Below are positions 1-64,000 of a stretch of 64,000 nucleotides of DNA, in pieces. The number at the start of each line of letters is the position of its first letter. Position 1 is the first letter of the stretch. The notes below the pieces were generated by a model. That model did no database searches and was not told the DNA's origin. It worked only from the letters and a program-made list of their open reading frames with translations. Made by a program: the position numbers and the translations under genes. Origin of the DNA: Cyanobium sp. (GTDB taxonomy: Bacteria; Cyanobacteriota; Cyanobacteriia; PCC-6307; Cyanobiaceae); assembly GCA_044360135.1 (NCBI GenBank), contig JBIKKX010000006.1, positions 10,028 to 74,027 on the forward strand, written 5' to 3'.

Positions 1-1
1 G

Positions 2-1111
2 GACGTTATCTTGCAGTCTTCACCGGTCGAACCACTGGCGACCAGCCTTGCAGACCTCAAGCGAAGTGTGCATGCTCTTGTTGAATCCAATCATCAGCTC
101 AGCCAGCAGCTCGTTACCCTTAAGCAGAGCTATGCCGAGATTGAATCCTCCCTGCAGAGCTCAAAACTTCAGAATGCATCGCTTGAGTCTGAGCGTGATT
201 CGCTGGCGGCAGCTGTGCAGATCCTCACCGACGACAAGGATCAATTCCAGCTCGAACAAGCTCGCCTCAGCGAGCTTCAGGCAAGCCAGCAGAATGATCT
301 CGAGCTCTGCAGCCGCGAGCGGGCGGAACTTCAGGCCGATCGCGCTGCCCTACAGACGAAGCTCGACGAGCAGGAGACCGTCGCTGAAAAAATGAGAACG
401 GCGATCCAGAACCTATTCCCCCATGAACACTACCGCACCCTCCATCCCGACTTGAGTCAGGCTTCGCCCGAGGATCTGACCCGCCATTTTCGTGATGTCG
501 GCCAATATCTCGATACCCCTCCCTATAGCCAGCTCTTGCTGGACGGAATCTCGGCACTGGCTCAACAGCGCGATCACTATGCATCGCTTCTCGCTGAGCG
601 TGATTCGCTGGCGGCAGCTGTGCAGATCCTCACCGACGACAAGGATCAATTCCAGCTCGAACAAGCTCGCCTCAGCGAGCTTCAGGCAAGCCAGCAGAAT
701 GATCTCGAGCTCTGCAGCCGCGAGCGGGCGGAACTTCAGGCCGATCGCGCTGCCCTACAGACGAAGCTCGACGAGCAGGAGACCGTCGCTGAAAAAATGA
801 GAACAGCGATTCAGAACCTATTCCCCCATGAACACTACCGCACCCTCCATCCAGACTTGAGTCAGGCTTCGCCCGAGGATCTGACCCGTCATTTTCTTGA
901 TGTCGGCCAATATCTCGATACCCCTCCCTATAGCCAGCTCTTGCTGGACGGAATCTCGGCACTGGCTCAGCAACGCGATCAATCCATGGCCAAGCTCAGT
1001 GTGCTTGAGGCCAACTTTGAACACATGGCCACTGAGATCGCGACCTTCAAAGACTTGTTTGCGCGTCTGATCAGCAAAGCTGCGGCGCCTGCGCTGGCAT
1101 CCGCTCCATGA
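2..1111 (+). CDS. coiled-coil protein with an internal 135-aa tandem duplication (5' end probably outside the window)
   Basis: The frame is open back to the window edge, and the track start at 11 is a TTG. The sequence is heptad-like and rich in Q/E/L/A. Two near-identical 135-aa blocks run from SLAAAVQILTDDKDQFQLEQARLSELQ to DTPPYSQLLLDGISALAQQRD. The stop overlaps the next gene's start (ATGA at 1108-1111). Confidence 0.6.
   Translation, partial: DVILQSSPVEPLATSLADLKRSVHALVESNHQLSQQLVTLKQSYAEIESSLQSSKLQNASLESERDSLAAAVQILTDDKDQFQLEQARLSELQASQQNDLELCSRERAELQADRAALQTKLDEQETVAEKMRTAIQNLFPHEHYRTLHPDLSQASPEDLTRHFRDVGQYLDTPPYSQLLLDGISALAQQRDHYASLLAERDSLAAAVQILTDDKDQFQLEQARLSELQASQQNDLELCSRERAELQADRAALQTKLDEQETVAEKMRTAIQNLFPHEHYRTLHPDLSQASPEDLTRHFLDVGQYLDTPPYSQLLLDGISALAQQRDQSMAKLSVLEANFEHMATEIATFKDLFARLISKAAAPALASAP
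174..983. repeat. direct tandem duplication, 2 x 405 bp, only about 7 mismatches seen
   Basis: atgcatcgctt...gagcgtgattcgctggcggcagctgtgcag starts at 174 and again at 579, a 405-bp period that keeps the frame. Differences are isolated single bases, for example gaacGgcgatC versus gaacAgcgatT. Confidence 0.9.
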
Positions 1112-2424
1112 CCGCGATCCTGGACCTGGTCACTGCTGCCCGTTGGCGGGCCCTGGGTCAGCTGGCCGATCAGCAGACCTGGCCGGATGGGGCCCCTCTG
1201 GATCAGAGCAGCAAGCTCTGCCTCGACTACCTACGCGTTCCTCCCTACGAGGCCAATACGTCAATGCCCAGCCTGCAGAGCTTGGCTGCGGTCGATCTGC
1301 TGGCTGCCGCTTCCCTGTCGCTTTACAGGATCAGTCTTTGCGCGGTCTATCGGCACATTGCCTGTTGCGATCTTTCCTCGGCCAGGGATCAGGCCTTGGC
1401 GGCGGTGATTGTTCTGCATGATGGTCTGCGGCGCCTAGGACTTGTATCCACCGCTCTGGAGCAGGACACCCTCGCCCTGTCCCATCGCCTGGTCAACTGT
1501 TTGGCCAGCCAACATGATCTTCAGGATGCTCTGATCCGGCAGCGATTCTCCTCTCGCCTGGTTTTTGTGCTGGGCATGCATCGCAGCGGAACCTCTGCCC
1601 TTTCAGGCCTGCTCGCGCAGGCTGGACTTTCGGCACCAGCTGATCCGATGCCTCCAACCCCGGCCAATCCCAAGGGCTACTGGGAGTCCTTGGCAATCTT
1701 TAAAGCCAATGAGCAACTCTTGGCCCGTGTCGATCATCGCTGGAGTTCATCTTCGCCTTTGGCTTTAGACTGGACTTACAGCGATGTTGCACGGGAGTGG
1801 CGGTCCAGCCTGATCGATGCGCTCGCCATCTCGTTTGCTGATGCTGATCTTCCCGTCATCAAGGATCCACGTTTCTGTTTGCTGTTGGCTGGCCTCGATC
1901 CCTGGTTTCAGTCTGGCTTGATTGAATTTGTGTTTCTGATTCCCCTACGCCATCCATTTGAAGTCGCCAATTCTCTTCATCAAGCCGAACAGCTTGGCGC
2001 TGTGGAAGCTCTCAAGCTTTGGTCCGAATCGGTTTTTTTAGCAGAGCATTCAACGCAAGGCTACCCCAGGCTCTATCTAGGATTTGATGCCATCATCAAC
2101 ACTCCCCATCGGGTTCTCGACGCCTGCATGGAGTTCATGGCGGCCTCGCTACCTGGATGCCGTCTGCCTGATCGACGCGATCTGAGCGGGGCGCCCGACG
2201 TCGACGATGCTGTCGCCACCTTCATCACCCCAAGCCTGAGGCGTCAGCAGCCTGTCTTGGACCAGAGTCTGGTGCCAGCCGCCAGCCCGAACGCTTCGCT
2301 GTCGCGCCTGGCTGACTTCACCGAGGCCACCTATGCGGCGTTGCTTGCCGCCATCCACGATCCTGGGGAGGTCTCGCGCGTCCTGGCCGATTTGCGCCCC
2401 GAGCTGATTTACGCCCTGCTGTAG
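1108..2424 (+). CDS. sulfotransferase-family protein with an N-terminal extension of unknown function
   Basis: VFVLGMHRSGTSALSGLL matches the PAPS-binding 5'-PSB loop (hRSGTS) of bacterial sulfotransferases. It appears translationally coupled to the upstream gene. Confidence 0.7.
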   Translation: MTAILDLVTAARWRALGQLADQQTWPDGAPLDQSSKLCLDYLRVPPYEANTSMPSLQSLAAVDLLAAASLSLYRISLCAVYRHIACCDLSSARDQALAAVIVLHDGLRRLGLVSTALEQDTLALSHRLVNCLASQHDLQDALIRQRFSSRLVFVLGMHRSGTSALSGLLAQAGLSAPADPMPPTPANPKGYWESLAIFKANEQLLARVDHRWSSSSPLALDWTYSDVAREWRSSLIDALAISFADADLPVIKDPRFCLLLAGLDPWFQSGLIEFVFLIPLRHPFEVANSLHQAEQLGAVEALKLWSESVFLAEHSTQGYPRLYLGFDAIINTPHRVLDACMEFMAASLPGCRLPDRRDLSGAPDVDDAVATFITPSLRRQQPVLDQSLVPAASPNASLSRLADFTEATYAALLAAIHDPGEVSRVLADLRPELIYALL

Positions 2425-2844
2425 CCAGTCACGGCCGTGCTTCGCCTGCCGTGGGACCACTTAGCCAGAGATGTCCGGCGGCTCCAGGGAATACCACCAT
2501 GTGCTGTGCATCACATGCACACAACATGCACGGGAAGTCGTGGATGGCTGGCCTGCGGAATCATGGCCTGCGGGAAGGATTTCTGTTTTGGGGCGTCAAC
2601 ACTCAATAGATCCGACCAGTTCTGGCTTCCCACGCTTCCAAGGGCCCCTTTGCGCCAGGAGCGACTTGTCCAGCCCAGTCCACCACTGATCGGACGGCGC
2701 AGCAGCAGCCCGATTGAAGCATAAGCAGGGCCGCTCGTTTTCGGCCCAATGTTGACCATTGCTTATGAATTGGGCTTGGCGGGTGCATCCATTGTCACTT
2801 CCTGGGCAGGTGGCTAAGATCCCAGGACATTCAATTTTCGATTG

Positions 2845-3504
2845 ATGACTTCTCTCCTGAGCGGCCTCGGGCTAGCGGCGGTGGGCGCGACAGTGTCCGT
2901 TTTGGCTGCGATGCCTGCCCAGGCCATCACGTTCGACTTCACAGGCGCGGAAACATCGGGCGGAACCGCTTCTAAGTCCTACACGCAAAGCGGCATTACC
3001 CTCACCTTCACGCCATCAGCCGGTTCTGCGATGGCCAATGTGGCTCAGTCCGCAAATGGACTTTGTCTTTATGCCAATGCTGATACAGCAACTCCACGTT
3101 GTGGCGTGCCGGAGACACCCACATCTTCCGGTACCTACAACTTGATCAAAATGACCACCAACACAGCGATCAAGCTGACGGCTTTCAACATCAAGCAAAT
3201 CATGCTTGGTACCGGTGGCAGCGTGGGTAACATCTTCGTCAAAGATGCTTACACCGGCGGCAACACGCTCTCCACCATCAACACAAGCGCTATCGGAGCC
3301 GGTACCTTCAGTCCTGATTTCACCATCGCCGCTGGTAGCTCGATCTATTTCGATGGCTCAGGTTCCCTGGGTTCCGTTCGCTTTGAAAGCTTCACAGTTG
3401 ACCCCGTCCCCACCCCAGGTCCTCTGCCCCTGGCAGGTGGCGTGATCGCTTTTGGCTGGGGTAGAAAAATCAGAAATCGCATCAAGTTTTCTGCCGATAG
3501 CTGA
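2845..3504 (+). CDS. secreted protein with a PEP-CTERM-like C-terminal sorting signal
   Basis: N-terminal signal peptide MTSLLSGLGLAAVGATVSVLAAMPAQA. The C-terminus VDPVPTPGPLPLAGGVIAFGWGRKIRNRIK shows a P-x-P motif, a hydrophobic helix and a basic cluster, which is the PEP-CTERM architecture. An exosortase gene lies at 57961-58875. Confidence 0.55.
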   Translation: MTSLLSGLGLAAVGATVSVLAAMPAQAITFDFTGAETSGGTASKSYTQSGITLTFTPSAGSAMANVAQSANGLCLYANADTATPRCGVPETPTSSGTYNLIKMTTNTAIKLTAFNIKQIMLGTGGSVGNIFVKDAYTGGNTLSTINTSAIGAGTFSPDFTIAAGSSIYFDGSGSLGSVRFESFTVDPVPTPGPLPLAGGVIAFGWGRKIRNRIKFSADS

Positions 3505-3641
3505 CCCATTCAAGGCTGACCGTGGCACTCTCGCCAGGACCATCAGTTCTGGAGGGAGTGTCACTATTCAGTCCTCGCGATTTCAACGCTATGCTGTCAT
3601 TGAGTTGCTTTCAGCTCATGGCAGCTTTTTGTTTTCTAAAG

Positions 3642-4565
3642 ATGTTTAGGGTTCTCTTTCATCGCGATTATCAAGGCTTTACTGGCGGCCACCTCAAGCT
3701 TGCAGACTATGTTCGACACGTGGATGCATCCTCTTTCTGTCAAGCGCAGATCCATGTCACGCCAGCAAGTAGCCGCGATCATCTTTGGATCGATCATCCT
3801 CGCTTGATTTCGAGCTATGATCCTTTGAATGCAGATCTGCTTTTTATTGCGGGTCTCGATTGGTTGGCTTTGCAAGATTATAACGGCATTGAAGCTGCAA
3901 AGCCCGTCATCAATCTCGTGCAGGGATTGCGTCATGCTGATCCAGATCATCTCTTGTTCTCCTTCCTTGAGAAAAGGGCGGTCCGCATTTGTGTGAGCGA
4001 TGAGGTCGCGGCGGCGCTTTCAAGCACAGGCAAGTGTAATGGTCCAATCCATACAATCACGAACTGCATTGATCACGCTTTGCTTCCTGCCGACAAGCAC
4101 TATCTGGCTTCCAAGGTCGTGATTTTAGGTGTCAAACAGCCAGAACTCGCCCGGCAACTTGAGCAGTCGCTTGGCGAGCATGATTTGGCACCGCTCTGCA
4201 TCACAACCCCTTTGCCGCGCCAAACGCTGCTGGAGATCAGCCGCGATGCCCATGTGATCGTGACACTGCCGACAGCCTCGGAGGGTTTTTACTTGCCGGC
4301 CTTGGAAGCGATGGCGATGCGGCGAGCCGTGGTCTGCACGGATTGCATTGGCAATCGTGGCTTCTGCCGTGATGATGACACCTGTCTGATGCCGGCCAAT
4401 GATCTCAGCAGTCTGACCGCTGCGGTGTTGCGCCTCCTGCGGGACGAGCAGCTGGTCAGCCGGCTTCAGGATCGGGGCTATGCCCAGAGCCTCCAGCATC
4501 GGATCGAGCAGGAACGCCAACAGTTTCAAGCTCTTTTGGCTGATATCGTAACCAGTGTGACTTGA
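3642..4565 (+). CDS. glycosyltransferase, GT1/GT4-type (GT-B fold)
   Basis: The C-terminal motif EGFYLPALEAMAMRRAVVCTDCIGNRGF matches the E-x7-E / EAMA signature of GT4 enzymes. The ATG at 3642 (MFRVLFHRDY) is preferred over the longer track ORF starting at 3522. Confidence 0.75.
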   Translation: MFRVLFHRDYQGFTGGHLKLADYVRHVDASSFCQAQIHVTPASSRDHLWIDHPRLISSYDPLNADLLFIAGLDWLALQDYNGIEAAKPVINLVQGLRHADPDHLLFSFLEKRAVRICVSDEVAAALSSTGKCNGPIHTITNCIDHALLPADKHYLASKVVILGVKQPELARQLEQSLGEHDLAPLCITTPLPRQTLLEISRDAHVIVTLPTASEGFYLPALEAMAMRRAVVCTDCIGNRGFCRDDDTCLMPANDLSSLTAAVLRLLRDEQLVSRLQDRGYAQSLQHRIEQERQQFQALLADIVTSVT

Positions 4566-4569
4566 TGGC

Positions 4570-5418
4570 ATGACAACCATGCGCAATGCACTGATTACGG
4601 GGCTGCCGCGGTCTGGCACATTCCTGGTCTGCAGTCTTCTCAATACGCTGCCCAATAGCGTGGCCCTGGCAGAACCGATGGATGTCTCGCAATTCAGTGC
4701 TAGCAGCGAAGAGCATAATCTTCGCTTGATTGACGATTTCTTTGCCGACCAGAGACGGCGTATCCTGACGGAAGCCACCGCGGCTGGTCAGTGCGTGGCT
4801 GGGCGCACACCCACGAATCCCGTTGGTGATGATTTGGTCGATGGTGTGCGCTCCTATGTGCTCGATGGATCGGCCATGGTGGTCGATAATCTGGATGGCC
4901 CTGGCTTTGATCTCTACATCAAGCATCCAGTTATCTTTACGGCGCTTCTCCCCTGGCTGGCGCAGCATTTCGCTTGTCTTGCCATGATCCGTAATCCCCT
5001 GGCCGTGCTGATGTCGTGGTCGGTGGCGCCGATGCCTGTCCGGCAGGGGCGAGCGCCTGCCGCGGAGCGGATGGATCCCGCCCTCGCCGCCCAACTCGAT
5101 GCGGAACCTGATCTGCTGGCAAGACAGATTCTGCTGCTCGACTGCTTTTTCAGCCGCTACGCCGCATCGCCTGCGATCCAGATCATCCGCTATGAGGATC
5201 TGATCGCCTCATCGGGCCGTGCCCTTGCCGCATTCACGCCCTCGGCGGCCTCTCTGGACGTGCCCCTGCATACCCGCAACAGCCTGGAAATCAAGCGCAA
5301 CCCCAAGGCGCCATGGATCGCCGAACGGCTTCTGAACAGTGACATCGCCTGCTGGCAGTTCTATTCACGTGCAGAGGTTGCGGCGCTGCTCGACCACGCC
5401 CTTGCCGGGCCCGCTTGA
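4570..5418 (+). CDS. sulfotransferase-family protein
   Basis: ALITGLPRSGTFLVCSLL is a PAPS-binding-loop-like motif near the N-terminus. The size (282 aa) and the neighbouring glycan-modification genes fit this call. Confidence 0.6.
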   Translation: MTTMRNALITGLPRSGTFLVCSLLNTLPNSVALAEPMDVSQFSASSEEHNLRLIDDFFADQRRRILTEATAAGQCVAGRTPTNPVGDDLVDGVRSYVLDGSAMVVDNLDGPGFDLYIKHPVIFTALLPWLAQHFACLAMIRNPLAVLMSWSVAPMPVRQGRAPAAERMDPALAAQLDAEPDLLARQILLLDCFFSRYAASPAIQIIRYEDLIASSGRALAAFTPSAASLDVPLHTRNSLEIKRNPKAPWIAERLLNSDIACWQFYSRAEVAALLDHALAGPA

Positions 5419-5445
5419 TCGCTTGGGCTCCCAGCCAGGGTGATC

Positions 5446-5456
5446 GGGGGGGGGGG
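5446..5456. repeat. G11 homopolymer, part of the palindrome GGGGCATGCCCC
   Basis: Counted directly: gatc + 11 G + catgcccc. It lies in the intergenic region between the sulfotransferase stop (5418) and the cas3 start. Confidence 0.95.
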
Positions 5457-5641
5457 CATGCCCCACGCCCCGCCGCATCAGCTGGTGGAGCCGGCCGTAG
5501 GCGAATCCACCGGGCATGAGCCCGGCTTGAAACAATTCAAGTTCTGCATCACAGGCACTTCCCCTCAGGCTGATGGCTTCCTGATGCGCTGACTTCTCCT
5601 CGGCCCATCGCTAGAGATGAGCTACCACCCCACCAGCTCAC

Positions 5642-7804
5642 TTGCACCCCGCCAGCACCTTTGAGGCTGCAGCCGGTTTCCCGCCGCTTCCGTTCCAGCT
5701 GGCCTGGATGGAGCAGGGCGAATCGGCGCCGATCCGCACCCTGGAGGCACCCACCGGCCTGGGCAAGACGCTCGCCACCCTGGTGGGCTGGCTGTGGGAT
5801 CGGCAGCAGCGGCCTGAAACCACGCCCCGGCGGCTGGTGTATCAGCTGCCCCTGCGCACCCTCACCGAGCAGATCGCGCTGGAGTGCCGGGCGGTGATGG
5901 TCCGGTTGGGGGTGACGATCCCGGTGCATGTGCTGCGCGGCGGCCAGATCGACAACGACTACATCGAGGACCTGGCGGCCGAGGCGGTGATCGTCGGCAC
6001 CCTGGATCAGGTGGTGAGCCGGCAGTTGATGCGCGGCTACTGCTGCACCCGCTGGAGCTGGCCGCGCCACTTCGCCGCTCTCAACACCGATGTGCGGGTG
6101 GTGGTGGATGAAACCCAGCTCCAGGGGGCGGCCGTGCGCACGGCCATCCGCCTGCAGCAGCTGCACCAGGAGCTGGGCGGGCCGGCGCCGCGGGAGTTGG
6201 TGCTCTGCTCCGCCACCCTTGATGCCGCGATCCTGCCGCCGGGCACCCCCCGCCATGGCCTCAGCGATGCCGACTACGCCCATCCCGTGGCGCTGCGCAA
6301 GGTGGGCCGCTCCAAGCCGCTCACCCTGGCGGGAGACCGCGATCCGGCGGCGCTGGTCAAGGACCATCACCAGGAGGGCAGCCTCACCCTGGTGGTGGTC
6401 AATCAGGTGCGTCGCGCCCAGGCGATCGTTGCCCAGCTGCAGGGCCTGCCAACCCTGCTGCTCCACTCCCGTTTCCGCCGGGCCGAACGGCAGGCGATCG
6501 AGGCTCAGCTGCGGGAGTTCCGCGGCGTGGTGGTCGCCACCCAGACCGTGGAGGCCGGGATCGATCTCGATGCCCGCCTGCTGATCACCGATCTCTGCCC
6601 CTGGGCGTCGTTCGTGCAGCGCTGCGGCCGGGTGGGCCGCAACAACACCTACGCCGATGCCGCCGTGATCGTGGTGGAACCGGCTCAGGAGTTGCCCTAC
6701 ACCAGCGCTGAACTCTCCGAAACCCGCCGCCGCCTTGACGGCCTGGACGATGCCTGCGTGCGCAATCTGATGGCGGTGGAGGCTCCGGTGCAGCGGGGTG
6801 AGGGGCAGCGGCTCACCGCTGAGACCTTCCACCAGCTGTTCGATACCCATCCGCTGGAGCAGGGCGACCTCGACATCAGCCCCTATCTGCGCGTGGGTGA
6901 GATGCGGGATGTGTCGCTGCTGTGGCGCCGGCAACCCGGGGCGGAAATGGCGGCGGCGGGCGATCCGGAGCTGTGCCAGGCGCCGCTGCGGGCCGTGCAA
7001 CGACGCTTTGACACGGTCTGGATCCCTCGCGGCGATGGCTGGGCGGAGATCCCAGCCGGGCAGCTGAGTGTGGGGTCCGTGGCGGCCGTTTCCTGCGAGG
7101 TCGGCGGCTACGACCCTGCGGTGGGCTGGCTGCCCGCCAGCACCATGGCCGTGCCTGAAATCCAGCCGCCTTCAGCGCTTGGCGCTGCAGAAGACCGCAG
7201 CAGCTTTGGCTCCTCCGTGGCCGTGACCCTGCCCCAGCACCTGGGCGACACCAGGGAGGAGGCCGCTGCCCTGTGCAGCGCCCTGGGCCTCAATACATCT
7301 CTGGCCGCTCAGCTGCAGCGGGCGGCCTGGCTGCACGACATCGGCAAGGCCCATCCTGTGTTTCAGGCCACGATGCGGGCCAACGGCTGCGGCGAGGGCC
7401 AATGGGCCAAGGCGCCCGGATGGGGCAGCCGCCACAGCCGGCCTGGTTTTCGCCATGAGCTGGCCTCTGCCCTGGCAGCCCTGGAGCTGGGGGAGGAACC
7501 GCTGGTGAGTTATCTGCTGATGAGCCACCACGGCAAGATCCGGCTCCAGCTGCAGCCCTTCCCCTGGGCGCGGGATGGACCGCTCCACGGCGTCGAAGCA
7601 GGAGAGACCCTCCCAGCCGTCGCTGGTGTGAGCGAAGCCGTGACCTTGCGGTTTCCGCCGTCCGGCCTGGGCAGGGGCTGGCGCCACCTCTGTGGGCGGT
7701 TGCTGCGGCAGCACGGCCCATTCGAGCTGGCCTGGCTGGAGGCGCTGATCCGCGAGGCCGATGGTCGCGCGTCCCGGCGCTGGCAGCTCCCCTCTCCCTG
7801 CTGA
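5642..7804 (+). CDS. cas3: CRISPR-associated helicase/nuclease Cas3, type I-G style with a C-terminal HD domain
   Basis: Helicase motif I LEAPTGLGKTLAT, motif II VVVDETQL, and motifs V/VI VVATQTVEAGIDLD and QRCGRVGR. The HD nuclease motifs lie at the C-terminal end: LPQHLGDT, WLHDIGKAHPVFQ, FRHELASALA and LLMSHHGKIR. The start is a TTG; the next in-frame ATG (5708) would cut off the conserved PLPFQLAW segment. Confidence 0.9.
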   Translation: MHPASTFEAAAGFPPLPFQLAWMEQGESAPIRTLEAPTGLGKTLATLVGWLWDRQQRPETTPRRLVYQLPLRTLTEQIALECRAVMVRLGVTIPVHVLRGGQIDNDYIEDLAAEAVIVGTLDQVVSRQLMRGYCCTRWSWPRHFAALNTDVRVVVDETQLQGAAVRTAIRLQQLHQELGGPAPRELVLCSATLDAAILPPGTPRHGLSDADYAHPVALRKVGRSKPLTLAGDRDPAALVKDHHQEGSLTLVVVNQVRRAQAIVAQLQGLPTLLLHSRFRRAERQAIEAQLREFRGVVVATQTVEAGIDLDARLLITDLCPWASFVQRCGRVGRNNTYADAAVIVVEPAQELPYTSAELSETRRRLDGLDDACVRNLMAVEAPVQRGEGQRLTAETFHQLFDTHPLEQGDLDISPYLRVGEMRDVSLLWRRQPGAEMAAAGDPELCQAPLRAVQRRFDTVWIPRGDGWAEIPAGQLSVGSVAAVSCEVGGYDPAVGWLPASTMAVPEIQPPSALGAAEDRSSFGSSVAVTLPQHLGDTREEAAALCSALGLNTSLAAQLQRAAWLHDIGKAHPVFQATMRANGCGEGQWAKAPGWGSRHSRPGFRHELASALAALELGEEPLVSYLLMSHHGKIRLQLQPFPWARDGPLHGVEAGETLPAVAGVSEAVTLRFPPSGLGRGWRHLCGRLLRQHGPFELAWLEALIREADGRASRRWQLPSPC

Positions 7805-7836
7805 AAGCTCGCTGAGAACCCTCCCCTCCCCCCGTC

Positions 7837-8838
7837 ATGCAACACAACCTCCGCCTGCGATCTGTTCTCCCCACCTTTGTTCCTGCGGGCTTCGTGGATG
7901 TGGGCCACAGCACCGTGCGCGATGCCCAGAGCGGTAAGACGCTGGTGATCGTGGATTCGGTGCAGTCGATCGCCAACCACCTGGAGGCCACGATCGTGGC
8001 GCAGCCGGGCCAGGCGATTGCCGGACTGGAGGCCATGCCCTACCTGCGGCTGACGATCACCGATCCCAAGGGCCGAACCCGAGTGACCAGCAGCCTGGAG
8101 CTGCCGCACCGGCTTGCTTCCGGCTGGTTTTGCCGCTCAGCCGATCTCAGGCCGTTTCAGCAGGAGCTGGCCAGGCAGATCCTCGATGACGGCATCGCCG
8201 CCGCAACCTTCCGCCACTGCCCCAACTCCTTGCTGCACGGCGTCTTCTACAGCCAGCTGGCGGGCCTCGATCCCAACGTGGCCAAGACCCCCCGCCTACT
8301 CACCGCTGAGGTGGTGGCGCGTGGTGCCCAGTCGGTGGCCGATGGCGGCGTGGCCAAGGATCCCCTCTTCCCCTCCGGCGATGGGTTCGATGTGGAGGGC
8401 CTGGTGGGCGAGAAGGCCACCGCGGCGGAGGTGGGCGCCGGCTTTATCCCGTTCCGCCACCAGGCTTTCATCGCTGAGGAGATCGAGCTGGCGGTGTACC
8501 TGGCGGAAGGGCGGATCGAGCGGTTGCCGCTGCCTGATCCAGCCCGGGAGGTGCTCTCGCTTCTGGCCCGCCTCAAACTGGCCCGGTTGCTGGCGGCACC
8601 GCTGGACTTACGGGCCCATTGCATCTTCCAGGCGGAGCAGGTGCCGGCGGAACTGAGCGATCCGGCGTCACTGCTGGCGGCGCTTCAGGAGAAGCTGGCC
8701 GCCTGCCGCAGCCTCGGACTGCTGGCCGAACCTGCGGTCACGGAGTTTGCCCTGACCCTCGGCGCCGCCAAGGAAAAAGGCAGGAAGGGCAAGGCTGGGG
8801 CAGCGGTGGCTGCGGCCGCTGCTGAGGAGGAGGGCTGA
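7837..8838 (+). CDS. csb1: type I-G Cas7 (Csb1 / GSU0053 family)
   Basis: FVPAGFVDVG and LVIVDSVQSIANHLE resemble the FQPTGFPDLG and LLVESxQSxANRLE signatures I recall for Csb1. Its position directly after an HD-C-terminal cas3 and before csb2 fits. Confidence 0.8.
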   Translation: MQHNLRLRSVLPTFVPAGFVDVGHSTVRDAQSGKTLVIVDSVQSIANHLEATIVAQPGQAIAGLEAMPYLRLTITDPKGRTRVTSSLELPHRLASGWFCRSADLRPFQQELARQILDDGIAAATFRHCPNSLLHGVFYSQLAGLDPNVAKTPRLLTAEVVARGAQSVADGGVAKDPLFPSGDGFDVEGLVGEKATAAEVGAGFIPFRHQAFIAEEIELAVYLAEGRIERLPLPDPAREVLSLLARLKLARLLAAPLDLRAHCIFQAEQVPAELSDPASLLAALQEKLAACRSLGLLAEPAVTEFALTLGAAKEKGRKGKAGAAVAAAAAEEEG

Positions 8839-10256
8839 TGGCCACCACGATCCGCATCACCCTGCTGTCGGGCCGCTATGGCGCCACCCCCTGGGGCCGC
8901 AGCGAACATGAAGGCCAGGTGGAGTACCCGCCCTCACCCTGGCGCCTGCTGCGTGCCGTGCTCCATGGGGCCTTTGTCCTAAGCGGCACCCCCGGCCAGC
9001 TACCAGAGGGCACCGAGCCGTTGCTTGCTCTCCTGGCCCAGGAGCCACCGAGCTATCACCTGCCCTATGGGGAGTTCGGCCAGATCCGGGGCTTCCGGCC
9101 CGTCTACGGCAATGAACTGGTGCCTCCCCTCGAGACGTTCGGCGGCGGCTACAGCCAGGCCAAGGGGAAGCGGCGCTCCTTCATCGATTCCTTCCTGGAG
9201 CTGGGCCGGGGCGCTGCGCTGCATGTGAGCTGGCCGGTGGATCTTGCCGCCGAGCAGGAGCGGTTGCTGGGTGCCTGCCTGGCGGGGCTGAGCTACCTGG
9301 GCCGGGCGGAATACCCGGCGATCTGGCAGGTGGTGCCGTCGATGCCGGCGGCCAACTGCAGCCCCGATCCAACCGGAACCCTCTCGGTGCTCCACTGCGG
9401 CGGTGACGATCTGCTGGAGGGATTGCTGATGAATGCCCAGCAGGGGCGGCTGGAAGGCCGCCAGAACCTGCCGGGGCAGCGCTGGTTGACATACCGCTAC
9501 ACCCCCGAGCGACCGGCGGTGGTTGGCCATGGCTCCAGGGCAGCGGCGGTGAACCGGGCGCTCTATGCCTTCCTCTCGGACCACGCCATGCCGGCGACCG
9601 CCGGGATCGCCTGGACCGATCGGCTGCACCGGGCCCTGTTGCGCACGGCGCCGCGTTCCACGCTGTTTGCCGGGCTGGCCGGTGGCCAGCCGCTCGGGGA
9701 GGACCAGCGGGCCTGGTACTGCTGGCATCAGAGCGATGGGGCGATCAGCGCCCTGGAGGTGCTGAGCCCGCAGCCCTTCACCGAAGCGGAAATCGAGGCG
9801 TTGCAGAAGCTGCGCCGGCTCTATGGCCGGGGCGGGGTGGAGGTGCCGCTGCGGCTGATGCGGCTCGACCATGCCCCATTCGGTCGCCACCGGCAGTGGC
9901 GCACCACCACACCGATGCTGCTCTACACCACGCCACGGGAAGGGAAGCTGCAGCGCAGCCCGGCGGGCCAGGCGATTCAGTCGTTGCTGTGGGGCCTGGG
10001 GGAACAGGGCAAGATCGATCCCGCCCTGTACCGGGCCGAGGCTGACGACCTCTGCGTGGATCATCCCAGCCACGGGCGAATTGCGGCGCGGCTGCTGGAG
10101 GTGGTGGATGGGTCAGGCCTCAACGGCCGGGGTGACCGCAAGGCCGCTTCCGGGCTCGGCTTTCATCTGGAACTGATGGCCGAGCAGGGGATGCCCGCGA
10201 TCGGCATCGGCTGGGGTCGCCATTTCGGCGCCGGAAGGCTGGAGGCGGTGGCATGA
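8838..10256 (+). CDS. csb2: type I-G Cas5-Cas6 fusion (Csb2 / GSU0054 family)
   Basis: The N-terminus ITLLSGRYGATPWGRSEHEGQVEYPPSPWRLLRAVLHG closely matches the Csb2 hallmark ([28 protein letters not shown]). The start overlaps the csb1 stop (TGATG). Confidence 0.85.
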   Translation: MATTIRITLLSGRYGATPWGRSEHEGQVEYPPSPWRLLRAVLHGAFVLSGTPGQLPEGTEPLLALLAQEPPSYHLPYGEFGQIRGFRPVYGNELVPPLETFGGGYSQAKGKRRSFIDSFLELGRGAALHVSWPVDLAAEQERLLGACLAGLSYLGRAEYPAIWQVVPSMPAANCSPDPTGTLSVLHCGGDDLLEGLLMNAQQGRLEGRQNLPGQRWLTYRYTPERPAVVGHGSRAAAVNRALYAFLSDHAMPATAGIAWTDRLHRALLRTAPRSTLFAGLAGGQPLGEDQRAWYCWHQSDGAISALEVLSPQPFTEAEIEALQKLRRLYGRGGVEVPLRLMRLDHAPFGRHRQWRTTTPMLLYTTPREGKLQRSPAGQAIQSLLWGLGEQGKIDPALYRAEADDLCVDHPSHGRIAARLLEVVDGSGLNGRGDRKAASGLGFHLELMAEQGMPAIGIGWGRHFGAGRLEAVA

Positions 10257-10435
10257 GCGCGCACCGCTGCCGATCGCTACAAACCCCCCTCACGCCGTGG
10301 AGCTGCGCGCTTCATTGCGGCGCAGGGGTTCTGGGCTGTTTGCAGCTCGTTGCCGAAGCAGCTGTCGGCCCCCAAACTGGTGCTGCGCGCCAATGGCCCT
10401 CAAGCCCTTGCAGCACCTTGCCTCTTGAGGGCCGG
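10257..10435 (+). promoter_or_regulatory. putative CRISPR leader
   Basis: Placed upstream of the best-conserved repeats, while the degenerate repeats sit at the far end. The repeat 3' end GTTGAAAC gives a + orientation. The leader is unusually G+C-rich and contains an 8-bp-stem hairpin CCCTCAAG-N19-CTTGAGGG at 10397-10431. Confidence 0.5.
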
Positions 10436-11518
10436 GTTCCGGATGGCTTTGCTATCCGGGGAAGTTGAAACAAGGACTTCATCGGCCGCCATTGCGGCAA
10501 TGGAGTCGGTGGGTTCCGGATGGCTTTGCTATCCGGGGAAGTTGAAACCACGCCATACGGCACGCCATGAGTTAGCCGCAACCCGTTCCGGATGGCTTTG
10601 CTATCCGGGGAAGTTGAAACTGGGCCGATCTCACCGCCATTGCCCAGCACAACGCGTTCCGGATGGCTTTGCTATCCGGGGAAGTTGAAACCTGCCAGCC
10701 TGCCCGCTCCCGCCGGTCATTGAGACAATTGTTCCGGATGGCTTTGCTATCCGGGGAAGTTGAAACGAGGTTGGATCCACCACCAAGACCATCAGCAACG
10801 CGGTTCCGGATGGCTTTGCTATCCGGGGAAGTTGAAACCAGGCATAGAAAAATCCCCGGCCAGTCACTGCAGCCGTTCCGGATGGCTTTGCTATCCGGGG
10901 AAGTTGAAACACCGACAAGCCGGTGGATGACGCCCTGCTGAACCTCGCCGGTTCCGGATGGCTTTGTTATCCGGGGAAGTTGAAACACCCAGCCCATTGT
11001 GATTCTGGCCGATCCCCCGGCTCGAGGTTCCGGATGGCTTTGCTATCCGGGGAAATTGAAACGAGACCATCAACGACCTCGATGGGTGGCTGGTCAACAC
11101 CTGTTCCGGATGGCTTTGCTATCCGGGGAAGTTGAAACTGCTGGTAGACCTCTCCGGCCAGGGCGCCGTGGATGTGGTTCCGGATGGCTTTGCTATCCGG
11201 GGAAGTTGAAACAACGCCTCAGTGACCGCCTCAATAACCCCGAAGTTCTAAGTTCCGGATGGCTTTGCTATCCGGGGAAGTTGAAACCACAACGGCACCG
11301 CGATCGCCTTCTGCTGCTCCGTGGCCCAGTTCCGGATGGCTTTGCTATCCGGGGAAGTTGAAACAAGGGCATGACGGTGTATAAGGGAATCGATCACAAG
11401 GTGGTTCCGGATAGCTTTGCTATTCGGGGAAGTTTAATCAATCTTGGATCCGAGGTGATTCCCCTGCGGTGTCTGTCGGCAGGTTCCAGATGGCTTTGCT
11501 ATTCAGGAAGTGGTCACC
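10436..11518 (+). CRISPR. CRISPR array: 13 conserved plus 2 degenerate terminal 36-nt repeats, 14 spacers
   Basis: Repeat GTTCCGGATGGCTTTGCTATCCGGGGAAGTTGAAAC. Repeat starts: 10436, 10513, 10585, 10656, 10731, 10803, 10875, 10951 (C17T), 11027 (G29A), 11103, 11177, 11252, 11329, 11404 (degenerate) and 11483 (strongly degenerate). The repeat folds into a 9-bp stem (CCGGATGGC/GCTATCCGG, one G-T wobble) with a TTT loop, followed by an 11-12-nt tail ending in the conserved GTTGAAAC motif. Spacers are unique and 35-41 nt long (43 nt for the last one). Confidence 0.97.
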
Positions 11519-11708
11519 AGGATTCACCCGCAGCTGCCCACCCCTCAACCCCACGCCGTTCTGGATAGCATTGCAGGCTGGAGAAAGCTGGATTACCATT
11601 GCCCAAGAGAAGGCTTTGCAATCCCTGTGGCGAGTTTGCGCCATCCTTCAAAGACCCTCTATTCGCACTGGCCTTGTATTGGCTCGTCTGTGCCCTTTAG
11701 AACTTGCA

Positions 11709-13721
11709 ATGGAAACCAATCTCACCAGCAGCCCACTTTCCAGCTACCTCTCTGCCCTGGGGTTGCTCAAGATTGCTTCCACCCAGCTTCCCCACAGCGC
11801 TGCAAGGGGATTCTGGCGCCAAGGCCGGTTCCAGCTGGATCTCTCCCTCTCCCGGTCAGACCTGAGCGAGTTTCTGGCCAGCCATTACCAGCCATCGCCT
11901 TGCCTGACGCCATGGAACAAACCCAAAAGCGGTGGGCCCGGCTTTCTCGAAGGCCAGGCGCCCGCCGCCATCGAGGCGTTGAGTGATTCGCGCTTTGACG
12001 AACTGCGACGGGTGGCCGCCCTGGCGGCGCAGGTGATGCCCCAGTTCGTCGAAGGCGGCAAGGTGAAAGGCGATGCCAAGCGGCTGGCCTTTGAAGCCCT
12101 GAGCCGAGACGTCCAGAGCGATGCCTTCGCCGCCTGGCTGCAGATCTGCGCGGTTGCAGGCGTTGATGCCAAGGGGAAGCCCTATGTCCGCTATCCGGCC
12201 CTGCTCGGCGGCACCGCCGGCTTTCTGGCAGCCGACTTCGGCGATCAGTTCGTGGCCTCCCTCGCCGTTGCCAATACCCAACACTTCGAAGCCGCGATCT
12301 TTGGATCCAGCGCACGGCATGTGCTGGTCAAAGCGGGCAATAGCCTGATCTATGACCCCGCCGGCCGCGGCGATGGGCAGCAGGGTTATCGCATCGCCAT
12401 CAGCGATGTGCAGACCACCACCGCCAATCCGGCCGAACTGATCCTGTTGGCCGAGGGCATGGCTTTCTTCCAGGGTTACGTCACCACGGTTCAGCAAGAG
12501 GGCAAGGAAGAGGAAGGCGCCCGCCAGGCCAGCTTTACCCTCGCCGTGGTCCACAACTCCTCCGCTCATGCCTCCAACAGCTGGCTGGAGAACGACGGGC
12601 AGCCTGCCGAAGAGCTGTGGTGTCCGCTTTGGGAGGAACCCGTGACTTTCCAGGAGCTACGCGACGAACTGGCCCGCGTTGCCCTGCTGCCTCTGCCGCG
12701 TCAGCTCCGCACTGGCACCGACTTCGCGCTGTTCGCCTCCCAGCTGGGCCGCCGCCATGGCCTCTCGGCCTTTGCCCGATACTGCTTCCCTCCCCGCGTG
12801 GGGCAGGGCACCAAGATCCCGTCGCTGATTGAAGTCTTCCCCCTTCACGACGGCCAGGAAGATCGCAGCGATGCCCTGGCAGGTGTCGCCGGATTCGCGT
12901 CCACCCTGCGCTGGCGGGCCGCCGATCGCTCCATCCCCACCAGCTACCGCAACAGTGCCGAACGGGTGGTGGCCGAACTTGAGGCCCTCTCAGGCGGTGG
13001 CGGTTCGTTCGCCACCCTTCTGCGGCACCTGGTGGCCTGGCGGCGGCAGGAAGACCTCATGCCCGATGCCGATCGGCTGCAGCGCTTTCGCCTGGGAAGA
13101 CGGGAGCTGCCACCCCAATGGTTCAGCCTCCTGGGACGGGAACTCGATGGCCCGGAATGGCGACTCGCCCTCGCCCTTGGAACCGGCCAGGGTCTACCCA
13201 CCCATCTGCTCAGGGCGACGCGAACCCCAGGCAGCAAGCCCAACGACAAGACGACCAGGGAGCAGCACCGGAACCAGCGCCTCACCCCGCTGGCAACCGG
13301 ACGCCCCTATGCCGGCCTGGCCGATGTGCTGCTGCTGCTGGAGGGACGGGTGGATGCCGAACTGGTGGACGATCTCACCTTGGCTGTCGCCTGGATCGAA
13401 CGCCGCGGCCTGCCCAAACTGCCGCCACCGGACACCCACCTCCCCTGGCTCCCGCCCGACTACCTCGCCGGGCTGCTCCTGAACCAATGGCACTTCGAGG
13501 CCCACAGCCCCGTGGAAGGCGACCGTGCCCGCTGGCGGGAGCTGTTGCTGGCCGGCCGTCCCGAGGAGGCCATGGAGGTGGCACTGCACCGCCTGCGGGT
13601 GGCTGAGGTGGTCAGTTGGGCGTGGCCGGCGATGGCAGCCAGTGATCCACACCGGCTGCTGCGGGCGGTGGAGGTGCCGGTGCATCCGCGCACCCTGGGC
13701 AGGGCGAAGGCTGGGGGGTGA
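11709..13721 (+). CDS. csx17: type I-G large subunit Cas8g/Cas8u2 (Csx17 family)
   Basis: From the ATG at 11709, METNLTSSPLSSYLSALGLLKIAS...ARGFWRQGRFQLDL...LTPWNKPKSGGPGF matches the Csx17 N-terminal pattern (PLxxYLKALGxLRL...xGxW...F.L...PWNGGSGF). The track ORF starting at 11469 runs through the degenerate repeats, so that extension is rejected. Confidence 0.8.
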   Translation: METNLTSSPLSSYLSALGLLKIASTQLPHSAARGFWRQGRFQLDLSLSRSDLSEFLASHYQPSPCLTPWNKPKSGGPGFLEGQAPAAIEALSDSRFDELRRVAALAAQVMPQFVEGGKVKGDAKRLAFEALSRDVQSDAFAAWLQICAVAGVDAKGKPYVRYPALLGGTAGFLAADFGDQFVASLAVANTQHFEAAIFGSSARHVLVKAGNSLIYDPAGRGDGQQGYRIAISDVQTTTANPAELILLAEGMAFFQGYVTTVQQEGKEEEGARQASFTLAVVHNSSAHASNSWLENDGQPAEELWCPLWEEPVTFQELRDELARVALLPLPRQLRTGTDFALFASQLGRRHGLSAFARYCFPPRVGQGTKIPSLIEVFPLHDGQEDRSDALAGVAGFASTLRWRAADRSIPTSYRNSAERVVAELEALSGGGGSFATLLRHLVAWRRQEDLMPDADRLQRFRLGRRELPPQWFSLLGRELDGPEWRLALALGTGQGLPTHLLRATRTPGSKPNDKTTREQHRNQRLTPLATGRPYAGLADVLLLLEGRVDAELVDDLTLAVAWIERRGLPKLPPPDTHLPWLPPDYLAGLLLNQWHFEAHSPVEGDRARWRELLLAGRPEEAMEVALHRLRVAEVVSWAWPAMAASDPHRLLRAVEVPVHPRTLGRAKAGG

Positions 13722-13798
13722 GAGCGCAACCGGGGGCGTCCATCACCACCACGGCGCATCGGTCTCAGGGCTGCAACGCCAAGAGCTCAGTGGGCAGA

Positions 13799-13828
13799 GT
13801 GTCAGAAATTCGCGTAGACATCTGACAC
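13799..13828. promoter_or_regulatory. perfect inverted repeat GTGTCAGA-N14-TCTGACAC, candidate operator
   Basis: Read directly from the sequence. It ends 21 nt upstream of the ATG (13850) of the wHTH/AbiEi-like gene. AbiEi-type regulators are known to autoregulate through inverted repeats in their promoters. Confidence 0.5.
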
Positions 13829-13849
13829 AACAGGACCCATCCAGTCGCC

Positions 13850-14482
13850 ATGGCTGTTCCCAGGCGGAAAACCGTGCTGAGCGAACGGATCCTTGAAGCT
13901 GCCGGCAGGCGTCCGGAGGGATCGCTGCTGGCGGCCAAGCAGTTCTTGGCGCTGGGCAAACGGGATGCCGTGGATCAGGCCCTGCGGCGCCTGACAGCCC
14001 GCGGCGAGCTCGTCAAGATCACCCGCGGCCGTTACGCCCTGCCCGTGCGCAGTCGCTTCGGCACCCGACCGCCGTCGCCGGAGCTGGTGATCGCCCAGCT
14101 CAACCAGGAGGGCGCTCAGCAGCTGGTCAGCAGCGGCGCCACCGCGGCCAACGCCCTGGGCCTCACCACCCAGATGCCCGTGCAGCAGACCTTCCTGGCC
14201 CGGATCAGGAGCCAGAAGCGCTACGTCTTCGGAAAGCAGCAGGTCATGATCCGCCCGGCAGCCGCCTGGAACTTCCTTCTGCCCGATCGCCCCGCCGGCC
14301 AGGCGATCCGCGCACTCGCCTGGCTCGGCCCGGATCAGGCCGCAGCGGCCCTGCCAGAGCTGCGCCGCGTGCTGCCACCGCAGGAGTGGGAGGCCCTGCT
14401 CTCCGTTCGTGCCGAGCTGCCCCTGTGGCTGGCGAAGGTGCTGAGCGGACAGGCGCTGGAGCCGCAGGTGGCTCGTGGCTGA
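13850..14482 (+). CDS. DUF6088 / AbiEi-antitoxin-like winged-helix protein, with no cognate AbiEii nucleotidyltransferase nearby
   Basis: FLALGKRDAVDQALRRLTARGELVKITRGRYALP fits the AbiEi N-terminal wHTH pattern. SSGATAANALGLTTQMPVQQTFLA fits the G-x-AxNxLGLTTQVP pattern of the DUF6088 family. Confidence 0.65.
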   Translation: MAVPRRKTVLSERILEAAGRRPEGSLLAAKQFLALGKRDAVDQALRRLTARGELVKITRGRYALPVRSRFGTRPPSPELVIAQLNQEGAQQLVSSGATAANALGLTTQMPVQQTFLARIRSQKRYVFGKQQVMIRPAAAWNFLLPDRPAGQAIRALAWLGPDQAAAALPELRRVLPPQEWEALLSVRAELPLWLAKVLSGQALEPQVARG

Positions 14483-14603
14483 GGCTTGGTTCGTTCTTCC
14501 AGCGGGGGATCGACCGGAAGTCCTGGCAGTTGCTGCTGGCGAATCCGGCTGACTTGACTCTCGGCCCAGTAACTGCTAAAGATTCAACAAGGCCCTTCTT
14601 AAT

Positions 14604-15398
14604 ATGCGTCCAATGACAAAAGATGGTGACAGGGAGGAGTTAATAATTTCAAAGTGGAAGCTTGTTCGCTCGGCAATAGAACACGAGAATACGCTGAAAA
14701 GCCAGCGAATAACATGGTTTTTGGCGACTCAGGTTTTTCTCTTTGCGGGTTTCACTCAGGTCTAAATTGAAGCGGTAAAGAACTCATCGTATTTCGGCAG
14801 TATCAAAATTGCTGTTATTCTGTCTCTTGCATGCGCGCTTGGGTTCGCCACCTCGCTGCTTGCATGGGCAAATGTGAAGGCTGCGCAGAAGGCTATTTCT
14901 CGTCTTCAAAACTGGTGGCTGATCCACTACTCTCCCCTGAAAGAAAATGACATCGAAGAGGAATGGACAAAACTGATTAAATACGGCGCAGGGGAAGGCA
15001 GATTTCCTCCAATCAATGGGATTTTCACGAAAAATTTCTATCGCCATTTAGATGAGAAGCAACTTCCCGCCCTCATTGCATGGGCATGGTTGCTGCTACT
15101 TGGGAGTACCGTCGGTTTCTTCTTGAATAAGCGGCTAGGGTGGAATGCCTTGTGCTACTTCGTGCTGCCGCTCTTGTTCGGCGCTTGTGCCGTGGTCATG
15201 GTCTATCTACTTGCGCGGCACTTGTTCAGGCAGGAAAGCAAGAAATCTCTCGGAGACCTTAAGGAGTATCACCCTAAAACTCTGGCTTCAAAAAAAAGGG
15301 AGCCCGCTCAAGAAGCCCAAGCACCACTCCTGTCTCAACAGCAGGGCTCTGCGCCAAAGCAAAACCCACCAGCCGACCACCAGCAGCCAGGGCTATGA
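14604..15398 (+). pseudogene. multi-TM membrane protein reading frame interrupted by one in-frame TAA (14763-14765)
   Basis: An ATG at 14604 opens a 53-codon ORF too short for the track (MRPMTKDGDREELIISKWKLVRSAIEHENTLKSQRITWFLATQVFLFAGFTQV*). The same frame continues as IEAVKNSSYFGSIKIAVILSLACALGFATSLLAWANV into track ORF 14874-15398. The TM helix between 14766 and 14873 has no start codon of its own. G+C is visibly low. Confidence 0.45.
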
Positions 15399-15961
15399 AT
15401 AGCTGAGGGCCACGTCCCTTGATGTGGTGAAAAAAACCAGGCCCATATACCCTGATTCGAGGTTGAACAGGTATGGATGACTGGTGGTCATCAGGGAGGC
15501 GCAGATACACCTCTGTAAGGAACGATGAATCGTGACAAATGAGTTGTCAAGTCTCTCTTCCGCGTCTTGAGGTTTGGAGGTCGGGAGGAGCTGTTCAGCC
15601 CCGGGGTTGTAGCGGCAAACCCCAGTGTTTGCCATATGACCGGCCCACGCGGGCACAGGGGAAATTATCAAGAGAAGGCGGGCCGTCCGACCCACGATCA
15701 GGCAGCCCATGCCGGCCAAGACTTCCAGCACTGAACCAAGCCCAGCAGGCGGGGCAGGCGGCTGCGGGGGGCGAGGCCAGGCCCAGGACTGGAGGCGATA
15801 GACCAGCACGGCGGCCAGCGGCACGTCCGCCAGCACAGCATCCGTGGCGGGGTTGGGCATCGCCAGGGCCGGAGTGATGGTTCCCCTGAAATTGTCCCCA
15901 CGGCCGGACAGCGGGCCTCCTGATACGAAAACATGCGAAATGGGGCGCTAGTTGCTCAGGC

Positions 15962-16438
15962 ATGCTATGGCTACTCTGGTATTCATTGCTTTCTTCTATG
16001 GCGATCAATCCAGAAGCACTGCGTCAGGCTAGTCAGAAGGTGTCCCTTGCTGGCGGTTTCTGCCAGCTCAGCGGCGCATTGTTGGTTGTAACAGGTGGCG
16101 TGCTGACCTTGGCCACGGTGCTCGGTGGTGGAGGTTTATACGGCTTACTTTTTGGAGGCTCAGCATCTTTTTTGCTAGCGCTTGCAGGGGCCCCTGTAGC
16201 TGCATTAGGGAGCATTGCCAACAGCCAGAAAGCATCCAAGGAAATGCTGCTGCTGTACATCAGGGATAGCGTTGCTGAGCAGCCAAGGCGGCGTCCACTA
16301 GATCGATGGAGTCGTTGGGAGCCTGAAAGTGACCTTGATCAAACCGATTACATCGAAGAACCGGAACCGGAAAATCTCCAAATCAACAGAGAGGGAGCAA
16401 ACACCCCGCCACCTCCGCCTCCACCCCCGCGTAGGTGA
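15962..16438 (+). CDS. hypothetical small membrane protein: 2 glycine-rich TM helices, an acidic linker and a poly-proline tail
   Basis: Low-G+C ORF. The TM segments are GALLVVTGGVLTLATVLGGGGLYGLLFGG and SFLLALAGAPVAALGSI. The C-terminus is TPPPPPPPPRR. An alternative start is MAINPE at 15998. Confidence 0.4.
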   Translation: MLWLLWYSLLSSMAINPEALRQASQKVSLAGGFCQLSGALLVVTGGVLTLATVLGGGGLYGLLFGGSASFLLALAGAPVAALGSIANSQKASKEMLLLYIRDSVAEQPRRRPLDRWSRWEPESDLDQTDYIEEPEPENLQINREGANTPPPPPPPPRR

Positions 16439-16498
16439 AGGCATCAGGGAGCCAAGGGGTCAGCAGAAGGGCATCAGGAGGGTTCTCAGGGGCGGACA

Positions 16499-16834
16499 TC
16501 ACCCCAGCAGCAGACTCCTTGCAGACTCTGCCTTCTCGCGGGCAGCATCCTGATCGAGGTGACGCTCCAGGGTCGCCATGCTGCTGGCGTCCGCTGATCT
16601 CGGCCACCTCGCGCAAGCTCAGCCCGGCCTGGTGTGTGGTGTTTAGGGCGCTGCGGTGGAAACTGTGGCTGCTCACTCCGGCGATGCCCACCTTCTCGGC
16701 CAATTTGCTGATAGCGGTCTGGGCGCCGCGGATGCTCAAAGGCTGGCCTGCTCCAGCACGGACTCCGCATCGGCAGGGATCACGCGACCTGCCATCGCGC
16801 CATCGAGCTTCAGGATGATCGGGCGACTCAGCAT
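16499..16834 (-). pseudogene. decayed tyrosine recombinase (phage-type integrase), C-terminal fragment with frame disruptions
   Basis: The minus-strand translation GIAGVSSHSFHRSALNTTHQAGLSLREVAEISGRQQ fits the integrase box II region (HxxR...G). After a +1 shift it continues MATLERHLDQDAAREKAESARSLLLG*. An upstream piece, SRPIILKLDGAMAGRVIPADAESVLEQASL*, lies in a third frame. No N-terminal domain is present. Confidence 0.6.
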
Positions 16835-17043
16835 TGTGCTGAGCCGCGAAACCCTGGATCAGGCCTTATGGGGCATCGCGCCTCAGGATCTGAACCTCGG
16901 GTGTTCCAAGTGGCTGGGGGTTGACCGTGCCAGGTCACGTGCCCCCCAGGGCCTGTCTCGTTCCGCTCTGTGCCGCCGAGGCCGCGGCCGGTTCAAACAT
17001 GCACCCAGTTCCGCGCCCACATCGGCCTCCAGGCCCCAACACG

Positions 17044-17073
17044 AAAAAACCGCCTGGCCGAGAAGCCAGACGG
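17044..17073 (-). terminator. rho-independent terminator downstream of tRNA-Ala
   Basis: On the minus strand the hairpin CCGTCTGGC-TTCTCG-GCCAGGCGG (9-bp stem, one mismatch) is followed directly by TTTTTT. Confidence 0.55.
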
Positions 17074-17090
17074 TGACAGGGTTCTGAGGA

Positions 17091-17163
17091 TGGAGCCAAG
17101 CGGACTCGAACCGCTGACCCCCTGCATGCCATGCAGGTGCTCTACCAGCTGAGCTATGGCCCC
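17091..17163 (-). tRNA. tRNA-Ala (anticodon GGC)
   Basis: The reverse complement is GGGGCCATAGCTCAGCTGGTAGAGCACCTGCATGGCATGCAGGGGGTCAGCGGTTCGAGTCCGCTTGGCTCCA. It folds as a cloverleaf: 7-bp acceptor stem with the G3:U70 alanine identity pair, anticodon loop AT-GGC-AT and T-loop GGTTCGAGTCC. CCA is not encoded. Confidence 0.95.
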
Positions 17164-17304
17164 GTGGGATGCGTGTGGCGACCGCAGCGCTGGTGGGGAG
17201 GTCCGCTGGACAACCCTCGCTGCGGCTGGCCCGGAAGCCTTGCCGTTCGCTCCATGAGCTTACACCTTGGCCTGCCGCCCCCAGCCAGCGGGGCGGGCAG
17301 GTTG

Positions 17305-17958
17305 TCACACCTGGCGCCAGACCGCCACCAACTTGCCCTGCACCAGCACCTCGTCGGCCGGCAGGCAGAGCGGGGCGTAGGCGGGGTTGGCGGCCTCAAG
17401 GCGCACCTGGGCCCCCCGGCGGTGGAAGTGCTTGAGGGTGGTGCCGCTGCCGCTGACGGTGGCGCAGACGATCGTGCCCTCCCGCAGGCTGGCGGGATCA
17501 GCCACGGGCTCCATCAGCACCACGTCGCCATCGGCGATGTGGGCGTCGACCATCGAGTCGCCGTTGACGCTGAGGGCGAACAGTCCGCGCTTCTCCAGAA
17601 CCGGCGCCAGGTCCAATCGCTCACGCACGTCGTCGTAGGTCTCGATCAGGCCACCGGCGGCCACGGCGCCGAGCACCGGGATGCCATCGCCCGCACCGCC
17701 GCCGAGCAGCTGCAGGGTGCGGGCCTGACCCTCCTGCCAGGTGATCCAACCCTTCTGCTGCAGATGGCGCAGCCGGCTCTGGACCGGCGCCGGCGAGCGC
17801 AGCCCCATCGCCTCCATCATCTGGCGGATCGAAGGGCTGTGGCGGTGCTGCTGGATGTAGCGCTCCAGCCAGTCGTAGAGCTCCTGCTGGGCGCTGGTGA
17901 GCGGCTCCAGCGGCGGGGCTGAGGTTCCCTGGGGGGCGGGGCGCGACAGGGCAAACAC
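17305..17958 (-). CDS. lexA: LexA-like repressor (S24 peptidase family)
   Basis: The N-terminal wHTH is LTSAQQELYDWLERYIQQHRHSPSIRQMMEAMGLRSPAPVQSRLRHLQQKGWI. A cleavage-site-like VAAGG is present. The catalytic region reads SVNGDSMVDAHIADGDVVLM ... VQGKLVAVWR. Confidence 0.9.
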   Translation of the reverse strand: MFALSRPAPQGTSAPPLEPLTSAQQELYDWLERYIQQHRHSPSIRQMMEAMGLRSPAPVQSRLRHLQQKGWITWQEGQARTLQLLGGGAGDGIPVLGAVAAGGLIETYDDVRERLDLAPVLEKRGLFALSVNGDSMVDAHIADGDVVLMEPVADPASLREGTIVCATVSGSGTTLKHFHRRGAQVRLEAANPAYAPLCLPADEVLVQGKLVAVWRQV

Positions 17959-18045
17959 GAGCAGTACGGATGAACCAACCCCGTTCTGCCAGGTTCTGTG
18001 GCTTTTGTCCAGGCCTGAGGCCAGCGGCCCCGCCCAGAACGGCGC

Positions 18046-19026
18046 TCAGGGGGCCGCGAGCAGCGTGGCCAGCAGGGCCTGCTGGGCATGGAGCCGGTTC
18101 TCGGCCTGGTCGAACACCCGGCTGGCGCTGCCCTCGATCACCCCGGCGCTGATCTCCTCCCCCCGGTGCGCCGGCAGGCAATGGAGCACGATCGCCCGGG
18201 GATCGGCCTCGCTCAGCAGCGCCTCATCGAGGCACCAGCCTGCGAAAGCCTGCTCCCTGGCGCTCTGTTCCTGCTCCTGCCCCATCGAGGCCCAGACATC
18301 GGTGTAGATGGCCTGGGCTCCCCGCACGGCTTCGACCGGGTCGTGCACCACGGTGATCTCCGCGCCCGCCTGAGCCAGGGCCCGGGCCTGCTCCAGCACG
18401 GCCGGATCGGGGGCGAAACCCGCTGGGGTTCCGATGCTGACGCTCACCCCGAGCAGGGCCCCGCAGAGCATCAGGGAGTGGGCCACGTTGTTGCCGTCGC
18501 CGACGTAGGCCAGGCGCAGGCCCTGCAGCCGCTCCAGATCCAGCCCACCCTCGGCGCTGGCGGCGAAGGCCTCGGCCATGGTGAGGTAATCGGCCAGGGC
18601 CTGGCAGGGATGTTCGCGATCGGTGAGGGCATTGATCACAGGGATCGAGGCCCAGTGGGCGTAGTCCTCCAGATCCGTCTGGGCGAAGGTTCGGATCGCC
18701 AGGGCGTCGCAGTAGCGGCTCAGCACCCGCGCCGTGTCCGCCACCGGCTCGCCGCGCCCCACCTGGGTCACCGTCGGCAGCAGATCGATCGTCTGACCCC
18801 CAAGCCGGGCCATCGCCACGCTGAAGCTCACCCGGGTGCGGGTGGAGGCCTTGCTGAAGATCAGCCCCAGGATGCGGCCCTGCAGCAGACCCGGGCTACG
18901 GCCGGTCTTGAACGTCGCGGCCAGCTCCAGCATCGCCCTGGTCTGCTCGGCGCTCAGGTCGGCCGAGGACAGCAGATCGCAGCCCCTCAGGCTCGCGAGC
19001 ACGGAGCGATCGGCAGGGCTGGCCAT
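18046..19026 (-). CDS. argF: ornithine carbamoyltransferase
   Basis: Motifs FSKASTRTRVSF (carbamoyl-phosphate binding STRTR), HPCQALAD and HCLPAHRGEE (the ornithine-specific HCLP). Confidence 0.9.
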   Translation of the reverse strand: MASPADRSVLASLRGCDLLSSADLSAEQTRAMLELAATFKTGRSPGLLQGRILGLIFSKASTRTRVSFSVAMARLGGQTIDLLPTVTQVGRGEPVADTARVLSRYCDALAIRTFAQTDLEDYAHWASIPVINALTDREHPCQALADYLTMAEAFAASAEGGLDLERLQGLRLAYVGDGNNVAHSLMLCGALLGVSVSIGTPAGFAPDPAVLEQARALAQAGAEITVVHDPVEAVRGAQAIYTDVWASMGQEQEQSAREQAFAGWCLDEALLSEADPRAIVLHCLPAHRGEEISAGVIEGSASRVFDQAENRLHAQQALLATLLAAP

Positions 19027-19047
19027 CGGTGCGGCGCCAAAGATCCC

Positions 19048-20847
19048 TTATCGGAGATCGTCTGGCCTGTCGTCAAGGGGCTTGGGGGGGCCGAACAGGT
19101 AGCCCTGCCCGAAGTCGCAGTCGAGATCGACCAGCCGCTGCTTCTGGGCTTCGGTTTCGATGCCCTCGGCGATCACGCTCAGACCGAGTTCTCGGCAGAG
19201 TCGGGTGATCGCCTCGATCACGACGGTGCGGCTGCGATCCTGGCCCAGGGCGGCGGTGAAGCTGCGGTCGATCTTGATCCCATCCAGCGGCAGCTCACTG
19301 AGCAGCGAAAGGCTTGAGTAGCCGGTGCCAAAATCGTCGAGATGGATGCAGACCCCCGCCCGTCTCAGGGTGGTGAGGGCCTCGGCGGTGACCCTGGGCT
19401 GGGTGATGATCGCCGTTTCGGTGATCTCCAGCTGCAGACGGCTCGGGTCGATGGCGGTCCTGGCGCAGGCATCCAGCACCCGACCGGCATAGCCGGGTTC
19501 GCCCAGCTCCAGCGGACTGACATTGACGGCGATGGTCAGCCCAAGGCCATGGGAATCGTGGGCTTTCAGGCTCCTGAGGGCCTGCTCCAGAACCTGATGG
19601 CCCAGCTGGCCGATCAGGCGGCTGCGCTCGGCCTGGCTGATGAAATGGTCCGGGCTGAGCAGCACACCATCGAGGCCGGGCAGCCGCACCAGTGCTTCGT
19701 GACCGCGAATCGCACCGCTGCGCAATTCCACGATCGGTTGCAGGTGCAGGGTGAGCTCCCGCCGGGCCAGGGCCTGGCGCAGGGCCAGCAGCACGCGGGT
19801 GGCTTGCTCCTGGTGGCGGGCCAGGGAGTCGTCATAGATCCGGCCGCGCAGCATGTTGGAGCCCTTGGCGGCATACATGGCCTGATCGGCCTGGCGGATC
19901 AGCTCCTGGGCGCTCAGGTTGAAGCTGCCGGAAACGGGGTTGGCGAGGGCGATGCCGATGCTGAGGCTGGGGTGGATGATCTCGTCGCCGATGCTCCAGA
20001 CCTGACCCACCGCCTGCTGGAGCCGCTCGGCGATGTCCAGGGCCTGGCTGATCTGCTGAAGGTTGTGGCTGACGATCACGAATTCATCCCCGCCCAGCCG
20101 CGAGACCATGTCCTCTTCGCGGGTGGCTAGGCGCAGGCGTCTGCTGATTTCAATCAACAGTTCATCGCCGGCATCGTGGCCATGCACATCATTGACTTCC
20201 TTGAAGCGATTGAGATCGCAAAACATCACGGCGATGCTGCCGTTGTACTCCGCATCGCCAGCCAGGGCTGACTCCAGGTGTTCCATCAGGCCCCGGCGGT
20301 TGGGCAGGCCGGTGACGGGACATTCGCGCACCTGGGTGGCCAGATGTTGTTGGGTGCGACGCAGGCGATCATTGAGCGTTTCGATCTCCTGGCTGCGCTG
20401 CTGCAGCGACTCGCTGCGTGCCCAGAGTTCCTGGTAGGAAATCAAGGTGCTGATATCGCGAACGCAGAACACCAGGGCCGGCGGCTGTTCGTCGGGGATC
20501 GGATCCCACTGCAGCTCGATCACCTGCAAGGGGTCCTGGCTCAGCACCGAGATCTTTGCGCCGGTCTGGGCTGCGAGATCGCCGCCTCCCTGCTCGGGGA
20601 TCAGGGTTTCGCCATCGATCGGTTGGGGCAACAGGGAGGAGATCGAGCGGCCCAGACATTCGAGACGCTTTTTTCCGCAGAGCAGCAGAAAGGGCTCGTT
20701 GCACCACAGCAAACGACCACGACCATCACTGATGGCCAGGGCATCATGGATGGCGGCCATGGCCGCTTCCATCCGCCCTAACGTGCGTCGCAGTTGCTGG
20801 ATCAGGGTTGTCTCCTTTTCCATGGGAATGGCCATGGTGATTCCCAT
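19048..20847 (-). CDS. PAS-GGDEF-EAL signalling protein (c-di-GMP turnover)
   Basis: RLGGDEFVIV is the GGDEF motif. HEALVRL, QLEITE and DDFGTGYSSL are EAL-domain motifs. An N-terminal PAS-like segment reads LAISDGRGRLLWCNEPF. Confidence 0.9.
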   Translation of the reverse strand: MGITMAIPMEKETTLIQQLRRTLGRMEAAMAAIHDALAISDGRGRLLWCNEPFLLLCGKKRLECLGRSISSLLPQPIDGETLIPEQGGGDLAAQTGAKISVLSQDPLQVIELQWDPIPDEQPPALVFCVRDISTLISYQELWARSESLQQRSQEIETLNDRLRRTQQHLATQVRECPVTGLPNRRGLMEHLESALAGDAEYNGSIAVMFCDLNRFKEVNDVHGHDAGDELLIEISRRLRLATREEDMVSRLGGDEFVIVSHNLQQISQALDIAERLQQAVGQVWSIGDEIIHPSLSIGIALANPVSGSFNLSAQELIRQADQAMYAAKGSNMLRGRIYDDSLARHQEQATRVLLALRQALARRELTLHLQPIVELRSGAIRGHEALVRLPGLDGVLLSPDHFISQAERSRLIGQLGHQVLEQALRSLKAHDSHGLGLTIAVNVSPLELGEPGYAGRVLDACARTAIDPSRLQLEITETAIITQPRVTAEALTTLRRAGVCIHLDDFGTGYSSLSLLSELPLDGIKIDRSFTAALGQDRSRTVVIEAITRLCRELGLSVIAEGIETEAQKQRLVDLDCDFGQGYLFGPPKPLDDRPDDLR

Positions 20848-20913
20848 GGGGACGGTTGCCGCGGTTCTATGGCAGGACCAGGCTGAGACCTGCGCCGCCG
20901 CGGTCGTGATGAA

Positions 20914-21300
20914 TCAGGAGATCGCGGCATCGGCATCACCATCTTCGGGCAGGGGCGTGAGGGTGGCGCCAAACAACCAGCCATCATCACCAGACTCGGC
21001 GATGATGAAGTGCTCAGAAATCAGTTCGCGACCATCGCTGCAAACGGTATAGAGGCGCAGCGGATGACCAAGGACATGGGATTTGTGGGTGGATTGGTAG
21101 CGGGAAAACCCCAGGACATGGGACATCCGGAACGATTCCGGCAGGATCAGGGTGACCGGCTGGCCCAGCAGCTGCTCTTCGGTCCAGCCGTAAACCTCCT
21201 CGAAGGCCTTGTTGATCGCCAGGATGTTGCCGTTGTGATCAGCGAGCACGAAGGGGGCATCGCCTTCCTGTAGGGCCCGGATTGAGGGCGTTGCCGTCAA
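20914..21300 (-). CDS. single-domain PAS protein (start uncertain; the track ORF extends to 21447)
   Basis: PFVLADHNGNILAINKAFEEVYGWTEEQLLGQPVTLILP is a typical PAS S-box. The W/R-rich 49-aa N-terminal extension abuts the ftsH stop and looks non-coding. A TTG at 21300 is proposed as the start. Confidence 0.6.
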   Translation of the reverse strand: MTATPSIRALQEGDAPFVLADHNGNILAINKAFEEVYGWTEEQLLGQPVTLILPESFRMSHVLGFSRYQSTHKSHVLGHPLRLYTVCSDGRELISEHFIIAESGDDGWLFGATLTPLPEDGDADAAIS

Positions 21301-21447
21301 GTGTGATTCTGATCTGTTGATGCAGACTCTAGGGCTCAGGCGCTGGCCAGACCATCGCCACCCAGAAACGGAAACCTTCCGGGCGACGTTGGCTGAAACC
21401 CCTCGGGCCCAGCCCAAGCGGGCGACCTGGCTTTCCGGCCAGTCCAT

Positions 21448-23328
21448 TCAGGCCGCAGCAGGGATCTCCTCGGGGAGCACGCTGGCGGCCAGCAGATCGC
21501 GGAGCTCATCACCCTCGATCACTTCCTTCTCCAGAATCCTGGCGGCGATGCCGTCGAGCAGCTCCCGATTGCGGTGCAGGATCGCCAGGGCACGATCATG
21601 GGCGCGATCCACCAGGCAACGCACCTCCCGATCGATCGCCTGGGCGGTGGCGTCGCTCACCACCCGACGGGGGTTGTTGCCCCCACCAAGGAAGCGGCCG
21701 CCACCCTGTTTGTCATAGGCCAGGGGGCCGAGCACATCGCTCATTCCGTAGGTACCGACCATCTGTTCGGCGATGTCCGTGGCGCGCTGCAGGTCGTTGG
21801 CGGCGCCGGTGGTCACCTCGCCGAAGACGATCTCCTCGGCGCTGCGACCGCCCAGCAGGGTGGCGATCTGACCTTCGAGGTCGTCCTTGGAATTGAGGAA
21901 GCGCTCCTCGGTGGGCAGCTGCAGGGTGTAGCCCAGGGCCGCCATGCCACGGGGCACGATCGAGATCTTGGCCACCTTGCTGCCGCCGGGCATCAGGTGG
22001 CCAACGATGGCGTGACCCACCTCATGGAAGGCCACCACTTTCTTCTCATCGTCCTGAAGCACGCGGCTGCGCTTCTCAAGGCCGGCCACCACCCGTTCGA
22101 TCGCCTCGTTCAGATCCCCTTGTTCCACGGCGGTGCGTTTGGCCCGCGCTGCCAGCAGGGCCGCCTCATTGACAAGATTGGCCAGGTCGGCTCCGGCGAA
22201 GCCGCTGGTGGCCTGGGCGATGCGGTCGAGATCGACGGCCTCGGCCAGCTTCACCTTCTTGGCGTAGATGCCCAGGATGGTGCGACGGCCGGAGAGATCG
22301 GGGCGATCGACCAGCACCTGGCGGTCGAAGCGCCCCGGGCGGAGCAGGGCCGGATCCAGCACCTCAGGCTGGTTGGTGGCGGCCAGCACGATCACCGGTT
22401 TGTCCTTGGCGGCGAAGCCATCCATTTCGGTGAGCAGCTGGTTGAGGGTCTGCTCCCGCTCATCGTTACCGCCGACGACACCCATCGAGCCGGCGCGACT
22501 CTTGCCGATGGCATCGAGTTCGTCGATGAAGATGATGCAAGGAGCCTTTTTCTTGGCTTCGTCGAACAGATCGCGCACCCTGGCGGCACCGGCGCCGACG
22601 AACAGCTCGACGAATTCAGAGCCGCTGATGATGAAGAACGGCACCCCCGCTTCTCCGGCCACGGCTTTGGAGAGCAGGGTCTTGCCCGTTCCCGGAGGCC
22701 CCACCAGCAGCACCCCCTTGGGAATGCGGGCGCCGATCGCCGCGTAGCGCTCGGGGGTCTTCAGAAAATCAACGATCTCGGTGAGCTCGGTCTTGGCTTC
22801 ATCGACGCCAGCTACATCGGCGAAGGTGACCCGTGACTCCTCATCGGGGACATAAACCCTGGCCTTGCTTTTGGTGAAGCTCAGGGCACCTTGGGCTCCG
22901 CCCATGCCACTACGACGCGCGAAGAACTGGAGCACGCCGATGAAAATCAGAGGCGGGACCACCCAGCTCAGCAGGGTGGTGAAGAAGCTGGGCTTGCGCG
23001 GCGGCGCCGCCGCAAATTCGACCCCGTGTTGTTCGAGCCGCTGCGGCAGCTCCATGTCGAAGATTGGGGTGGTCGCCAGCACGGTAGGGGCGCCTTCCTC
23101 GGGGGCCTTGATCAGCTCGTAGCGGATCTGATCGGAGGTGATGTAGGCGCGTTTGACATTATCGGCATTCACCTGATCGATGAACAGCGAATAGGGGACT
23201 CGCGGCACCTGCATCGCTGGGTTCGGCAGGAAGTTACTGAACAGCAGCAGCACGCCAAAACCGATCAGCAGCAGGTTGATCAGGCCAAAGCGCCTGCTGG
23301 GGCGGTTGTCGTCCTGGCGGATGGCCAT
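21448..23328 (-). CDS. ftsH: ATP-dependent zinc metalloprotease FtsH
   Basis: Walker [29 protein letters not shown], Walker [10 protein letters not shown], second region of homology (SRH) [19 protein letters not shown] and zinc site [10 protein letters not shown]. The start is set at MAIRQDDN (ATG 23328). Confidence 0.95.
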
Positions 23329-23425
23329 CGAGCATCGGGCGGTATGGGGCCAGGCTAGGCGTCGCCTTGCCGGGCGCGGGGCCTCGTCCCGCCGGGTTCC
23401 CCGACCACCCCAGTCCAGCACCCCG

Positions 23426-24193
23426 ATGTGCGGCCGCTTTTCCCTCACCACCGGCCTCGATGCCCTGCTGCCCCGGCTGACGGGGGAGCTGCCGGTCGGA
23501 CTGGCCGAGCACTACGCGCCCCGTCCCCAGGTGCGCCCGGGGGAACCGGTGCTGCTCCAACGCCAGGAGCAGGGAAGGGTGGCGGTGGCCCTGGCGCTAT
23601 GGGGACTGGTGCCGGAGTGGTCGAAGGACCCCCGCGGCCTGCGCCGACCGATCAATGCCCGTGCCGAAACGGTGGCGGAGAAGCCCTTCTTCCGCGGTCC
23701 CTGGCGCCATCGCCGCGCCCTGCTGCCCGCCGACGGCTTCTACGAATGGCAGAGCCGCACCGATCCGACCAGCGGCCGGGCCTGGAAGCAGCCCTGGCTG
23801 TTCCGCCGCCGCGACCGCGCTCCCTTCTGGATCGGGGGCCTTTGGGAGCGATGGTGCGGGGCTGATGGCGGCGAACTAGAGACAGCGGTGGTGCTCACCA
23901 CCGCCCCCAACGACCTGCTGCGCCGTGTGCATGACCGGATGCCGGTGCTGATCCCCGATGGGCTTGAGGAGGCCTGGTTGGAGGCTGTTGATGGACCGGG
24001 CCTGCGGGCCCTGGAGCCCCTGATGGCTCCCTGGGACCCGGCGGCCTGGGAGGCGGTGAAGCTGGAGCCCTCGACGGGGCCTGTGGCCTCCAGGCCGCCT
24101 GCTTCGGCCCGGCAGGGCCCGCCGCCGGCCCCCGCCGGACGGACCGGAGCTCAGGCCGGGCCCCTGCAGCTGGACCTGCTCTCCGGGGACTAG
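23426..24193 (+). CDS. SOS-response-associated peptidase (SRAP/YedK family) with a Pro/Ala-rich tail
   Basis: The sequence starts MCGRFSL, giving the Cys2 nucleophile characteristic of SRAP. Other motifs are NARAETVAEKPFFR and DGFYEW. The track ORF start at 23276 is rejected as an upstream extension. Confidence 0.85.
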   Translation: MCGRFSLTTGLDALLPRLTGELPVGLAEHYAPRPQVRPGEPVLLQRQEQGRVAVALALWGLVPEWSKDPRGLRRPINARAETVAEKPFFRGPWRHRRALLPADGFYEWQSRTDPTSGRAWKQPWLFRRRDRAPFWIGGLWERWCGADGGELETAVVLTTAPNDLLRRVHDRMPVLIPDGLEEAWLEAVDGPGLRALEPLMAPWDPAAWEAVKLEPSTGPVASRPPASARQGPPPAPAGRTGAQAGPLQLDLLSGD

Positions 24194-24254
24194 GCCGGAG
24201 GGCGAAGGCTCGAGGCCCGAGCTCCGCTAGACCGTGGGGAGCTGATCGCCGCCG

Positions 24255-24509
24255 ATGAGTCTTGAGCAGTTGGATGCCTTCCTGGCCCAGGCCCGCCTCG
24301 ATCCCGACCTCTCCCTCCGCCTGCAGGATCCCGCCGACCCGCTCGATCTGGAGGCGTTCCTGGCCCTGGCCAGGGAGCGTGGTTTTCCTCTTGAGGAGGC
24401 GGATGTGATCGCCGCCCAGATCCGTGCCGAGCAGGCGCTCAGCGACACCGAGCTGCAGCGCCGCGCCGGCGAAGAGGCCCGCCGCCTGCGCCACTTCATC
24501 CCCGGCTGA
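24255..24509 (+). CDS. Nif11-domain small protein
   Basis: MSLEQLDAFLAQARLDPDLSLRLQ...LEAFLALARERGFPLEEADV...ALSDTELQ parallels the Nif11-type leader pattern (MSEEQLKAFLxKVKxDxxLQEKL...AKxAGFxIxxxDL...LSDxELE). Confidence 0.6.
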   Translation: MSLEQLDAFLAQARLDPDLSLRLQDPADPLDLEAFLALARERGFPLEEADVIAAQIRAEQALSDTELQRRAGEEARRLRHFIPG

Positions 24510-24528
24510 CCTCGCTCCCCTGCAGGGC

Positions 24529-25584
24529 TCAGAGGCTTTGCTCCAGGTACTCGCCCACCCGGCCCAGGTCCACGGTCACCGCTCCCCCCGGCCCGGCGAC
24601 GGGGCAGACGGCATGGCGGTAGTCGAGGCCGTTGATCATCGCCAGCTGGAAGAAGTCCGGCCGCACGCCGTGGTCCTCCTGGAACAGTTCCAGCACCCTG
24701 GCGGAGCCGCTGTGGAGCAGGTTGGTGAGGCTGGCGCCATGGGGCGCCACGATGTGGCTGGCTCCGCGGAACAGGGCGATCTGTTCGCTCAGGCTGAGCC
24801 GCTCGCTCTGCACGGCCACGAAACCGTGGGGTTCGAGCAGCGCCAGCAGGGCGTCCTCATTGGCCACCTGCCGCGTGGCCACGCCGCGGCGGGAGAGGTA
24901 GAGGCGTCGCGGTGGCGACAGCCCAGGCAACGGGGTTGCCTGGCTGAGTCGGTCGGCCAGCTTGCGGATCGCCCAGGGCGATGCCGCATCAAAGGGAGCC
25001 CCCCCCAGCCGTTGCCAGCGGTGGGCCACATAGGCGATCAACCGCTCCACGGCCAGTCCGCCCCGCCCCACCGGTCGGTGCCTGATCATCCGATCGGCGG
25101 GTAGGCCGAGCATGGCCAGGGATTCCCGTTGCCAGGCGGTGAGGGTTGCCGGAACGATCACCCGGGTGGGTTCGCCACTGCGTTCGCTGTGGTCGTCCGC
25201 TGCGATCAGTCTGGGCAGGCCATCGAGGAACCAGTGGTAGAAGCTGCCGGTCCACTGGCGGCTGTCCACCAGGGAGCACACAGCACCGCGGAGCTGTTCC
25301 TGGGCCGGCAGGAGCGAGCGCAACCGCAGGGAACGGCGAAGCCGTGGCGTGATTTCCATGAGGTGCAGCGTTTCCTCGACGATCTGGCGGTTGCGGGCCA
25401 CGCCGACGAGATTGATGCTCAGCAGGCGCGCCTTGCTCTCCAGTCGGTAGGCCTGGGGATCGAGAAGAATCGGCTCGAGGAACTCGGCAATGCGGCCGAG
25501 CGGCTGATTCCAGGGGTTGGCCAGCCGGTAGTGGCAAGGCTGGCGGCCGTGGAGTTCCACGACCGTCGGATCCACTGATGTCAT
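24529..25584 (-). CDS. glycosyltransferase family 61 / DUF563-like protein
   Basis: SFYHWFLDGLPRL and GASHIVAPHGASLTNLL match the GT61 (DUF563) signatures as I recall them. The 4-nt overlap with the ribD stop suggests an operon. Confidence 0.65.
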   Translation of the reverse strand: MTSVDPTVVELHGRQPCHYRLANPWNQPLGRIAEFLEPILLDPQAYRLESKARLLSINLVGVARNRQIVEETLHLMEITPRLRRSLRLRSLLPAQEQLRGAVCSLVDSRQWTGSFYHWFLDGLPRLIAADDHSERSGEPTRVIVPATLTAWQRESLAMLGLPADRMIRHRPVGRGGLAVERLIAYVAHRWQRLGGAPFDAASPWAIRKLADRLSQATPLPGLSPPRRLYLSRRGVATRQVANEDALLALLEPHGFVAVQSERLSLSEQIALFRGASHIVAPHGASLTNLLHSGSARVLELFQEDHGVRPDFFQLAMINGLDYRHAVCPVAGPGGAVTVDLGRVGEYLEQSL

Positions 25585-26810
25585 GGGCCCGGTTGCTGCT
25601 GGCTGATCGGGTGATCCGATCGGCCACGGTCGTCAGTTTGGATCGTCATCTCGGTGTCATTCGGAGGCTCCAGCTGCCACACCAGATCGTCTCCGAGCCT
25701 CATGGTTCCCAGCCCGTGCCAAATCGGAGCCTGATCGACCCTGGCGAGGCCGAGGTCGGCGAGGGGCGTTCGAGCCGCCGAGCCCCCCAACAGCTTGGGG
25801 GCCACCACCGCCGCGACCTCCTGCACACATCCCTGGCGCAGCGCCGCAGCGGCGAGTTCGGGTCCGCATTCCCACAGCACCTGGTTGCAACCCCGGGCCG
25901 CCAGGGCCTTGAGAAGGTCGGCCGGTTCGCATGCCGCCAGTTCCAGGTGCTCCACGCCCCGTCGATCGAGCAGGGCCAGGGTGCTGGAGGCGGCCGATGG
26001 CGCGCTGCCTCCAGCCCCAGGCGCAGGGGGGCCGTGGGCCACCAAGGTGGCTGCCACGCCCTGATCCCAGAGTCGGGCCGCTGCCGGCAGATCCAGGCTG
26101 CGGCTCAGCACCACCCGCAGGGGTTCCGGCCTGCGCTGCCCCCGGCTCGTGAGCAAGGGGTCATCGGCCCGCACCGTGCCACCTCCCACGATCACTGCAT
26201 CGCATCCTGCCCGCAGCCGATGCACCCAGGCCCGGGCCTCCGGGCCGCTGATCCACTGGCTGTCGCCATTCGGCAGGGCGGTACGTCCATCCAGGCTCAT
26301 CGCCCATTTCAGGATCCCCAGGGGGCGCCCGCTGCGAACGCGATGGATGAAGGCCCGATTGAGCCGCAGCGCTTCGGCCTGCCCCACCGCTTCGACCACT
26401 TCAAGACCGGCCTCCCGGAGTCTGGCGATGCCAGCGCCGGCCACCCTCGGGTCAGGGTCGGCCATCGCCACCACCACCCGCCGCAGTCCCGCGGCGATCA
26501 CCGCCTCGGTGCAGGGCGGGGTGCGGCCATGGTGGCAACAGGGCTCGAGGCTGACCACCAGGGTGCCGCCCCGAGCCCTTTCCCCGGCTTGGCCGAGGGC
26601 ACCCACCTCGGCGTGGGGTTCGCCGGCGCGGGCGTGAAAGCCCTCGCCCACCAGTTGTCCTGAGGCATCCAGCACCAACGCTCCCACCATCGGGTTGGGA
26701 CTGGTCCGACCCGCTCCCAACGCCGCCAAAGCCAGGGCTCGTCGCATCAAGCCCAGCCAGGGGCTGGCCGTCGCGGCGGCGGTTGGGTGGGATGGGGGGC
26801 TGGGGAGCAT
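25581..26810 (-). CDS. ribD: bifunctional riboflavin biosynthesis deaminase/reductase RibD
   Basis: Deaminase motifs TSPNPMVGALV, HAEVGAL and SLEPCCHHGRTPPC, followed by a C-terminal reductase domain (KWAMSLDGRTA, VIVGGGTVRADDPLLT). The start could instead be the internal Met at 26747. Confidence 0.9.
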   Translation of the reverse strand: MLPSPPSHPTAAATASPWLGLMRRALALAALGAGRTSPNPMVGALVLDASGQLVGEGFHARAGEPHAEVGALGQAGERARGGTLVVSLEPCCHHGRTPPCTEAVIAAGLRRVVVAMADPDPRVAGAGIARLREAGLEVVEAVGQAEALRLNRAFIHRVRSGRPLGILKWAMSLDGRTALPNGDSQWISGPEARAWVHRLRAGCDAVIVGGGTVRADDPLLTSRGQRRPEPLRVVLSRSLDLPAAARLWDQGVAATLVAHGPPAPGAGGSAPSAASSTLALLDRRGVEHLELAACEPADLLKALAARGCNQVLWECGPELAAAALRQGCVQEVAAVVAPKLLGGSAARTPLADLGLARVDQAPIWHGLGTMRLGDDLVWQLEPPNDTEMTIQTDDRGRSDHPISQQQPGP

Positions 26811-26869
26811 GGAAGCGAACCCGGAGACCTGGTTTCGCGCCGATCGGCTGTGACGCGTAGGGACGGTGA

Positions 26870-27904
26870 TCAGACGGGTTGTGCGGGCAGCTCAGGCATG
26901 GCGGCCAGATCGTCTAGCCAGGCCTGGAGCAGCTGGAGTTCGTTGGCATCGATCAGGCCGAGATCGATGAGCTGCCGGTAACAGCGAAGCATGTTGTCGG
27001 GAATGTTGTGAATGCCCGCGGCAAGATCCAGTGCGGCCAGGGAGGTGGCGATCGCTTCATTGTGGAGGTATCCGGAAACTTCGTCCTTGAAATCCTTCAT
27101 CAGATCATGCTCATTGCGTTCCTGGTAGACCGACGCGGGGCTGAACAGCAACGACCAACCGTTTTCCCAGCATATTCTCTGGGCAACAAAGCTGCGCCAG
27201 ATATCCGTCATTCGGAATGAGCAGTAGGCTGGCAGATAAAGAAGGGGGTAGGCTTCGGGGAACCAGATCGTATTCTGACTGTTGAATGGGCACCAGCTTC
27301 CTTTGGATAGCGCTACATGATGTTGGCCTGGGAAGGATTGGGGTAGAGTGCAGATGAGTCGATAAAGGGCGTCGACATCTGGGTTTTCATCGGCTAATCC
27401 CTGTTGGATTGGACAGTCCAGTTCCTCCTCCGTAAGCGCTGTCAGCGGAGTTGGCGGATCTTGGATTCTGTTCAAGGGAAGGCCTCGCGGCCAGATCAAG
27501 GTGTCTGTGAAGTAGCGGTAGATATTGACCCAGTCCTGATCCCTGCATAGGTGCGCTTTGACCCGTCGTTGCGGAGCGCTCCAAAAGCTCGGTAGCGGAA
27601 TGTTGTCATCATCGGTTTCGAGCAGATGCTGGCAGCCGCGTGAAATGGCGAGCAGATAGCCAAGGTTCTTGCGGGCGTAATGGCCTGTGGGGCAGAGGCG
27701 CCCCAGCGTGAAGACGTCGTTTTGCTGCTGCTCAAGGGTGTAATAAATACAGTTTGGAATCTCGTAGGAGGCGGGACTTTTCTTGTCGCCAGCAATGATG
27801 AAGTCAAAGCTGTCATTACAATTCTGCTGCGCGATATCAAGCACGGCCTTGGTGGGCTCGAAGATCGATGTGATGACAAGGGCGAAGCGGTTGGCTGGAG
27901 GCAT
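26870..27904 (-). CDS. STELLO/DUF288-like putative glycosyltransferase
   Basis: ALVITSIFEPTKAV, IIAGDKKSP and RKNLGYLLAISRGCQHLLETDDDNIP match the DUF288 pattern (TTI-PT, GDKKTP, RKNIGYL, ETDDDN). G+C is lower than in the flanking genes. Confidence 0.6.
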   Translation of the reverse strand: MPPANRFALVITSIFEPTKAVLDIAQQNCNDSFDFIIAGDKKSPASYEIPNCIYYTLEQQQNDVFTLGRLCPTGHYARKNLGYLLAISRGCQHLLETDDDNIPLPSFWSAPQRRVKAHLCRDQDWVNIYRYFTDTLIWPRGLPLNRIQDPPTPLTALTEEELDCPIQQGLADENPDVDALYRLICTLPQSFPGQHHVALSKGSWCPFNSQNTIWFPEAYPLLYLPAYCSFRMTDIWRSFVAQRICWENGWSLLFSPASVYQERNEHDLMKDFKDEVSGYLHNEAIATSLAALDLAAGIHNIPDNMLRCYRQLIDLGLIDANELQLLQAWLDDLAAMPELPAQPV

Positions 27905-27954
27905 GGTTGGGGAGGTTGGATGGATGTCTTCTTGCTGGTGCCTGAGACTCGGGC

Positions 27955-28959
27955 CTAAGGGGCTGTCGTGGCTTGGCTTGATTTCAGTGGGCGCGTTAGG
28001 CCTGGGTAGAGGCTGCGCAGGCGGGCTTTCCAGATCGGTAGTCTGGATTGGAACCGGCTTGGTTTCATCACCAGAAGCTGAGGATTTTTGTGCTCGGCCA
28101 GGGCTTTGCTGTTGGCCACTGAGCTGTCAACTTCGCCGGGATATTTGCAATCATATGTGACCCCGTCAATCTGTTTGCGTTGGAGGCCGGACCAATTTGT
28201 TTGGGTTGCGGCTCCTCCTGTAAGATAGGCAAGGTTTTTGAAGCGACCAACCCGAATGCCTCGGTGAATGAGGTGAAGCCTGAGTTGGTATTCATGGTTG
28301 AGGCTTTTGTAGGGATGTAGGTATCTATAGGCCTCTCCGCTGATCAGGGTCTCAAAAAAGTTGAGATATCGGTCCACGTTTCTGGTGTTGCATACGACGT
28401 GGCGGTCGTTGTAGCCATGGTAATCTTCGCCCTCGGGAATCCAGGCCAGGCGATCATCGAGAAGATGCAGGGATGGGTGGGGAGCCAGCCATTGAAAGTC
28501 GGTGCGGGTGATGATGAAGTGGGTGTAGTTTTTGCGTTGTATCTGAGGGCTGGCAAGCCTTTCGCTCAATTTAAAATAATTGTAGTTCAGGTGCATGCCT
28601 GAGCCCGGAATCCCTTTCAGGCCGCCCAGCCAGTTTCCTGCGATCGAGAGCGTCTTCCGCCAGGGGTATGGGGGCCTGGTCCCAAGCCTGGCACTGCTGA
28701 TTGAGTCGCACAGCTGTTCGTAGCCTGCCCGCGCGTCCTCGTAGAGGCAGCAATCCACGATTCTGGTTTCGGGAAATACTGCGATCTTGGTTTCATCTTC
28801 GCTGGAAACCCTCGAAACGCAAAACGCCACATCGGCGTCCAGCGCTTCGATCAGGTGTTTGTTCAGGCTAGGGGCTGTGATTTCTAGTGACCTCAGCGTG
28901 CCGATAAAGCAAACCAACGGTCGGAAGCTGCCCTGGTTGTGATCCGAGATGGCTGGCAT
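27955..28959 (-). CDS. hypothetical protein in a low-G+C glycosylation insert
   Basis: Long uninterrupted ORF with ordinary amino-acid composition and no motif I recognise. The start is set at MPAISDH (ATG 28959); the track ORF extends to 29052. Confidence 0.55.
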   Translation of the reverse strand: MPAISDHNQGSFRPLVCFIGTLRSLEITAPSLNKHLIEALDADVAFCVSRVSSEDETKIAVFPETRIVDCCLYEDARAGYEQLCDSISSARLGTRPPYPWRKTLSIAGNWLGGLKGIPGSGMHLNYNYFKLSERLASPQIQRKNYTHFIITRTDFQWLAPHPSLHLLDDRLAWIPEGEDYHGYNDRHVVCNTRNVDRYLNFFETLISGEAYRYLHPYKSLNHEYQLRLHLIHRGIRVGRFKNLAYLTGGAATQTNWSGLQRKQIDGVTYDCKYPGEVDSSVANSKALAEHKNPQLLVMKPSRFQSRLPIWKARLRSLYPGLTRPLKSSQATTAP

Positions 28960-29018
28960 GGAGGCTGGATGATTGCGTCGTTCGTTGGAATCCCTGCTCA
29001 GGGAGGCGGCACAGCTGC

Positions 29019-29660
29019 TCAGGGAGGATTCGCAGCGGGCAGGCTTCGCCACTCTTCCACCACATAGGGCGGTACCGGCAGCTCGGTGAACACCCCGGGC
29101 AACTCGAGCCGCAGCGGCCGGTTGGTGTGCAGATCGGCCAGCAGAGGGGTGAGGTTGAATTCGGCGGCTGCGGCCCGACCGTCACCGGCCAGTTTGGGGC
29201 TGGTGAGGGTGGTGTCGGCGAGCTCCCACAGGCGGCGGCCAGCGGTGACCAGCAGCGGAGTGGGGTGATCCAGCCTCACCCGGCCGGGATAGCCCACGAT
29301 GCGCAGGGTGATGGCTGCGTCCGGGCCGGGGGGGCCTTCTCGGTAGGCCACCACCTGCCAGCTCTGGTAGTCGAGATCGCGCAGGCTCTCGAGGCTCCTC
29401 ACCACCCCGGTGGCGGTGCTCTCATCGGGATGGGCATGGATCAGGGCCCAGGCGGGAGCCGCCGTCAGCAGGGCTGGAAGCAGGCTCAGCAGCGCCAGGG
29501 TGGTCAGCTGAATGAGATGTCGGCCCAGCTTCGCCCGTGCCTTCCTGAGCTGCTCCGCCCTTCCGGGCCCCTCGAAAGGTGGCGTCGCCGTTGCGGTCGG
29601 CCGGGGCCGCTGGCGGCCCTGGGCCAGCCCCCCATGGTCGTGATTGAGGGCCACGCTCAT
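29019..29660 (-). CDS. DUF3122-like secreted/membrane-anchored cyanobacterial protein
   Basis: A hydrophobic anchor LIQLTTLALLSLLPALLTAAPAWA is followed by SLESLRDLDYQSWQVVAY. The ATG at 29660 overlaps the upstream gene's stop (ATGA). The track ORF's extension to 29924 overlaps the GH116 gene and is rejected. Confidence 0.55.
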   Translation of the reverse strand: MSVALNHDHGGLAQGRQRPRPTATATPPFEGPGRAEQLRKARAKLGRHLIQLTTLALLSLLPALLTAAPAWALIHAHPDESTATGVVRSLESLRDLDYQSWQVVAYREGPPGPDAAITLRIVGYPGRVRLDHPTPLLVTAGRRLWELADTTLTSPKLAGDGRAAAAEFNLTPLLADLHTNRPLRLELPGVFTELPVPPYVVEEWRSLPAANPP

Positions 29661-32203
29661 CGCTCCTCGCAGCTCAGGGGGGGCCGCTCCGCCCCCGGGA
29701 TCGGCTGCCAGCCGGTGTGGGTGGCCCACAGGGCCCAGATCGCCATGGCCCGCAGGTAATGGCAGGCCCGGAAGGTGGTCACGGCGGTGATCGCCTCGGG
29801 GGTGCGGAATTGCAGGCCTCCCTGATACACCTGCGTCACCACCGCCGAGCTGATCGCAAGGGCGGTTTGCGTTTCGCCCATCAGGCGGTAGTAGGCGGCC
29901 AGGCCGAAGTTGATGCCGGTCCACACCTCCAGGGGGTGGGTGCCGTTCGGATCGAGCGGTGTGCCGTCGCGGCGCAGTCCGTTGGCCACCCCCAGCCGGC
30001 CGCCCTGGAAGCCTTCGAAGCAGGCCTCTTTCACCGCCTGCAGGGAGGAGCGGGCCCGCTCCTCGGCCACCACGGGGGGCAGACCCAGCAGGCGGGCGTA
30101 GAAGTCGCCGCAGAGCTGGTCGGCCATTACCACAGGCGTGCCGCTCTCGGCGTCGATGTTGTAGTACTCCCCGTTCCAGAGCAGGGCATCGAAGTTGGCG
30201 CGGCTCTGCTCGAGCCAGCCCCCGAATTCGCGCTGTTCGGCGCTGGTGTCGAGCCCAAGCTCCAGCTGCAGCCTCTGGCCCATCGCCAGGGCCGCCTCCA
30301 GGGCGGCGATCCAGAGGGCTCCGCAGTAGGCGCTCACCCCTTGCAGGGGCCAGTCGTCAAAGGTCTGGTCCGGGGCGCCGCCGTTGTCGGGCAAGCCGTC
30401 GTTGTTGACATCGAATCGCTTCAGGTAGCGCAGGGCCGTCACGGCGGCGGGCCAGCAGTCGGCCAGGAAGCGGAGGTCTTCGCCGCTGGGGGCCAGGCGG
30501 AAGGTGCGCCACACCTGCAGCACGAAATCGCTGGCCAGATCCTTCCAGAGGTTGCAGTCCTGGTAGGCGGTGTAGTTGGTGGCGTCGAAGGGGCGTTCGT
30601 TCGGGGCGCCCAGATCGTGGGGGGTGGCGCCGGCCACCTTGCGGGGGGCCTCCACCCGGCCGCGACCCTGGGTGAAGTACCAGCCGATCGGCCGGGGGGT
30701 GGGGTCGGCGGCGGGAATGGCCCGGGCGAAGTCGCGCAGCACCGCCTTGTCGAGCTCGGGCCAGAGCTGCAGCAGGGCGAAGGAGCCGTAGAGGCGCACA
30801 TCGAGGCTCTCGTACCAGGCGTAATCGAGGCACTCCAGCACCCCGAAGCGCCCCACCGGATCCTGCTGCGTGGCGGCGGTCCAGAGACTGCCGCCGCTGG
30901 CCAGGTCGTAGAGCTCGTTGAGCAGGGCCATGCGCAGCCCATCCGGCAGGTCGATGCGCTCCACCACCGGGGCCTGCCAGGCCTCGATCGCCGCGCGCCA
31001 GGAGCGCCAGTCGCGCAGGGCTTCGGCGGCGATGGCGGCGGCGTTGTCGCCCGTGCTGCCGAAGAAATCGGTATAGCGGCGCAGCGCCCGGGTGCCGGTG
31101 GCGAAGCTGGTGACCGGCAGGTCCCAGCTGATCACCACCGGCATCTCCAGCGTTTCGCCCGGGGCGAGGCTGAGGCGCACCGCCAGGGCGGAACTGCTGG
31201 GGTCGTTGTCGCCGCTGCGGCGGTCGTTGTCGCTCTGCGGGATGGAGCCATCAGCGGCGAAGGGGCCCCATAGCTCGCGGCCATCGCCGGCCGGATTCCA
31301 GCGGCTGCAGCGGAAAATCTCGAGGGGGCCGGACGCACCAGCTGCGCCCCGTTGCTCCTGCAGGGCGCCGAGATCGGGCAGCGCCAGGATCCATTGGCCC
31401 TGCCCCTCGCCGATCGGCTCGCTGCGCTCGCCCTCCTGCAGCACCGCCGCCATGCCGGGCGCGTCGAAGCAGCGGTTGCGCTGGCCCTGGCTGCGGCCGA
31501 TCGCCGGCACATAGTTGTGCTCCGGGCTGCCGTCGTCGCGGAAGTGCACGGAGGCGGCGGGGTCGGTGTTGGTGAACCAGCCGATCGTGTTGCGCCAGCT
31601 CAGCAGCAGCGAGACCGTCAGAGGGCGGGACGTGGGGTTGTGCAGGCGCCAGGCGAACACCGCCACCGGATAACTGGTGCGGCGGTAGTCGCCGGGAAGG
31701 ATCGGGCTGAAGGCCTGGCAGCTCACCTCCGCCTGGAACACACCGCTGTAGTGGGTCTCGCTGAGGGGATAGCGGGCGCTGTACAGGCCGCTGGCGTGCT
31801 CGGGGCTGCTGGCGGGATACCAGCTCCAGGAGCTCAGAGGCTCTCCGGCCTCGGACCTGGAGGCATCGACGGTGGGCTTGACCGCCAGGGCATGGGCATG
31901 GCTACCCGTTCCGTCGCTTTCGAAGAGGGCGAACTGGCAGTCGGGCAGGGTGCCGAACCAGTGCTCACCCCCGTCGAGGTGCCAGAGGTTGAAGGCGCCG
32001 TCTGGGGCCCGGCCGATGCAGCCCGCCCCAAAGCCCCCCAGCGGCATGCCGTGGTTGGGGCCGTCGTCGAGGTTGCTGGCGTAGCGGACCGTGTAGGGCT
32101 GCGTCCAGGGCAGGCCGAAGGGGCGGCTCCAGCAGGCCTCCGGTCTATCCGAACCGAGCCTGGGTCGGCGACGGAGGGGGAGACTGGGAAGGCCGAACGG
32201 CAT
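29657..32203 (-). CDS. GH116-family beta-glucosidase (GBA2-type)
   Basis: MPLGGFGAGCIGRAPDGAFNLWHL resembles the GBA2 N-terminal domain motif (PLGGIGAGSIGR). The long C-terminal (alpha/alpha)6-like region and the size (848 aa) fit. The exact start is uncertain. Confidence 0.8.
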   Translation of the reverse strand: MPFGLPSLPLRRRPRLGSDRPEACWSRPFGLPWTQPYTVRYASNLDDGPNHGMPLGGFGAGCIGRAPDGAFNLWHLDGGEHWFGTLPDCQFALFESDGTGSHAHALAVKPTVDASRSEAGEPLSSWSWYPASSPEHASGLYSARYPLSETHYSGVFQAEVSCQAFSPILPGDYRRTSYPVAVFAWRLHNPTSRPLTVSLLLSWRNTIGWFTNTDPAASVHFRDDGSPEHNYVPAIGRSQGQRNRCFDAPGMAAVLQEGERSEPIGEGQGQWILALPDLGALQEQRGAAGASGPLEIFRCSRWNPAGDGRELWGPFAADGSIPQSDNDRRSGDNDPSSSALAVRLSLAPGETLEMPVVISWDLPVTSFATGTRALRRYTDFFGSTGDNAAAIAAEALRDWRSWRAAIEAWQAPVVERIDLPDGLRMALLNELYDLASGGSLWTAATQQDPVGRFGVLECLDYAWYESLDVRLYGSFALLQLWPELDKAVLRDFARAIPAADPTPRPIGWYFTQGRGRVEAPRKVAGATPHDLGAPNERPFDATNYTAYQDCNLWKDLASDFVLQVWRTFRLAPSGEDLRFLADCWPAAVTALRYLKRFDVNNDGLPDNGGAPDQTFDDWPLQGVSAYCGALWIAALEAALAMGQRLQLELGLDTSAEQREFGGWLEQSRANFDALLWNGEYYNIDAESGTPVVMADQLCGDFYARLLGLPPVVAEERARSSLQAVKEACFEGFQGGRLGVANGLRRDGTPLDPNGTHPLEVWTGINFGLAAYYRLMGETQTALAISSAVVTQVYQGGLQFRTPEAITAVTTFRACHYLRAMAIWALWATHTGWQPIPGAERPPLSCEER

Positions 32204-32794
32204 GGGGCGAGTGTCGATCGGGTCAGCTTGTCAGAAGCGGGCGGCGGCTTGCTCAAGGGCCGGCCCGGTGGGTCAGGGCCAGGCTGGTCCGGTCTGGTGT
32301 TGCTGTCGCGAAGCGCACTGACACACCAGCGGCCTTGACTCCGTTCGGAGCTCTGAACTGGTGGGCTGCAGAACGGTTGGGGCCAGGAGCCCGGCGCTCG
32401 AAGCTCCACTCCGCCTCGCCAGAGACGGCCCCGAAGCGACTCACAGGCCCAAGTCGCTGCCATGGATCTGGCTGAAACCATGGGGGAAGGTCCAGGCTCG
32501 ACTGCCCCTACTAGCCAGGGCGGAAGATCCGGTGGCGCCCTCGTCTGCCGCGTCTAGGGACGACCATCCGGAGCTCCCGGATGCTGATGGCTCACCGGCT
32601 CCTGGAGCACGGCTGGATCGGTGAATTCCGTCGTGGCAACCTTGATGCACAGATCACTGCTTGCCAGCACTTTAAATTTTGCCACCAACTGCGGTTTCCG
32701 TGGCTCTGTCGCAAAAGTTCCTCGCCGCTCTGCCGCCCGTCAGTGGCAAGGTCCTGGCTGGATGTTCTCACCACTCAAGCCACGCGTCAATGCC

Positions 32795-34913
32795 ATGATT
32801 ATTCGCGGGCTGCGCTCCATAGGCCGTGCTCTCCTTAACCCTTTGCTGCTCGCTACCCCACACGGCAAGTCCTATCGTCCAGAGATCGATGGGTTGAGGG
32901 CCCTGGCGGTACTGGTGGTCATAGCCAATCATTTGAATTCATTATTGGCGCCCACCGGTTTTCGGAGTTGATATCTTGTTTGTAATCTCTGGATATGTGG
33001 TGACGTCCTCCCTTCTGGCACGGAACCCGGCTGGGCCACTAGCTTTTCTTGGTACCTTCTATGGGCGGAGGTTTAAGCGGTTGGTGCCGGCATTGATCGG
33101 CATGGTTCTGCTGGTGAGCGTGCTGTTTTCGATGCTCGTCTCAGGTGCTGAAGATCTCTTACAGCCGTCCCTTCGAACGGGATTGGCAGCTCTGTTTGGG
33201 GTGTCTAACCTTTACCTCCTCAAGCAGGGAGCCGATTATTTTGCAGTCGACACATCCTTCCAGCCCTTCCTGCATACCTGGTCCCTTGGGGTCGAGGAGC
33301 AATTTTATCTTGTCTGGCCCCTGCTCCTGCTTGGTTGTCGATTGGGCTGCGATGGCCATGGACGCCGCTATCGGCGTAGGCTTGCGATTCTAACTCTGTT
33401 GCTGTCTTGTGCATCCCTTGGTGGTTATATTCTTTTCAGCGCCCAGGGTAAAATCGATCAAGCCTTCTATCTAATGACCAGCCGTTTCTGGCAGCTGTCC
33501 GTGGGATGTTTGGCCTATCTTGTCCATCGTGGTGGCGGCAGCTCGCAGGACTACGGGATTCGCCTCTCCTGGGATCGCTATCGCCCCGGATGGGCCACTG
33601 CGGCCTTGATCTCCGCTGCGGCGTTGCTCGTCTTGCCCTTGCCTTGGGCGTTTGGGGGCAACATCGCGATCACGGCCTTGACGGCATGCCTGTTGGTGCT
33701 GCTGCAGCCCCGCAGGGGCTTGGCGGCGAAGCTGCTAGGCAATCCATGGGTTGTTTCCGTCGGATTGCTTTCCTACTCCTTGTATCTCTGGCACTGGCCC
33801 CTGATCGTGCTGGCTCGCTGGAGCGTTGGCGTCAATCAATTGACAGTATTGCCAATAATAGCGTTGATCCTTGTTTTCTCCCTGCTCTCTTAGCGGCTGG
33901 AGCTCTATTTCCGTTACCACTTCAATCCATCGGCATGGCCATTCAAGCCGTGGCTTGTTTTCCCATTCTTCAGCCTTGTGGCGGCGGCCGTGCTGGGAGG
34001 GTTGCAGGGGCCTTTGCGTGGTTGGTTGTTCAGCGGTCAGAAAGGAGACGGCGTGACTGTTGTTTCAAACAATAAAATGATTCCCGGAACCACCATCAAA
34101 ACGGCCGATTGTTTTTTGGAGCCCCAGGCCCCTATCGTACAGTTGTCCGCCGCCAAGCGATGCCTGGCAATTAAAGATTCAAGGAAACCGACGCTTTATT
34201 TTGAGGGGGATAGCCACAACCACGCTTTGATGGCTCTGGCCGGAAAAATTCTTGCCAGCGGCTCGAACAATATCTCCCTCCTGGCACGCGGTGGCTGTCC
34301 TGCACCCTATTTTTCCCCCTGGCCTGGTGGTAGAGAGAAGCAAGATCGATACAAGTTGTGCGAGCAGCATTTTGCTTCTCGAGCCAATGCTTTGAAGACG
34401 GCGGTGCGGCCTGGTGACAGCGTCGTTCTTGTTTCTTTTGTTTGCGACCCACTCGAATCTCCTGCCTCAGAACTAAGTTATCGCAAGGCGGTTATGGATC
34501 TAGCGCATGATCTTGGGCGCCGAAATCCCAGGTTGATCTTGGTTGCTCCTCTGCCCATGTTTGCTTCGGCTGATAAACAGGAAGCCCCTGCAAGTCTTTG
34601 TAGGCTCGAATGGTTTAGGCCTGACTGGTCAGTGTCAACTTCCTGTCGTCCATTAACGGTCAGTCGCAACAGCGAGCTGTCAAGCACCAACTCCTTCAGA
34701 AGCCTTCTCTATCGGTTGTCCAGCGAATCGCCTTGGGTTGAGGTTTTCGATCCATTCCCTGTCGTCTGCCCAGAGAATCGGGAGTTCTGCGCCAGCAGAT
34801 CAGATGCTCAGATTCTTTTCCAGGACTCCAATCATCTCAGTGATCGTGGTGCTTTGCTGCTCTATCCACCCTTCCGTAACTTTCTTGCGAAAGTAAAAGC
34901 GAACTCACCTTAA
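32795..34913 (+). pseudogene. OafA-like acyltransferase-3 plus SGNH-domain gene, disrupted by a frameshift (~32960-32964) and an in-frame TAG (33891-33893)
   Basis: YRPEIDGLRALAVLVVIANH is the acyltransferase_3 N-terminal motif. The frame breaks at ggt ttt c|gga gtt gat, and GVDILFVISGYVVT continues in the +1 frame. Track ORFs 32976-33893 and 33978-34913 share one frame, separated only by the TAG. The C-terminal part carries SGNH blocks (FEGDSHNHA, FQDSNHLSDRGA). Confidence 0.7.
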
Positions 34914-35209
34914 TCCTTGTCTGCAGTCTTCGCCATCCCATCGATCAGTCCATGCTCAACCCCGTCCTGTTGAAGCTGATCAAGGCCGATCTCCTGCTCG
35001 ATCAGGGCATCGATCGTGACTGCCGTTCGGACCAGCGCCTGGTACCGCTGAACCAGCCGTTGGTTGCGTTCCAGCCAGCCGCCCCGCAGCGAGGATTCCA
35101 GTGGTTGGCCGAGCCTGATCCCCTGCTCCTCCTCCAGCAGTCCGAGCTCGGGCTGGGCGCCCAACAGGGCGATCACCAAATCGTGGATGCGCCCACGGCG
35201 GTCGCGCAT
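34910..35209 (-). CDS. hypothetical small protein (weak call)
   Basis: 99-aa ORF whose composition looks more protein-like than the overlapping + strand ORF. No motif recognised. Confidence 0.3.
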   Translation of the reverse strand: MRDRRGRIHDLVIALLGAQPELGLLEEEQGIRLGQPLESSLRGGWLERNQRLVQRYQALVRTAVTIDALIEQEIGLDQLQQDGVEHGLIDGMAKTADKD

Positions 35210-35256
35210 GGCTTGGATGGGAATGGGCTGGCAAACGCTGGCCAGGCTGTCCCATC

Positions 35257-36606
35257 ATGACCAATGCTGCTGACAACGCCCTGGCCGCTGGAATCCTCGA
35301 TGTGGTGGGCACCGATGCCGGCGGCCTGGAGGGGCTGGCAGTTTGCTGGCGCCAGCGGCTGCCGCAGATGGATCTGGTGGCGGCGCCCCAGCGCCTCCAC
35401 GAAGCCTTGCGCTGCTGGTATGCCGATGCGTCCGCCGCGCAGGCGGATGGGCCGCTGCCGCTCCAGGGCCCGGCACCGATCCCCCGGCTGATCGCCAGCG
35501 ACCGGCCTGAGGAGCTGCTCGCCCGGCTGCGTCCAGCCCTGGCGGCAGGTCAGCGGGTGGTGCTGCTGGCCAGCGGCGACCCGCTCTGGTTCGGGATCGG
35601 CCGCCTGCTGCTTCAGGCTTTCCCCCCCGAGCAGCTGCGGTTCCATCCCGCTCCCACCAGCCTGCAGCTGGCCTTCGCCCGCCTCGCTCGCCCCTGGCAG
35701 GACGTCGCCTGGGTGAGCCTGCATGGCCGCGATCCTGAGCCCCTGGCGGCCGCCCTGCAGCGGCGCCCCCCGGCCCTGGCCGTGCTCTGCGATCCCGGGG
35801 CCGGTGGGGCGGCAGCGGTGCGCCAGCTGTTGCGGGCTTCCGGGCTGGAGGCGGCCTACGCCTTCTGGATCTGCGAACGCCTGGGTCACCCCCAGGAGCG
35901 GGTGCTGCGGATCGGGCCCGCCGAGCCGATGCCCCAGGATCTCGATCCGCTCCACCTGGCGGTGCTGCTGGCCGAGCCCCCGTCGCCTCCCGATCCAGCC
36001 CGGTTGCCCTTGTTCGGTCTGGCCGATGGTCTCTGGCTGCAGCACCCGGACCAGCCCGGATTGATGACCAAGCGTGAGGTGCGCATCCAGCTGCTCGCCG
36101 ACCTCGACCTACCCGCTGAAGGGGTGCTCTGGGACATCGGGGCCGGGGTGGGCTCGGTGGGCCTGGAGGCCCTGCGGCTGCGTCCCCAGCTGCGGCTCTG
36201 GGCGGTGGAGCGGCGGGCCGGGGCCGCCGTCCTGCTGGCCGCCAACGCTCAGCGCCTCGGGGTGGAGCCGGCGGGGCTGGTGGAGGGGGCGGCGCCGGCG
36301 GTGCTTGCCCGGCTGCCCGATCCGGACCGGGTGCTGATCGGTGGTGGTGGGCGGGACCGGGCTGCCCTGCTGCGGGCTGTGCTGGAGCGTCTGCGGCCCG
36401 GGGGGGTGGTGGTGATCCCCTTGGCGACGGTGGAGGGATTGGCCAAGATTCGCCCCCTGCTGGAGGCGGCGGGCTTGGCGGTGGAGGTGGGCCAGCTGCA
36501 GTGCTGGCGAGGGGCGCCCCTGGCCGACGGCACCCGGCTGGTGCCGCTCAATCCGGTGCTGGTGGTGAAGGGCTCGAGGCCGGATGCAGGCGCTGGGCCC
36601 TGCTGA
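35257..36606 (+). CDS. cobL: precorrin-6Y C5,15-methyltransferase (decarboxylating), fused CbiE/CbiT
   Basis: The CbiE half has VVLLASGDPLWFGIGRLL. The CbiT half has MTKREVRIQLLADLDLPAEGVLWDIGAGVGSVGLEA, a SAM-binding motif. Confidence 0.85.
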   Translation: MTNAADNALAAGILDVVGTDAGGLEGLAVCWRQRLPQMDLVAAPQRLHEALRCWYADASAAQADGPLPLQGPAPIPRLIASDRPEELLARLRPALAAGQRVVLLASGDPLWFGIGRLLLQAFPPEQLRFHPAPTSLQLAFARLARPWQDVAWVSLHGRDPEPLAAALQRRPPALAVLCDPGAGGAAAVRQLLRASGLEAAYAFWICERLGHPQERVLRIGPAEPMPQDLDPLHLAVLLAEPPSPPDPARLPLFGLADGLWLQHPDQPGLMTKREVRIQLLADLDLPAEGVLWDIGAGVGSVGLEALRLRPQLRLWAVERRAGAAVLLAANAQRLGVEPAGLVEGAAPAVLARLPDPDRVLIGGGGRDRAALLRAVLERLRPGGVVVIPLATVEGLAKIRPLLEAAGLAVEVGQLQCWRGAPLADGTRLVPLNPVLVVKGSRPDAGAGPC

Positions 36607-37230
36607 ATCCTGGGCTGGGGATTCAGAGCAAAGCCTTATGCAGAAGTGTGGTTTCTGTGTAGAGATTGCCGAACATCAAGCAGGCCGATTTCTTTGGGAG
36701 CATGGAGCAACGTCGTCGCCGAAAGGGATGCGTCGCTGCAGGTCGTTGGTGCCGATTGCCATGGCAGTGTTCCGATTGACAGGTGCTGGCGATGCGTTGT
36801 AGCTGGAGGCATCCAAGAAGCCGAAAGTCTTGCTATCCAGGATGCACGAGCGATAGGCGGGCTTGAGACTGGCCTGAGTGGGAATGAGTGATCGTGCGCT
36901 TTTGCCGGGGCAAATGGATTCATGGTGGTATTGGAGACTGAGTAAAAACGGTGAACAGCATGGATTGAAAGAATGGCGCCGTCGATGAACGGTGTTGTGG
37001 TCGCATCGTTGCGACTGAGGGTTTTCGCCCTCCATTCATTGTGTGATGATAGAGAAATATCTGTGAGACTGGTAAGCGTTGCAGGCTGTTTATTGATCGC
37101 TGGCATTTCAGTCTCATTGCAGAGATCCCTCAAGTCGTGCCTGGGGATGTGGGTGTATCGGCTAACACCCTCTCCGCGGGGTCCGGGAGCACTTTTTCTG
37201 AGGTGCTCCGGGTTGCCTGGCCAATGCCAT

Positions 37231-37779
37231 TCAGGGCTGGCGCTCGATCGGTGCGATCGCTGCCGGGGTGCCGACCAGGATCCCCAGTCGCGCCGCTTCT
37301 CCTGCAGCCAGCTCAACCACCCCATCGGAGGCTTGGCTGGGGCCATAGCTGCGGCAGGGCAGGTGCGGACAGGGACTTGTGTTGGCCTCGATCGCGATCA
37401 CGCGATGATTCCGTAGGAATATCATGTCTAACGGCTCCGGCGTGCGATGCATCCAGAACCGCAGCGTCTGAGGCTCCGAATAGGGAAACCACATGCCACG
37501 CAGCGGCGCCAATCGGCTGCGAAGCTGCAGGCCAAGGGTCTGTTCCCTCGGTTCATCGGCCACTTCCAGAAGGATGCACTCGCCCTGGGGCAGGCACCAC
37601 CGGGATTCCAGCGGCAGCTGCTGGGGAGGCTGCCGGGCTGGCGGCTCGGCAAGGGATGGCGGCGGCTGGGCGGCCAGGGCGACGCTCAGCAAGCCCATCA
37701 GGCCGCCAGTGGCTCTGACCAAGGGGTGGCCGCGTTTGGATGGCATGGGTGCAGGGACCTGGGCCTGGGGGTCAGCCAT
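37231..37779 (-). CDS. DUF192 domain protein
   Basis: LLEVADEPREQTLGLQLRSRLAPLRGMWFPY...RFWMHRTPEPLDMIFL...VVELAAGEAARLGI matches the DUF192 pattern (vEvAdT-GLM-GMLF-FWMkNT-LDiiF-vLEl-G). The start is chosen at the ATG that overlaps the upstream stop by 8 nt. Confidence 0.75.
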   Translation of the reverse strand: MADPQAQVPAPMPSKRGHPLVRATGGLMGLLSVALAAQPPPSLAEPPARQPPQQLPLESRWCLPQGECILLEVADEPREQTLGLQLRSRLAPLRGMWFPYSEPQTLRFWMHRTPEPLDMIFLRNHRVIAIEANTSPCPHLPCRSYGPSQASDGVVELAAGEAARLGILVGTPAAIAPIERQP

Positions 37780-38524
37780 GGGGTGGGGCCTCGCCGAGGC
37801 AGTAGCCACGGCCCCGCACGGTGTGGATCAGGCGCCGCTCGCCGCCCTGCTCCAGCTTCTGGCGGAGATAGCGCACATACACCTCAATCACATTGCTGGC
37901 CGCTGGCCGCTCCTCCTGCCAGATCGCCCCGAGAATCTGCTCCCGGCTCACCACGCTGCCGCTGTGCTCCAGCAGCAGCAGCAGCAGGTCGTATTCCCTG
38001 GCGGTGAGGCTGAGTTGGCGTTTGCCGCGGCGCACCTCCCGAGTCAGGGGATCGACGCACAGGTCCGCCACCCGCAGGGCTGGGGCGGTGGCGGTGCGGA
38101 CGGTCGCTGGCACGGTCCGCTGCTGTTGTCTCCGGCCCAGGTGCAGCCGCAATCGGGTGAGCAGGTCGCTCGGACCGATGGCCGTGATCCAGAAGTCGTC
38201 AGCACCGCAGCTCAGACAGTGCACCCTCCCCTCGAAGCTGTCGCTGGCGATACCGAGCAGCAGGGGAACGCCGGGGTAGCGCTGGCGCAGCGCTGGGATC
38301 AGGCCATCGGCTTCCGCCGCCAGGATCACCGCCCCCGGGGCCGGGGCGCAGGCCTCCAGGGGGGCGTCGGGGCAGCGGGGCAGGTAGCCCGAGAGGGCGA
38401 GCCTGGGGGCGAGGGCCCCAGCGCCTTCGCCGACCAGCAGCACTGTGACCGGCTCACCGCCCTCAGATCCGGGGACTGGCTCCGCTGGGGGGCCGTCGGG
38501 GCGGGGGCGCTTCTCGGCGGTCAT
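37772..38524 (-). CDS. OmpR/PhoB-family DNA-binding regulator with a degenerate (pseudo-)receiver domain
   Basis: The C-terminal winged helix reads [32 protein letters not shown]...[13 protein letters not shown]...IHTVRGRGY. The receiver-like N-terminus has LLVGEGAG where the acidic DD pair is expected, VILAAEADG where the phospho-Asp is expected, and [12 protein letters not shown] where KPF is expected. Confidence 0.8.
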
Positions 38525-39492
38525 GGTCCGATCGGCAGATTCGCGGCCTCGGCAGGCTCCAGACCGTTCCCGGGTTTGGCCACGTGGGGCAGCCCCCAGC
38601 CGAGCTTGTTGCGCAGCACTTGGAAGAATTCATGGTTCGCCAGCCTCACGAACCGCACCGGATGCTCGCAGCGCCGGATCAGCACCCGATCCTCCGGCCA
38701 CACGTAACAGCCGGCGCTGCCGTCCACCACCATCATCAGCCGCTCGGGGGTGGCTGGGAACACCGTCACCGGCTCCCGGTCGCTGAACACCAGGGCCCGG
38801 GAGGCCAGGGAGTGGGCCGCGATCGGGGTGAGCTGCAGCACCGGGCAATCGGGGGTGATCACAGGCCCGCCGGCGCTGAGGGCATAGGCCGTGGAGCCGG
38901 TGGGGCTGGACAGGATCACACCATCGGCGGCGATGTCGACCGGGGCATGGCGGCCGATCGCAATCTCGAAGTGGCACATGCTCGTGAGCGGCTCGCGGTG
39001 CAGGGCCATTTCGTTGAGGCAAAGCACCTCCCAGCGCCGCTGCTCCCCCCGCATCACACTGACCACCAGCATGGTGCGCTCCTCCACCGTCCACTCGCCT
39101 GTCACCACCTGCTCGAGCACCCGGTCGAGATCGCGCAGGTAGGCCTCGGCGAGAAAGCCAAGGTGGCCCGTGTTGATCGTCAGGATCGGCACCCCGATCG
39201 GGGCTGTCTGACGCGCCGCTGAGAGCACCGTGCCATCGCCACCGAGCACCAGGGCCAGGGGCATGGCGCCATCGAAGGAGGGGGGCACGCAGGCGTTGTA
39301 GCCGCGGCTGCGAAGGTGCTGGTCGGGATTGGCAAAACCCACCACGCCGCCGGCACTGCTGACGCGCACCACCTCCAGACCGGCGGCCGCCAGTCGTTCC
39401 TCGATGACGGCGGCGGTGGCCAGGGCCAGCTCCTTGCCATCGTTGACGATCAGGCCGACACGGGTCACCGATGCGGCGGAGCAGGACCCCAT
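38521..39492 (-). CDS. nadK: NAD+ kinase
   Basis: [14 protein letters not shown] (the GGDG motif), [10 protein letters not shown] and [23 protein letters not shown]. Confidence 0.9.
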
Positions 39493-39509
39493 GAGTGTAT
39501 GGGGGCCGA

Positions 39510-40532
39510 TCAGAACTGCTCGAGGAAGCGCAGATCGCTGCTGTAGAGCCGGCGGATGTCGTCGATGCCGTGGCGCACCATGCAGAACCGCTCCACCCCC
39601 AGCCCGGCGGCGAAGCCGCTCCAGCGTTCCGGGTCGATCCCCAGGCCCTCCAGCACCGCCGGATCGACCATGCCGCAGCCCATCACCTCAAGCCAGCGGC
39701 CACGCCACTGCACATCGACCTCGGCGGAGGGCTCGGTGAAGGGAAAGTAACTGGCGCGGAAGCGCACCGGCAGATCGCCGAAGAAGCGCTCCAGGAAGGT
39801 GGTCACCGTGCCGCGCAGGTGGCTGAAATCCAGACCCTCATCCAGGGCCAGCACCTCCACCTGGTGGAACACCGGCGAGTGGGTCGCATCCACAGCATCG
39901 CGGCGGAAGACGCGGCCAGGGGCGACGATCCGCACTGGCGGTGGGTTGGCCTCCAGATGGCGGATCTGCACCGGTGAAGTGTGGGTGCGCAGCAGGCGCT
40001 CACTGCCATCCGGTCCGGGGGCCAGGTAGAACGTGTCCTGCATGTCCCGGGCCGGGTGGTGGGGCGGGATGTTGAGGGCCGTGAAGTTGTAATGGTCGCT
40101 CTCCACTTCGGGGCCTTCGGAGACCCGATAGCCCAGCCCCGCGAAGATGTCGAGAATTTCCTCCACCGTCGCCTGCAGCGGGTGGCGATGGCCCGGCGGC
40201 CCGTAGCGGCAGGGGGCGGTCACGTCGAGGCTCTCGCTGGCGATCCGCTCGGCCATGGCGGCGGAGCGCAGCTGCTCGAGGCGGGCGCCCAGCCGCTGCT
40301 GCACCTGCTCCTTGAGCACGTTGGCCCGCTGTCCCAGTTGGGGACGCTCCTCCCCAGGCAGCCGTCCCATGGCGCCGAGCACGGCGGAGAGGCGCCCTTT
40401 CTTGCCGAGCAGCTCCACCCGCAGCTGCTCCAGGTCGGCGGGCCCCGGGGCCGCCTCGATGGCTGCGGTTGCCTCGGCCTCCAGGGCCTCCAGCTGGTCG
40501 GTGAGCTGCTGCAGAGAGATCGTGGCGCTCAC
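39510..40532 (-). CDS. pheS: phenylalanine--tRNA ligase alpha subunit
   Basis: [48 protein letters not shown] and [12 protein letters not shown] are class II aaRS motifs. A GTG start at 40532 gives about 340 aa. The track ORF's Arg/Pro/Gly-rich N-terminal extension to 40913 is rejected. Confidence 0.9.
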
Positions 40533-40772
40533 GGCGGCGGGGCTTGGCAGGGGGCGAAGGCCGACTGTAGGGAGTGCCGGGCGGGGAGCTGCCACCCCTG
40601 CCGCCGCTTGGGGCCGACCGCTGCCTGCTGGGCCGCCATGGGCTGCCCGGGGACCGGGGCGGCGGCGGCCTGGGCCGGGACGGCGGCGGCTCCGGTCCGA
40701 GCCCGAAGCAGCGCGGCCGGCATCGCGATCCCTCGGCCCCGTGGCAGCCTGGCCTCCATAGCCCCGTGTGCC

Positions 40773-41588
40773 ATGGCCCCGTTCCGGATCCTGATCAGCA
40801 ACGACGACGGGGTCTTCGCGGCGGGCATCCAGGCCCTGGCGGCCGAGGCCGTGGCCCGGGGCCACCACGTCACGGTGGTCTGCCCCGATCAGGAGCGCTC
40901 CGCCACCGGTCATGGCCTCACCCTCCAGACCCCCCTGCGGGCCGAGCGCGCCGACCAGCTGTTCGCCCCCGGGGTCACCGCCTGGGCCTGCAGCGGCACC
41001 CCCTCCGACTGCGTCAAGCTCGCCCTGTTCCGCTTACTGGAGGAGCCCCCGCAGTTGGTGCTCTCCGGCATCAACCATGGTCCGAATCTGGGCACCGATG
41101 TCCTCTATTCCGGCACCGTCAGCGCCGCCATGGAGGGCACGATCGAGGGCTATCCCGCCCTGGCCGTGAGCAGCGCCGATTTTCATTGGCGCCAGTTCGG
41201 TCCCGCTGCCCGCATCACCCTGGATCTGGCCGAGGCGATGCTCGCCGCCGGCTGGCGGGAGGGGATGCTGCTCAACCTCAATGTCCCGCCCCGGCCCGCC
41301 GAGGCGATCGGCCCGCTGCGCTGGTGCCGGCCGGCGGTGCGCCGCTACAGCGACCAGTTCGACCGCCGCATCGATCCCCGGGGCCGCACCTACTTCTGGC
41401 TGGCGGGGGAGGTGGTCGACGACCTGGAGGCCGCCGTGGCGGGGCCGGCGGACTGGCCCACCGATGTGGCCTGGATTGCCGGTGGTGGCGTCTCCCTTTC
41501 GCCCCTGCAACCGGAGCTGTTCTGGCGAGGAGACACAGCCAGCCTGCCGCCGCCGCAGGCCCTGCCCATTCAGCCGGCGGCGGAGTGA
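40773..41588 (+). CDS. surE: 5'/3'-nucleotidase SurE
   Basis: [48 protein letters not shown]. The track ORF 39981-41588 is an antisense-of-pheS extension of this gene. Confidence 0.9.
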
Positions 41589-41625
41589 GCCTGCGGCTAA
41601 CCACGCCGCCCGGTTGGGGGGCGTC

Positions 41626-42204
41626 TCAGGCCCGGCGGAAGATCCGCTGCAGCATCCACAGCGAGAAGCCCAGGCCGAGCAGATGGGCGAACAGCACCTG
41701 GGTGTTGCTGAGCACCGAGAGCATCTCGATCGAGGTGATCGGGTAGGTGCTGATCGGTGACTGGCCGCCGCCCGGGTAGGCCATCGGCCCGAACAGGCCG
41801 GGTGCCTGCATCGAGGCCTGCAGGAACAGGCTGCCCGCCAGCGCCTGATACCCCACCGCCGCAACCGTCAGGCCGGCCAGATCCACCAGCAGGCCCCGCT
41901 TGATCAGCCGGCTCGTCTCGCCCCGCGAGGGTGGCGCAGCGCTGGCCAGGGCCCGGCCGCAGCGGATCACCAGCCAGCACTGCCAGAGGCTCCAGGCCAG
42001 CAGCAGAAACGACAGGGTGGTGAAGGAGAGGCCGGGCCCAAGGCCGAGGGCGCGCTGGGCGTTGGCCGCCACCCGGGTGCCGACGTTGTTGAACAGCAGC
42101 ACCCCCACCACCACCACCGCCAGGGCCAGCTGGGTCCAGAAGCGCACCCACCCGATCAGGCGCAGGGCGTTGGCGATGCGGGGCAGATCCGGTGGCGCGA
42201 CCAT
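41626..42204 (-). CDS. DUF3611-like integral membrane protein
   Basis: Four predicted TM helices. The N-terminus LRLIGWVRFWTQLALAVVVVGVLLF resembles the DUF3611 family pattern as I recall it. Confidence 0.55.
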   Translation of the reverse strand: MVAPPDLPRIANALRLIGWVRFWTQLALAVVVVGVLLFNNVGTRVAANAQRALGLGPGLSFTTLSFLLLAWSLWQCWLVIRCGRALASAAPPSRGETSRLIKRGLLVDLAGLTVAAVGYQALAGSLFLQASMQAPGLFGPMAYPGGGQSPISTYPITSIEMLSVLSNTQVLFAHLLGLGFSLWMLQRIFRRA

Positions 42205-43315
42205 GGTCCCTTTGCCTGGCAGGGCCCCAAACTTGGCATGGGAGGATCACCGTGGCGAGCGCCTGGCGTTGATCCCCCTGTCGATTCCGCTTCACAGCCC
42301 CGACCAGGCCCTCGGACCCACCGCCATCGCCCTGGGCAGTTTCGATGGGCTGCACCGCGGCCATCGGCGGGTGATTGCTGCCGTCACAGGCGAGGCGGCC
42401 CCTGAGCAGGCCGTGCCCAGCGTGGTCAGCTTCTGGCCCCATCCCCGTGAAGTCCTGCACGGAGAGACCCGCCTGCGGCTGGATCTGCCCGAGGAGAAGC
42501 TGGACCTGCTGGCGCCGCTGGGGATCCGCCAGCTGGTGCTGATCCCCTTCACCAAGGACCTGGCCGCCCTCAGCCCGGAGGCCTTCGTGCACTCCGTTCT
42601 GGTCGACAAGCTCAACGCCCGCCTGGTGGCGGTGGGGGAGAACTTCCGCTTCGGGGCCGGCAGGAGCGGCTCGGCGGCTGACCTTGCCCGGATCGGGGCC
42701 GATTGCGGCATTGCCGTGCGGGTGTTGCCGATGCTCTGGGATGGGGCCGAGAGGGTCAGCAGCAGCCGCATCCGGCGCGCCCTGCTTGGCGGCGACCTGG
42801 AGGAGGCGACCCGGCTGCTGGAGCGCCCCTACCGGTTCGCCGGCCGGGTGGTGCCGGGCAAGGGGCTGGGGCGCCAGCTGGGCTGGCCCACGGCCAACCT
42901 GCTGGTCGATGGCCGCAAATTTCTGCCCGCCGAGGGGGTCTATGCCGTGTGGGTGAGCCGGGCGGGTGATCCGGGCCCGCCCCAGCCAGGGGTGATGAAT
43001 CTTGGCCCCCAGCCCACCATCGATCCCGAGTCCCCTTCGGCGGTGGAGGTGCATCTCCTCGCTGACGGTCCAGGGGTGCGCGCAACCAGCGCTGGTGAGG
43101 GGGGGCTTGGGGGGGATTCCGGCGCTGTCGGCAAAGCCAGCGTGCCCGACCTCCGGGGCGCTTTTCTCAGCGTGGAACCGGTGCGGCTGCTGCGGCAGCA
43201 ACGGCGGTTCGCCGGTCTGGAGGAGCTCACGGCCGCGATCGCAGCCGATGCAGCGGCGGCCCGGCAAATCCTGGCCGAGGCTGCGGCAGCGGGCCTGCTT
43301 CAGCCGCCGGCGTAG
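42203..43315 (+). CDS. ribF: bifunctional riboflavin kinase / FMN adenylyltransferase
   Basis: ALGSFDGLHRGH, SFWPHPREVL, VGENFRFG and VVPGKGLGRQLGWPTANL. The start is uncertain; an in-frame TTG about 20 codons downstream is possible. Confidence 0.85.
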   Translation: MVPLPGRAPNLAWEDHRGERLALIPLSIPLHSPDQALGPTAIALGSFDGLHRGHRRVIAAVTGEAAPEQAVPSVVSFWPHPREVLHGETRLRLDLPEEKLDLLAPLGIRQLVLIPFTKDLAALSPEAFVHSVLVDKLNARLVAVGENFRFGAGRSGSAADLARIGADCGIAVRVLPMLWDGAERVSSSRIRRALLGGDLEEATRLLERPYRFAGRVVPGKGLGRQLGWPTANLLVDGRKFLPAEGVYAVWVSRAGDPGPPQPGVMNLGPQPTIDPESPSAVEVHLLADGPGVRATSAGEGGLGGDSGAVGKASVPDLRGAFLSVEPVRLLRQQRRFAGLEELTAAIAADAAAARQILAEAAAAGLLQPPA

Positions 43316-43425
43316 GCATGGCTGAGGCCCCAGCTGATGAAGAGAGCGATCGCCCCCATCAGCAGGATGCCCGAGAGGAGAGGCAGCACAGGGTTATCCT
43401 CGCCGCCACCTGGCTCATCAACCAT
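43300..43425 (-). CDS. possible 41-aa single-TM peptide (below the track's length cutoff)
   Basis: Minus-strand ATG at 43425: MVDEPGGGEDNPVLPLLSGILLMGAIALFISWGLSHAYAGG*. It has a clean hydrophobic helix and lies between ribF and thiE. No family recognised. Confidence 0.25.
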   Translation of the reverse strand: MVDEPGGGEDNPVLPLLSGILLMGAIALFISWGLSHAYAGG

Positions 43426-43478
43426 GGGTTCTCCAGGGGGGCGCCCAGCCTAGGGACCCCACGACGACCTGTGCCACT

Positions 43479-44618
43479 GTGACCGACGCTCCGAGCCAAG
43501 CCCAGTCCTCGCCTGAGTCCAGCCCGGGAGCGACCGTTCCCGCACCGGTGGCCCGACTGCTCGACGCCAACCTGGACCGCGCCCGAGAGGGCCTGCGGGT
43601 GTTGGAGGACTGGGCCCGCTTCGGTCTCGACCGCCCCGATCTGGTGTCCCGCTGCAAGGACCTGCGCCAGCAGCTCGGGCTGATTCACCGCGAGTCCTAC
43701 AAATGGGCCCGTCACACCGCCAGCGACGGTGCCGCGGGTCTCGGCCATCCCGCCCAGGCGAAGCGCCAGGACCCCACCGCCGTGGTGGCGGCTAACGCGG
43801 CCCGGGTGCAGGAGGCCCTGCGGGTGCTTGAGGAATTCGGCCGCCCCCACGACCCCGAACTCGCCGCCGTGTCGGCCCGGGCGCGTTATGCCCTCTACGA
43901 CCTGGAGGTGGACCTGTTGCGCGCCCATGGCAGCGGTGCTGAGCGACGCGCCCTGCTGGGCCGCTGCCGCCTCTACCTGATCATCGGCAGCGGCGCCCCG
44001 GCGCAGGCAGCGGCCGCCGCAGCCCTCCGAGCCGGGGTGCGGATTCTCCAGTACCGACCCAAGGATGGGGTGGCGCGCAACGATCGCCAGCTGCTTGAGG
44101 AGGCCCGCCTGCTGCGCCTGCTCTGCCAGCAGCATGGGGCTCTGTTCCTGGTCAACGACCGGATCGACCTGGCCCTGGCGGTGGAGGCCGATGGCGTGCA
44201 CCTCGGCCAGACCGATCTTCCGGTGGCCGTGGCCCGCCGGCTGCTGGGGGCCGACCGCTTGATCGGCTGCAGCACCCACGCCCTCGACCAGCTGGAGCTG
44301 GCGGTGGCCGAAGGCTGCGACTACGTGGGGGTCGGCCCCGTCAATGCCACGCCCACCAAGCCGGGGCGAGAACCCGTGGGCCTGGCCTATGTGGCGGCGG
44401 CGGCGGCCCGCTGTCCCATCCCCTTCTTCGCCATCGGCGGCATCGATGCCGCCAACCTGCCGGCCGTGATCGCCGCTGGAGCCTCCCGGGTGTCGGTGGT
44501 GCGGGCCATCGGCGGGGCGGACGATCCGGGCGCCGCGGCAGCTGATCTACTCACCCGGCTGGGGCAGATCCCCGATGGCGGCGCGGTGGGGCCTGGCGAG
44601 GGAGGTGCCGATGGCTGA
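43479..44618 (+). CDS. thiE: thiamine-phosphate synthase (long cyanobacterial form with an N-terminal domain)
   Basis: The C-terminal TIM barrel reads ILQYRPKD, FLVNDRIDLALAVEADGVHLGQTDLP, YVGVGPVNATPTKPG and FFAIGGI. The start is a GTG. Confidence 0.85.
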   Translation: MTDAPSQAQSSPESSPGATVPAPVARLLDANLDRAREGLRVLEDWARFGLDRPDLVSRCKDLRQQLGLIHRESYKWARHTASDGAAGLGHPAQAKRQDPTAVVAANAARVQEALRVLEEFGRPHDPELAAVSARARYALYDLEVDLLRAHGSGAERRALLGRCRLYLIIGSGAPAQAAAAAALRAGVRILQYRPKDGVARNDRQLLEEARLLRLLCQQHGALFLVNDRIDLALAVEADGVHLGQTDLPVAVARRLLGADRLIGCSTHALDQLELAVAEGCDYVGVGPVNATPTKPGREPVGLAYVAAAAARCPIPFFAIGGIDAANLPAVIAAGASRVSVVRAIGGADDPGAAAADLLTRLGQIPDGGAVGPGEGGADG

Positions 44619-44823
44619 GCTCCAGATTCGCTTGAATGGTCAGCCCCACGGTTGCCGCCCCGGGCTCAGCCTGCAGGACCTGCTGGTGGAGCTTGGCTAT
44701 CAGCCTCGGCTGGTCGTGGTCGAATACAACGGCGCCATCCTGCCGCGGCAGGCCTGGCCCGAACAGGCGGTGATGGAATCCGACGTGATCGAGGTGGTCA
44801 CCATCGTGGGGGGGGGTTCCTAG
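44611..44823 (+). CDS. thiS: sulfur-carrier protein ThiS
   Basis: MAELQIRLNGQPH...VVVEYNGAILPR...DVIEVVTIVGGG has the size and fold of a ubiquitin-like protein with the C-terminal GG. It overlaps the thiE stop by 8 nt. Confidence 0.8.
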   Translation: MAELQIRLNGQPHGCRPGLSLQDLLVELGYQPRLVVVEYNGAILPRQAWPEQAVMESDVIEVVTIVGGGS

Positions 44824-44850
44824 ATTCCGATCGATTCTTTCGAGCCAGTC

Positions 44851-45864
44851 ATGGCCCATCGACCTCAGCGCCGTCTCACCGGCCTGGTCTCCTCCCTGCT
44901 GGTGCCGATGCTGGTGATGAGCCTGCTGCTCGTCTCCCCCGCCCCGGGTCAGGCTGCCAGCGGCGGGCGCATCGGCGGCGGCAGCTTCCGCTCCGCCCCC
45001 TCCGCCCCCCGCACCTACCGGGGGGGTGGATCCGGCGGCACCTACCGGGGCGGCTCGCCCGGGGGCTATCGGGGTGGTTACGGCGGCGGTTACTACGGCG
45101 GCTACGGGGGCTATGGCGGTGGGTATTACGGCGGTGGCGGCCTCGGCTTCCCCTTTGTGGTTCCGTTCTTCGGTTTCGGCGGTGGCCTGCTGGGTCTGCT
45201 TGTGCTGATGGCGGTGGTGGGCCTGATGCTCAATGCCCTGCGCGGTGCCGCCCCCGGCATCGAGGGTGGCGGGCGCGACGCCCTGGAGGGGGCGGTGGAC
45301 GGACCGGTGGCGATTGCCGAGCTCCAGGTGGGGCTGCTGGCCTCGGCCCGTGAGCTGCAGGCCGATCTGCGTCGCCTCGCCGCCACGGCGGACACCGGTT
45401 CCAGCGCCGGCCTGCAGCGGGTGCTGCAGGAAACCTGCCTGGCTCTGCTCCGCAACCCCGAGCTCTGGGTCTATGCCAACGGCGAGGTCGGCCAGGTGCC
45501 CTTCGCCAGTGCCGAAGCCACCTTCAACCGCCTGTCGGTGCGCGAGCGCAGCAAGCTGGAGCGTGAGCTCACCACCAACGTGGCCGGCGTGCGCAGCGGC
45601 GGCAGCGCCATCGGCCTGCAGCCCGGCGCCAGCGATGCCACCAGCGATTACATCGCCGTGACCCTGCTGATCGCCAGCCGCCGCGCCATCAGCCTGCGCG
45701 GCACCGATACCGCCGAGGCGCTTCGCGAGACCCTCCAACAGCTCGGTGGCATCGGCGCCGACCAGCTGCTGGCCCTCGAGGTGATCTGGCAGCCCGAGGG
45801 TGTGGGCGAAGTGCTGAGCGCTGACCAGCTGCTCACCGCCTATCCCCAGCTCCAGCACCTCTGA
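44851..45864 (+). CDS. DUF1517-like membrane protein with a Gly/Tyr-rich low-complexity region
   Basis: Order along the protein: signal/anchor, GGYRGGYGGGYYGGYGGYGGGYYGGGG, a TM helix, then a conserved C-terminal domain (VAIAELQVGLLASARELQADL...ALEVIWQPE). Confidence 0.7.
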   Translation: MAHRPQRRLTGLVSSLLVPMLVMSLLLVSPAPGQAASGGRIGGGSFRSAPSAPRTYRGGGSGGTYRGGSPGGYRGGYGGGYYGGYGGYGGGYYGGGGLGFPFVVPFFGFGGGLLGLLVLMAVVGLMLNALRGAAPGIEGGGRDALEGAVDGPVAIAELQVGLLASARELQADLRRLAATADTGSSAGLQRVLQETCLALLRNPELWVYANGEVGQVPFASAEATFNRLSVRERSKLERELTTNVAGVRSGGSAIGLQPGASDATSDYIAVTLLIASRRAISLRGTDTAEALRETLQQLGGIGADQLLALEVIWQPEGVGEVLSADQLLTAYPQLQHL

Positions 45865-45870
45865 GTGTCC

Positions 45871-45895
45871 CGGCCGGGGCCCAAAGCCCCGGCCG
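45871..45895. terminator. G+C-rich hairpin between convergent genes (terminator-like, no clear U-tract)
   Basis: CGGCCGGGGC-CCAAA-GCCCCGGCCG has a perfect 10-bp stem and starts 7 nt after the DUF1517 stop. Confidence 0.35.
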
Positions 45896-46096
45896 TCTGC
45901 CCAGCAAGTCGCCTTGCCGATCCTTGGAGCCTCCGGCGCTCCCCTCCTGGGTCAACACTGCCGTGCTGCTGAAACCGATGGAACGGCACGTGCAGGGGCG
46001 ACGTTCCAGGCCCTGTCTCCCTGGCTGGTTTCGCTGTTTGCGCTGGAGCCCGATCCGCAGGAGCCTGTTGATCCTGCGGAGCCCCTCAGCCGATCC

Positions 46097-46849
46097 TCAG
46101 GCCGGCCCGCCGCTGGGCTGGGCGGCTGAAGGGCGGCCCCCCCTCAGGATCCGAAGGGCCGCCATCGCAGCTCCATAGCCGTTGTCGATGTTGACCACGC
46201 ACAGCCCCGGGGCGCAACTGGCCAGCATCCCCTGCAAGGCCGCCTGGCCGCCGGCGCTCACCCCGTAGCCCACCGACACCGGCACGCCGATCACCGGTTG
46301 GGGGAGCAGACCCGCCAGCACCGTGGGCAGGGCCCCCTCCATGCCGGCACAGGCGATCAGCAGCGGGGCCCGTCGCAGGGTCTCAAGCCGATCCAGCAGG
46401 CGATGCAGCCCGGCCACCCCCACATCCAGCAGCAGCTCGGCGGCGACTCCATGGCAGGCCAGCGCCAGCTGCGCCTCGGAGGCCACCGTGAGGTCACTGC
46501 TGCCCCCCGCCAGGATCAGCAGCGGCTCCTGCGCAGGGTCGGGAGCTGGCAAGGGATGGCTGGCCAGGCAGCGGGCGTCGCGGTGGTGGCGGTAGAGGGC
46601 GGGGTCCAACCCATGGGCTGGCAGGGCCTCCAGCAGGGGGGGCAGCCGCTCCGGGGCCAGGCGGGTCACCAGCGTCGTCTCCCCACCCTGACGCAGGCCC
46701 TTGAGGGCGGCGATGATCTGCTCCTGGCTCTTGTGCTCCCCCCAGATCGCCTCGACCATGCCGATCCGGGCGCGGCGACCCAGATCGAGCCGCAGATCAT
46801 CACGCTCCGCGGGGGAGGCGGCCATCGCTGCAGTGGGATCGGTTGCCAT
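46097..46849 (-). CDS. larB: LarB-like (PurE-fold) nickel-pincer cofactor biosynthesis carboxylase/hydrolase
   Basis: RIGMVEAIWGEHKS, ILAGGSSDLTVASEA, ACAGMEGALPTVLAGL, VIGVPVSVGYG and VNIDNGYGAA. Confidence 0.8.
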   Translation of the reverse strand: MATDPTAAMAASPAERDDLRLDLGRRARIGMVEAIWGEHKSQEQIIAALKGLRQGGETTLVTRLAPERLPPLLEALPAHGLDPALYRHHRDARCLASHPLPAPDPAQEPLLILAGGSSDLTVASEAQLALACHGVAAELLLDVGVAGLHRLLDRLETLRRAPLLIACAGMEGALPTVLAGLLPQPVIGVPVSVGYGVSAGGQAALQGMLASCAPGLCVVNIDNGYGAAMAALRILRGGRPSAAQPSGGPA

Positions 46850-46854
46850 CGGGG

Positions 46855-47367
46855 TCAGGTCCGGCCCTGGGGCTGCAGGCTGCTGCTGGAGAGCAGCGGG
46901 AAGGGTTGGCCGGCGCTCTGGCCGAGGGCACGGCGGGCGGTTTCCTCAAAACCTCGCTGCACCCGGTCGACCTCCTGCTGGGGGATGGCGTGCCAGAGCT
47001 CCGGTGTGGCCCAGCGGATCAGCAGCACCCCCTCCTGCCGTTCCCCATCCCAGAGCAGCTCACGGCCGAGGAAGCCGGCCTGGGCCCTGAGCCAGGGGTC
47101 CCAGCACTCCCGCTCCGCCGTCAGCCAGGCCTGGCGAGCCTGGGCGGGAACCCGCAGCCGCAGCATCTCGACCACGGTGGTTGACGGATCCGGATCCATA
47201 GCCGCCGGAGTGGTCGGTGCCTCCCCAGGCGGGGGGACGGACCGGGCCAGCGGCTCCAGCGGTGCCGGCAGCGCCCCGGCGGCGGGCGGGTGGAACACCA
47301 TCAGAGTTGCGACGAGCAGCCCTGCCAGGATGGCTGCGATTGCCGGGCGGCGGCGGCTGTCGTTCAT
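46855..47367 (-). CDS. hypothetical secreted protein (possible ABM/Dabb-like domain)
   Basis: N-terminal anchor [15 protein letters not shown], then [29 protein letters not shown]. The family assignment is not secure. Confidence 0.5.
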
Positions 47368-47852
47368 GGCCGCTGCAGCAGGGCCACCGCATGGCAGGCG
47401 ATCCCTTCCTCGCGGCCGGTGGGGCCCAGTCCCTCGTTGGTGGTGGCCTTCACACCCACCCGTTCCTCCTCGACCCCGAGACGCGCCGCGATCGCCGCTC
47501 GCATCGCCGCAATGTGGGGCCGAAGTTTCGGCCGTTCCGCCACCACCACCGCATCCACGTTGACCACTGTCCAGCCCCGCTGCTGCACCAGCTCCACCAC
47601 CCTTTCCAGCAGGGCAAGACTGTCGGCCCCCTTCCAGCGGGGATCATCGGGCGGGAAATAGCGGCCGATGTCGCCCAGGCTCAGGGCCCCCAGCAGGGCA
47701 TCCATCAGGGCATGCACCAGCACGTCGGCGTCGCTGTGACCATCAAGGCCCAGGCCCCCAGGGTGCTCCAGGCGCTGCCCCCCCAGGATCAGCGCCCGAC
47801 CGGGCACCAGCCGGTGGATGTCGTAGCCATTGCCGATCCGCAGCTGGGGCAT
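47364..47852 (-). CDS. ispF: 2-C-methyl-D-erythritol 2,4-cyclodiphosphate synthase
   Basis: [30 protein letters not shown] and KATTNEGLG. The start is set at MPQLRIG (ATG 47852). Confidence 0.9.
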
Positions 47853-48011
47853 GGCTATCGGCCCAGGCTGGGCGGTGGCGGCAGGCGATGGGGCGGCGGA
47901 CTCCCCGGGGCCGGCGGTGGGCTCTGGCATCGGCTGGATCCGGATCGGGGTTGGGCGCAATCAAGTCTCCCAGGCCGGATTCCGGGCGGCTCGGCGGCTT
48001 CGGTTCGCTGC

Positions 48012-48764
48012 TCAGGGAGCGTCGTCGTCGTCGTTGGCGCCGGCGGGGGGCGGCGGGCCCTCCAGCTCAGGCGGGCCGCCGCTGCGCAGCCAGCGTTCGT
48101 AGAGATCGGGACGCCGTTCCCGGGTGCGGCGGCGTTGCTGCTCCAGGCGCCAGCGGGCGATGGCGCCGTGGTCGCCGCTGCGCAGCACTTCCGGCACCAC
48201 CCCACCTCGGAATTCAGCCGGACGGGTGTACTGGGGATGTTCGAGCAGCAGGGCGCTGTGGGATTCCTCCTCCAGGGAGGCGGCGCTGCCCACGGTGCCC
48301 GGCAGCAGGCGCACCACCCCATTGATCACGATCGCCGCTGGCAGTTCGCCGCCGGTGAGCACGAAGTCGCCGATCGACACCTCCTCATCGGCCAGGCTGC
48401 GGATCCGTTCATCGAAGCCCTCGTAGTGGCCGCAGAGCAGCACCAGCTGGGCACAGCTTGTGGCCCAGCGGCGCAGATCCCCCTGCTGCAGGGGGCGGCC
48501 CTGGGGGGTCATCAACAGCACCCGGCGGGGGTCCAGCCGCGGGATCGCCTCGACGGCGGCAAACACCGGCTCCGGCTTGAGGACCATGCCCGCCCCACCT
48601 CCGTAGGGCTGGTCATCGACCTTGCGGTAGCGGCCCTCCGCATGGTCGCGGGGGTTGTGCAGGTGCAGGTCCGCCAGGCCGGCGGCAAAGGCCCGCCCAA
48701 TCACCCCCAGGTTCAGCAACGGGGTGAAGGCCTCCGGGAAGAGGCTCACCACATCGAGCCGCAT
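48012..48764 (-). CDS. trmD: tRNA (guanine37-N1)-methyltransferase
   Basis: MRLDVVSLFPEAF, VDDQPYGGGAGMVLKPEP, CGHYEGFDERI and VLTGGELPA. It has an acidic, proline-rich C-terminal tail. Confidence 0.92.
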   Translation of the reverse strand: MRLDVVSLFPEAFTPLLNLGVIGRAFAAGLADLHLHNPRDHAEGRYRKVDDQPYGGGAGMVLKPEPVFAAVEAIPRLDPRRVLLMTPQGRPLQQGDLRRWATSCAQLVLLCGHYEGFDERIRSLADEEVSIGDFVLTGGELPAAIVINGVVRLLPGTVGSAASLEEESHSALLLEHPQYTRPAEFRGGVVPEVLRSGDHGAIARWRLEQQRRRTRERRPDLYERWLRSGGPPELEGPPPPAGANDDDDAP

Positions 48765-48767
48765 CGC

Positions 48768-49334
48768 TCAACCGCCCGCGGCCGCGCTGGTGGCGCGACT
48801 CACCCGCCGGATCTCGGAGGAGAAGCTGGCCCGGGCGGGTCGGCCGTCATGGCGCTGCTCGATGCTGCTGCGCAGGCGCAGGTTGGGCTTGGTGAACCAG
48901 ATGCGCTCCCGAACCACCGCCTCGGCATCGGTCCGGGTCAGCTCCAGGCTGCCGTCCGGCCAGAACCGCCAGGTGCCGCTGCTCTCCGGCTGCCCCGGAG
49001 CTACGCAGCTGAGAAACTCGCCGGCCGCCTGGAAGCGCAGGCGTCGCTGCGCCGTCGCACCATCGCCGCCGGCAGGAGGGGTCACCTCCAGCCCCCCCGG
49101 ATCCCCCTCCTGCTCCGGGGCCAGGTAAGCGACCGCCAGCTCGCCGCGTCGAGACGCATGCCACAACGCGTCGCTGCCGTCCTGCTCCGGCGGATCGGCC
49201 GCTGCAGCGTCGTCGCTGCCGAGCGCGAAGCTGCTGCGCACACTGAGCCACTCGCCCGCGCAGAACTCCAGAAAGCTGCGGAGATCCTGGGGGGGGAAGT
49301 CGCTCACGGTGGGCAGGGAACGGGCCGGTTCCAT
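48768..49334 (-). CDS. phycobiliprotein (bilin) lyase, CpcS/CpeS family
   Basis: FLEFCAGEWLSVRSSF and ERIWFTKPNLRLRSS...SFSSEIRR match the CpcS/CpeS lipocalin-like lyase signatures as I recall them. Confidence 0.7.
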   Translation of the reverse strand: MEPARSLPTVSDFPPQDLRSFLEFCAGEWLSVRSSFALGSDDAAAADPPEQDGSDALWHASRRGELAVAYLAPEQEGDPGGLEVTPPAGGDGATAQRRLRFQAAGEFLSCVAPGQPESSGTWRFWPDGSLELTRTDAEAVVRERIWFTKPNLRLRSSIEQRHDGRPARASFSSEIRRVSRATSAAAGG

Positions 49335-49357
49335 CTTCTCAGCCTCCCCCGCCCTGC

Positions 49358-50302
49358 TCAGGCGCCGTCGTAGCCCAGCTCCGCCAGCCGAGCCGGGTGT
49401 CGCCGCCAGTGGGGCACCACCTTGACGAATAGTTCGAGGTAGACCGGCCCGTCGAACACCTTCTGCATCTGCAGTCGCGCTTCCCGCCCGATCTCCCGCA
49501 GCATGGCGCCACCCTTGCCGATCAGGATCGCCTTCTGGCTGCTCCGCTCCACCACCACCGTGGCCAGCACGGCCGTGCGCGGTCCATCCTCCACGATCCG
49601 CTCCACTCGCACCGCCACCGCGTGGGGGACCTCCTCCCGGGTCTGGTGCAGCACCTGCTCGCGGATCAGCTCCGCCAGCAGCAGCTGCTCCGGCTGATCG
49701 CTGACCGTGTCGGCGGGATAGAGGGCGGGGCCGGCTGGCAGGGCGGCGATGAGGCTGGCCAGCAGAGCGGAGCTGCCGGAGCCGTCGAGGGCGCAGATCG
49801 GATGCAGGGGCCAGTCGAGGGCGGGCTCCCCCTCGCCAGCGGCGATCAAGGCCCGATAGCTGTCCAGCAGGTCCTCGGCCTGGCCGGCTTCGATCCGGTC
49901 CTGCTTGTTGAGGGCGATCCGCACCGGCACCCGCACCTGGCGCAGCAGCTGCACGATGAAGGCATCGCCCCGGCCGGCCGGCTGGCTGCCGTCGACCAGC
50001 AGCAGCACCACATCCACATCACCGATGGCGCTGCGAGCGCTCTGCACCAGCCGCTGGCCGAGCAGGTGGTGGGGCTTGTGGATGCCCGGTGTGTCCAGCA
50101 GCACAAGCTGGGCCTCGGGGGTGGTGAGAACAGCCCGCAGCCGGTGGCGGGTGGTCTGGGCCACGGGGGAGGTGATCGCCACCTTCTGCCCCACCAGCTG
50201 GTTCACCAGGGTGCTCTTGCCCACGTTCGGCCGACCGATCAGGGCGACGAAACCCGATCGGAAGCCCGTGGGTTCTGAGCAAGGCAGCGGCGGAATCTCC
50301 AT
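49358..50302 (-). CDS. era: GTPase Era
   Basis: G1 GRPNVGKSTL, G3 DTPG, G4 NKQD and a KH domain (ILIGKGGAMLREIG). The start is set at MEIPPLP (ATG 50302); the track ORF extends to 50671. Confidence 0.92.
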   Translation of the reverse strand: MEIPPLPCSEPTGFRSGFVALIGRPNVGKSTLVNQLVGQKVAITSPVAQTTRHRLRAVLTTPEAQLVLLDTPGIHKPHHLLGQRLVQSARSAIGDVDVVLLLVDGSQPAGRGDAFIVQLLRQVRVPVRIALNKQDRIEAGQAEDLLDSYRALIAAGEGEPALDWPLHPICALDGSGSSALLASLIAALPAGPALYPADTVSDQPEQLLLAELIREQVLHQTREEVPHAVAVRVERIVEDGPRTAVLATVVVERSSQKAILIGKGGAMLREIGREARLQMQKVFDGPVYLELFVKVVPHWRRHPARLAELGYDGA

Positions 50303-50393
50303 TCCCCAAGCCTGACAGCCCCGGGGCGCCACCGCCCGACGGCGGTTGCTCCCTCCATAGGCTTGGACTTGTTCAGCCGGCTTTCGTCGCCCC

Positions 50394-50924
50394 ATGACCG
50401 CCGATCCGACCCCGAGCCAACCCAGCTTTCCGCAGGCCATGGAGATCGCCGCCCAGTGGCTTGGCCTCTGGGAGGCCGCCGAGCTGAGCGATGAGGTGCT
50501 CGCCGATCGCGTCGCTGCCCTGGTGTCCAGCCGTGATGGTGCCCGCGGCTTCTTTGTGGTGGCCCTCGCTGGTGACAGCCCCGTTCTGGATCGTCTACCG
50601 GAGCCCCTGGTCGGCCAGCTCAGGGATGCCGGAGAGGGGGTGGTCGATCTCACCGCCCGCAATTTGGCCATGGCTACGGCGATGGCGGTTCACCACCGGC
50701 GCCACGGCGATGGCGAGCAGGCGGGTCGCTCCGATCGGGTGCGGGAGCGCAGCACTGAATTGCTGCGCCGCCTTGAACCGGCCCTGGTGAAGCAGCGCCT
50801 CGAGATCTTATTGCTCGCCGCCCGGGACGGCCTGGGTTCCGATCAGGAGTTCCTGGCGCGCTGGGGCTACGACGACGAACAGCGGCGAGCGATCGCTGGT
50901 TCTGTGTTGGCCGTGGCCGAATGA
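50394..50924 (+). CDS. conserved hypothetical protein
   Basis: 176-aa ORF with ordinary globular composition and no motif I recognise. Confidence 0.6.
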   Translation: MTADPTPSQPSFPQAMEIAAQWLGLWEAAELSDEVLADRVAALVSSRDGARGFFVVALAGDSPVLDRLPEPLVGQLRDAGEGVVDLTARNLAMATAMAVHHRRHGDGEQAGRSDRVRERSTELLRRLEPALVKQRLEILLLAARDGLGSDQEFLARWGYDDEQRRAIAGSVLAVAE

Positions 50925-50973
50925 TCCGGACTCCTCCCATTCCGGGAGGTGGATCCCAGGGTTGGACCAGGTT

Positions 50974-51339
50974 TCAGGGGCTCGGCTGCTGGCCGGGTTG
51001 GCGCCAGAGGGGAAGATCGCCCTGCCTCTGGTTGGAGGTGTTCCAGGTCGGAGCAGGTCCAACCGCTGCCGGGTTCTGGATCCAGGCCGGGGTGGTGGCG
51101 GGTGTTGCCGTCGAGGGAACCGACCGCCAGAGGGGGACTTGGCTGGCCGCCGGTATCGGCGCGGTTCGGCCCCTAGGCGTGGTGGTGGTCGTCGAGGCTG
51201 GGGCCTGGGGGAAGGGGGCAGCCCGTTCGGTTGCACCTCCGGGGGGCTGGGCGGCGGCAGGCGGCTGAGCAGCGCCAGGCAGGGCGCTCAGGGTGGCGGT
51301 GAGCGCCACCAGGGCCACAGGCAGACAAGGATGGTGCAC
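50974..51339 (-). CDS. possible small secreted Pro/Thr-rich protein (weak call)
   Basis: A GTG at 51339 lies 5 nt after the upstream gene's stop. It is followed by the signal-like segment HHPCLPVALVALTATLSALPGAAQ. Confidence 0.3.
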   Translation of the reverse strand: MHHPCLPVALVALTATLSALPGAAQPPAAAQPPGGATERAAPFPQAPASTTTTTPRGRTAPIPAASQVPLWRSVPSTATPATTPAWIQNPAAVGPAPTWNTSNQRQGDLPLWRQPGQQPSP

Positions 51340-51344
51340 GGCCC

Positions 51345-52481
51345 TCAGGGACTCGGGAGCGCTGCAGGCGCAGCAGCGGCATCGGGGGCCGGCGCGGCTA
51401 CGGCGGCTGGTTCGGGGGCTGGCGCCGGCGCTGGAGCAGGTGATGGGGCCGGACGCTCGTTGGCCACCATGGCCGCAGGGGCCGGAGTGGGAATGGGCGC
51501 AGACGCTTCGCTTGCCTGGGGAGGCTGGGCGGGTTGGGCCTGGGGGAGAGAAGCGCGGTTGGCTGCGATTGGGGCGGGGGCAGCGGACGTACGGGGAGGA
51601 ACCAGCGTGTCGGGGGCGGCTGGAATCGGCTCGAGATTGACCAGGGCCGCTCGCAGGCCGTTGCCACCGCCGGGGGTCTGCTTGCGCGACCAATGGCGGA
51701 TCTCTTCGACGACGGCTGGATCGTCAGCACGGCTGAGGATGTCGACACTGCCGTCTCCCTGGATCGCCAGGGGAACGGTGGTCGACTGACGAACGCGGTT
51801 GGAGGGGATGTGGATCACCCGCGCGGACTGAATCCGGGAGGTGCCGCCCTGGGTCGCCGGCAGGGCCTGCAGGGCCTGGCGCATCGGTTCTCGCCAGACC
51901 GCTGGCAGCGGAGCCAGGGGGTCGGAACTGCTGGCCCATCGCGCCCGTTCGGCCAGGGCAAGGGAAGGAGCGGCCGGTTGCTGTAGATCAGCCAGGGTGA
52001 TGGCGCCCCCCAGAAGCTCGGAGCGCCGGAACCCCGAGGAGAGCAGGGTTGAGGGGGATGGCCGTGGGGAACCAAGGCCCAGAGGTTGGATTCCTTCGGA
52101 AGAGCTCAGACCCTTCTGGGCCGCATCGATGTGCTCGGTGGCTGGTTCGGCGAGCCTGGTGGCCAGGCTGCGGGTGCCGCTTTCCTGGCGGTCGATGCTG
52201 CCGGAGGTCATGGGAGCTGACGGTCCCAGCATCAGACCGGTGCGGCTTGAGCCAGGCGATGGGGTGGCTGCCTGGGTTGCGGTGTTCGCCGTGGACAGCG
52301 GTGTTGCCGGTGGGCGCACATTGGCGGCGACGGCAGCGATGTCGCGGGCCTCGTTCACATTGGCCTGCCAGCGGTCGTGCAGGTCGATCGCCAGGAGCGG
52401 AAGCCAGATCGTCTGGCTGAGCAGCGCCCAGGCGATGGGGCTGGAAGGGCCGAAGCGGCCACGTGAATCAGATTGGGCCAT
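51345..52481 (-). CDS. hypothetical membrane-anchored Pro/Ala-rich protein downstream of the polysaccharide exporter
   Basis: N-terminal TM helix IAWALLSQTIWLPLLAI and a PAPAPAPAPEP-type tail. It shares its strand with the Wza-like gene and lies close to it. Confidence 0.55.
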   Translation of the reverse strand: MAQSDSRGRFGPSSPIAWALLSQTIWLPLLAIDLHDRWQANVNEARDIAAVAANVRPPATPLSTANTATQAATPSPGSSRTGLMLGPSAPMTSGSIDRQESGTRSLATRLAEPATEHIDAAQKGLSSSEGIQPLGLGSPRPSPSTLLSSGFRRSELLGGAITLADLQQPAAPSLALAERARWASSSDPLAPLPAVWREPMRQALQALPATQGGTSRIQSARVIHIPSNRVRQSTTVPLAIQGDGSVDILSRADDPAVVEEIRHWSRKQTPGGGNGLRAALVNLEPIPAAPDTLVPPRTSAAPAPIAANRASLPQAQPAQPPQASEASAPIPTPAPAAMVANERPAPSPAPAPAPAPEPAAVAAPAPDAAAAPAALPSP

Positions 52482-52528
52482 GGCGGTGATGCACCAACGA
52501 AGGATAATACGAAAGAGGGCGAATGTCG

Positions 52529-53758
52529 TCAGTTGTTGTTGTTATTCCAGCGATAGAAATACCAAGTGTTGTAGATGTTGAGCAAGCCGGTGGCCGCGTT
52601 GATCGGTACGGCGAGGTCTTGGAGGGCGTCGATGGTTTGTCCAAATGCAGATTTATTGACAATGATCGTGTCTCCATTTCGCAGGGGTGGATTGGAGGCC
52701 TTAGAGATGTTGTTGAACTGCTTATACTGGTAGATCGTTCTTGACACCTTGCCATCGCGTCCGAAGCGGACCAGCTCGATTTTGTTGGTCTGGGCTCGCC
52801 ATTTGATGGGACCTCCCGCTTTGAAGATGGCCTCCACCATTGGTGTGTTGGGTGTCAGCTGCAGCGTTCCGGGGGATTTGACCTCGCCGATCACATTAAC
52901 GTTGATCGCAGCGGGCGACAGATTGGAAATACCAACCTCAAGAATCTCCTCAGGGACGAAATCGGTTGTTTTGCTGACCACCAAGGTGTCGCCATCAAAC
53001 AGAATCGGGTTCTGGAGCTGGTTGCCGTGCAATAGCACTTGGCTCAAGTCAAGGGTGGTTTCCTTCAGCGATCCATCCGGTCCCGCCAGACGCCTCAGGA
53101 CCACGCGGCGGATGTCGGAGTTGAGCGTGACTCCCCCAGCCTGCTGAATGGCCGAGACAGGGGTGGAAAACGATGGCAGGGGATAGAGGCCAGGTTTTTC
53201 AACCTCACCAATGATCGAAACCTTGGACGGCCTGGGACCGACGAGGGTGAGATAGAGCTGGGGCCTTACCAGCTGGCGGCTGTAGAGGGAGGTCAACCAA
53301 CGGGTCGCCTGGCCGATGGTGAGTCCGCTGAGCTGAACGGACCCGAGCAGCGGAAGGCTGGCGGTGCCGTCGGGGAGAATACCGAAGCCGCCACCGACTT
53401 CTTTGGCGGCGGGATCGAGAAAGTTGAGCTGGAGAGTATCTCCAGGCCCGAGCACATACAGGTCGCTGTAGACCTCCGTCAGACTCAGTCGCTCACCATT
53501 GCGGCCAGCCGCCGGATTTGTTGGCACCGGACCCCTGGTTGCAGGGCTCGTCGCCATCCCTGGCTTTGAGGCTGGGCCAGCCAACCCTGCGGATCCCGCG
53601 GGGCTCGGCAGCACCGGCATCACCGTGAGCAAGGTCAACGAAAGCATTGCAGCTCTTGAGGCTGGCGAGCTGCATCGGGGCAGGGCTGGGCACCAGCGGG
53701 TTGCAGGACGGGTCATGGAGGCTGCCAACGGCTGGTCTGGACTGAACCGGCGCATCAC
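52529..53758 (-). CDS. polysaccharide export protein (Wza/GumB-like, Poly_export plus SLBB domains)
   Basis: LGPGDTLQLNFLD...ILPDGTASLPLLGSVQLSGLTIGQA fits the Poly_export domain. IIGEVEKPGLYPL and VIGEVKSPGTLQL fit SLBB repeats. Confidence 0.85.
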   Translation of the reverse strand: MMRRFSPDQPLAASMTRPATRWCPALPRCSSPASRAAMLSLTLLTVMPVLPSPAGSAGLAGPASKPGMATSPATRGPVPTNPAAGRNGERLSLTEVYSDLYVLGPGDTLQLNFLDPAAKEVGGGFGILPDGTASLPLLGSVQLSGLTIGQATRWLTSLYSRQLVRPQLYLTLVGPRPSKVSIIGEVEKPGLYPLPSFSTPVSAIQQAGGVTLNSDIRRVVLRRLAGPDGSLKETTLDLSQVLLHGNQLQNPILFDGDTLVVSKTTDFVPEEILEVGISNLSPAAINVNVIGEVKSPGTLQLTPNTPMVEAIFKAGGPIKWRAQTNKIELVRFGRDGKVSRTIYQYKQFNNISKASNPPLRNGDTIIVNKSAFGQTIDALQDLAVPINAATGLLNIYNTWYFYRWNNNNN

Positions 53759-54030
53759 CTTACCCGCAGAAGCTCGGTTCTGATCTCTGGATTCTGGAGC
53801 CGGCGCCGCAGGAGCGAGGGACGGCAGGGCGGAACGGTTCCGCCTTGGTCACGGTGTCCATCGGGCTGCGGCGCCATCGCTGCATGTTTGAGGCGGATGG
53901 GACCGCAGCCGGCATGGCTGCTCCGATCAGGGCAGGAGGCTCTCTTCTGGCTGGCCACCGACAACCGAGAAACCGGGAAGACCGGCCTAGGATCACGTAT
54001 CGCCTTGGCCGACAAGGCCGGAGATCGAAC

Positions 54031-56643
54031 GTGACCACCACGGGTGCACCAACCCAATCGCCCTATGGCAGCAATCCTTCGGGCGCCGACTCTGGCCTGG
54101 TTCAGGCCAACGGTCAGCGGCCTTCCACGGTCGATTCGCTGCAGGGTCTTAACTCCCCGCTCGCTTCCGCTGACACCGGTTCAGACGGTGGTGTCAAGGG
54201 CCTGATCCGCACACTGAAGCGGCGGCAAGGGATCTTTTTCTTCACCTTCGCTCTGGTGACAGGGGCGATGGCGGCTAACACCCTGCGCCAGCGGATCTTT
54301 AGTCCTGTCTACGAGGGTGGCTTCCAAATCCAGATCTCCAACCCCTTCGAGCAGGCAGCGGCAACACTGGGCGCCGAGACCAAGCTGGAAACGGTGGCGC
54401 GAGCCGCTCCAAAACCTGATGTTCCGAGCTTGATCGTGTTGATGCGCAGCCCCCTGCTGGTCAAGCCGGTTGCCGACCGCATGGGGGTTTCGATGAAAGA
54501 AGTTGTCGACAACCTTGGCGTCAATCCCGTCGGCGATGTTGATCAGGTTTTATACGTAACACTGCGCTGGCGCGATCCTGCCAAGGGTCGTCAGATCCTT
54601 AATGAACTCTCGAAAGAATACACCAAATTTTCCCAAACTCAGCGCCAGGCAGCGCTTGATTCCGGGGTTGAGTTCTTGAATCAGCAAGCTCCTGATATCA
54701 ATAACCGTGTTGTCAAATACGAAGCTGAACTGAAAGCTTTCCGCGAGAAATATAATATGTTGGATCCGTCTTCTCTTGCTGCTTCAATCATCGCCAAACG
54801 GGATAGTCTCGTGGCTCAGGTGATGGATTTGCAGATCCAGCAGAGCGACCTCTACAGCAAGCTCAAGTCTGCTGAATCCGGCCGTCTGCAGTGGAATCCA
54901 AGTGGATCTCCAACGGTGGTCGAGCAGATGGGTCGCACAGGTACCATTATTCCCGGTAAACTTCAGGGTAACGTTCAGGGCAACGTACCAGGATCAGGTC
55001 AACAGGTTCCTTCCAGCGAGCTCTTTGAGTTCGAGCGTCAGCTTGCCAATGCCAAGGCTGTTTATCGCGACGACTCTCCGATCGTTCAGTCGATCAAGGC
55101 ACAGCGCGATCAGCTGTTGCCTCTGGTGCGCAAGCAATCAACCGATCTGCTGCGGGCTGAGCTTCTGGCTAATGAATCCCAACAGGATGAGCTGAACCGC
55201 CAGATCCTGTTGCTGAACGAGAATTTCCGTAATAGCCCAACGATGATGCGGCGCTACGAGGAATTACAGCAAAAGTTGACCACGGCTCGTTCCAACTACA
55301 ACGCCTACACCACAGCCCGTGATAACTATCGCCTCCAGCGCGCCCGCGCCACATCGCCATGGCAGGTGATCGCTCCCGCCGAGTTTGCCGATATTCCGGT
55401 TGAGCCAAACCTCCAAAGTAACTTGATGCGGGCTTTGATGCTCGGTCTAATGGCTGGTGTCGGTGCTGCCATTCTGCGGGAGCGAACCGATAATGTCTTC
55501 CACACACCGATGGAGACCGAGCGGGATCTGCAGCTTCCCGTGTTGGGTCTGATCCCCTATCTTCCGCTTGAGCCCGGGGTGGAGATCTCCACCAGCATCA
55601 GCAAAATGAGTGCAAGCGAGCGTTTCGCGATTAAAGAGTCGTTGCGGAGCTTGTTCACCACATTTCGTTTGTTGCGGGCCGATCGTGATATTCGCTTGGT
55701 CGGGGTTACCTCATCCACCCAGGGTGAAGGTAAATCCACGGCTGTCACCATCTTCGCCCGCACCTTGGCCGACCTTGGTTTGAGGGTGTTGGTTGTGGAC
55801 GCTGACCTTCGCCTGCCGATGCAGACCCGGTACCTCGGATTGGCTCAGGGCGATGGCTTCTCCTCCGTGTTGACCGACAACACTCGCGACTTGCGTTCCT
55901 TAATTCAACCAATTCAGGACAATCTGGATGTGCTGCCGGCCGGTCCAAGGCCACCGGATCCCGCCAAACTCCTCAACTCTGCCAGGGCACAGGAGGTTGT
56001 TAACGACATCAGGGATCTTGATGAATATGACATCGTCCTTTTTGATGCTCCACCTTGCTTGATGCTTGCCGACCCGATTCTTCTGGGTGAAAAGCTTGAT
56101 GGCATTCTTTTCTTGGTTGGCCTCGGCAAGGTCAGCCGTGAACTGGCGCCCCAAGCGTGCAGACGCATCAAAGCAACCGGTGTGGACGTGCTCGGTTTGA
56201 TTTGTAATCAGGTCAACTTCCCGAGCCGTCTTAATGATTACGGCTATGAATATGGCTATTATTACCATTATGCCTATGCCACGGCCAGTACCCCCAGCCG
56301 CAATCCAACCACCTACGGAAAATCACTTGGGCGTTATGCACAAGGTTTTGGAAACTATATGAAGCGCTACCGTGACTCTTACCTCACTGATCGATATATG
56401 CGCGACGGTAGTAGTGCTGCCGTTCAGCGCTACCACGAGCAAGGTGTCTCCCAGGAGCTGCGTGACAGCTCGGCCAAGGCTTCTTCCAGCTCCAACGGTA
56501 GCAATGGCGCATCCTCCGATTCTGAGGCCAGGCGTCCACTCACATCGCGACAGCCCAAGCCGGATCAGCCCAGTGATGCGGAAGAGGATGCTGGCGGCGG
56601 GCCGATGGGCTGGCTGAAAAAGCGTTTCCCCTTCAATCGCTGA
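54031..56643 (+). CDS. polysaccharide co-polymerase / tyrosine autokinase (Wzc/GumC-like)
   Basis: A Wzz-like periplasmic coiled-coil region is followed by a P-loop kinase with Walker A VTSSTQGEGKSTAV, Walker A' VLVVDADLR and Walker B IVLFDAPP. The C-terminal Tyr cluster is NDYGYEYGYYYHYAY. The start is uncertain: the track TTG at 53845 or the in-frame GTG at 54031. Confidence 0.85.
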   Translation: MTTTGAPTQSPYGSNPSGADSGLVQANGQRPSTVDSLQGLNSPLASADTGSDGGVKGLIRTLKRRQGIFFFTFALVTGAMAANTLRQRIFSPVYEGGFQIQISNPFEQAAATLGAETKLETVARAAPKPDVPSLIVLMRSPLLVKPVADRMGVSMKEVVDNLGVNPVGDVDQVLYVTLRWRDPAKGRQILNELSKEYTKFSQTQRQAALDSGVEFLNQQAPDINNRVVKYEAELKAFREKYNMLDPSSLAASIIAKRDSLVAQVMDLQIQQSDLYSKLKSAESGRLQWNPSGSPTVVEQMGRTGTIIPGKLQGNVQGNVPGSGQQVPSSELFEFERQLANAKAVYRDDSPIVQSIKAQRDQLLPLVRKQSTDLLRAELLANESQQDELNRQILLLNENFRNSPTMMRRYEELQQKLTTARSNYNAYTTARDNYRLQRARATSPWQVIAPAEFADIPVEPNLQSNLMRALMLGLMAGVGAAILRERTDNVFHTPMETERDLQLPVLGLIPYLPLEPGVEISTSISKMSASERFAIKESLRSLFTTFRLLRADRDIRLVGVTSSTQGEGKSTAVTIFARTLADLGLRVLVVDADLRLPMQTRYLGLAQGDGFSSVLTDNTRDLRSLIQPIQDNLDVLPAGPRPPDPAKLLNSARAQEVVNDIRDLDEYDIVLFDAPPCLMLADPILLGEKLDGILFLVGLGKVSRELAPQACRRIKATGVDVLGLICNQVNFPSRLNDYGYEYGYYYHYAYATASTPSRNPTTYGKSLGRYAQGFGNYMKRYRDSYLTDRYMRDGSSAAVQRYHEQGVSQELRDSSAKASSSSNGSNGASSDSEARRPLTSRQPKPDQPSDAEEDAGGGPMGWLKKRFPFNR

Positions 56644-56686
56644 AGCCGAAATCTCGGCTGTGAAGCCTAGTCATGAGCAGTAATGT

Positions 56687-56707
56687 CCCTGAGATGTAAT
56701 CTCGGGG
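56687..56707. terminator. hairpin between convergent genes (candidate bidirectional terminator)
   Basis: CCCTGAGAT-GTA-ATCTCGGGG has a 9-bp stem with one G-U pair and is followed by ACTCTTTAT. It lies between the wzc-like stop (56643) and the phosphatase stop (56713). Confidence 0.4.
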
Positions 56708-56712
56708 ACTCT

Positions 56713-57249
56713 TTATGGCTGGGTTTTTGCTTCCTTAAGCACCGCTTCTAGAACATCAAGATCGCTGTAAATCGGCATCGCTCGTGGGTGACAGAGCCGA
56801 ACCGTGTCCAGTGCTTCCAACAGATGAATCTTGCGCTCACGCGCGATCAGGCCTGATGCCACCAGCGGTGAGCGCTCGATTCCTGCCATGCAATGGAGAT
56901 AGGTTGGCGGCTGGGCCGCCAGGATCTCTGCCGAAAGGTCTAAGGCTTCCCTGAGGCGTTCAGGTCTGAGACGTTCCTGACGGCGGTGGTCTGGCAGACT
57001 CACTCTGCCTTGAAGCCAGTGCTTTGGAGGAGGACAGCTCTCTTCCTCGGGATAACAGCAGCTGAAACGGCTGCGAAATCCAGCCTCCTCAAGCTGCTGC
57101 CAATGGCTTTCGTTTCTGGGCATCGGCCCGACCGCCAAACGACCGCTGATCAGCCAGCTGTAGGTGAGTGCAGGAACAACCCCTGGCTGCGGCTTCTGAT
57201 CTCCCCTGGTGGTGCCCTTGGGCTTGCGGAAGCGATCGAGCAAATTCAT
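56713..57249 (-). CDS. protein tyrosine / dual-specificity phosphatase (CX5R type)
   Basis: YLHCMAGIERSPLVA contains the HCxxGxxRS active-site loop. It is convergent with the Wzc-like kinase. Confidence 0.7.
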   Translation of the reverse strand: MNLLDRFRKPKGTTRGDQKPQPGVVPALTYSWLISGRLAVGPMPRNESHWQQLEEAGFRSRFSCCYPEEESCPPPKHWLQGRVSLPDHRRQERLRPERLREALDLSAEILAAQPPTYLHCMAGIERSPLVASGLIARERKIHLLEALDTVRLCHPRAMPIYSDLDVLEAVLKEAKTQP

Positions 57250-57286
57250 TCGTGTATTCAGCGTTCACCAAGCCTAAGCCTGTCGA

Positions 57287-57961
57287 TCAACTGCCGTCTG
57301 TCTGATGGCCCAGGGCTGGACGGATCGTATTCAGCAGCTTCTGCCAGCGTTCGTCGTCGATCCCGCCTGAGCCAGGACGCCCCCCGCTAACACTGATCAG
57401 GACGCACTCGTAGCTGCGGGGAAGCTGGAGGCCGAGTAAGGAGCGCAACCGATCGCTCCGATCGGTTGGCACCTGGTCAATCAGGGGAAGCAGTTGGTCA
57501 AGGGTGACGCCGTAGCCCCCTTGATTCGCTTTACCGATCACCAGACAAGTTTGACGAACCGGTATCCCCTGGTTGATGCCCTTGGCCGATGGAGGCTGAC
57601 CATCCAGGAGGATGCGCTTCTGAAGGCGTAGTGAGGGGTCGGATGCAGCCAGAACACTGGCGCTGAACGCTAAACGTTCGCGGCCAATTCCTCGAACCAG
57701 CCTCAGCGTTTCCCCCTCACCGATCCCATAGACGAGGCCGTCAGAGGTGGCCCAGTCGTAGTTCCGTTTGGCCGGCAGCTTTGGCAATGGTTGGGCCTCA
57801 AAGCCGTTGGCTTCAAGTTTTTGGGCCACCGCCTTGGAGTTCAGGGGTGACGCCGTTGGCCAGCGGGGCCAAAGGATCGATTTCAAGGCGAACAGCACGG
57901 CGACAGACGCCATTAGGCCGAAAAACGTCTGCCTTGGAGAGAGAGAGTGGACAGCGACCAT
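57287..57961 (-). CDS. exosortase-associated protein (cyanoexosortase-system partner candidate)
   Basis: It has an N-terminal TM anchor, lies immediately downstream of the exosortase gene (the stop and start share a base) and is about 220 aa. The call rests on position, not on a motif. Confidence 0.5.
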   Translation of the reverse strand: MVAVHSLSPRQTFFGLMASVAVLFALKSILWPRWPTASPLNSKAVAQKLEANGFEAQPLPKLPAKRNYDWATSDGLVYGIGEGETLRLVRGIGRERLAFSASVLAASDPSLRLQKRILLDGQPPSAKGINQGIPVRQTCLVIGKANQGGYGVTLDQLLPLIDQVPTDRSDRLRSLLGLQLPRSYECVLISVSGGRPGSGGIDDERWQKLLNTIRPALGHQTDGS

Positions 57962-58875
57962 CAGCCGGCACCCTCCCCACCATCGCTGGCAGGCAATGGC
58001 GGCAGTTCGCGTTCGAGCAAGCGAAGATAGAGGCTTCCGAAAATGAAAATAGAGATTCCGGAGAACAACAAAGAGCCCAGGTCGTCGTGGAAAAAGCGGA
58101 ACAACGGCGTGCCTTTACCTTGACCAAAAGCCACGCAAAGGGCCAGAACGGCAATACGGATGGTATTGCTGGCCAGGCCGATCAGAGGAGCAGCGATCAG
58201 AAGGCTGATCCGACTTAGGCCCGAGCGGATTGGGAAGGCCAGCAGAAAGATGATCGAAACCCCAATCACTTGGGCGATGGTGTCGACTCCATTGCAGGCA
58301 GGCAATACTTCAACGCCGCCTGTGGGCAGCATGACAGTGCGATCGCGAACCACGTTGTCGAAGCCAAGGATGCTAAGCCAGAAACTGCTGAGACGCGCCG
58401 TGAGAATACTCATGGGACGCTCAGGAATCACTTTCATCAACACCCCGAAGGCTGGAATCAGCAGCAGGCAGAACAAGGTGTCGCGCAGGCGTCCAAGCTG
58501 CTTAAGCGGCGTGGAGAGCATGGCCAGAGCCAGGCCTGCCAGGGGGGCAAGGATATAGAGCGTACCGTCGGAGTGAAGCACCAGGGCTGTGCGTGCCATC
58601 ACAGCGAGGAGAAGGATGGTTCCAAGCAGCAGCCCGAGAACTCCAGGTCTGGGGTCCAGGTCCTCCAGTTGATCTTCCATGCAGATCAGAGCTCCGCCCC
58701 AGACCAGAAGGGCATAGACGGTGACGTGCTCACTCTGGCTGGTTTGGAACACACCCAAATTCTGGGTCGCTACCGCAGCCGCAAGCAGCAGCCAGAGGTT
58801 GCGTGGTGTGGCCGGAGGTATTGCGGGAATCCGTTCCCTCCAGCCAACAGGCAATCGGGCCAGCAGGTTATTCAT
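57961..58875 (-). CDS. exosortase-family transpeptidase (cyanoexosortase-like)
   Basis: Polytopic membrane protein. GGVEVLPACNGVDTI contains the exosortase catalytic Cys context (V.V..aCsG). A PEP-CTERM-like substrate is encoded at 2845-3504. Confidence 0.7.
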   Translation of the reverse strand: MNNLLARLPVGWRERIPAIPPATPRNLWLLLAAAVATQNLGVFQTSQSEHVTVYALLVWGGALICMEDQLEDLDPRPGVLGLLLGTILLLAVMARTALVLHSDGTLYILAPLAGLALAMLSTPLKQLGRLRDTLFCLLLIPAFGVLMKVIPERPMSILTARLSSFWLSILGFDNVVRDRTVMLPTGGVEVLPACNGVDTIAQVIGVSIIFLLAFPIRSGLSRISLLIAAPLIGLASNTIRIAVLALCVAFGQGKGTPLFRFFHDDLGSLLFSGISIFIFGSLYLRLLERELPPLPASDGGEGAG

Positions 58876-60923
58876 GGGTTGGTAGCTGTCTCACGCTGAA
58901 ACTCCGGGACCAGCTTCTGTAAGGCGACCATCGTGGCGTCTTCATCCCAGGATTGGAGAGCGGATTCGAGATTCGCAATCTTGGGAGCAAGTTCTTCGAC
59001 GCTGAGGCTGGGTTCCCGGGCCCGACGAATCAGGGGGTGGTCCGTCGGTTGATCACGGGCGCTGATCAGGAGCTCCTCATAGAGCTTCTCTCCTGGCCGC
59101 AGACCTGTGAAGGTGATGGCGATATCCCCTTGGGGGTTGGCTTCATCCCGGACTCTAAGGCCGGAGAGCTCAATCATTTGACGAGCCAGATCGGCAATCC
59201 TGACCGGCTCTCCCATATCCAGCAAGAACAGCTCTCCACCTTTTGCCATCCCTGTGGCCTGGAGCACGAGCTGCACGGCTTCAGGGATGGTCATAAAATA
59301 GCGGGTGATCGCGGGGTGGGTCACCGTGATCGGCCCACCTTTGGAGATCTGATGGTGGAACAGCGGTATCACCGACCCGGAGGAGCCGAGAACGTTGCCG
59401 AATCTCACCATGGAGAGGATAGGTCCATTGCCGCCAGCCTTGGCAATCCGATCGGCAGAGGCTTGCACCAGCAGTTCACAGACCCTTTTGCTCGCCCCCA
59501 TGGCATTGGTGGGTCGCACGGCCTTATCGGTTGAGATCAGGGTCAAGCGCTCGACAGGGGTGGCGATGGCCGCGTTGATCACGGCTTGGGTGGAGCGCAG
59601 ATTGTTGGAGACCCCAGCGCAGAGATTGGCTTCCACCAACGGCACATGTTTATAGGCCGCAGCGTGGAAGACGGTGTTGACCGCATGGGTGCGCAAGAGA
59701 TGAAGCATCCGATTGCTATCGCCCGCATCGCCCAACACAGGCATCAGGGGAACTTGAGAGTTGAAGCTCCTCAATTCCTTATCAATAGAGTACAACCCGT
59801 ATTCGTTGCGATCCATGAGCAGCAACTTTTTGGCTCCCAGCTGTATCACTTGGCGGCAGATCTCACTTCCGATTGATCCACCGGCTCCGGTTACGAGAAC
59901 AATCTTGCCGCGAACACTGACATCGAGCAGGGCTGGATCGGGACGGCTGGGCTCACGGCCCAGCAGATCTTCAATGGCAACCGGCTGGAGATCACTGACG
60001 ATCTTGCGACCATCTGCAAGTTCGGAAAGGGAGGGTATCGAAAGAACCTCAAGTCCCAGCCGGGTAAGTTGATCGACCAGCAATCGTTTCCGCTGTCGGG
60101 GCAGAGATGGCAGAGCCAACAGAACTTTATGGACCCCGTGCTGGGCGATCAATCGAGGCAACTGAACAGGACTATCAATGGGCAGGTTCTGGAGGGTACG
60201 ACCATGCAGAATGCTGGCATCATCGAGAAAGCCGAGAATTCTGAAGCGCTGGTCGTTACGCAGGGCCTGCAGCAGACTCATGCCGGCATCACCCGCTCCG
60301 TAAATCAGGGTAATGTTGCGGTCTTCAGGATCAATCCTCGGCAAATGACGTCGATCGAGATATTTAATGAGAACATCGCGCAGCATGATGCGACTGCTGA
60401 TCGCGGCTCCTGAAAACAACAGCCAGTAGAGGACCCAGAAGGATCGTGGCGGCTGAGCACCACCGATCATCGTGCTGATCAATAGCAGCACTAACACCAT
60501 CACCAGCGATCTAGGCAGCAGGCCATAGAGCGAATGGCTGCCGGCATAGCGGGTCAAGCCCCGATACCAACCTGAAAACATCAGCACCGGCAAGCCGCTG
60601 ATCACGGCCAGGACAGCCAGGTGTTGAAGCGGTGCAATAGCGACGGCCATGCTCTGCTTTTCCGGCAGCCGTAAGGCGAAGGCGCCATAGAAAGCAGCCA
60701 CGACCAGTAAGCCGTCAAAGGCAACCAGGGCCAGGCGGCGGGTGAGCAGGGGGACAGAGGTCAGCGGGAGCGAAGGAAGTCCCCGTTTCACGATCAATTT
60801 CAATCGCCGCAAGGGGACGTGTGGTTCGAGCCAGCTGTTCTGCACGCGTTGGTCGTGGTCGAGATGCCCATGGACCGGCGTTAGGGGGCTTGGGGGGGGA
60901 GATGGTGCAATGGAATGTTCCAA
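58872..60923 (-). CDS. polysaccharide biosynthesis protein, CapD/WbpM/PglF-type NDP-sugar 4,6-dehydratase
   Basis: N-terminal TM helices are followed by Rossmann motifs YGAGDAG and VLVTGAGGSIGSE. Further motifs are FHAAAYKHVPLVE and RFGNVLGSSGSVIPLF. Confidence 0.88.
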   Translation of the reverse strand: MEHSIAPSPPPSPLTPVHGHLDHDQRVQNSWLEPHVPLRRLKLIVKRGLPSLPLTSVPLLTRRLALVAFDGLLVVAAFYGAFALRLPEKQSMAVAIAPLQHLAVLAVISGLPVLMFSGWYRGLTRYAGSHSLYGLLPRSLVMVLVLLLISTMIGGAQPPRSFWVLYWLLFSGAAISSRIMLRDVLIKYLDRRHLPRIDPEDRNITLIYGAGDAGMSLLQALRNDQRFRILGFLDDASILHGRTLQNLPIDSPVQLPRLIAQHGVHKVLLALPSLPRQRKRLLVDQLTRLGLEVLSIPSLSELADGRKIVSDLQPVAIEDLLGREPSRPDPALLDVSVRGKIVLVTGAGGSIGSEICRQVIQLGAKKLLLMDRNEYGLYSIDKELRSFNSQVPLMPVLGDAGDSNRMLHLLRTHAVNTVFHAAAYKHVPLVEANLCAGVSNNLRSTQAVINAAIATPVERLTLISTDKAVRPTNAMGASKRVCELLVQASADRIAKAGGNGPILSMVRFGNVLGSSGSVIPLFHHQISKGGPITVTHPAITRYFMTIPEAVQLVLQATGMAKGGELFLLDMGEPVRIADLARQMIELSGLRVRDEANPQGDIAITFTGLRPGEKLYEELLISARDQPTDHPLIRRAREPSLSVEELAPKIANLESALQSWDEDATMVALQKLVPEFQRETATNP

Positions 60924-61283
60924 TGGCTTTGGTCGTGGGACTTCCGGTTGCAGTGCTGGCTGCCGTCGCGCTTGGCCATGTCAGTAAAGCCATTCACGAG
61001 GTCGATGTGGTCAGGCTGTCCGGTGAAGCCTCAAATTTGCATCATTTGATCTTAGGCGAATCAAGCGGCCTCATCTGAGGTGTTGGCCGGAATGGCAACT
61101 GACAGTCAAATTGGCCATGGCAGTCTTGGCGCCCCACCCATGTTAAAGGACTTCAGTCTACTGAGCGATAATTAAGGGGGTGATTTTGCTGTTGTGCATG
61201 GGTTAAGCGTCGACGTTTAGGTCTTTCCGTGCATAAAAAACACATGGTCACCAGATCGGTGGAGCCAACGTTGATACTTTACC

Positions 61284-62210
61284 TCAGCCTTCTTGCGCCG
61301 CTCTCGCGAACGGAACCGCCACTCGTTGCTCCAGTCGCCAGGCCAGCAGCAGCACGCACACCGTCGCTCCAAGCAGCAGCACCGCTGAGCCGCTCAGGCG
61401 GCAGAGGGCCAGCAGGCCTGTGGCCGCCGCATAGGTCAGGGCGACCCTCCTGTGGGACCAGCCGGCCCGCTGTAACCGTTGGAACAGGTGCAGCCGATGG
61501 GCTTGGAACACGGCCTGCCTCGCCGCCAGGCGGCGCAGCACGCAGCTCAGAGCGTCCCCCAGTAGCGGCACTCCCAGCAGCAGTAGAGAGGACGCCGCCA
61601 GGGGGGTGGGCTGCTGCAGGACCAGGCCAGCAAACACGGCCCCCAGCCAGGTGCTGCCCACATCCCCCATGAACACCCTGGCCGGGCTCCAGTTCCAGAG
61701 CAGGAAGCCGGCCAGGGAGCCGGCCAGCAGCCACTGGCCGCAGGCCGCCATCAGCACCAGGACGCTGAGGCCGACCAGGCCATCAAGGCCATCCATGAAA
61801 TTGACGAAGTTGATCACGGCGGTGATCGCGATCAGGACCACTGGCAGGCTCCAGGGCGGCAGGGGAGTGGCGGCCATCGCCAGAAGGGCTACCGCCGTGA
61901 GCACCTGGGCGAGATAGCGGCTGGCGGCCGGCAGGTCCAAGCGATCATCCAGCAGGCCCACCAGGGCTAGTGGCAGGCAGATCACGGGAATCCAGGCGGC
62001 CTTGCCCTGGCCCAGCGCCAGGCTCAGGGCGCTGGCCACCAGCACGAAGCTCAGGCCTCCGCCGCGGGGGGTGGCGACCCGATGGGAACTGCGACGGTTG
62101 GGTTGATCGAGCAGTCCGCGGCGCAACAGGGGCATCAAGGCCCAGAGCAGGAGCCAGCTCAGGGCGGCGGCCAGGGCAAATGCCGCAGCGACGCCATGGG
62201 GTGAGGCCAT
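61284..62210 (-). CDS. GT4-family polyprenol-phosphate sugar-1-phosphate transferase (WecA/WbpL/MraY-like)
   Basis: LLDQPNRRSSHRVATPRGGGL, GLLDDRLDL, NFVNFMDGLDGL and FMGDVGSTWLG. The start is set at MASPHG (ATG 62210); the track ORF extends to 62573. Confidence 0.85.
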   Translation of the reverse strand: MASPHGVAAAFALAAALSWLLLWALMPLLRRGLLDQPNRRSSHRVATPRGGGLSFVLVASALSLALGQGKAAWIPVICLPLALVGLLDDRLDLPAASRYLAQVLTAVALLAMAATPLPPWSLPVVLIAITAVINFVNFMDGLDGLVGLSVLVLMAACGQWLLAGSLAGFLLWNWSPARVFMGDVGSTWLGAVFAGLVLQQPTPLAASSLLLLGVPLLGDALSCVLRRLAARQAVFQAHRLHLFQRLQRAGWSHRRVALTYAAATGLLALCRLSGSAVLLLGATVCVLLLAWRLEQRVAVPFARAAQEG

Positions 62211-62287
62211 AGCCCCTGGCTGGGGGAGAAAGGGGATGCCTCCGGCGAGGCGATCGATCAGGGCTGGCACGGGGGGCGGTGGGGTGG

Positions 62288-62860
62288 TCAGGAGCAGTGG
62301 GCGGGAATCGGTCGCCCGGACCAGCCGGTGGCGCGCCAGAGCTGGCTGCGCAACTGATCGCGCAGGGTGCGCCAGGGCTGCTCCCAGCGGTTGTCGCCGG
62401 TGGGGGCCACCTGGCCCTCCACCTCCCAGCCGCGGCTGGCGAGGGTGATGCGGGCGATCGCCAGGGTTCGGCCCATGTGGGCCTGGCTGGTCACGAGGGT
62501 GACCTGACCCGGCGGCTTGAAGCGCTCCAGCCATTGGGCAAGGGCCGTGATCTGCTCCACCGTGTCGCAACATGGCGTCAGCCGAACCAGGTCGGGGCCC
62601 TCGGCCGGCAGCAGTCCTCGCTTGGCCAAGTGGATGTTGTTCACCTCCTGCGAGCTGTCCCGTCCCTGGAAGATCAGAACCGAACCTGGACGCCTTTGCC
62701 AGAGGCGAAGGGCCAGGTGGCTGCGCCAGGGATCCTCCACGAACACCGTGATCACCTCCTGGCTGCCGTCGCCCGTTGGGCAGAGCCAGGGCCAGAGGAT
62801 CCAGCTCAGGGCTGGCAGGACCAGCAGCGCCAGAAGAGAGGGGCGGAGGTGACGTGCCAT
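62288..62860 (-). CDS. DUF218 (YdcF/ElyC-like) protein
   Basis: N-terminal anchor, then VLIFQGRDSS and LVTSQAHMGRTLAIAR, which fits the vTsxxHmxRa pattern. Confidence 0.65.
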   Translation of the reverse strand: MARHLRPSLLALLVLPALSWILWPWLCPTGDGSQEVITVFVEDPWRSHLALRLWQRRPGSVLIFQGRDSSQEVNNIHLAKRGLLPAEGPDLVRLTPCCDTVEQITALAQWLERFKPPGQVTLVTSQAHMGRTLAIARITLASRGWEVEGQVAPTGDNRWEQPWRTLRDQLRSQLWRATGWSGRPIPAHCS

Positions 62861-62866
62861 GGCCGT

Positions 62867-63790
62867 TCAGCCTCGGGCCAGGGGATGAACCGGGAAGGGC
62901 TCGGCCGCGGTTCCGAGCAGGCTATGGGCAGACGTGAAGCCCGCCAGGTCGGCCTCGATCCGCAACACGGCTTCGAACAGCTTGGGCTTCCAGGGCAACA
63001 GGGGTGCCGCCAGCAGATGGAACAGGGACGCGGGCACGGGGACCAGGCGGCAGCGGCCGGCCCGATCTCGGGGATCCCGCGCCACGGCTTCGGCCCGCAG
63101 GCGGTCCAGCATCGCTGCGTAGGTGAGGGTGTCGTCGCCTCCCAGGGTCAGGGAACCGGTCCAGCGCTCGGGCTGATCCGCGAGCAGCAGGCTGACGGCG
63201 GCGAGCTGGCGGGCGTGGATCGGTTGCCGCAGCCCGGTGCGGGAGGGGAGGGGCAGAAGCGGCAGCCGGGCCATCAGCTTCAGCAGCACACTCAGGTTGC
63301 GGTCGTGGTAGCCCCCGGCTTCGCCATAGATCAGGGTGGGCCGGATGATCCGGCAGGGAATCGCCAGCGCCTGGCAGGCCCCCTCCAGCGTGGATTCCGC
63401 CTGGCGCAGTCGCCGCACCAGGGCCTGGTCATCGGCATTGGCGGCGAAGCGCTTGGTGAGCACCGATGAGGAGGAACAGGCCACCACCGCCTTGGGCAGC
63501 TCCGTGGTGCCGCCCGTCCCCTGCCGCACTGCCTCAAGTCGCCCGGCAAGGAAAGGGGCCAGGTGCCAGAGCGGCGCAAAGCTGACGATCACCCCCCCCA
63601 GCGGCAGGTCAGCGGGAGGGGGGCTGGTGAGGTCGACCGGCAGGAACTGCTGTGCGGCCAGATCGGGGGGGCAGCGCCTGCCCAGGACCCGCAGCTCCCG
63701 GCCGGCCGCCAGGTTGCGCAGGGCCGCGCCGCTGGGGGTGCTGGCGCCGAACAGCAGGATCGGAGTGGGGGTGGGGGCGGGGACGGTCAT
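62867..63790 (-). CDS. NAD(P)-binding Rossmann-fold protein (atypical SDR/epimerase-like)
   Basis: The N-terminal ILLFGASTPSGAAL glycine-rich loop and the length are compatible with extended SDRs. The gene lies within a sugar-modification operon. Confidence 0.6.
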   Translation of the reverse strand: MTVPAPTPTPILLFGASTPSGAALRNLAAGRELRVLGRRCPPDLAAQQFLPVDLTSPPPADLPLGGVIVSFAPLWHLAPFLAGRLEAVRQGTGGTTELPKAVVACSSSSVLTKRFAANADDQALVRRLRQAESTLEGACQALAIPCRIIRPTLIYGEAGGYHDRNLSVLLKLMARLPLLPLPSRTGLRQPIHARQLAAVSLLLADQPERWTGSLTLGGDDTLTYAAMLDRLRAEAVARDPRDRAGRCRLVPVPASLFHLLAAPLLPWKPKLFEAVLRIEADLAGFTSAHSLLGTAAEPFPVHPLARG

Positions 63791-63792
63791 GG

Positions 63793-64000
63793 TCAGGAAC
63801 GTGCCGGAGCGAAGCGGCTGAGCAGCCGCTGCCCGTAGCGGAGTCCGTAGGCGAAGGGCCAGATCAGGCCGAAGGCCTCCCGATAGGCCCGACGCACCTC
63901 GGCCAACCGCCGGGCGGTTTGCTGGCCGCTGACCCCCCCATCACCCATATGCACCAGCTCCATGTCGCTGTGAAGGACCCTCAGATTCGACCAGCGAGAG
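63793..64000 (-). CDS. C-terminal part of an unidentified protein (gene continues beyond the window)
   Basis: The minus frame is open to the window edge: ...NLRVLHSDMELVHMGDGGVSGQQTARRLAEVRRAYREAFGLIWPFAYGLRYGQRLLSRFAPARS*. Its stop lies 2 nt upstream of the next ATG, which suggests an operon. Confidence 0.4.
   Translation of the reverse strand, partial: SRWSNLRVLHSDMELVHMGDGGVSGQQTARRLAEVRRAYREAFGLIWPFAYGLRYGQRLLSRFAPARS

Follow-up and report, generated by a model that had tools for sequence, protein, structure and literature searches.

The 64,000-nt stretch of Cyanobium DNA analyzed here (the window) contains a real type I-G CRISPR-Cas locus, comprising four cas genes and an array. In our reading, the locus is probably competent for interference without adaptation genes, with csx17 placed last, where it would be co-transcribed with the array and freed from it by Csb2 cleavage. 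The contig derives from a JGI metagenome and has a G+C content of ∼70%, and its PheS is 85%–87% identical to those of Cyanobium gracile and other Cyanobium and Synechococcus strains. The host thus belongs to the freshwater Cyanobium clade, not to the marine picocyanobacteria among which the first-pass annotation of the sequence had framed it. The argument from rarity made there does not hold either: Park et al. (2024, Microbiome 12:150; PMC11316352) already report I-G systems from freshwater picocyanobacteria, and state that 40.7% of CRISPR-positive genomes are without cas1 but keep “spacers within the operon.”

The effector genes

The + strand carries all four cas genes, intact and at the coordinates first assigned to them, and each scores above its own NCBIfam curated cut-off. 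The first, cas3g (5642–7804, 720 amino acids, TTG start), reaches 545.6 bits against TIGR02621 (cut-off 400). Its Pfam domains place the HD nuclease (Cas3_HD, residues 530–633) C-terminal to the helicase (DEAD, 34–194; Helicase_C, 242–334), as had been noticed from the sequence. The backbone subunit csb1 (cas7g; 7837–8838, + strand) scores 56.1 bits against TIGR02570 (cut-off 38), is also recognized by Pfam Cas_GSU0053, and matches the Cas7 chain of the T. sulfidiphilus I-G Cascade (PDB 8ANE, E = 1.8e-15). Its stop overlaps by one base, at 8838, the start of csb2 (8838–10256, + strand), a Cas5-Cas6 fusion and presumed pre-crRNA endonuclease. Csb2 aligns with TIGR02165 over residues 3–466 (93 bits, cut-off 45) and carries a conserved GWGRHFGAGRL motif at its C terminus.

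The large subunit is encoded by csx17 (cas8g1; 11709–13721, + strand, 670 amino acids), which scores 173.7 bits against TIGR04113 (cut-off 150). The profile of its clade matches the Csx17 chain of the same Cascade (PDB 8B2X, E = 3.3e-36), and alignment with homologs reveals a 38-amino acid linker insertion ahead of the C-terminal helical Cas11-like domain. The N-terminal pattern M-x-T-x-L-x-x-x-P-L-S-S-Y-L is kept in 17 homologs, which confirms the start codon, the ATG at 11709. The last three open reading frames therefore belong to the csb1, csb2, and csx17 families rather than to unrelated ones, and the four profiles, together with the matches to solved I-G Cascade subunits, substantiate the original subtype call.

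Leader and array

The csb2 stop codon is followed directly by a 179-nt CRISPR leader (10257–10435, + strand) and then by the array (10436–11518, + strand), with 36-nt repeats and 14 spacers of 35–43 nt. Leader and array (10257–11518) are bounded by csb2 on the 5′ side and csx17 on the 3′ side and so lie inside the operon, as first described. The 15 repeats counted at that stage resolve into 13 intact copies (GTTCCGGATGGCTTTGCTATCCGGGGAAGTTGAAAC; 10436–11364), each perfect or one base off, and two degenerate ones at 11404–11439 (32/36 identity) and 11483–11518 (25/36). The + orientation of the array follows from this degenerate 3′ end and from the conserved leader at the 5′ end. Within each repeat, an 8-bp hairpin is joined through a GGAA linker to the 8-nt handle GTTGAAAC; among 12 repeat variants, 99% of hairpin cells are paired, and two of the pairs show compensatory change. 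Experiments have placed the Csb2 cut 4 nt beyond the 3′ edge of the stem, leaving an 8-nt handle (PMC9638904), and the repeats here have this geometry.

Three conserved GCGCGC-containing motifs mark the leader, at 10254–10263 (TGAGCGCGCA, spanning the csb2 stop codon), 10298–10311, and 10383–10390, along with an inverted repeat (10395–10404/10424–10433) and a weak −10-like hexamer, CAAACT (10373–10378). Measured in six loci, the leader is 179–184 nt long; its motifs are conserved among 19 aligned loci. Both length and motifs hold in all three architectures, whether the leader lies downstream of csb2 or of cas2. The leader presumably holds the array promoter; a consensus promoter scan, which is uninformative for a cyanobacterium of 70% G+C, found no site in the leader or elsewhere.

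Loss of the adaptation genes

No cas1, cas2, or cas4 was found in the 64-kb window or in ∼9 kb of the contig upstream of it. Queried by tblastn with Cas1 and Cas2 of the clade itself or a Cas4/Cas1 fusion, the window gave a best E of 0.17, and precomputed Pfam annotations of the genes at contig positions 1135–52230 include none of the three. These results uphold the absence first reported, and the cas4/1-cas2 module that might have lain just outside the window is missing from that upstream flank. The closest relatives have the order cas3-csb1-csb2-orf102-cas1-cas2-leader-array-csx17, and the nearest relatives by Csx17 (89%–90% identity) keep orf102-cas1-cas2. A TGAG..GCGCA microhomology occurs at both ends of the relatives' orf102-cas1-cas2 module and at the window junction. 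By this comparison, the window is evidently a clean deletion derivative that has lost orf102-cas1-cas2 from the relatives' layout. The suggestion that csx17 had taken the slot of the adaptation genes fails on the same comparison: the relatives' cas1-cas2 lie between csb2 and the leader, with csx17 still after the array. The terminal position of csx17, with or without cas1-cas2, is therefore a lineage trait and not a replacement of adaptation genes.

Partial deletions are common among the relatives and include a locus with a 5′-truncated cas2 (L024), one without cas3-csb2 (L013), and several cas3′-′csx17 scars.

The missing genes could also mean that the locus no longer functions and is a decaying remnant, in which the loss of CRISPR-Cas began with that of cas1-cas2 (a course suggested by Cai et al. 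and by Park et al.) and the array-csx17 layout is irrelevant. The decayed distal repeats and the many partial deletions just described are consistent with this, as are the negative protospacer search for every spacer tested and the identity of the array in both metagenome contigs that span it, which thus gives no sign of ongoing acquisition here. We nevertheless consider a remnant quite improbable because all four effector genes are full length and intact in the window and in >15 cas1-less relatives (full-length cas3g is present in >15 relatives) and are under purifying selection, cas1-less locus pairs included (dN/dS 0.07–0.39 overall; cas3g, 0.17–0.35; csb1, 0.07–0.24; csb2, 0.14–0.30; csx17, 0.15–0.39). 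The near-perfect state of 13 repeats and the full conservation of the leader motifs argue the same way, and spacer sets are almost entirely different between closely related loci. The cas1-less pair L018/L019 (94%–95% nucleotide identity) has 0 of 11–12 spacers in common, and L031/L040 (97.6% identity) has one, of 24 and 29, the L040 contig being too short to tell a cas1-less locus from one with cas1.

Layout across the lineage

In every locus of the lineage with readable gene order, csx17 is the last gene, and the array lies 5′ of it in ∼20 distinct loci. The end of the terminal repeat is 21–29 nt from the csx17 ATG in 13 of these and 45 nt in two more (15 of ∼20). Where a divergent cas1-cas2-array cassette is located elsewhere, the csb2 stop and the csx17 start are 14–17 nt apart in four loci out of five and ∼137 nt apart in the remaining one; the short gap leaves csx17 no room for a promoter of its own in the basic operon of the lineage. 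Terminal repeats stay close to consensus in the stem arms (∼86%–90% identity), the GGAA linker (91%), and the first three handle nucleotides (96%), and diverge only in the last five nucleotides (34%). The tight repeat-ATG junctions and the 14–17-nt csb2-csx17 gaps strongly support predicted co-transcription of csx17 with the pre-crRNA, and so lend weight to the transcription through the array that the first-pass annotation had proposed.

Alternatively, csx17 might be driven by a dedicated promoter situated in the tail, the terminal repeat, or the final spacer, and its mRNA might then be leaderless or carry only a short leader; the array position would then be without regulatory consequence and the layout a neutral outcome of cassette insertion. 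The 190-nt tail of the window and the 94–330-nt tails of its sub-lineage (L010, L013–L016) are roomy enough, and a secondary promoter could have arisen in them. The −35 element is missing from many cyanobacterial promoters, and some tight-junction tails contain −10-like hexamers of the form TAnnnT (TAAACT, TACAAT; read by eye) ∼8–13 nt before the ATG, which could produce leaderless csx17 transcripts. Overall, we regard a dedicated promoter as unlikely. Upstream of the 21–29-nt junctions the spacer differs in every one of the 13 loci, which rules out a conserved −35 or UP element; among the long tails, no block is shared and sequence is not conserved between loci; csx17 is operonic in the relatives with the cassette elsewhere; and the promoter scan, with its limits at this G+C content, returned no site.

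Placement of the array within the operon 5′ of csx17 is an unusual layout that, judging from these loci, is common to the whole picocyanobacterial lineage. The lineage itself is apparently confined to Cyanobium/Synechococcus (Prochlorococcaceae) picocyanobacteria: the named relatives of Csx17 are all Cyanobium, Synechococcus, or Prochlorococcaceae MAGs, and Csx17 is only 28%–29% identical to its nearest homologs outside the clade.

The array-csx17 junction in the window

Compared with its relatives, the window has a loosened junction, in which the decayed distal end of the array forms the csx17 5′ region (11519–11708, + strand). Repeat 15 and the csx17 ATG are 190 nt apart, in agreement with the gap of ∼190 nt initially described, and no terminator-like site was found on the + strand from 5000 to 14600, again as described; however, the gap is not empty. 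It includes two more repeat relics (11558–11585 and 11609–11624), whose alignment scores of 24 each equal the top score of 500 shuffles. Its last ∼19 nt (11690–11708) resemble the relatives' short conserved tail between terminal repeat and ATG (CCCTTTAGAACTTGCA versus CCCACTAAACTTGACTCC), and its folding stability is ordinary (z = −0.11). Of the last two repeats, only repeat 14 has a full hairpin (8/8 pairs) and GGAA linker, repeat 15 being damaged (6/8 pairs, one indel), so the 5′ UTR of a processed csx17 mRNA would be ∼200–280 nt here. A 5′ end set by cleavage at the terminal repeat, as first proposed, is plausible for the tight-junction relatives but fits the window less well.

Degenerate repeats between cas genes and directly 5′ of cas8 also recall CreR/CreTA and other regulatory mini-arrays found in cas operons (PMC9458426, PMC10120712), since CreR/CreA typically lies directly upstream of cas8 in I-B, I-E, and I-F systems (PMC10120712; bioRxiv 10.1101/2023.03.10.532045). 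The degenerate units would then be a regulatory mini-array whose pseudo-spacers direct Cascade to repress either a toxin gene or a promoter of cas genes. We find this scarcely credible. CreR/CreTA elements comprise one or two repeats, with a pseudo-spacer that partly matches a nearby promoter, whereas the window has a full-size immune array, and its degenerate units are the plain decayed end of 13 units. Its spacers and pseudo-spacers have no 11-nt seed match (position 6 free) to the rest of the window, and other loci give a few seed matches, none with a TTN PAM and none in a promoter region.

Comparison with known systems and proposed mechanism

The window shares with canonical I-G systems (Geobacter sulfurreducens, Thioalkalivibrio sulfidiphilus; PMC9638904) a Cas3 with C-terminal HD, Cas7g/Csb1, the Csb2 Cas5-Cas6 fusion, and Cas8g1/Csx17, as well as the lack of a separate cas11 gene and a 36-nt repeat with hairpin, 4-nt linker, and 8-nt handle ending in TTGAAAC. 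In contrast, the canonical gene order, also found in the nearest outgroup (L012), is cas3-csx17-csb1-csb2-cas4/1-cas2-array, whereas that of the window is cas3-csb1-csb2-[array]-csx17. Relatives with adaptation genes differ further: they lack Cas4, and their Cas1 is a stand-alone 330-amino acid protein whose match to the cas4g/cas1g model is limited to the Cas1 half. The loci of Park et al. (2024; PMC11316352) share subtype and host group (SC5.2 Cyanobium/Synechococcus) with the window. Their text does not describe the placement of csx17 after the array, the 21–29-nt repeat-start codon junction, or the existence of three architectures, and it likewise says nothing of how the deletion arose or of the co-transcription that the layout implies.

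In the mechanism we favor, a cassette of [orf102-cas1-cas2]-leader-array would have inserted into the very short csb2-csx17 gap, giving the layout of most members. In the window, orf102-cas1-cas2 would then have been deleted between short direct repeats (TGAG..GCGCAC), leaving the leader fused straight to the csb2 stop codon. Transcription may start in the leader, continue from the cas3-csb1-csb2 operon, or both, and would run through the array into csx17. Polarity from the untranslated array is not expected, since cyanobacteria are not known to encode the termination factor Rho. Csb2 would bind the repeat hairpins and cut 4 nt downstream, between GGAA and GTTGAAAC, releasing crRNAs with an 8-nt 5′ handle. 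Cascade (Cas7, Csb2, Cas8g, and crRNA) would recruit Cas3, and matching DNA would be degraded. The cut at the last processable repeat would part the csx17 mRNA from the array, with a processed leader of ∼200–280 nt in the window, where the last approximately four repeat units have decayed, versus ∼29–37 nt in most relatives.

Synthetic Cas6/Csy4 cleavage sites reportedly served as 5′-UTR insulators in engineered operons (Qi et al., in 2012). There, as proposed here, a Cas6-type hairpin lies just 5′ of a coding sequence and cleavage gives the mRNA a short, defined 5′ end, making upstream context irrelevant. Those insulators are engineered, and the window may represent a natural case acting on the system's own large-subunit gene. 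Because cleavage at the last processable repeat would separate the csx17 mRNA from the array, synthesis of Cas8g would be tied to array transcription.

An I-G effector operon with csx17 in last place

The effector module consists of four tightly packed genes on the + strand of the window, each scoring above its NCBIfam curated cut-off, and the profile searches bear out both the identities and the order proposed in the first-pass annotation. These are cas3g (5642–7804; TIGR02621, 545.6 bits versus a cut-off of 400), csb1/cas7g (7837–8838; TIGR02570, 56.1 versus 38), csb2 (8838–10256; TIGR02165, 93 versus 45), and csx17/cas8g1 (11709–13721; TIGR04113, 173.7 versus 150). Cas3 is of the cas3_GSU0051 type, with a Pfam HD domain (residues 530–633) C-terminal to the helicase domains. 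Csb2 aligns to its profile over nearly its full length (residues 3–466 of 472), and its C terminus carries a conserved histidine within a GWGRHFGAG motif, which we infer to correspond to H503, the catalytic residue of the T. sulfidiphilus enzyme. Csb1 matches the Cas7 chain of the Thioalkalivibrio sulfidiphilus I-G Cascade (PDB 8ANE) with E = 1.8e-15, and a profile of the Csx17 clade matches the same Cascade (PDB 8B2X) with E = 3.3e-36. The TIGR04113 match to Csx17 spans only profile positions 8–503 of 718; the alignment indicates that the C-terminal, presumed Cas11-like domain is kept within the clade. Among the called genes inside the operon, no further small ORF with a Pfam or NCBIfam match is present that could represent a separate cas11.

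Csx17 has a 38-amino-acid low-complexity insertion (residues ∼488–525, window 13170–13283) in the linker that separates its N-terminal domain from the Cas11-like one at the C terminus; some clade members have this insertion (670 aa), and others lack it (630–633 aa). An upstream GTG at 11469 was considered as the csx17 start and ruled out, as the N terminus encoded from the 11709 ATG onward is conserved in all homologs.

Assignment to subtype I-G rests on the effector genes and does not require adaptation genes. The window has the C-terminal-HD Cas3, Csb2, Csb1/Cas7g, Csx17/Cas8g1, and a 36-nt hairpin repeat; it has neither the Cas4-Cas1 fusion plus Cas2 module nor the canonical gene order, which is cas3-cas8g-cas7-csb2-adaptation genes-array, whereas the window reads cas3-csb1-csb2-array-csx17.

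Outside its islands the window is ∼70% G+C, and its encoded PheS is 85%–87% identical to those of Cyanobium gracile, several Cyanobium sp., and Synechococcus sp. CCY 9618. Judged from this protein, the host is a Cyanobium-clade picocyanobacterium outside the marine Synechococcus/Prochlorococcus clade, and the marine setting in which the locus was first framed does not apply.

A leader and array occupy the csb2-csx17 interval

The csb2-csx17 interval holds a 179-nt leader followed by an array of 36-nt repeats, 13 of them intact (10436–11364) and two degenerate (starting at 11404 and 11483). Across 12 repeat variants from related loci, 99% of cells in the 8-bp hairpin pair, including two compensatory pairs. 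The hairpin is followed by a 4-nt linker, GGAA, and then by the handle GTTGAAAC. The Csb2 cut has been mapped biochemically 4 nt 3′ of the stem, giving an 8-nt handle (PMC9638904). The geometry of the window repeat fits this site exactly, such that the same processing is predicted here, with the array oriented on the + strand and its leader on the csb2 side. The reverse orientation is rejected on the grounds of the TTGAAAC handle at the 3′ end of each repeat, the degeneracy of the csx17-proximal repeats, and the conserved 180-nt leader on the csb2 side. The distance of about 190 nt from the last repeat to the csx17 ATG, as first reported, stands, but the stretch is not empty: it holds two repeat relics (11558–11585 and 11609–11624), and the apparent gap is in fact array sequence that has decayed.

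The leader contains three GCGCGC-containing motifs (10254–10263, 10298–10311, and 10383–10390) and, directly before repeat 1, a 10-bp inverted repeat (10395–10404/10424–10433). All are kept in 19 loci, cas1-less ones among them, and in the latter the motifs are still invariant. These elements could be regulator sites, integrase docking sites, or promoter elements. In several loci, a −10-like hexamer lies 4–5 nt upstream of the third motif.

Three architectures in a picocyanobacterial lineage

Homologs of Csx17 form about 89 clusters at 50%–100% identity, and those with a named organism all come from Cyanobium, Synechococcus, or Prochlorococcaceae/Cyanobacteriota genomes or MAGs; the next-best matches reach only 28%–29% identity. 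A Csx17 scan of genome contigs returned only two loci. We fetched 50-odd related loci (L-numbered below, with positions counted within each locus) and mapped genes and repeats in them. Type A, cas3-csb1-csb2-leader-array-csx17, is the layout of the window and of about 13 further distinct loci. Type B carries in addition a ∼102-amino-acid ORF (orf102), cas1, and cas2 between csb2 and the leader (L007, from Cyanobium sp. FGCU-6, and L060–L063), and L024 and L013 are partial deletion forms of it. In type C (L006, L025, L026, and L028), cas1-cas2-leader-array is divergent and lies upstream of cas3-csb1-csb2-csx17; L032, on a short contig, has the same csb2-csx17 adjacency.

The array-then-csx17 layout is common to about 20 distinct relatives. 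In the nearest outgroup, L012, genes follow the canonical order cas3-csx17-csb1-csb2-cas4/1-cas2, and so the terminal position of csx17 is a trait of the picocyanobacterial I-G lineage. The placement of the array inside the operon, noted in the first-pass annotation, is confirmed. Its interpretation holds only in part: the host is not marine, and csx17 does not occupy the usual slot of the adaptation genes, being last lineage-wide while type B keeps cas1-cas2 before the leader.

The adaptation genes were probably lost by deletion

No cas1, cas2, or cas4 was found by tblastn in all frames of the 64-kb window, with clade Cas1 and Cas2 and a Cas4/Cas1 fusion as queries, nor in the Pfam annotation of called genes at positions 1135–52230 of the source contig (the 119,927-bp JGI metagenome contig Ga0453905_0000014); for window 42–64 kb, the absence is a tblastn result only. 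The earlier observation that no such ORF lies near the locus is supported.

The closest Csx17 relatives of the window, L060–L063 (89%–90% identity), are all type B and carry one short motif twice, once at the csb2 end (GCATGAGGGAGCGCACC) and again at the cas2 end (ATCTGAGCGCGCATCC). The csb2/leader junction of the window reads GCATGAGCGCGCACC, which would be the expected product of a deletion between these two copies. In L024, a 5′-truncated cas2 is joined to the csb2 stop. L024 and L013 each represent another, independent deletion, such that the loss of these genes is recurrent.

Type B Cas1 lacks a Cas4 domain, and its match to the cas4g/cas1g model is confined to the Cas1 half. The conserved, hydrophobic orf102 in the csb2-cas1 interval of type B relatives (L060:4447–4755; L062/L063:4826–5134; L007:7421–7705) probably spans the membrane twice, and its start codon and the csb2 stop overlap as ATGA. 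It has no Pfam match and is missing from type C loci. It may be an adaptation-linked accessory gene in a lineage whose Cas1 lost Cas4.

Proposed expression of csx17 through the array

In four of five type C loci csx17 starts 14–17 nt past the csb2 stop (about 137 nt in L006), and so close a spacing indicates that it is operonic there, without a promoter of its own. Types A and B have the cassette placed exactly within this csb2-csx17 gap, and the leader begins directly after the csb2 stop codon (TGA followed at once by GCGCGCA). From the end of the terminal repeat to the csx17 ATG there are 21–29 nt in 13 loci and 45 nt in two more distinct loci. Terminal repeats keep six to eight of the eight stem pairs, 91% identity in the GGAA linker, and 96% in the first three handle nucleotides (34% in the last five); the spacer preceding them differs in every locus. 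Because so little sequence at the junction is invariant, a promoter belonging to csx17 itself seems unlikely, and we infer transcription through the array as the simplest explanation.

There are no terminator-like sites on the + strand across 5000–14600, in line with the first report of no obvious terminator between array and csx17, and the array-distal region does not show unusual folding stability. Cyanobacteria are not known to have Rho, and its absence would remove the usual obstacle to read-through of a long untranslated array. A consensus sigma-70 promoter scan returned no sites, and such a scan is uninformative at this G+C content (∼70%).

Cleavage by Csb2 in the terminal repeat would then place the 5′ end of the cas8g mRNA about 29–37 nt before the ATG, and synthesis of Cas8g, which licenses Cas3 recruitment, would be coupled to transcription and processing of the pre-crRNA. 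We advance only tentatively, and with some doubt, the joint reading in which the cas8g transcription unit necessarily includes the array, Csb2 makes the 5′ end, the coupling follows, and spacers change by acquisition in trans or by array exchange. A CreR/CreTA-like mini-array, regulating its own operon, was considered as a rival and is ruled out by the absence of PAM-flanked seed matches.

The window belongs to a sub-lineage with a loosened junction (with L010 and L013–L016), in which the tails between terminal repeat and ATG measure 94–330 nt and are not conserved between loci. In the window, the hairpin of repeat 14 is perfect and its GGAA linker is kept; repeat 15 forms six of eight pairs and has an indel. 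The final ∼19 nt ahead of the ATG still look like the short tail conserved among relatives. A secondary csx17 promoter within the 190-nt stretch is possible, so that we are less sure of read-through here than in the clade at large. The long tails of L014 (231–471) and L016 (9671–10000) have an inserted segment in common (...GGTGTCTGGTCGGGCCATCATCCGCAGGGAGG...), which could represent a small mobile element or an RNA element between array and csx17.

Effector maintenance, spacer turnover, and targets

The cas1-less loci have all four effector genes at full length; the csb2 of L019 is frameshifted. The dN/dS values are 0.07–0.17 for the window versus L016 and 0.13–0.22 for L018 versus L019 (frameshifted csb2 left out); the effector genes evolve under purifying selection. 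L018 and L019, both cas1-less, are 94%–95% identical in nucleotide sequence and have none of their 11–12 spacers in common. L031 and L040 (97.6% identity; the contig of L040 is not long enough to tell whether it has cas1) have one common spacer of 24 and 29. This near-absence of spacer sharing between close loci argues against simple decay, and it suggests either acquisition by Cas1-Cas2 in trans or array exchange through recombination between the conserved leader and csx17. Module-by-module identities among the loci are mosaic, which would fit recombination.

The window array is identical in both metagenome contigs that span it. Against 50,697 GenBank phage genomes it gave chance-level matches only, the best being 25 exact nucleotides of spacer 5 in Gordonia phage portal genes (E = 0.03), probably itself a chance match. 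About 80 spacers, pooled across the window and nine relatives, had no GenBank phage match at E ≤ 0.01, and three window spacers searched in IMG/VR as exact 26–29-mers gave none. From its subtype, the system would be predicted to use a TTN PAM and to interfere with DNA. The identical arrays and the lack of protospacers count against current activity in this population.

Spacers 2, 3, and 5 (10549–10584, 10621–10655, and 10767–10802) are alike at 15–19 of 36 positions, enough for Tandem Repeats Finder to assign them periods of 72 nt and 218 nt; homologous sites in phages that have diverged may be their targets.

In many metagenome loci, all that is left of Csx17 is its C-terminal 110–150 amino acids, the Cas11-like domain (L043:8724–9266, L044:2145–2765, L046:8888–9316, L050:815–1357, L052:154–648, L053:2296–2796, and L055:∼2100–2480), a tally likely to be biased by ascertainment, as the search motif lay within that domain. 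These remnants have at least six upstream junctions, some fused to Cas3 fragments, and most are open to the native stop. A retained stand-alone domain is possible.

Genomic neighborhood

The CRISPR locus lies within a variable island whose flanks (window 1–5100 and 13850–17163; 51%–61% G+C) encode glycosyltransferases and ORFs of unknown function. Nearby are an ArdC-N/MPTase anti-restriction-like gene just upstream of the window (L058:7245–8354), a DUF6088/AbiEi-like gene (13850–14482), and a tRNA-Ala on the − strand (17091–17163). Relatives have entirely different neighborhoods, with integrases, a resolvase with ArdA, or toxin-antitoxin clusters. Integration at the tRNA-Ala was considered and rejected: no stretch of at least 14 nt from the tRNA region recurs as a direct repeat elsewhere in the island, and no att-like repeat was found. 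In Rfam searches of the window, only tRNA passed the gathering threshold. A coiled-coil, SMC-like ORF (11–1111) contains a tandem duplication (174–981) of a 405-bp unit in 2.0 copies, 97% identical. Further low-G+C blocks (52%–60% against a 70% background) at 27000–29000, 33000–35000, and 52000–61000 are probably additional cell-surface or variable islands; the first two contain glycosyltransferase, STELLO-family, or acyltransferase genes, and the third has no gene annotation on record.

Discussion

Park et al. 2024 (PMC11316352) describe I-G systems in freshwater picocyanobacteria, associate them with eutrophic ecotypes, and give 40.7% of CRISPR-positive genomes as lacking cas1 yet having “maintained spacers within the operon.” For this host group, neither I-G itself nor the lack of an adaptation module is therefore new. 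In the literature searched, there is no description of the csx17-after-array order, the 21–29-nt junction, the three architectures, the flanking-repeat deletion, or the implied co-transcription and processing. The locus is a new architectural variant of I-G, for which the proposed mechanism of large-subunit expression is plausible.

If csx17 is expressed only via the array, the mRNA of an essential Cascade subunit would come from the pre-crRNA and owe its trimming to the Cas6-type nuclease of the same system, in a natural parallel to engineered Cas6 insulator sites. This would bear on the balance between Cas proteins and crRNA, so far approached mainly through CreR-type autorepression. Cultured carriers exist (Cyanobium sp. 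FGCU-6, type B, and Synechococcus sp. CS-205, type A), making the predictions directly testable. I-G is a main CRISPR-Cas type in bloom-associated freshwater picocyanobacteria, and the lineage offers natural contrasts, with and without cas1-cas2, with an array that lies within the operon or apart from it, and with junctions from tight to decayed: natural experiments in which interference modules persist and arrays change after the adaptation genes are lost.
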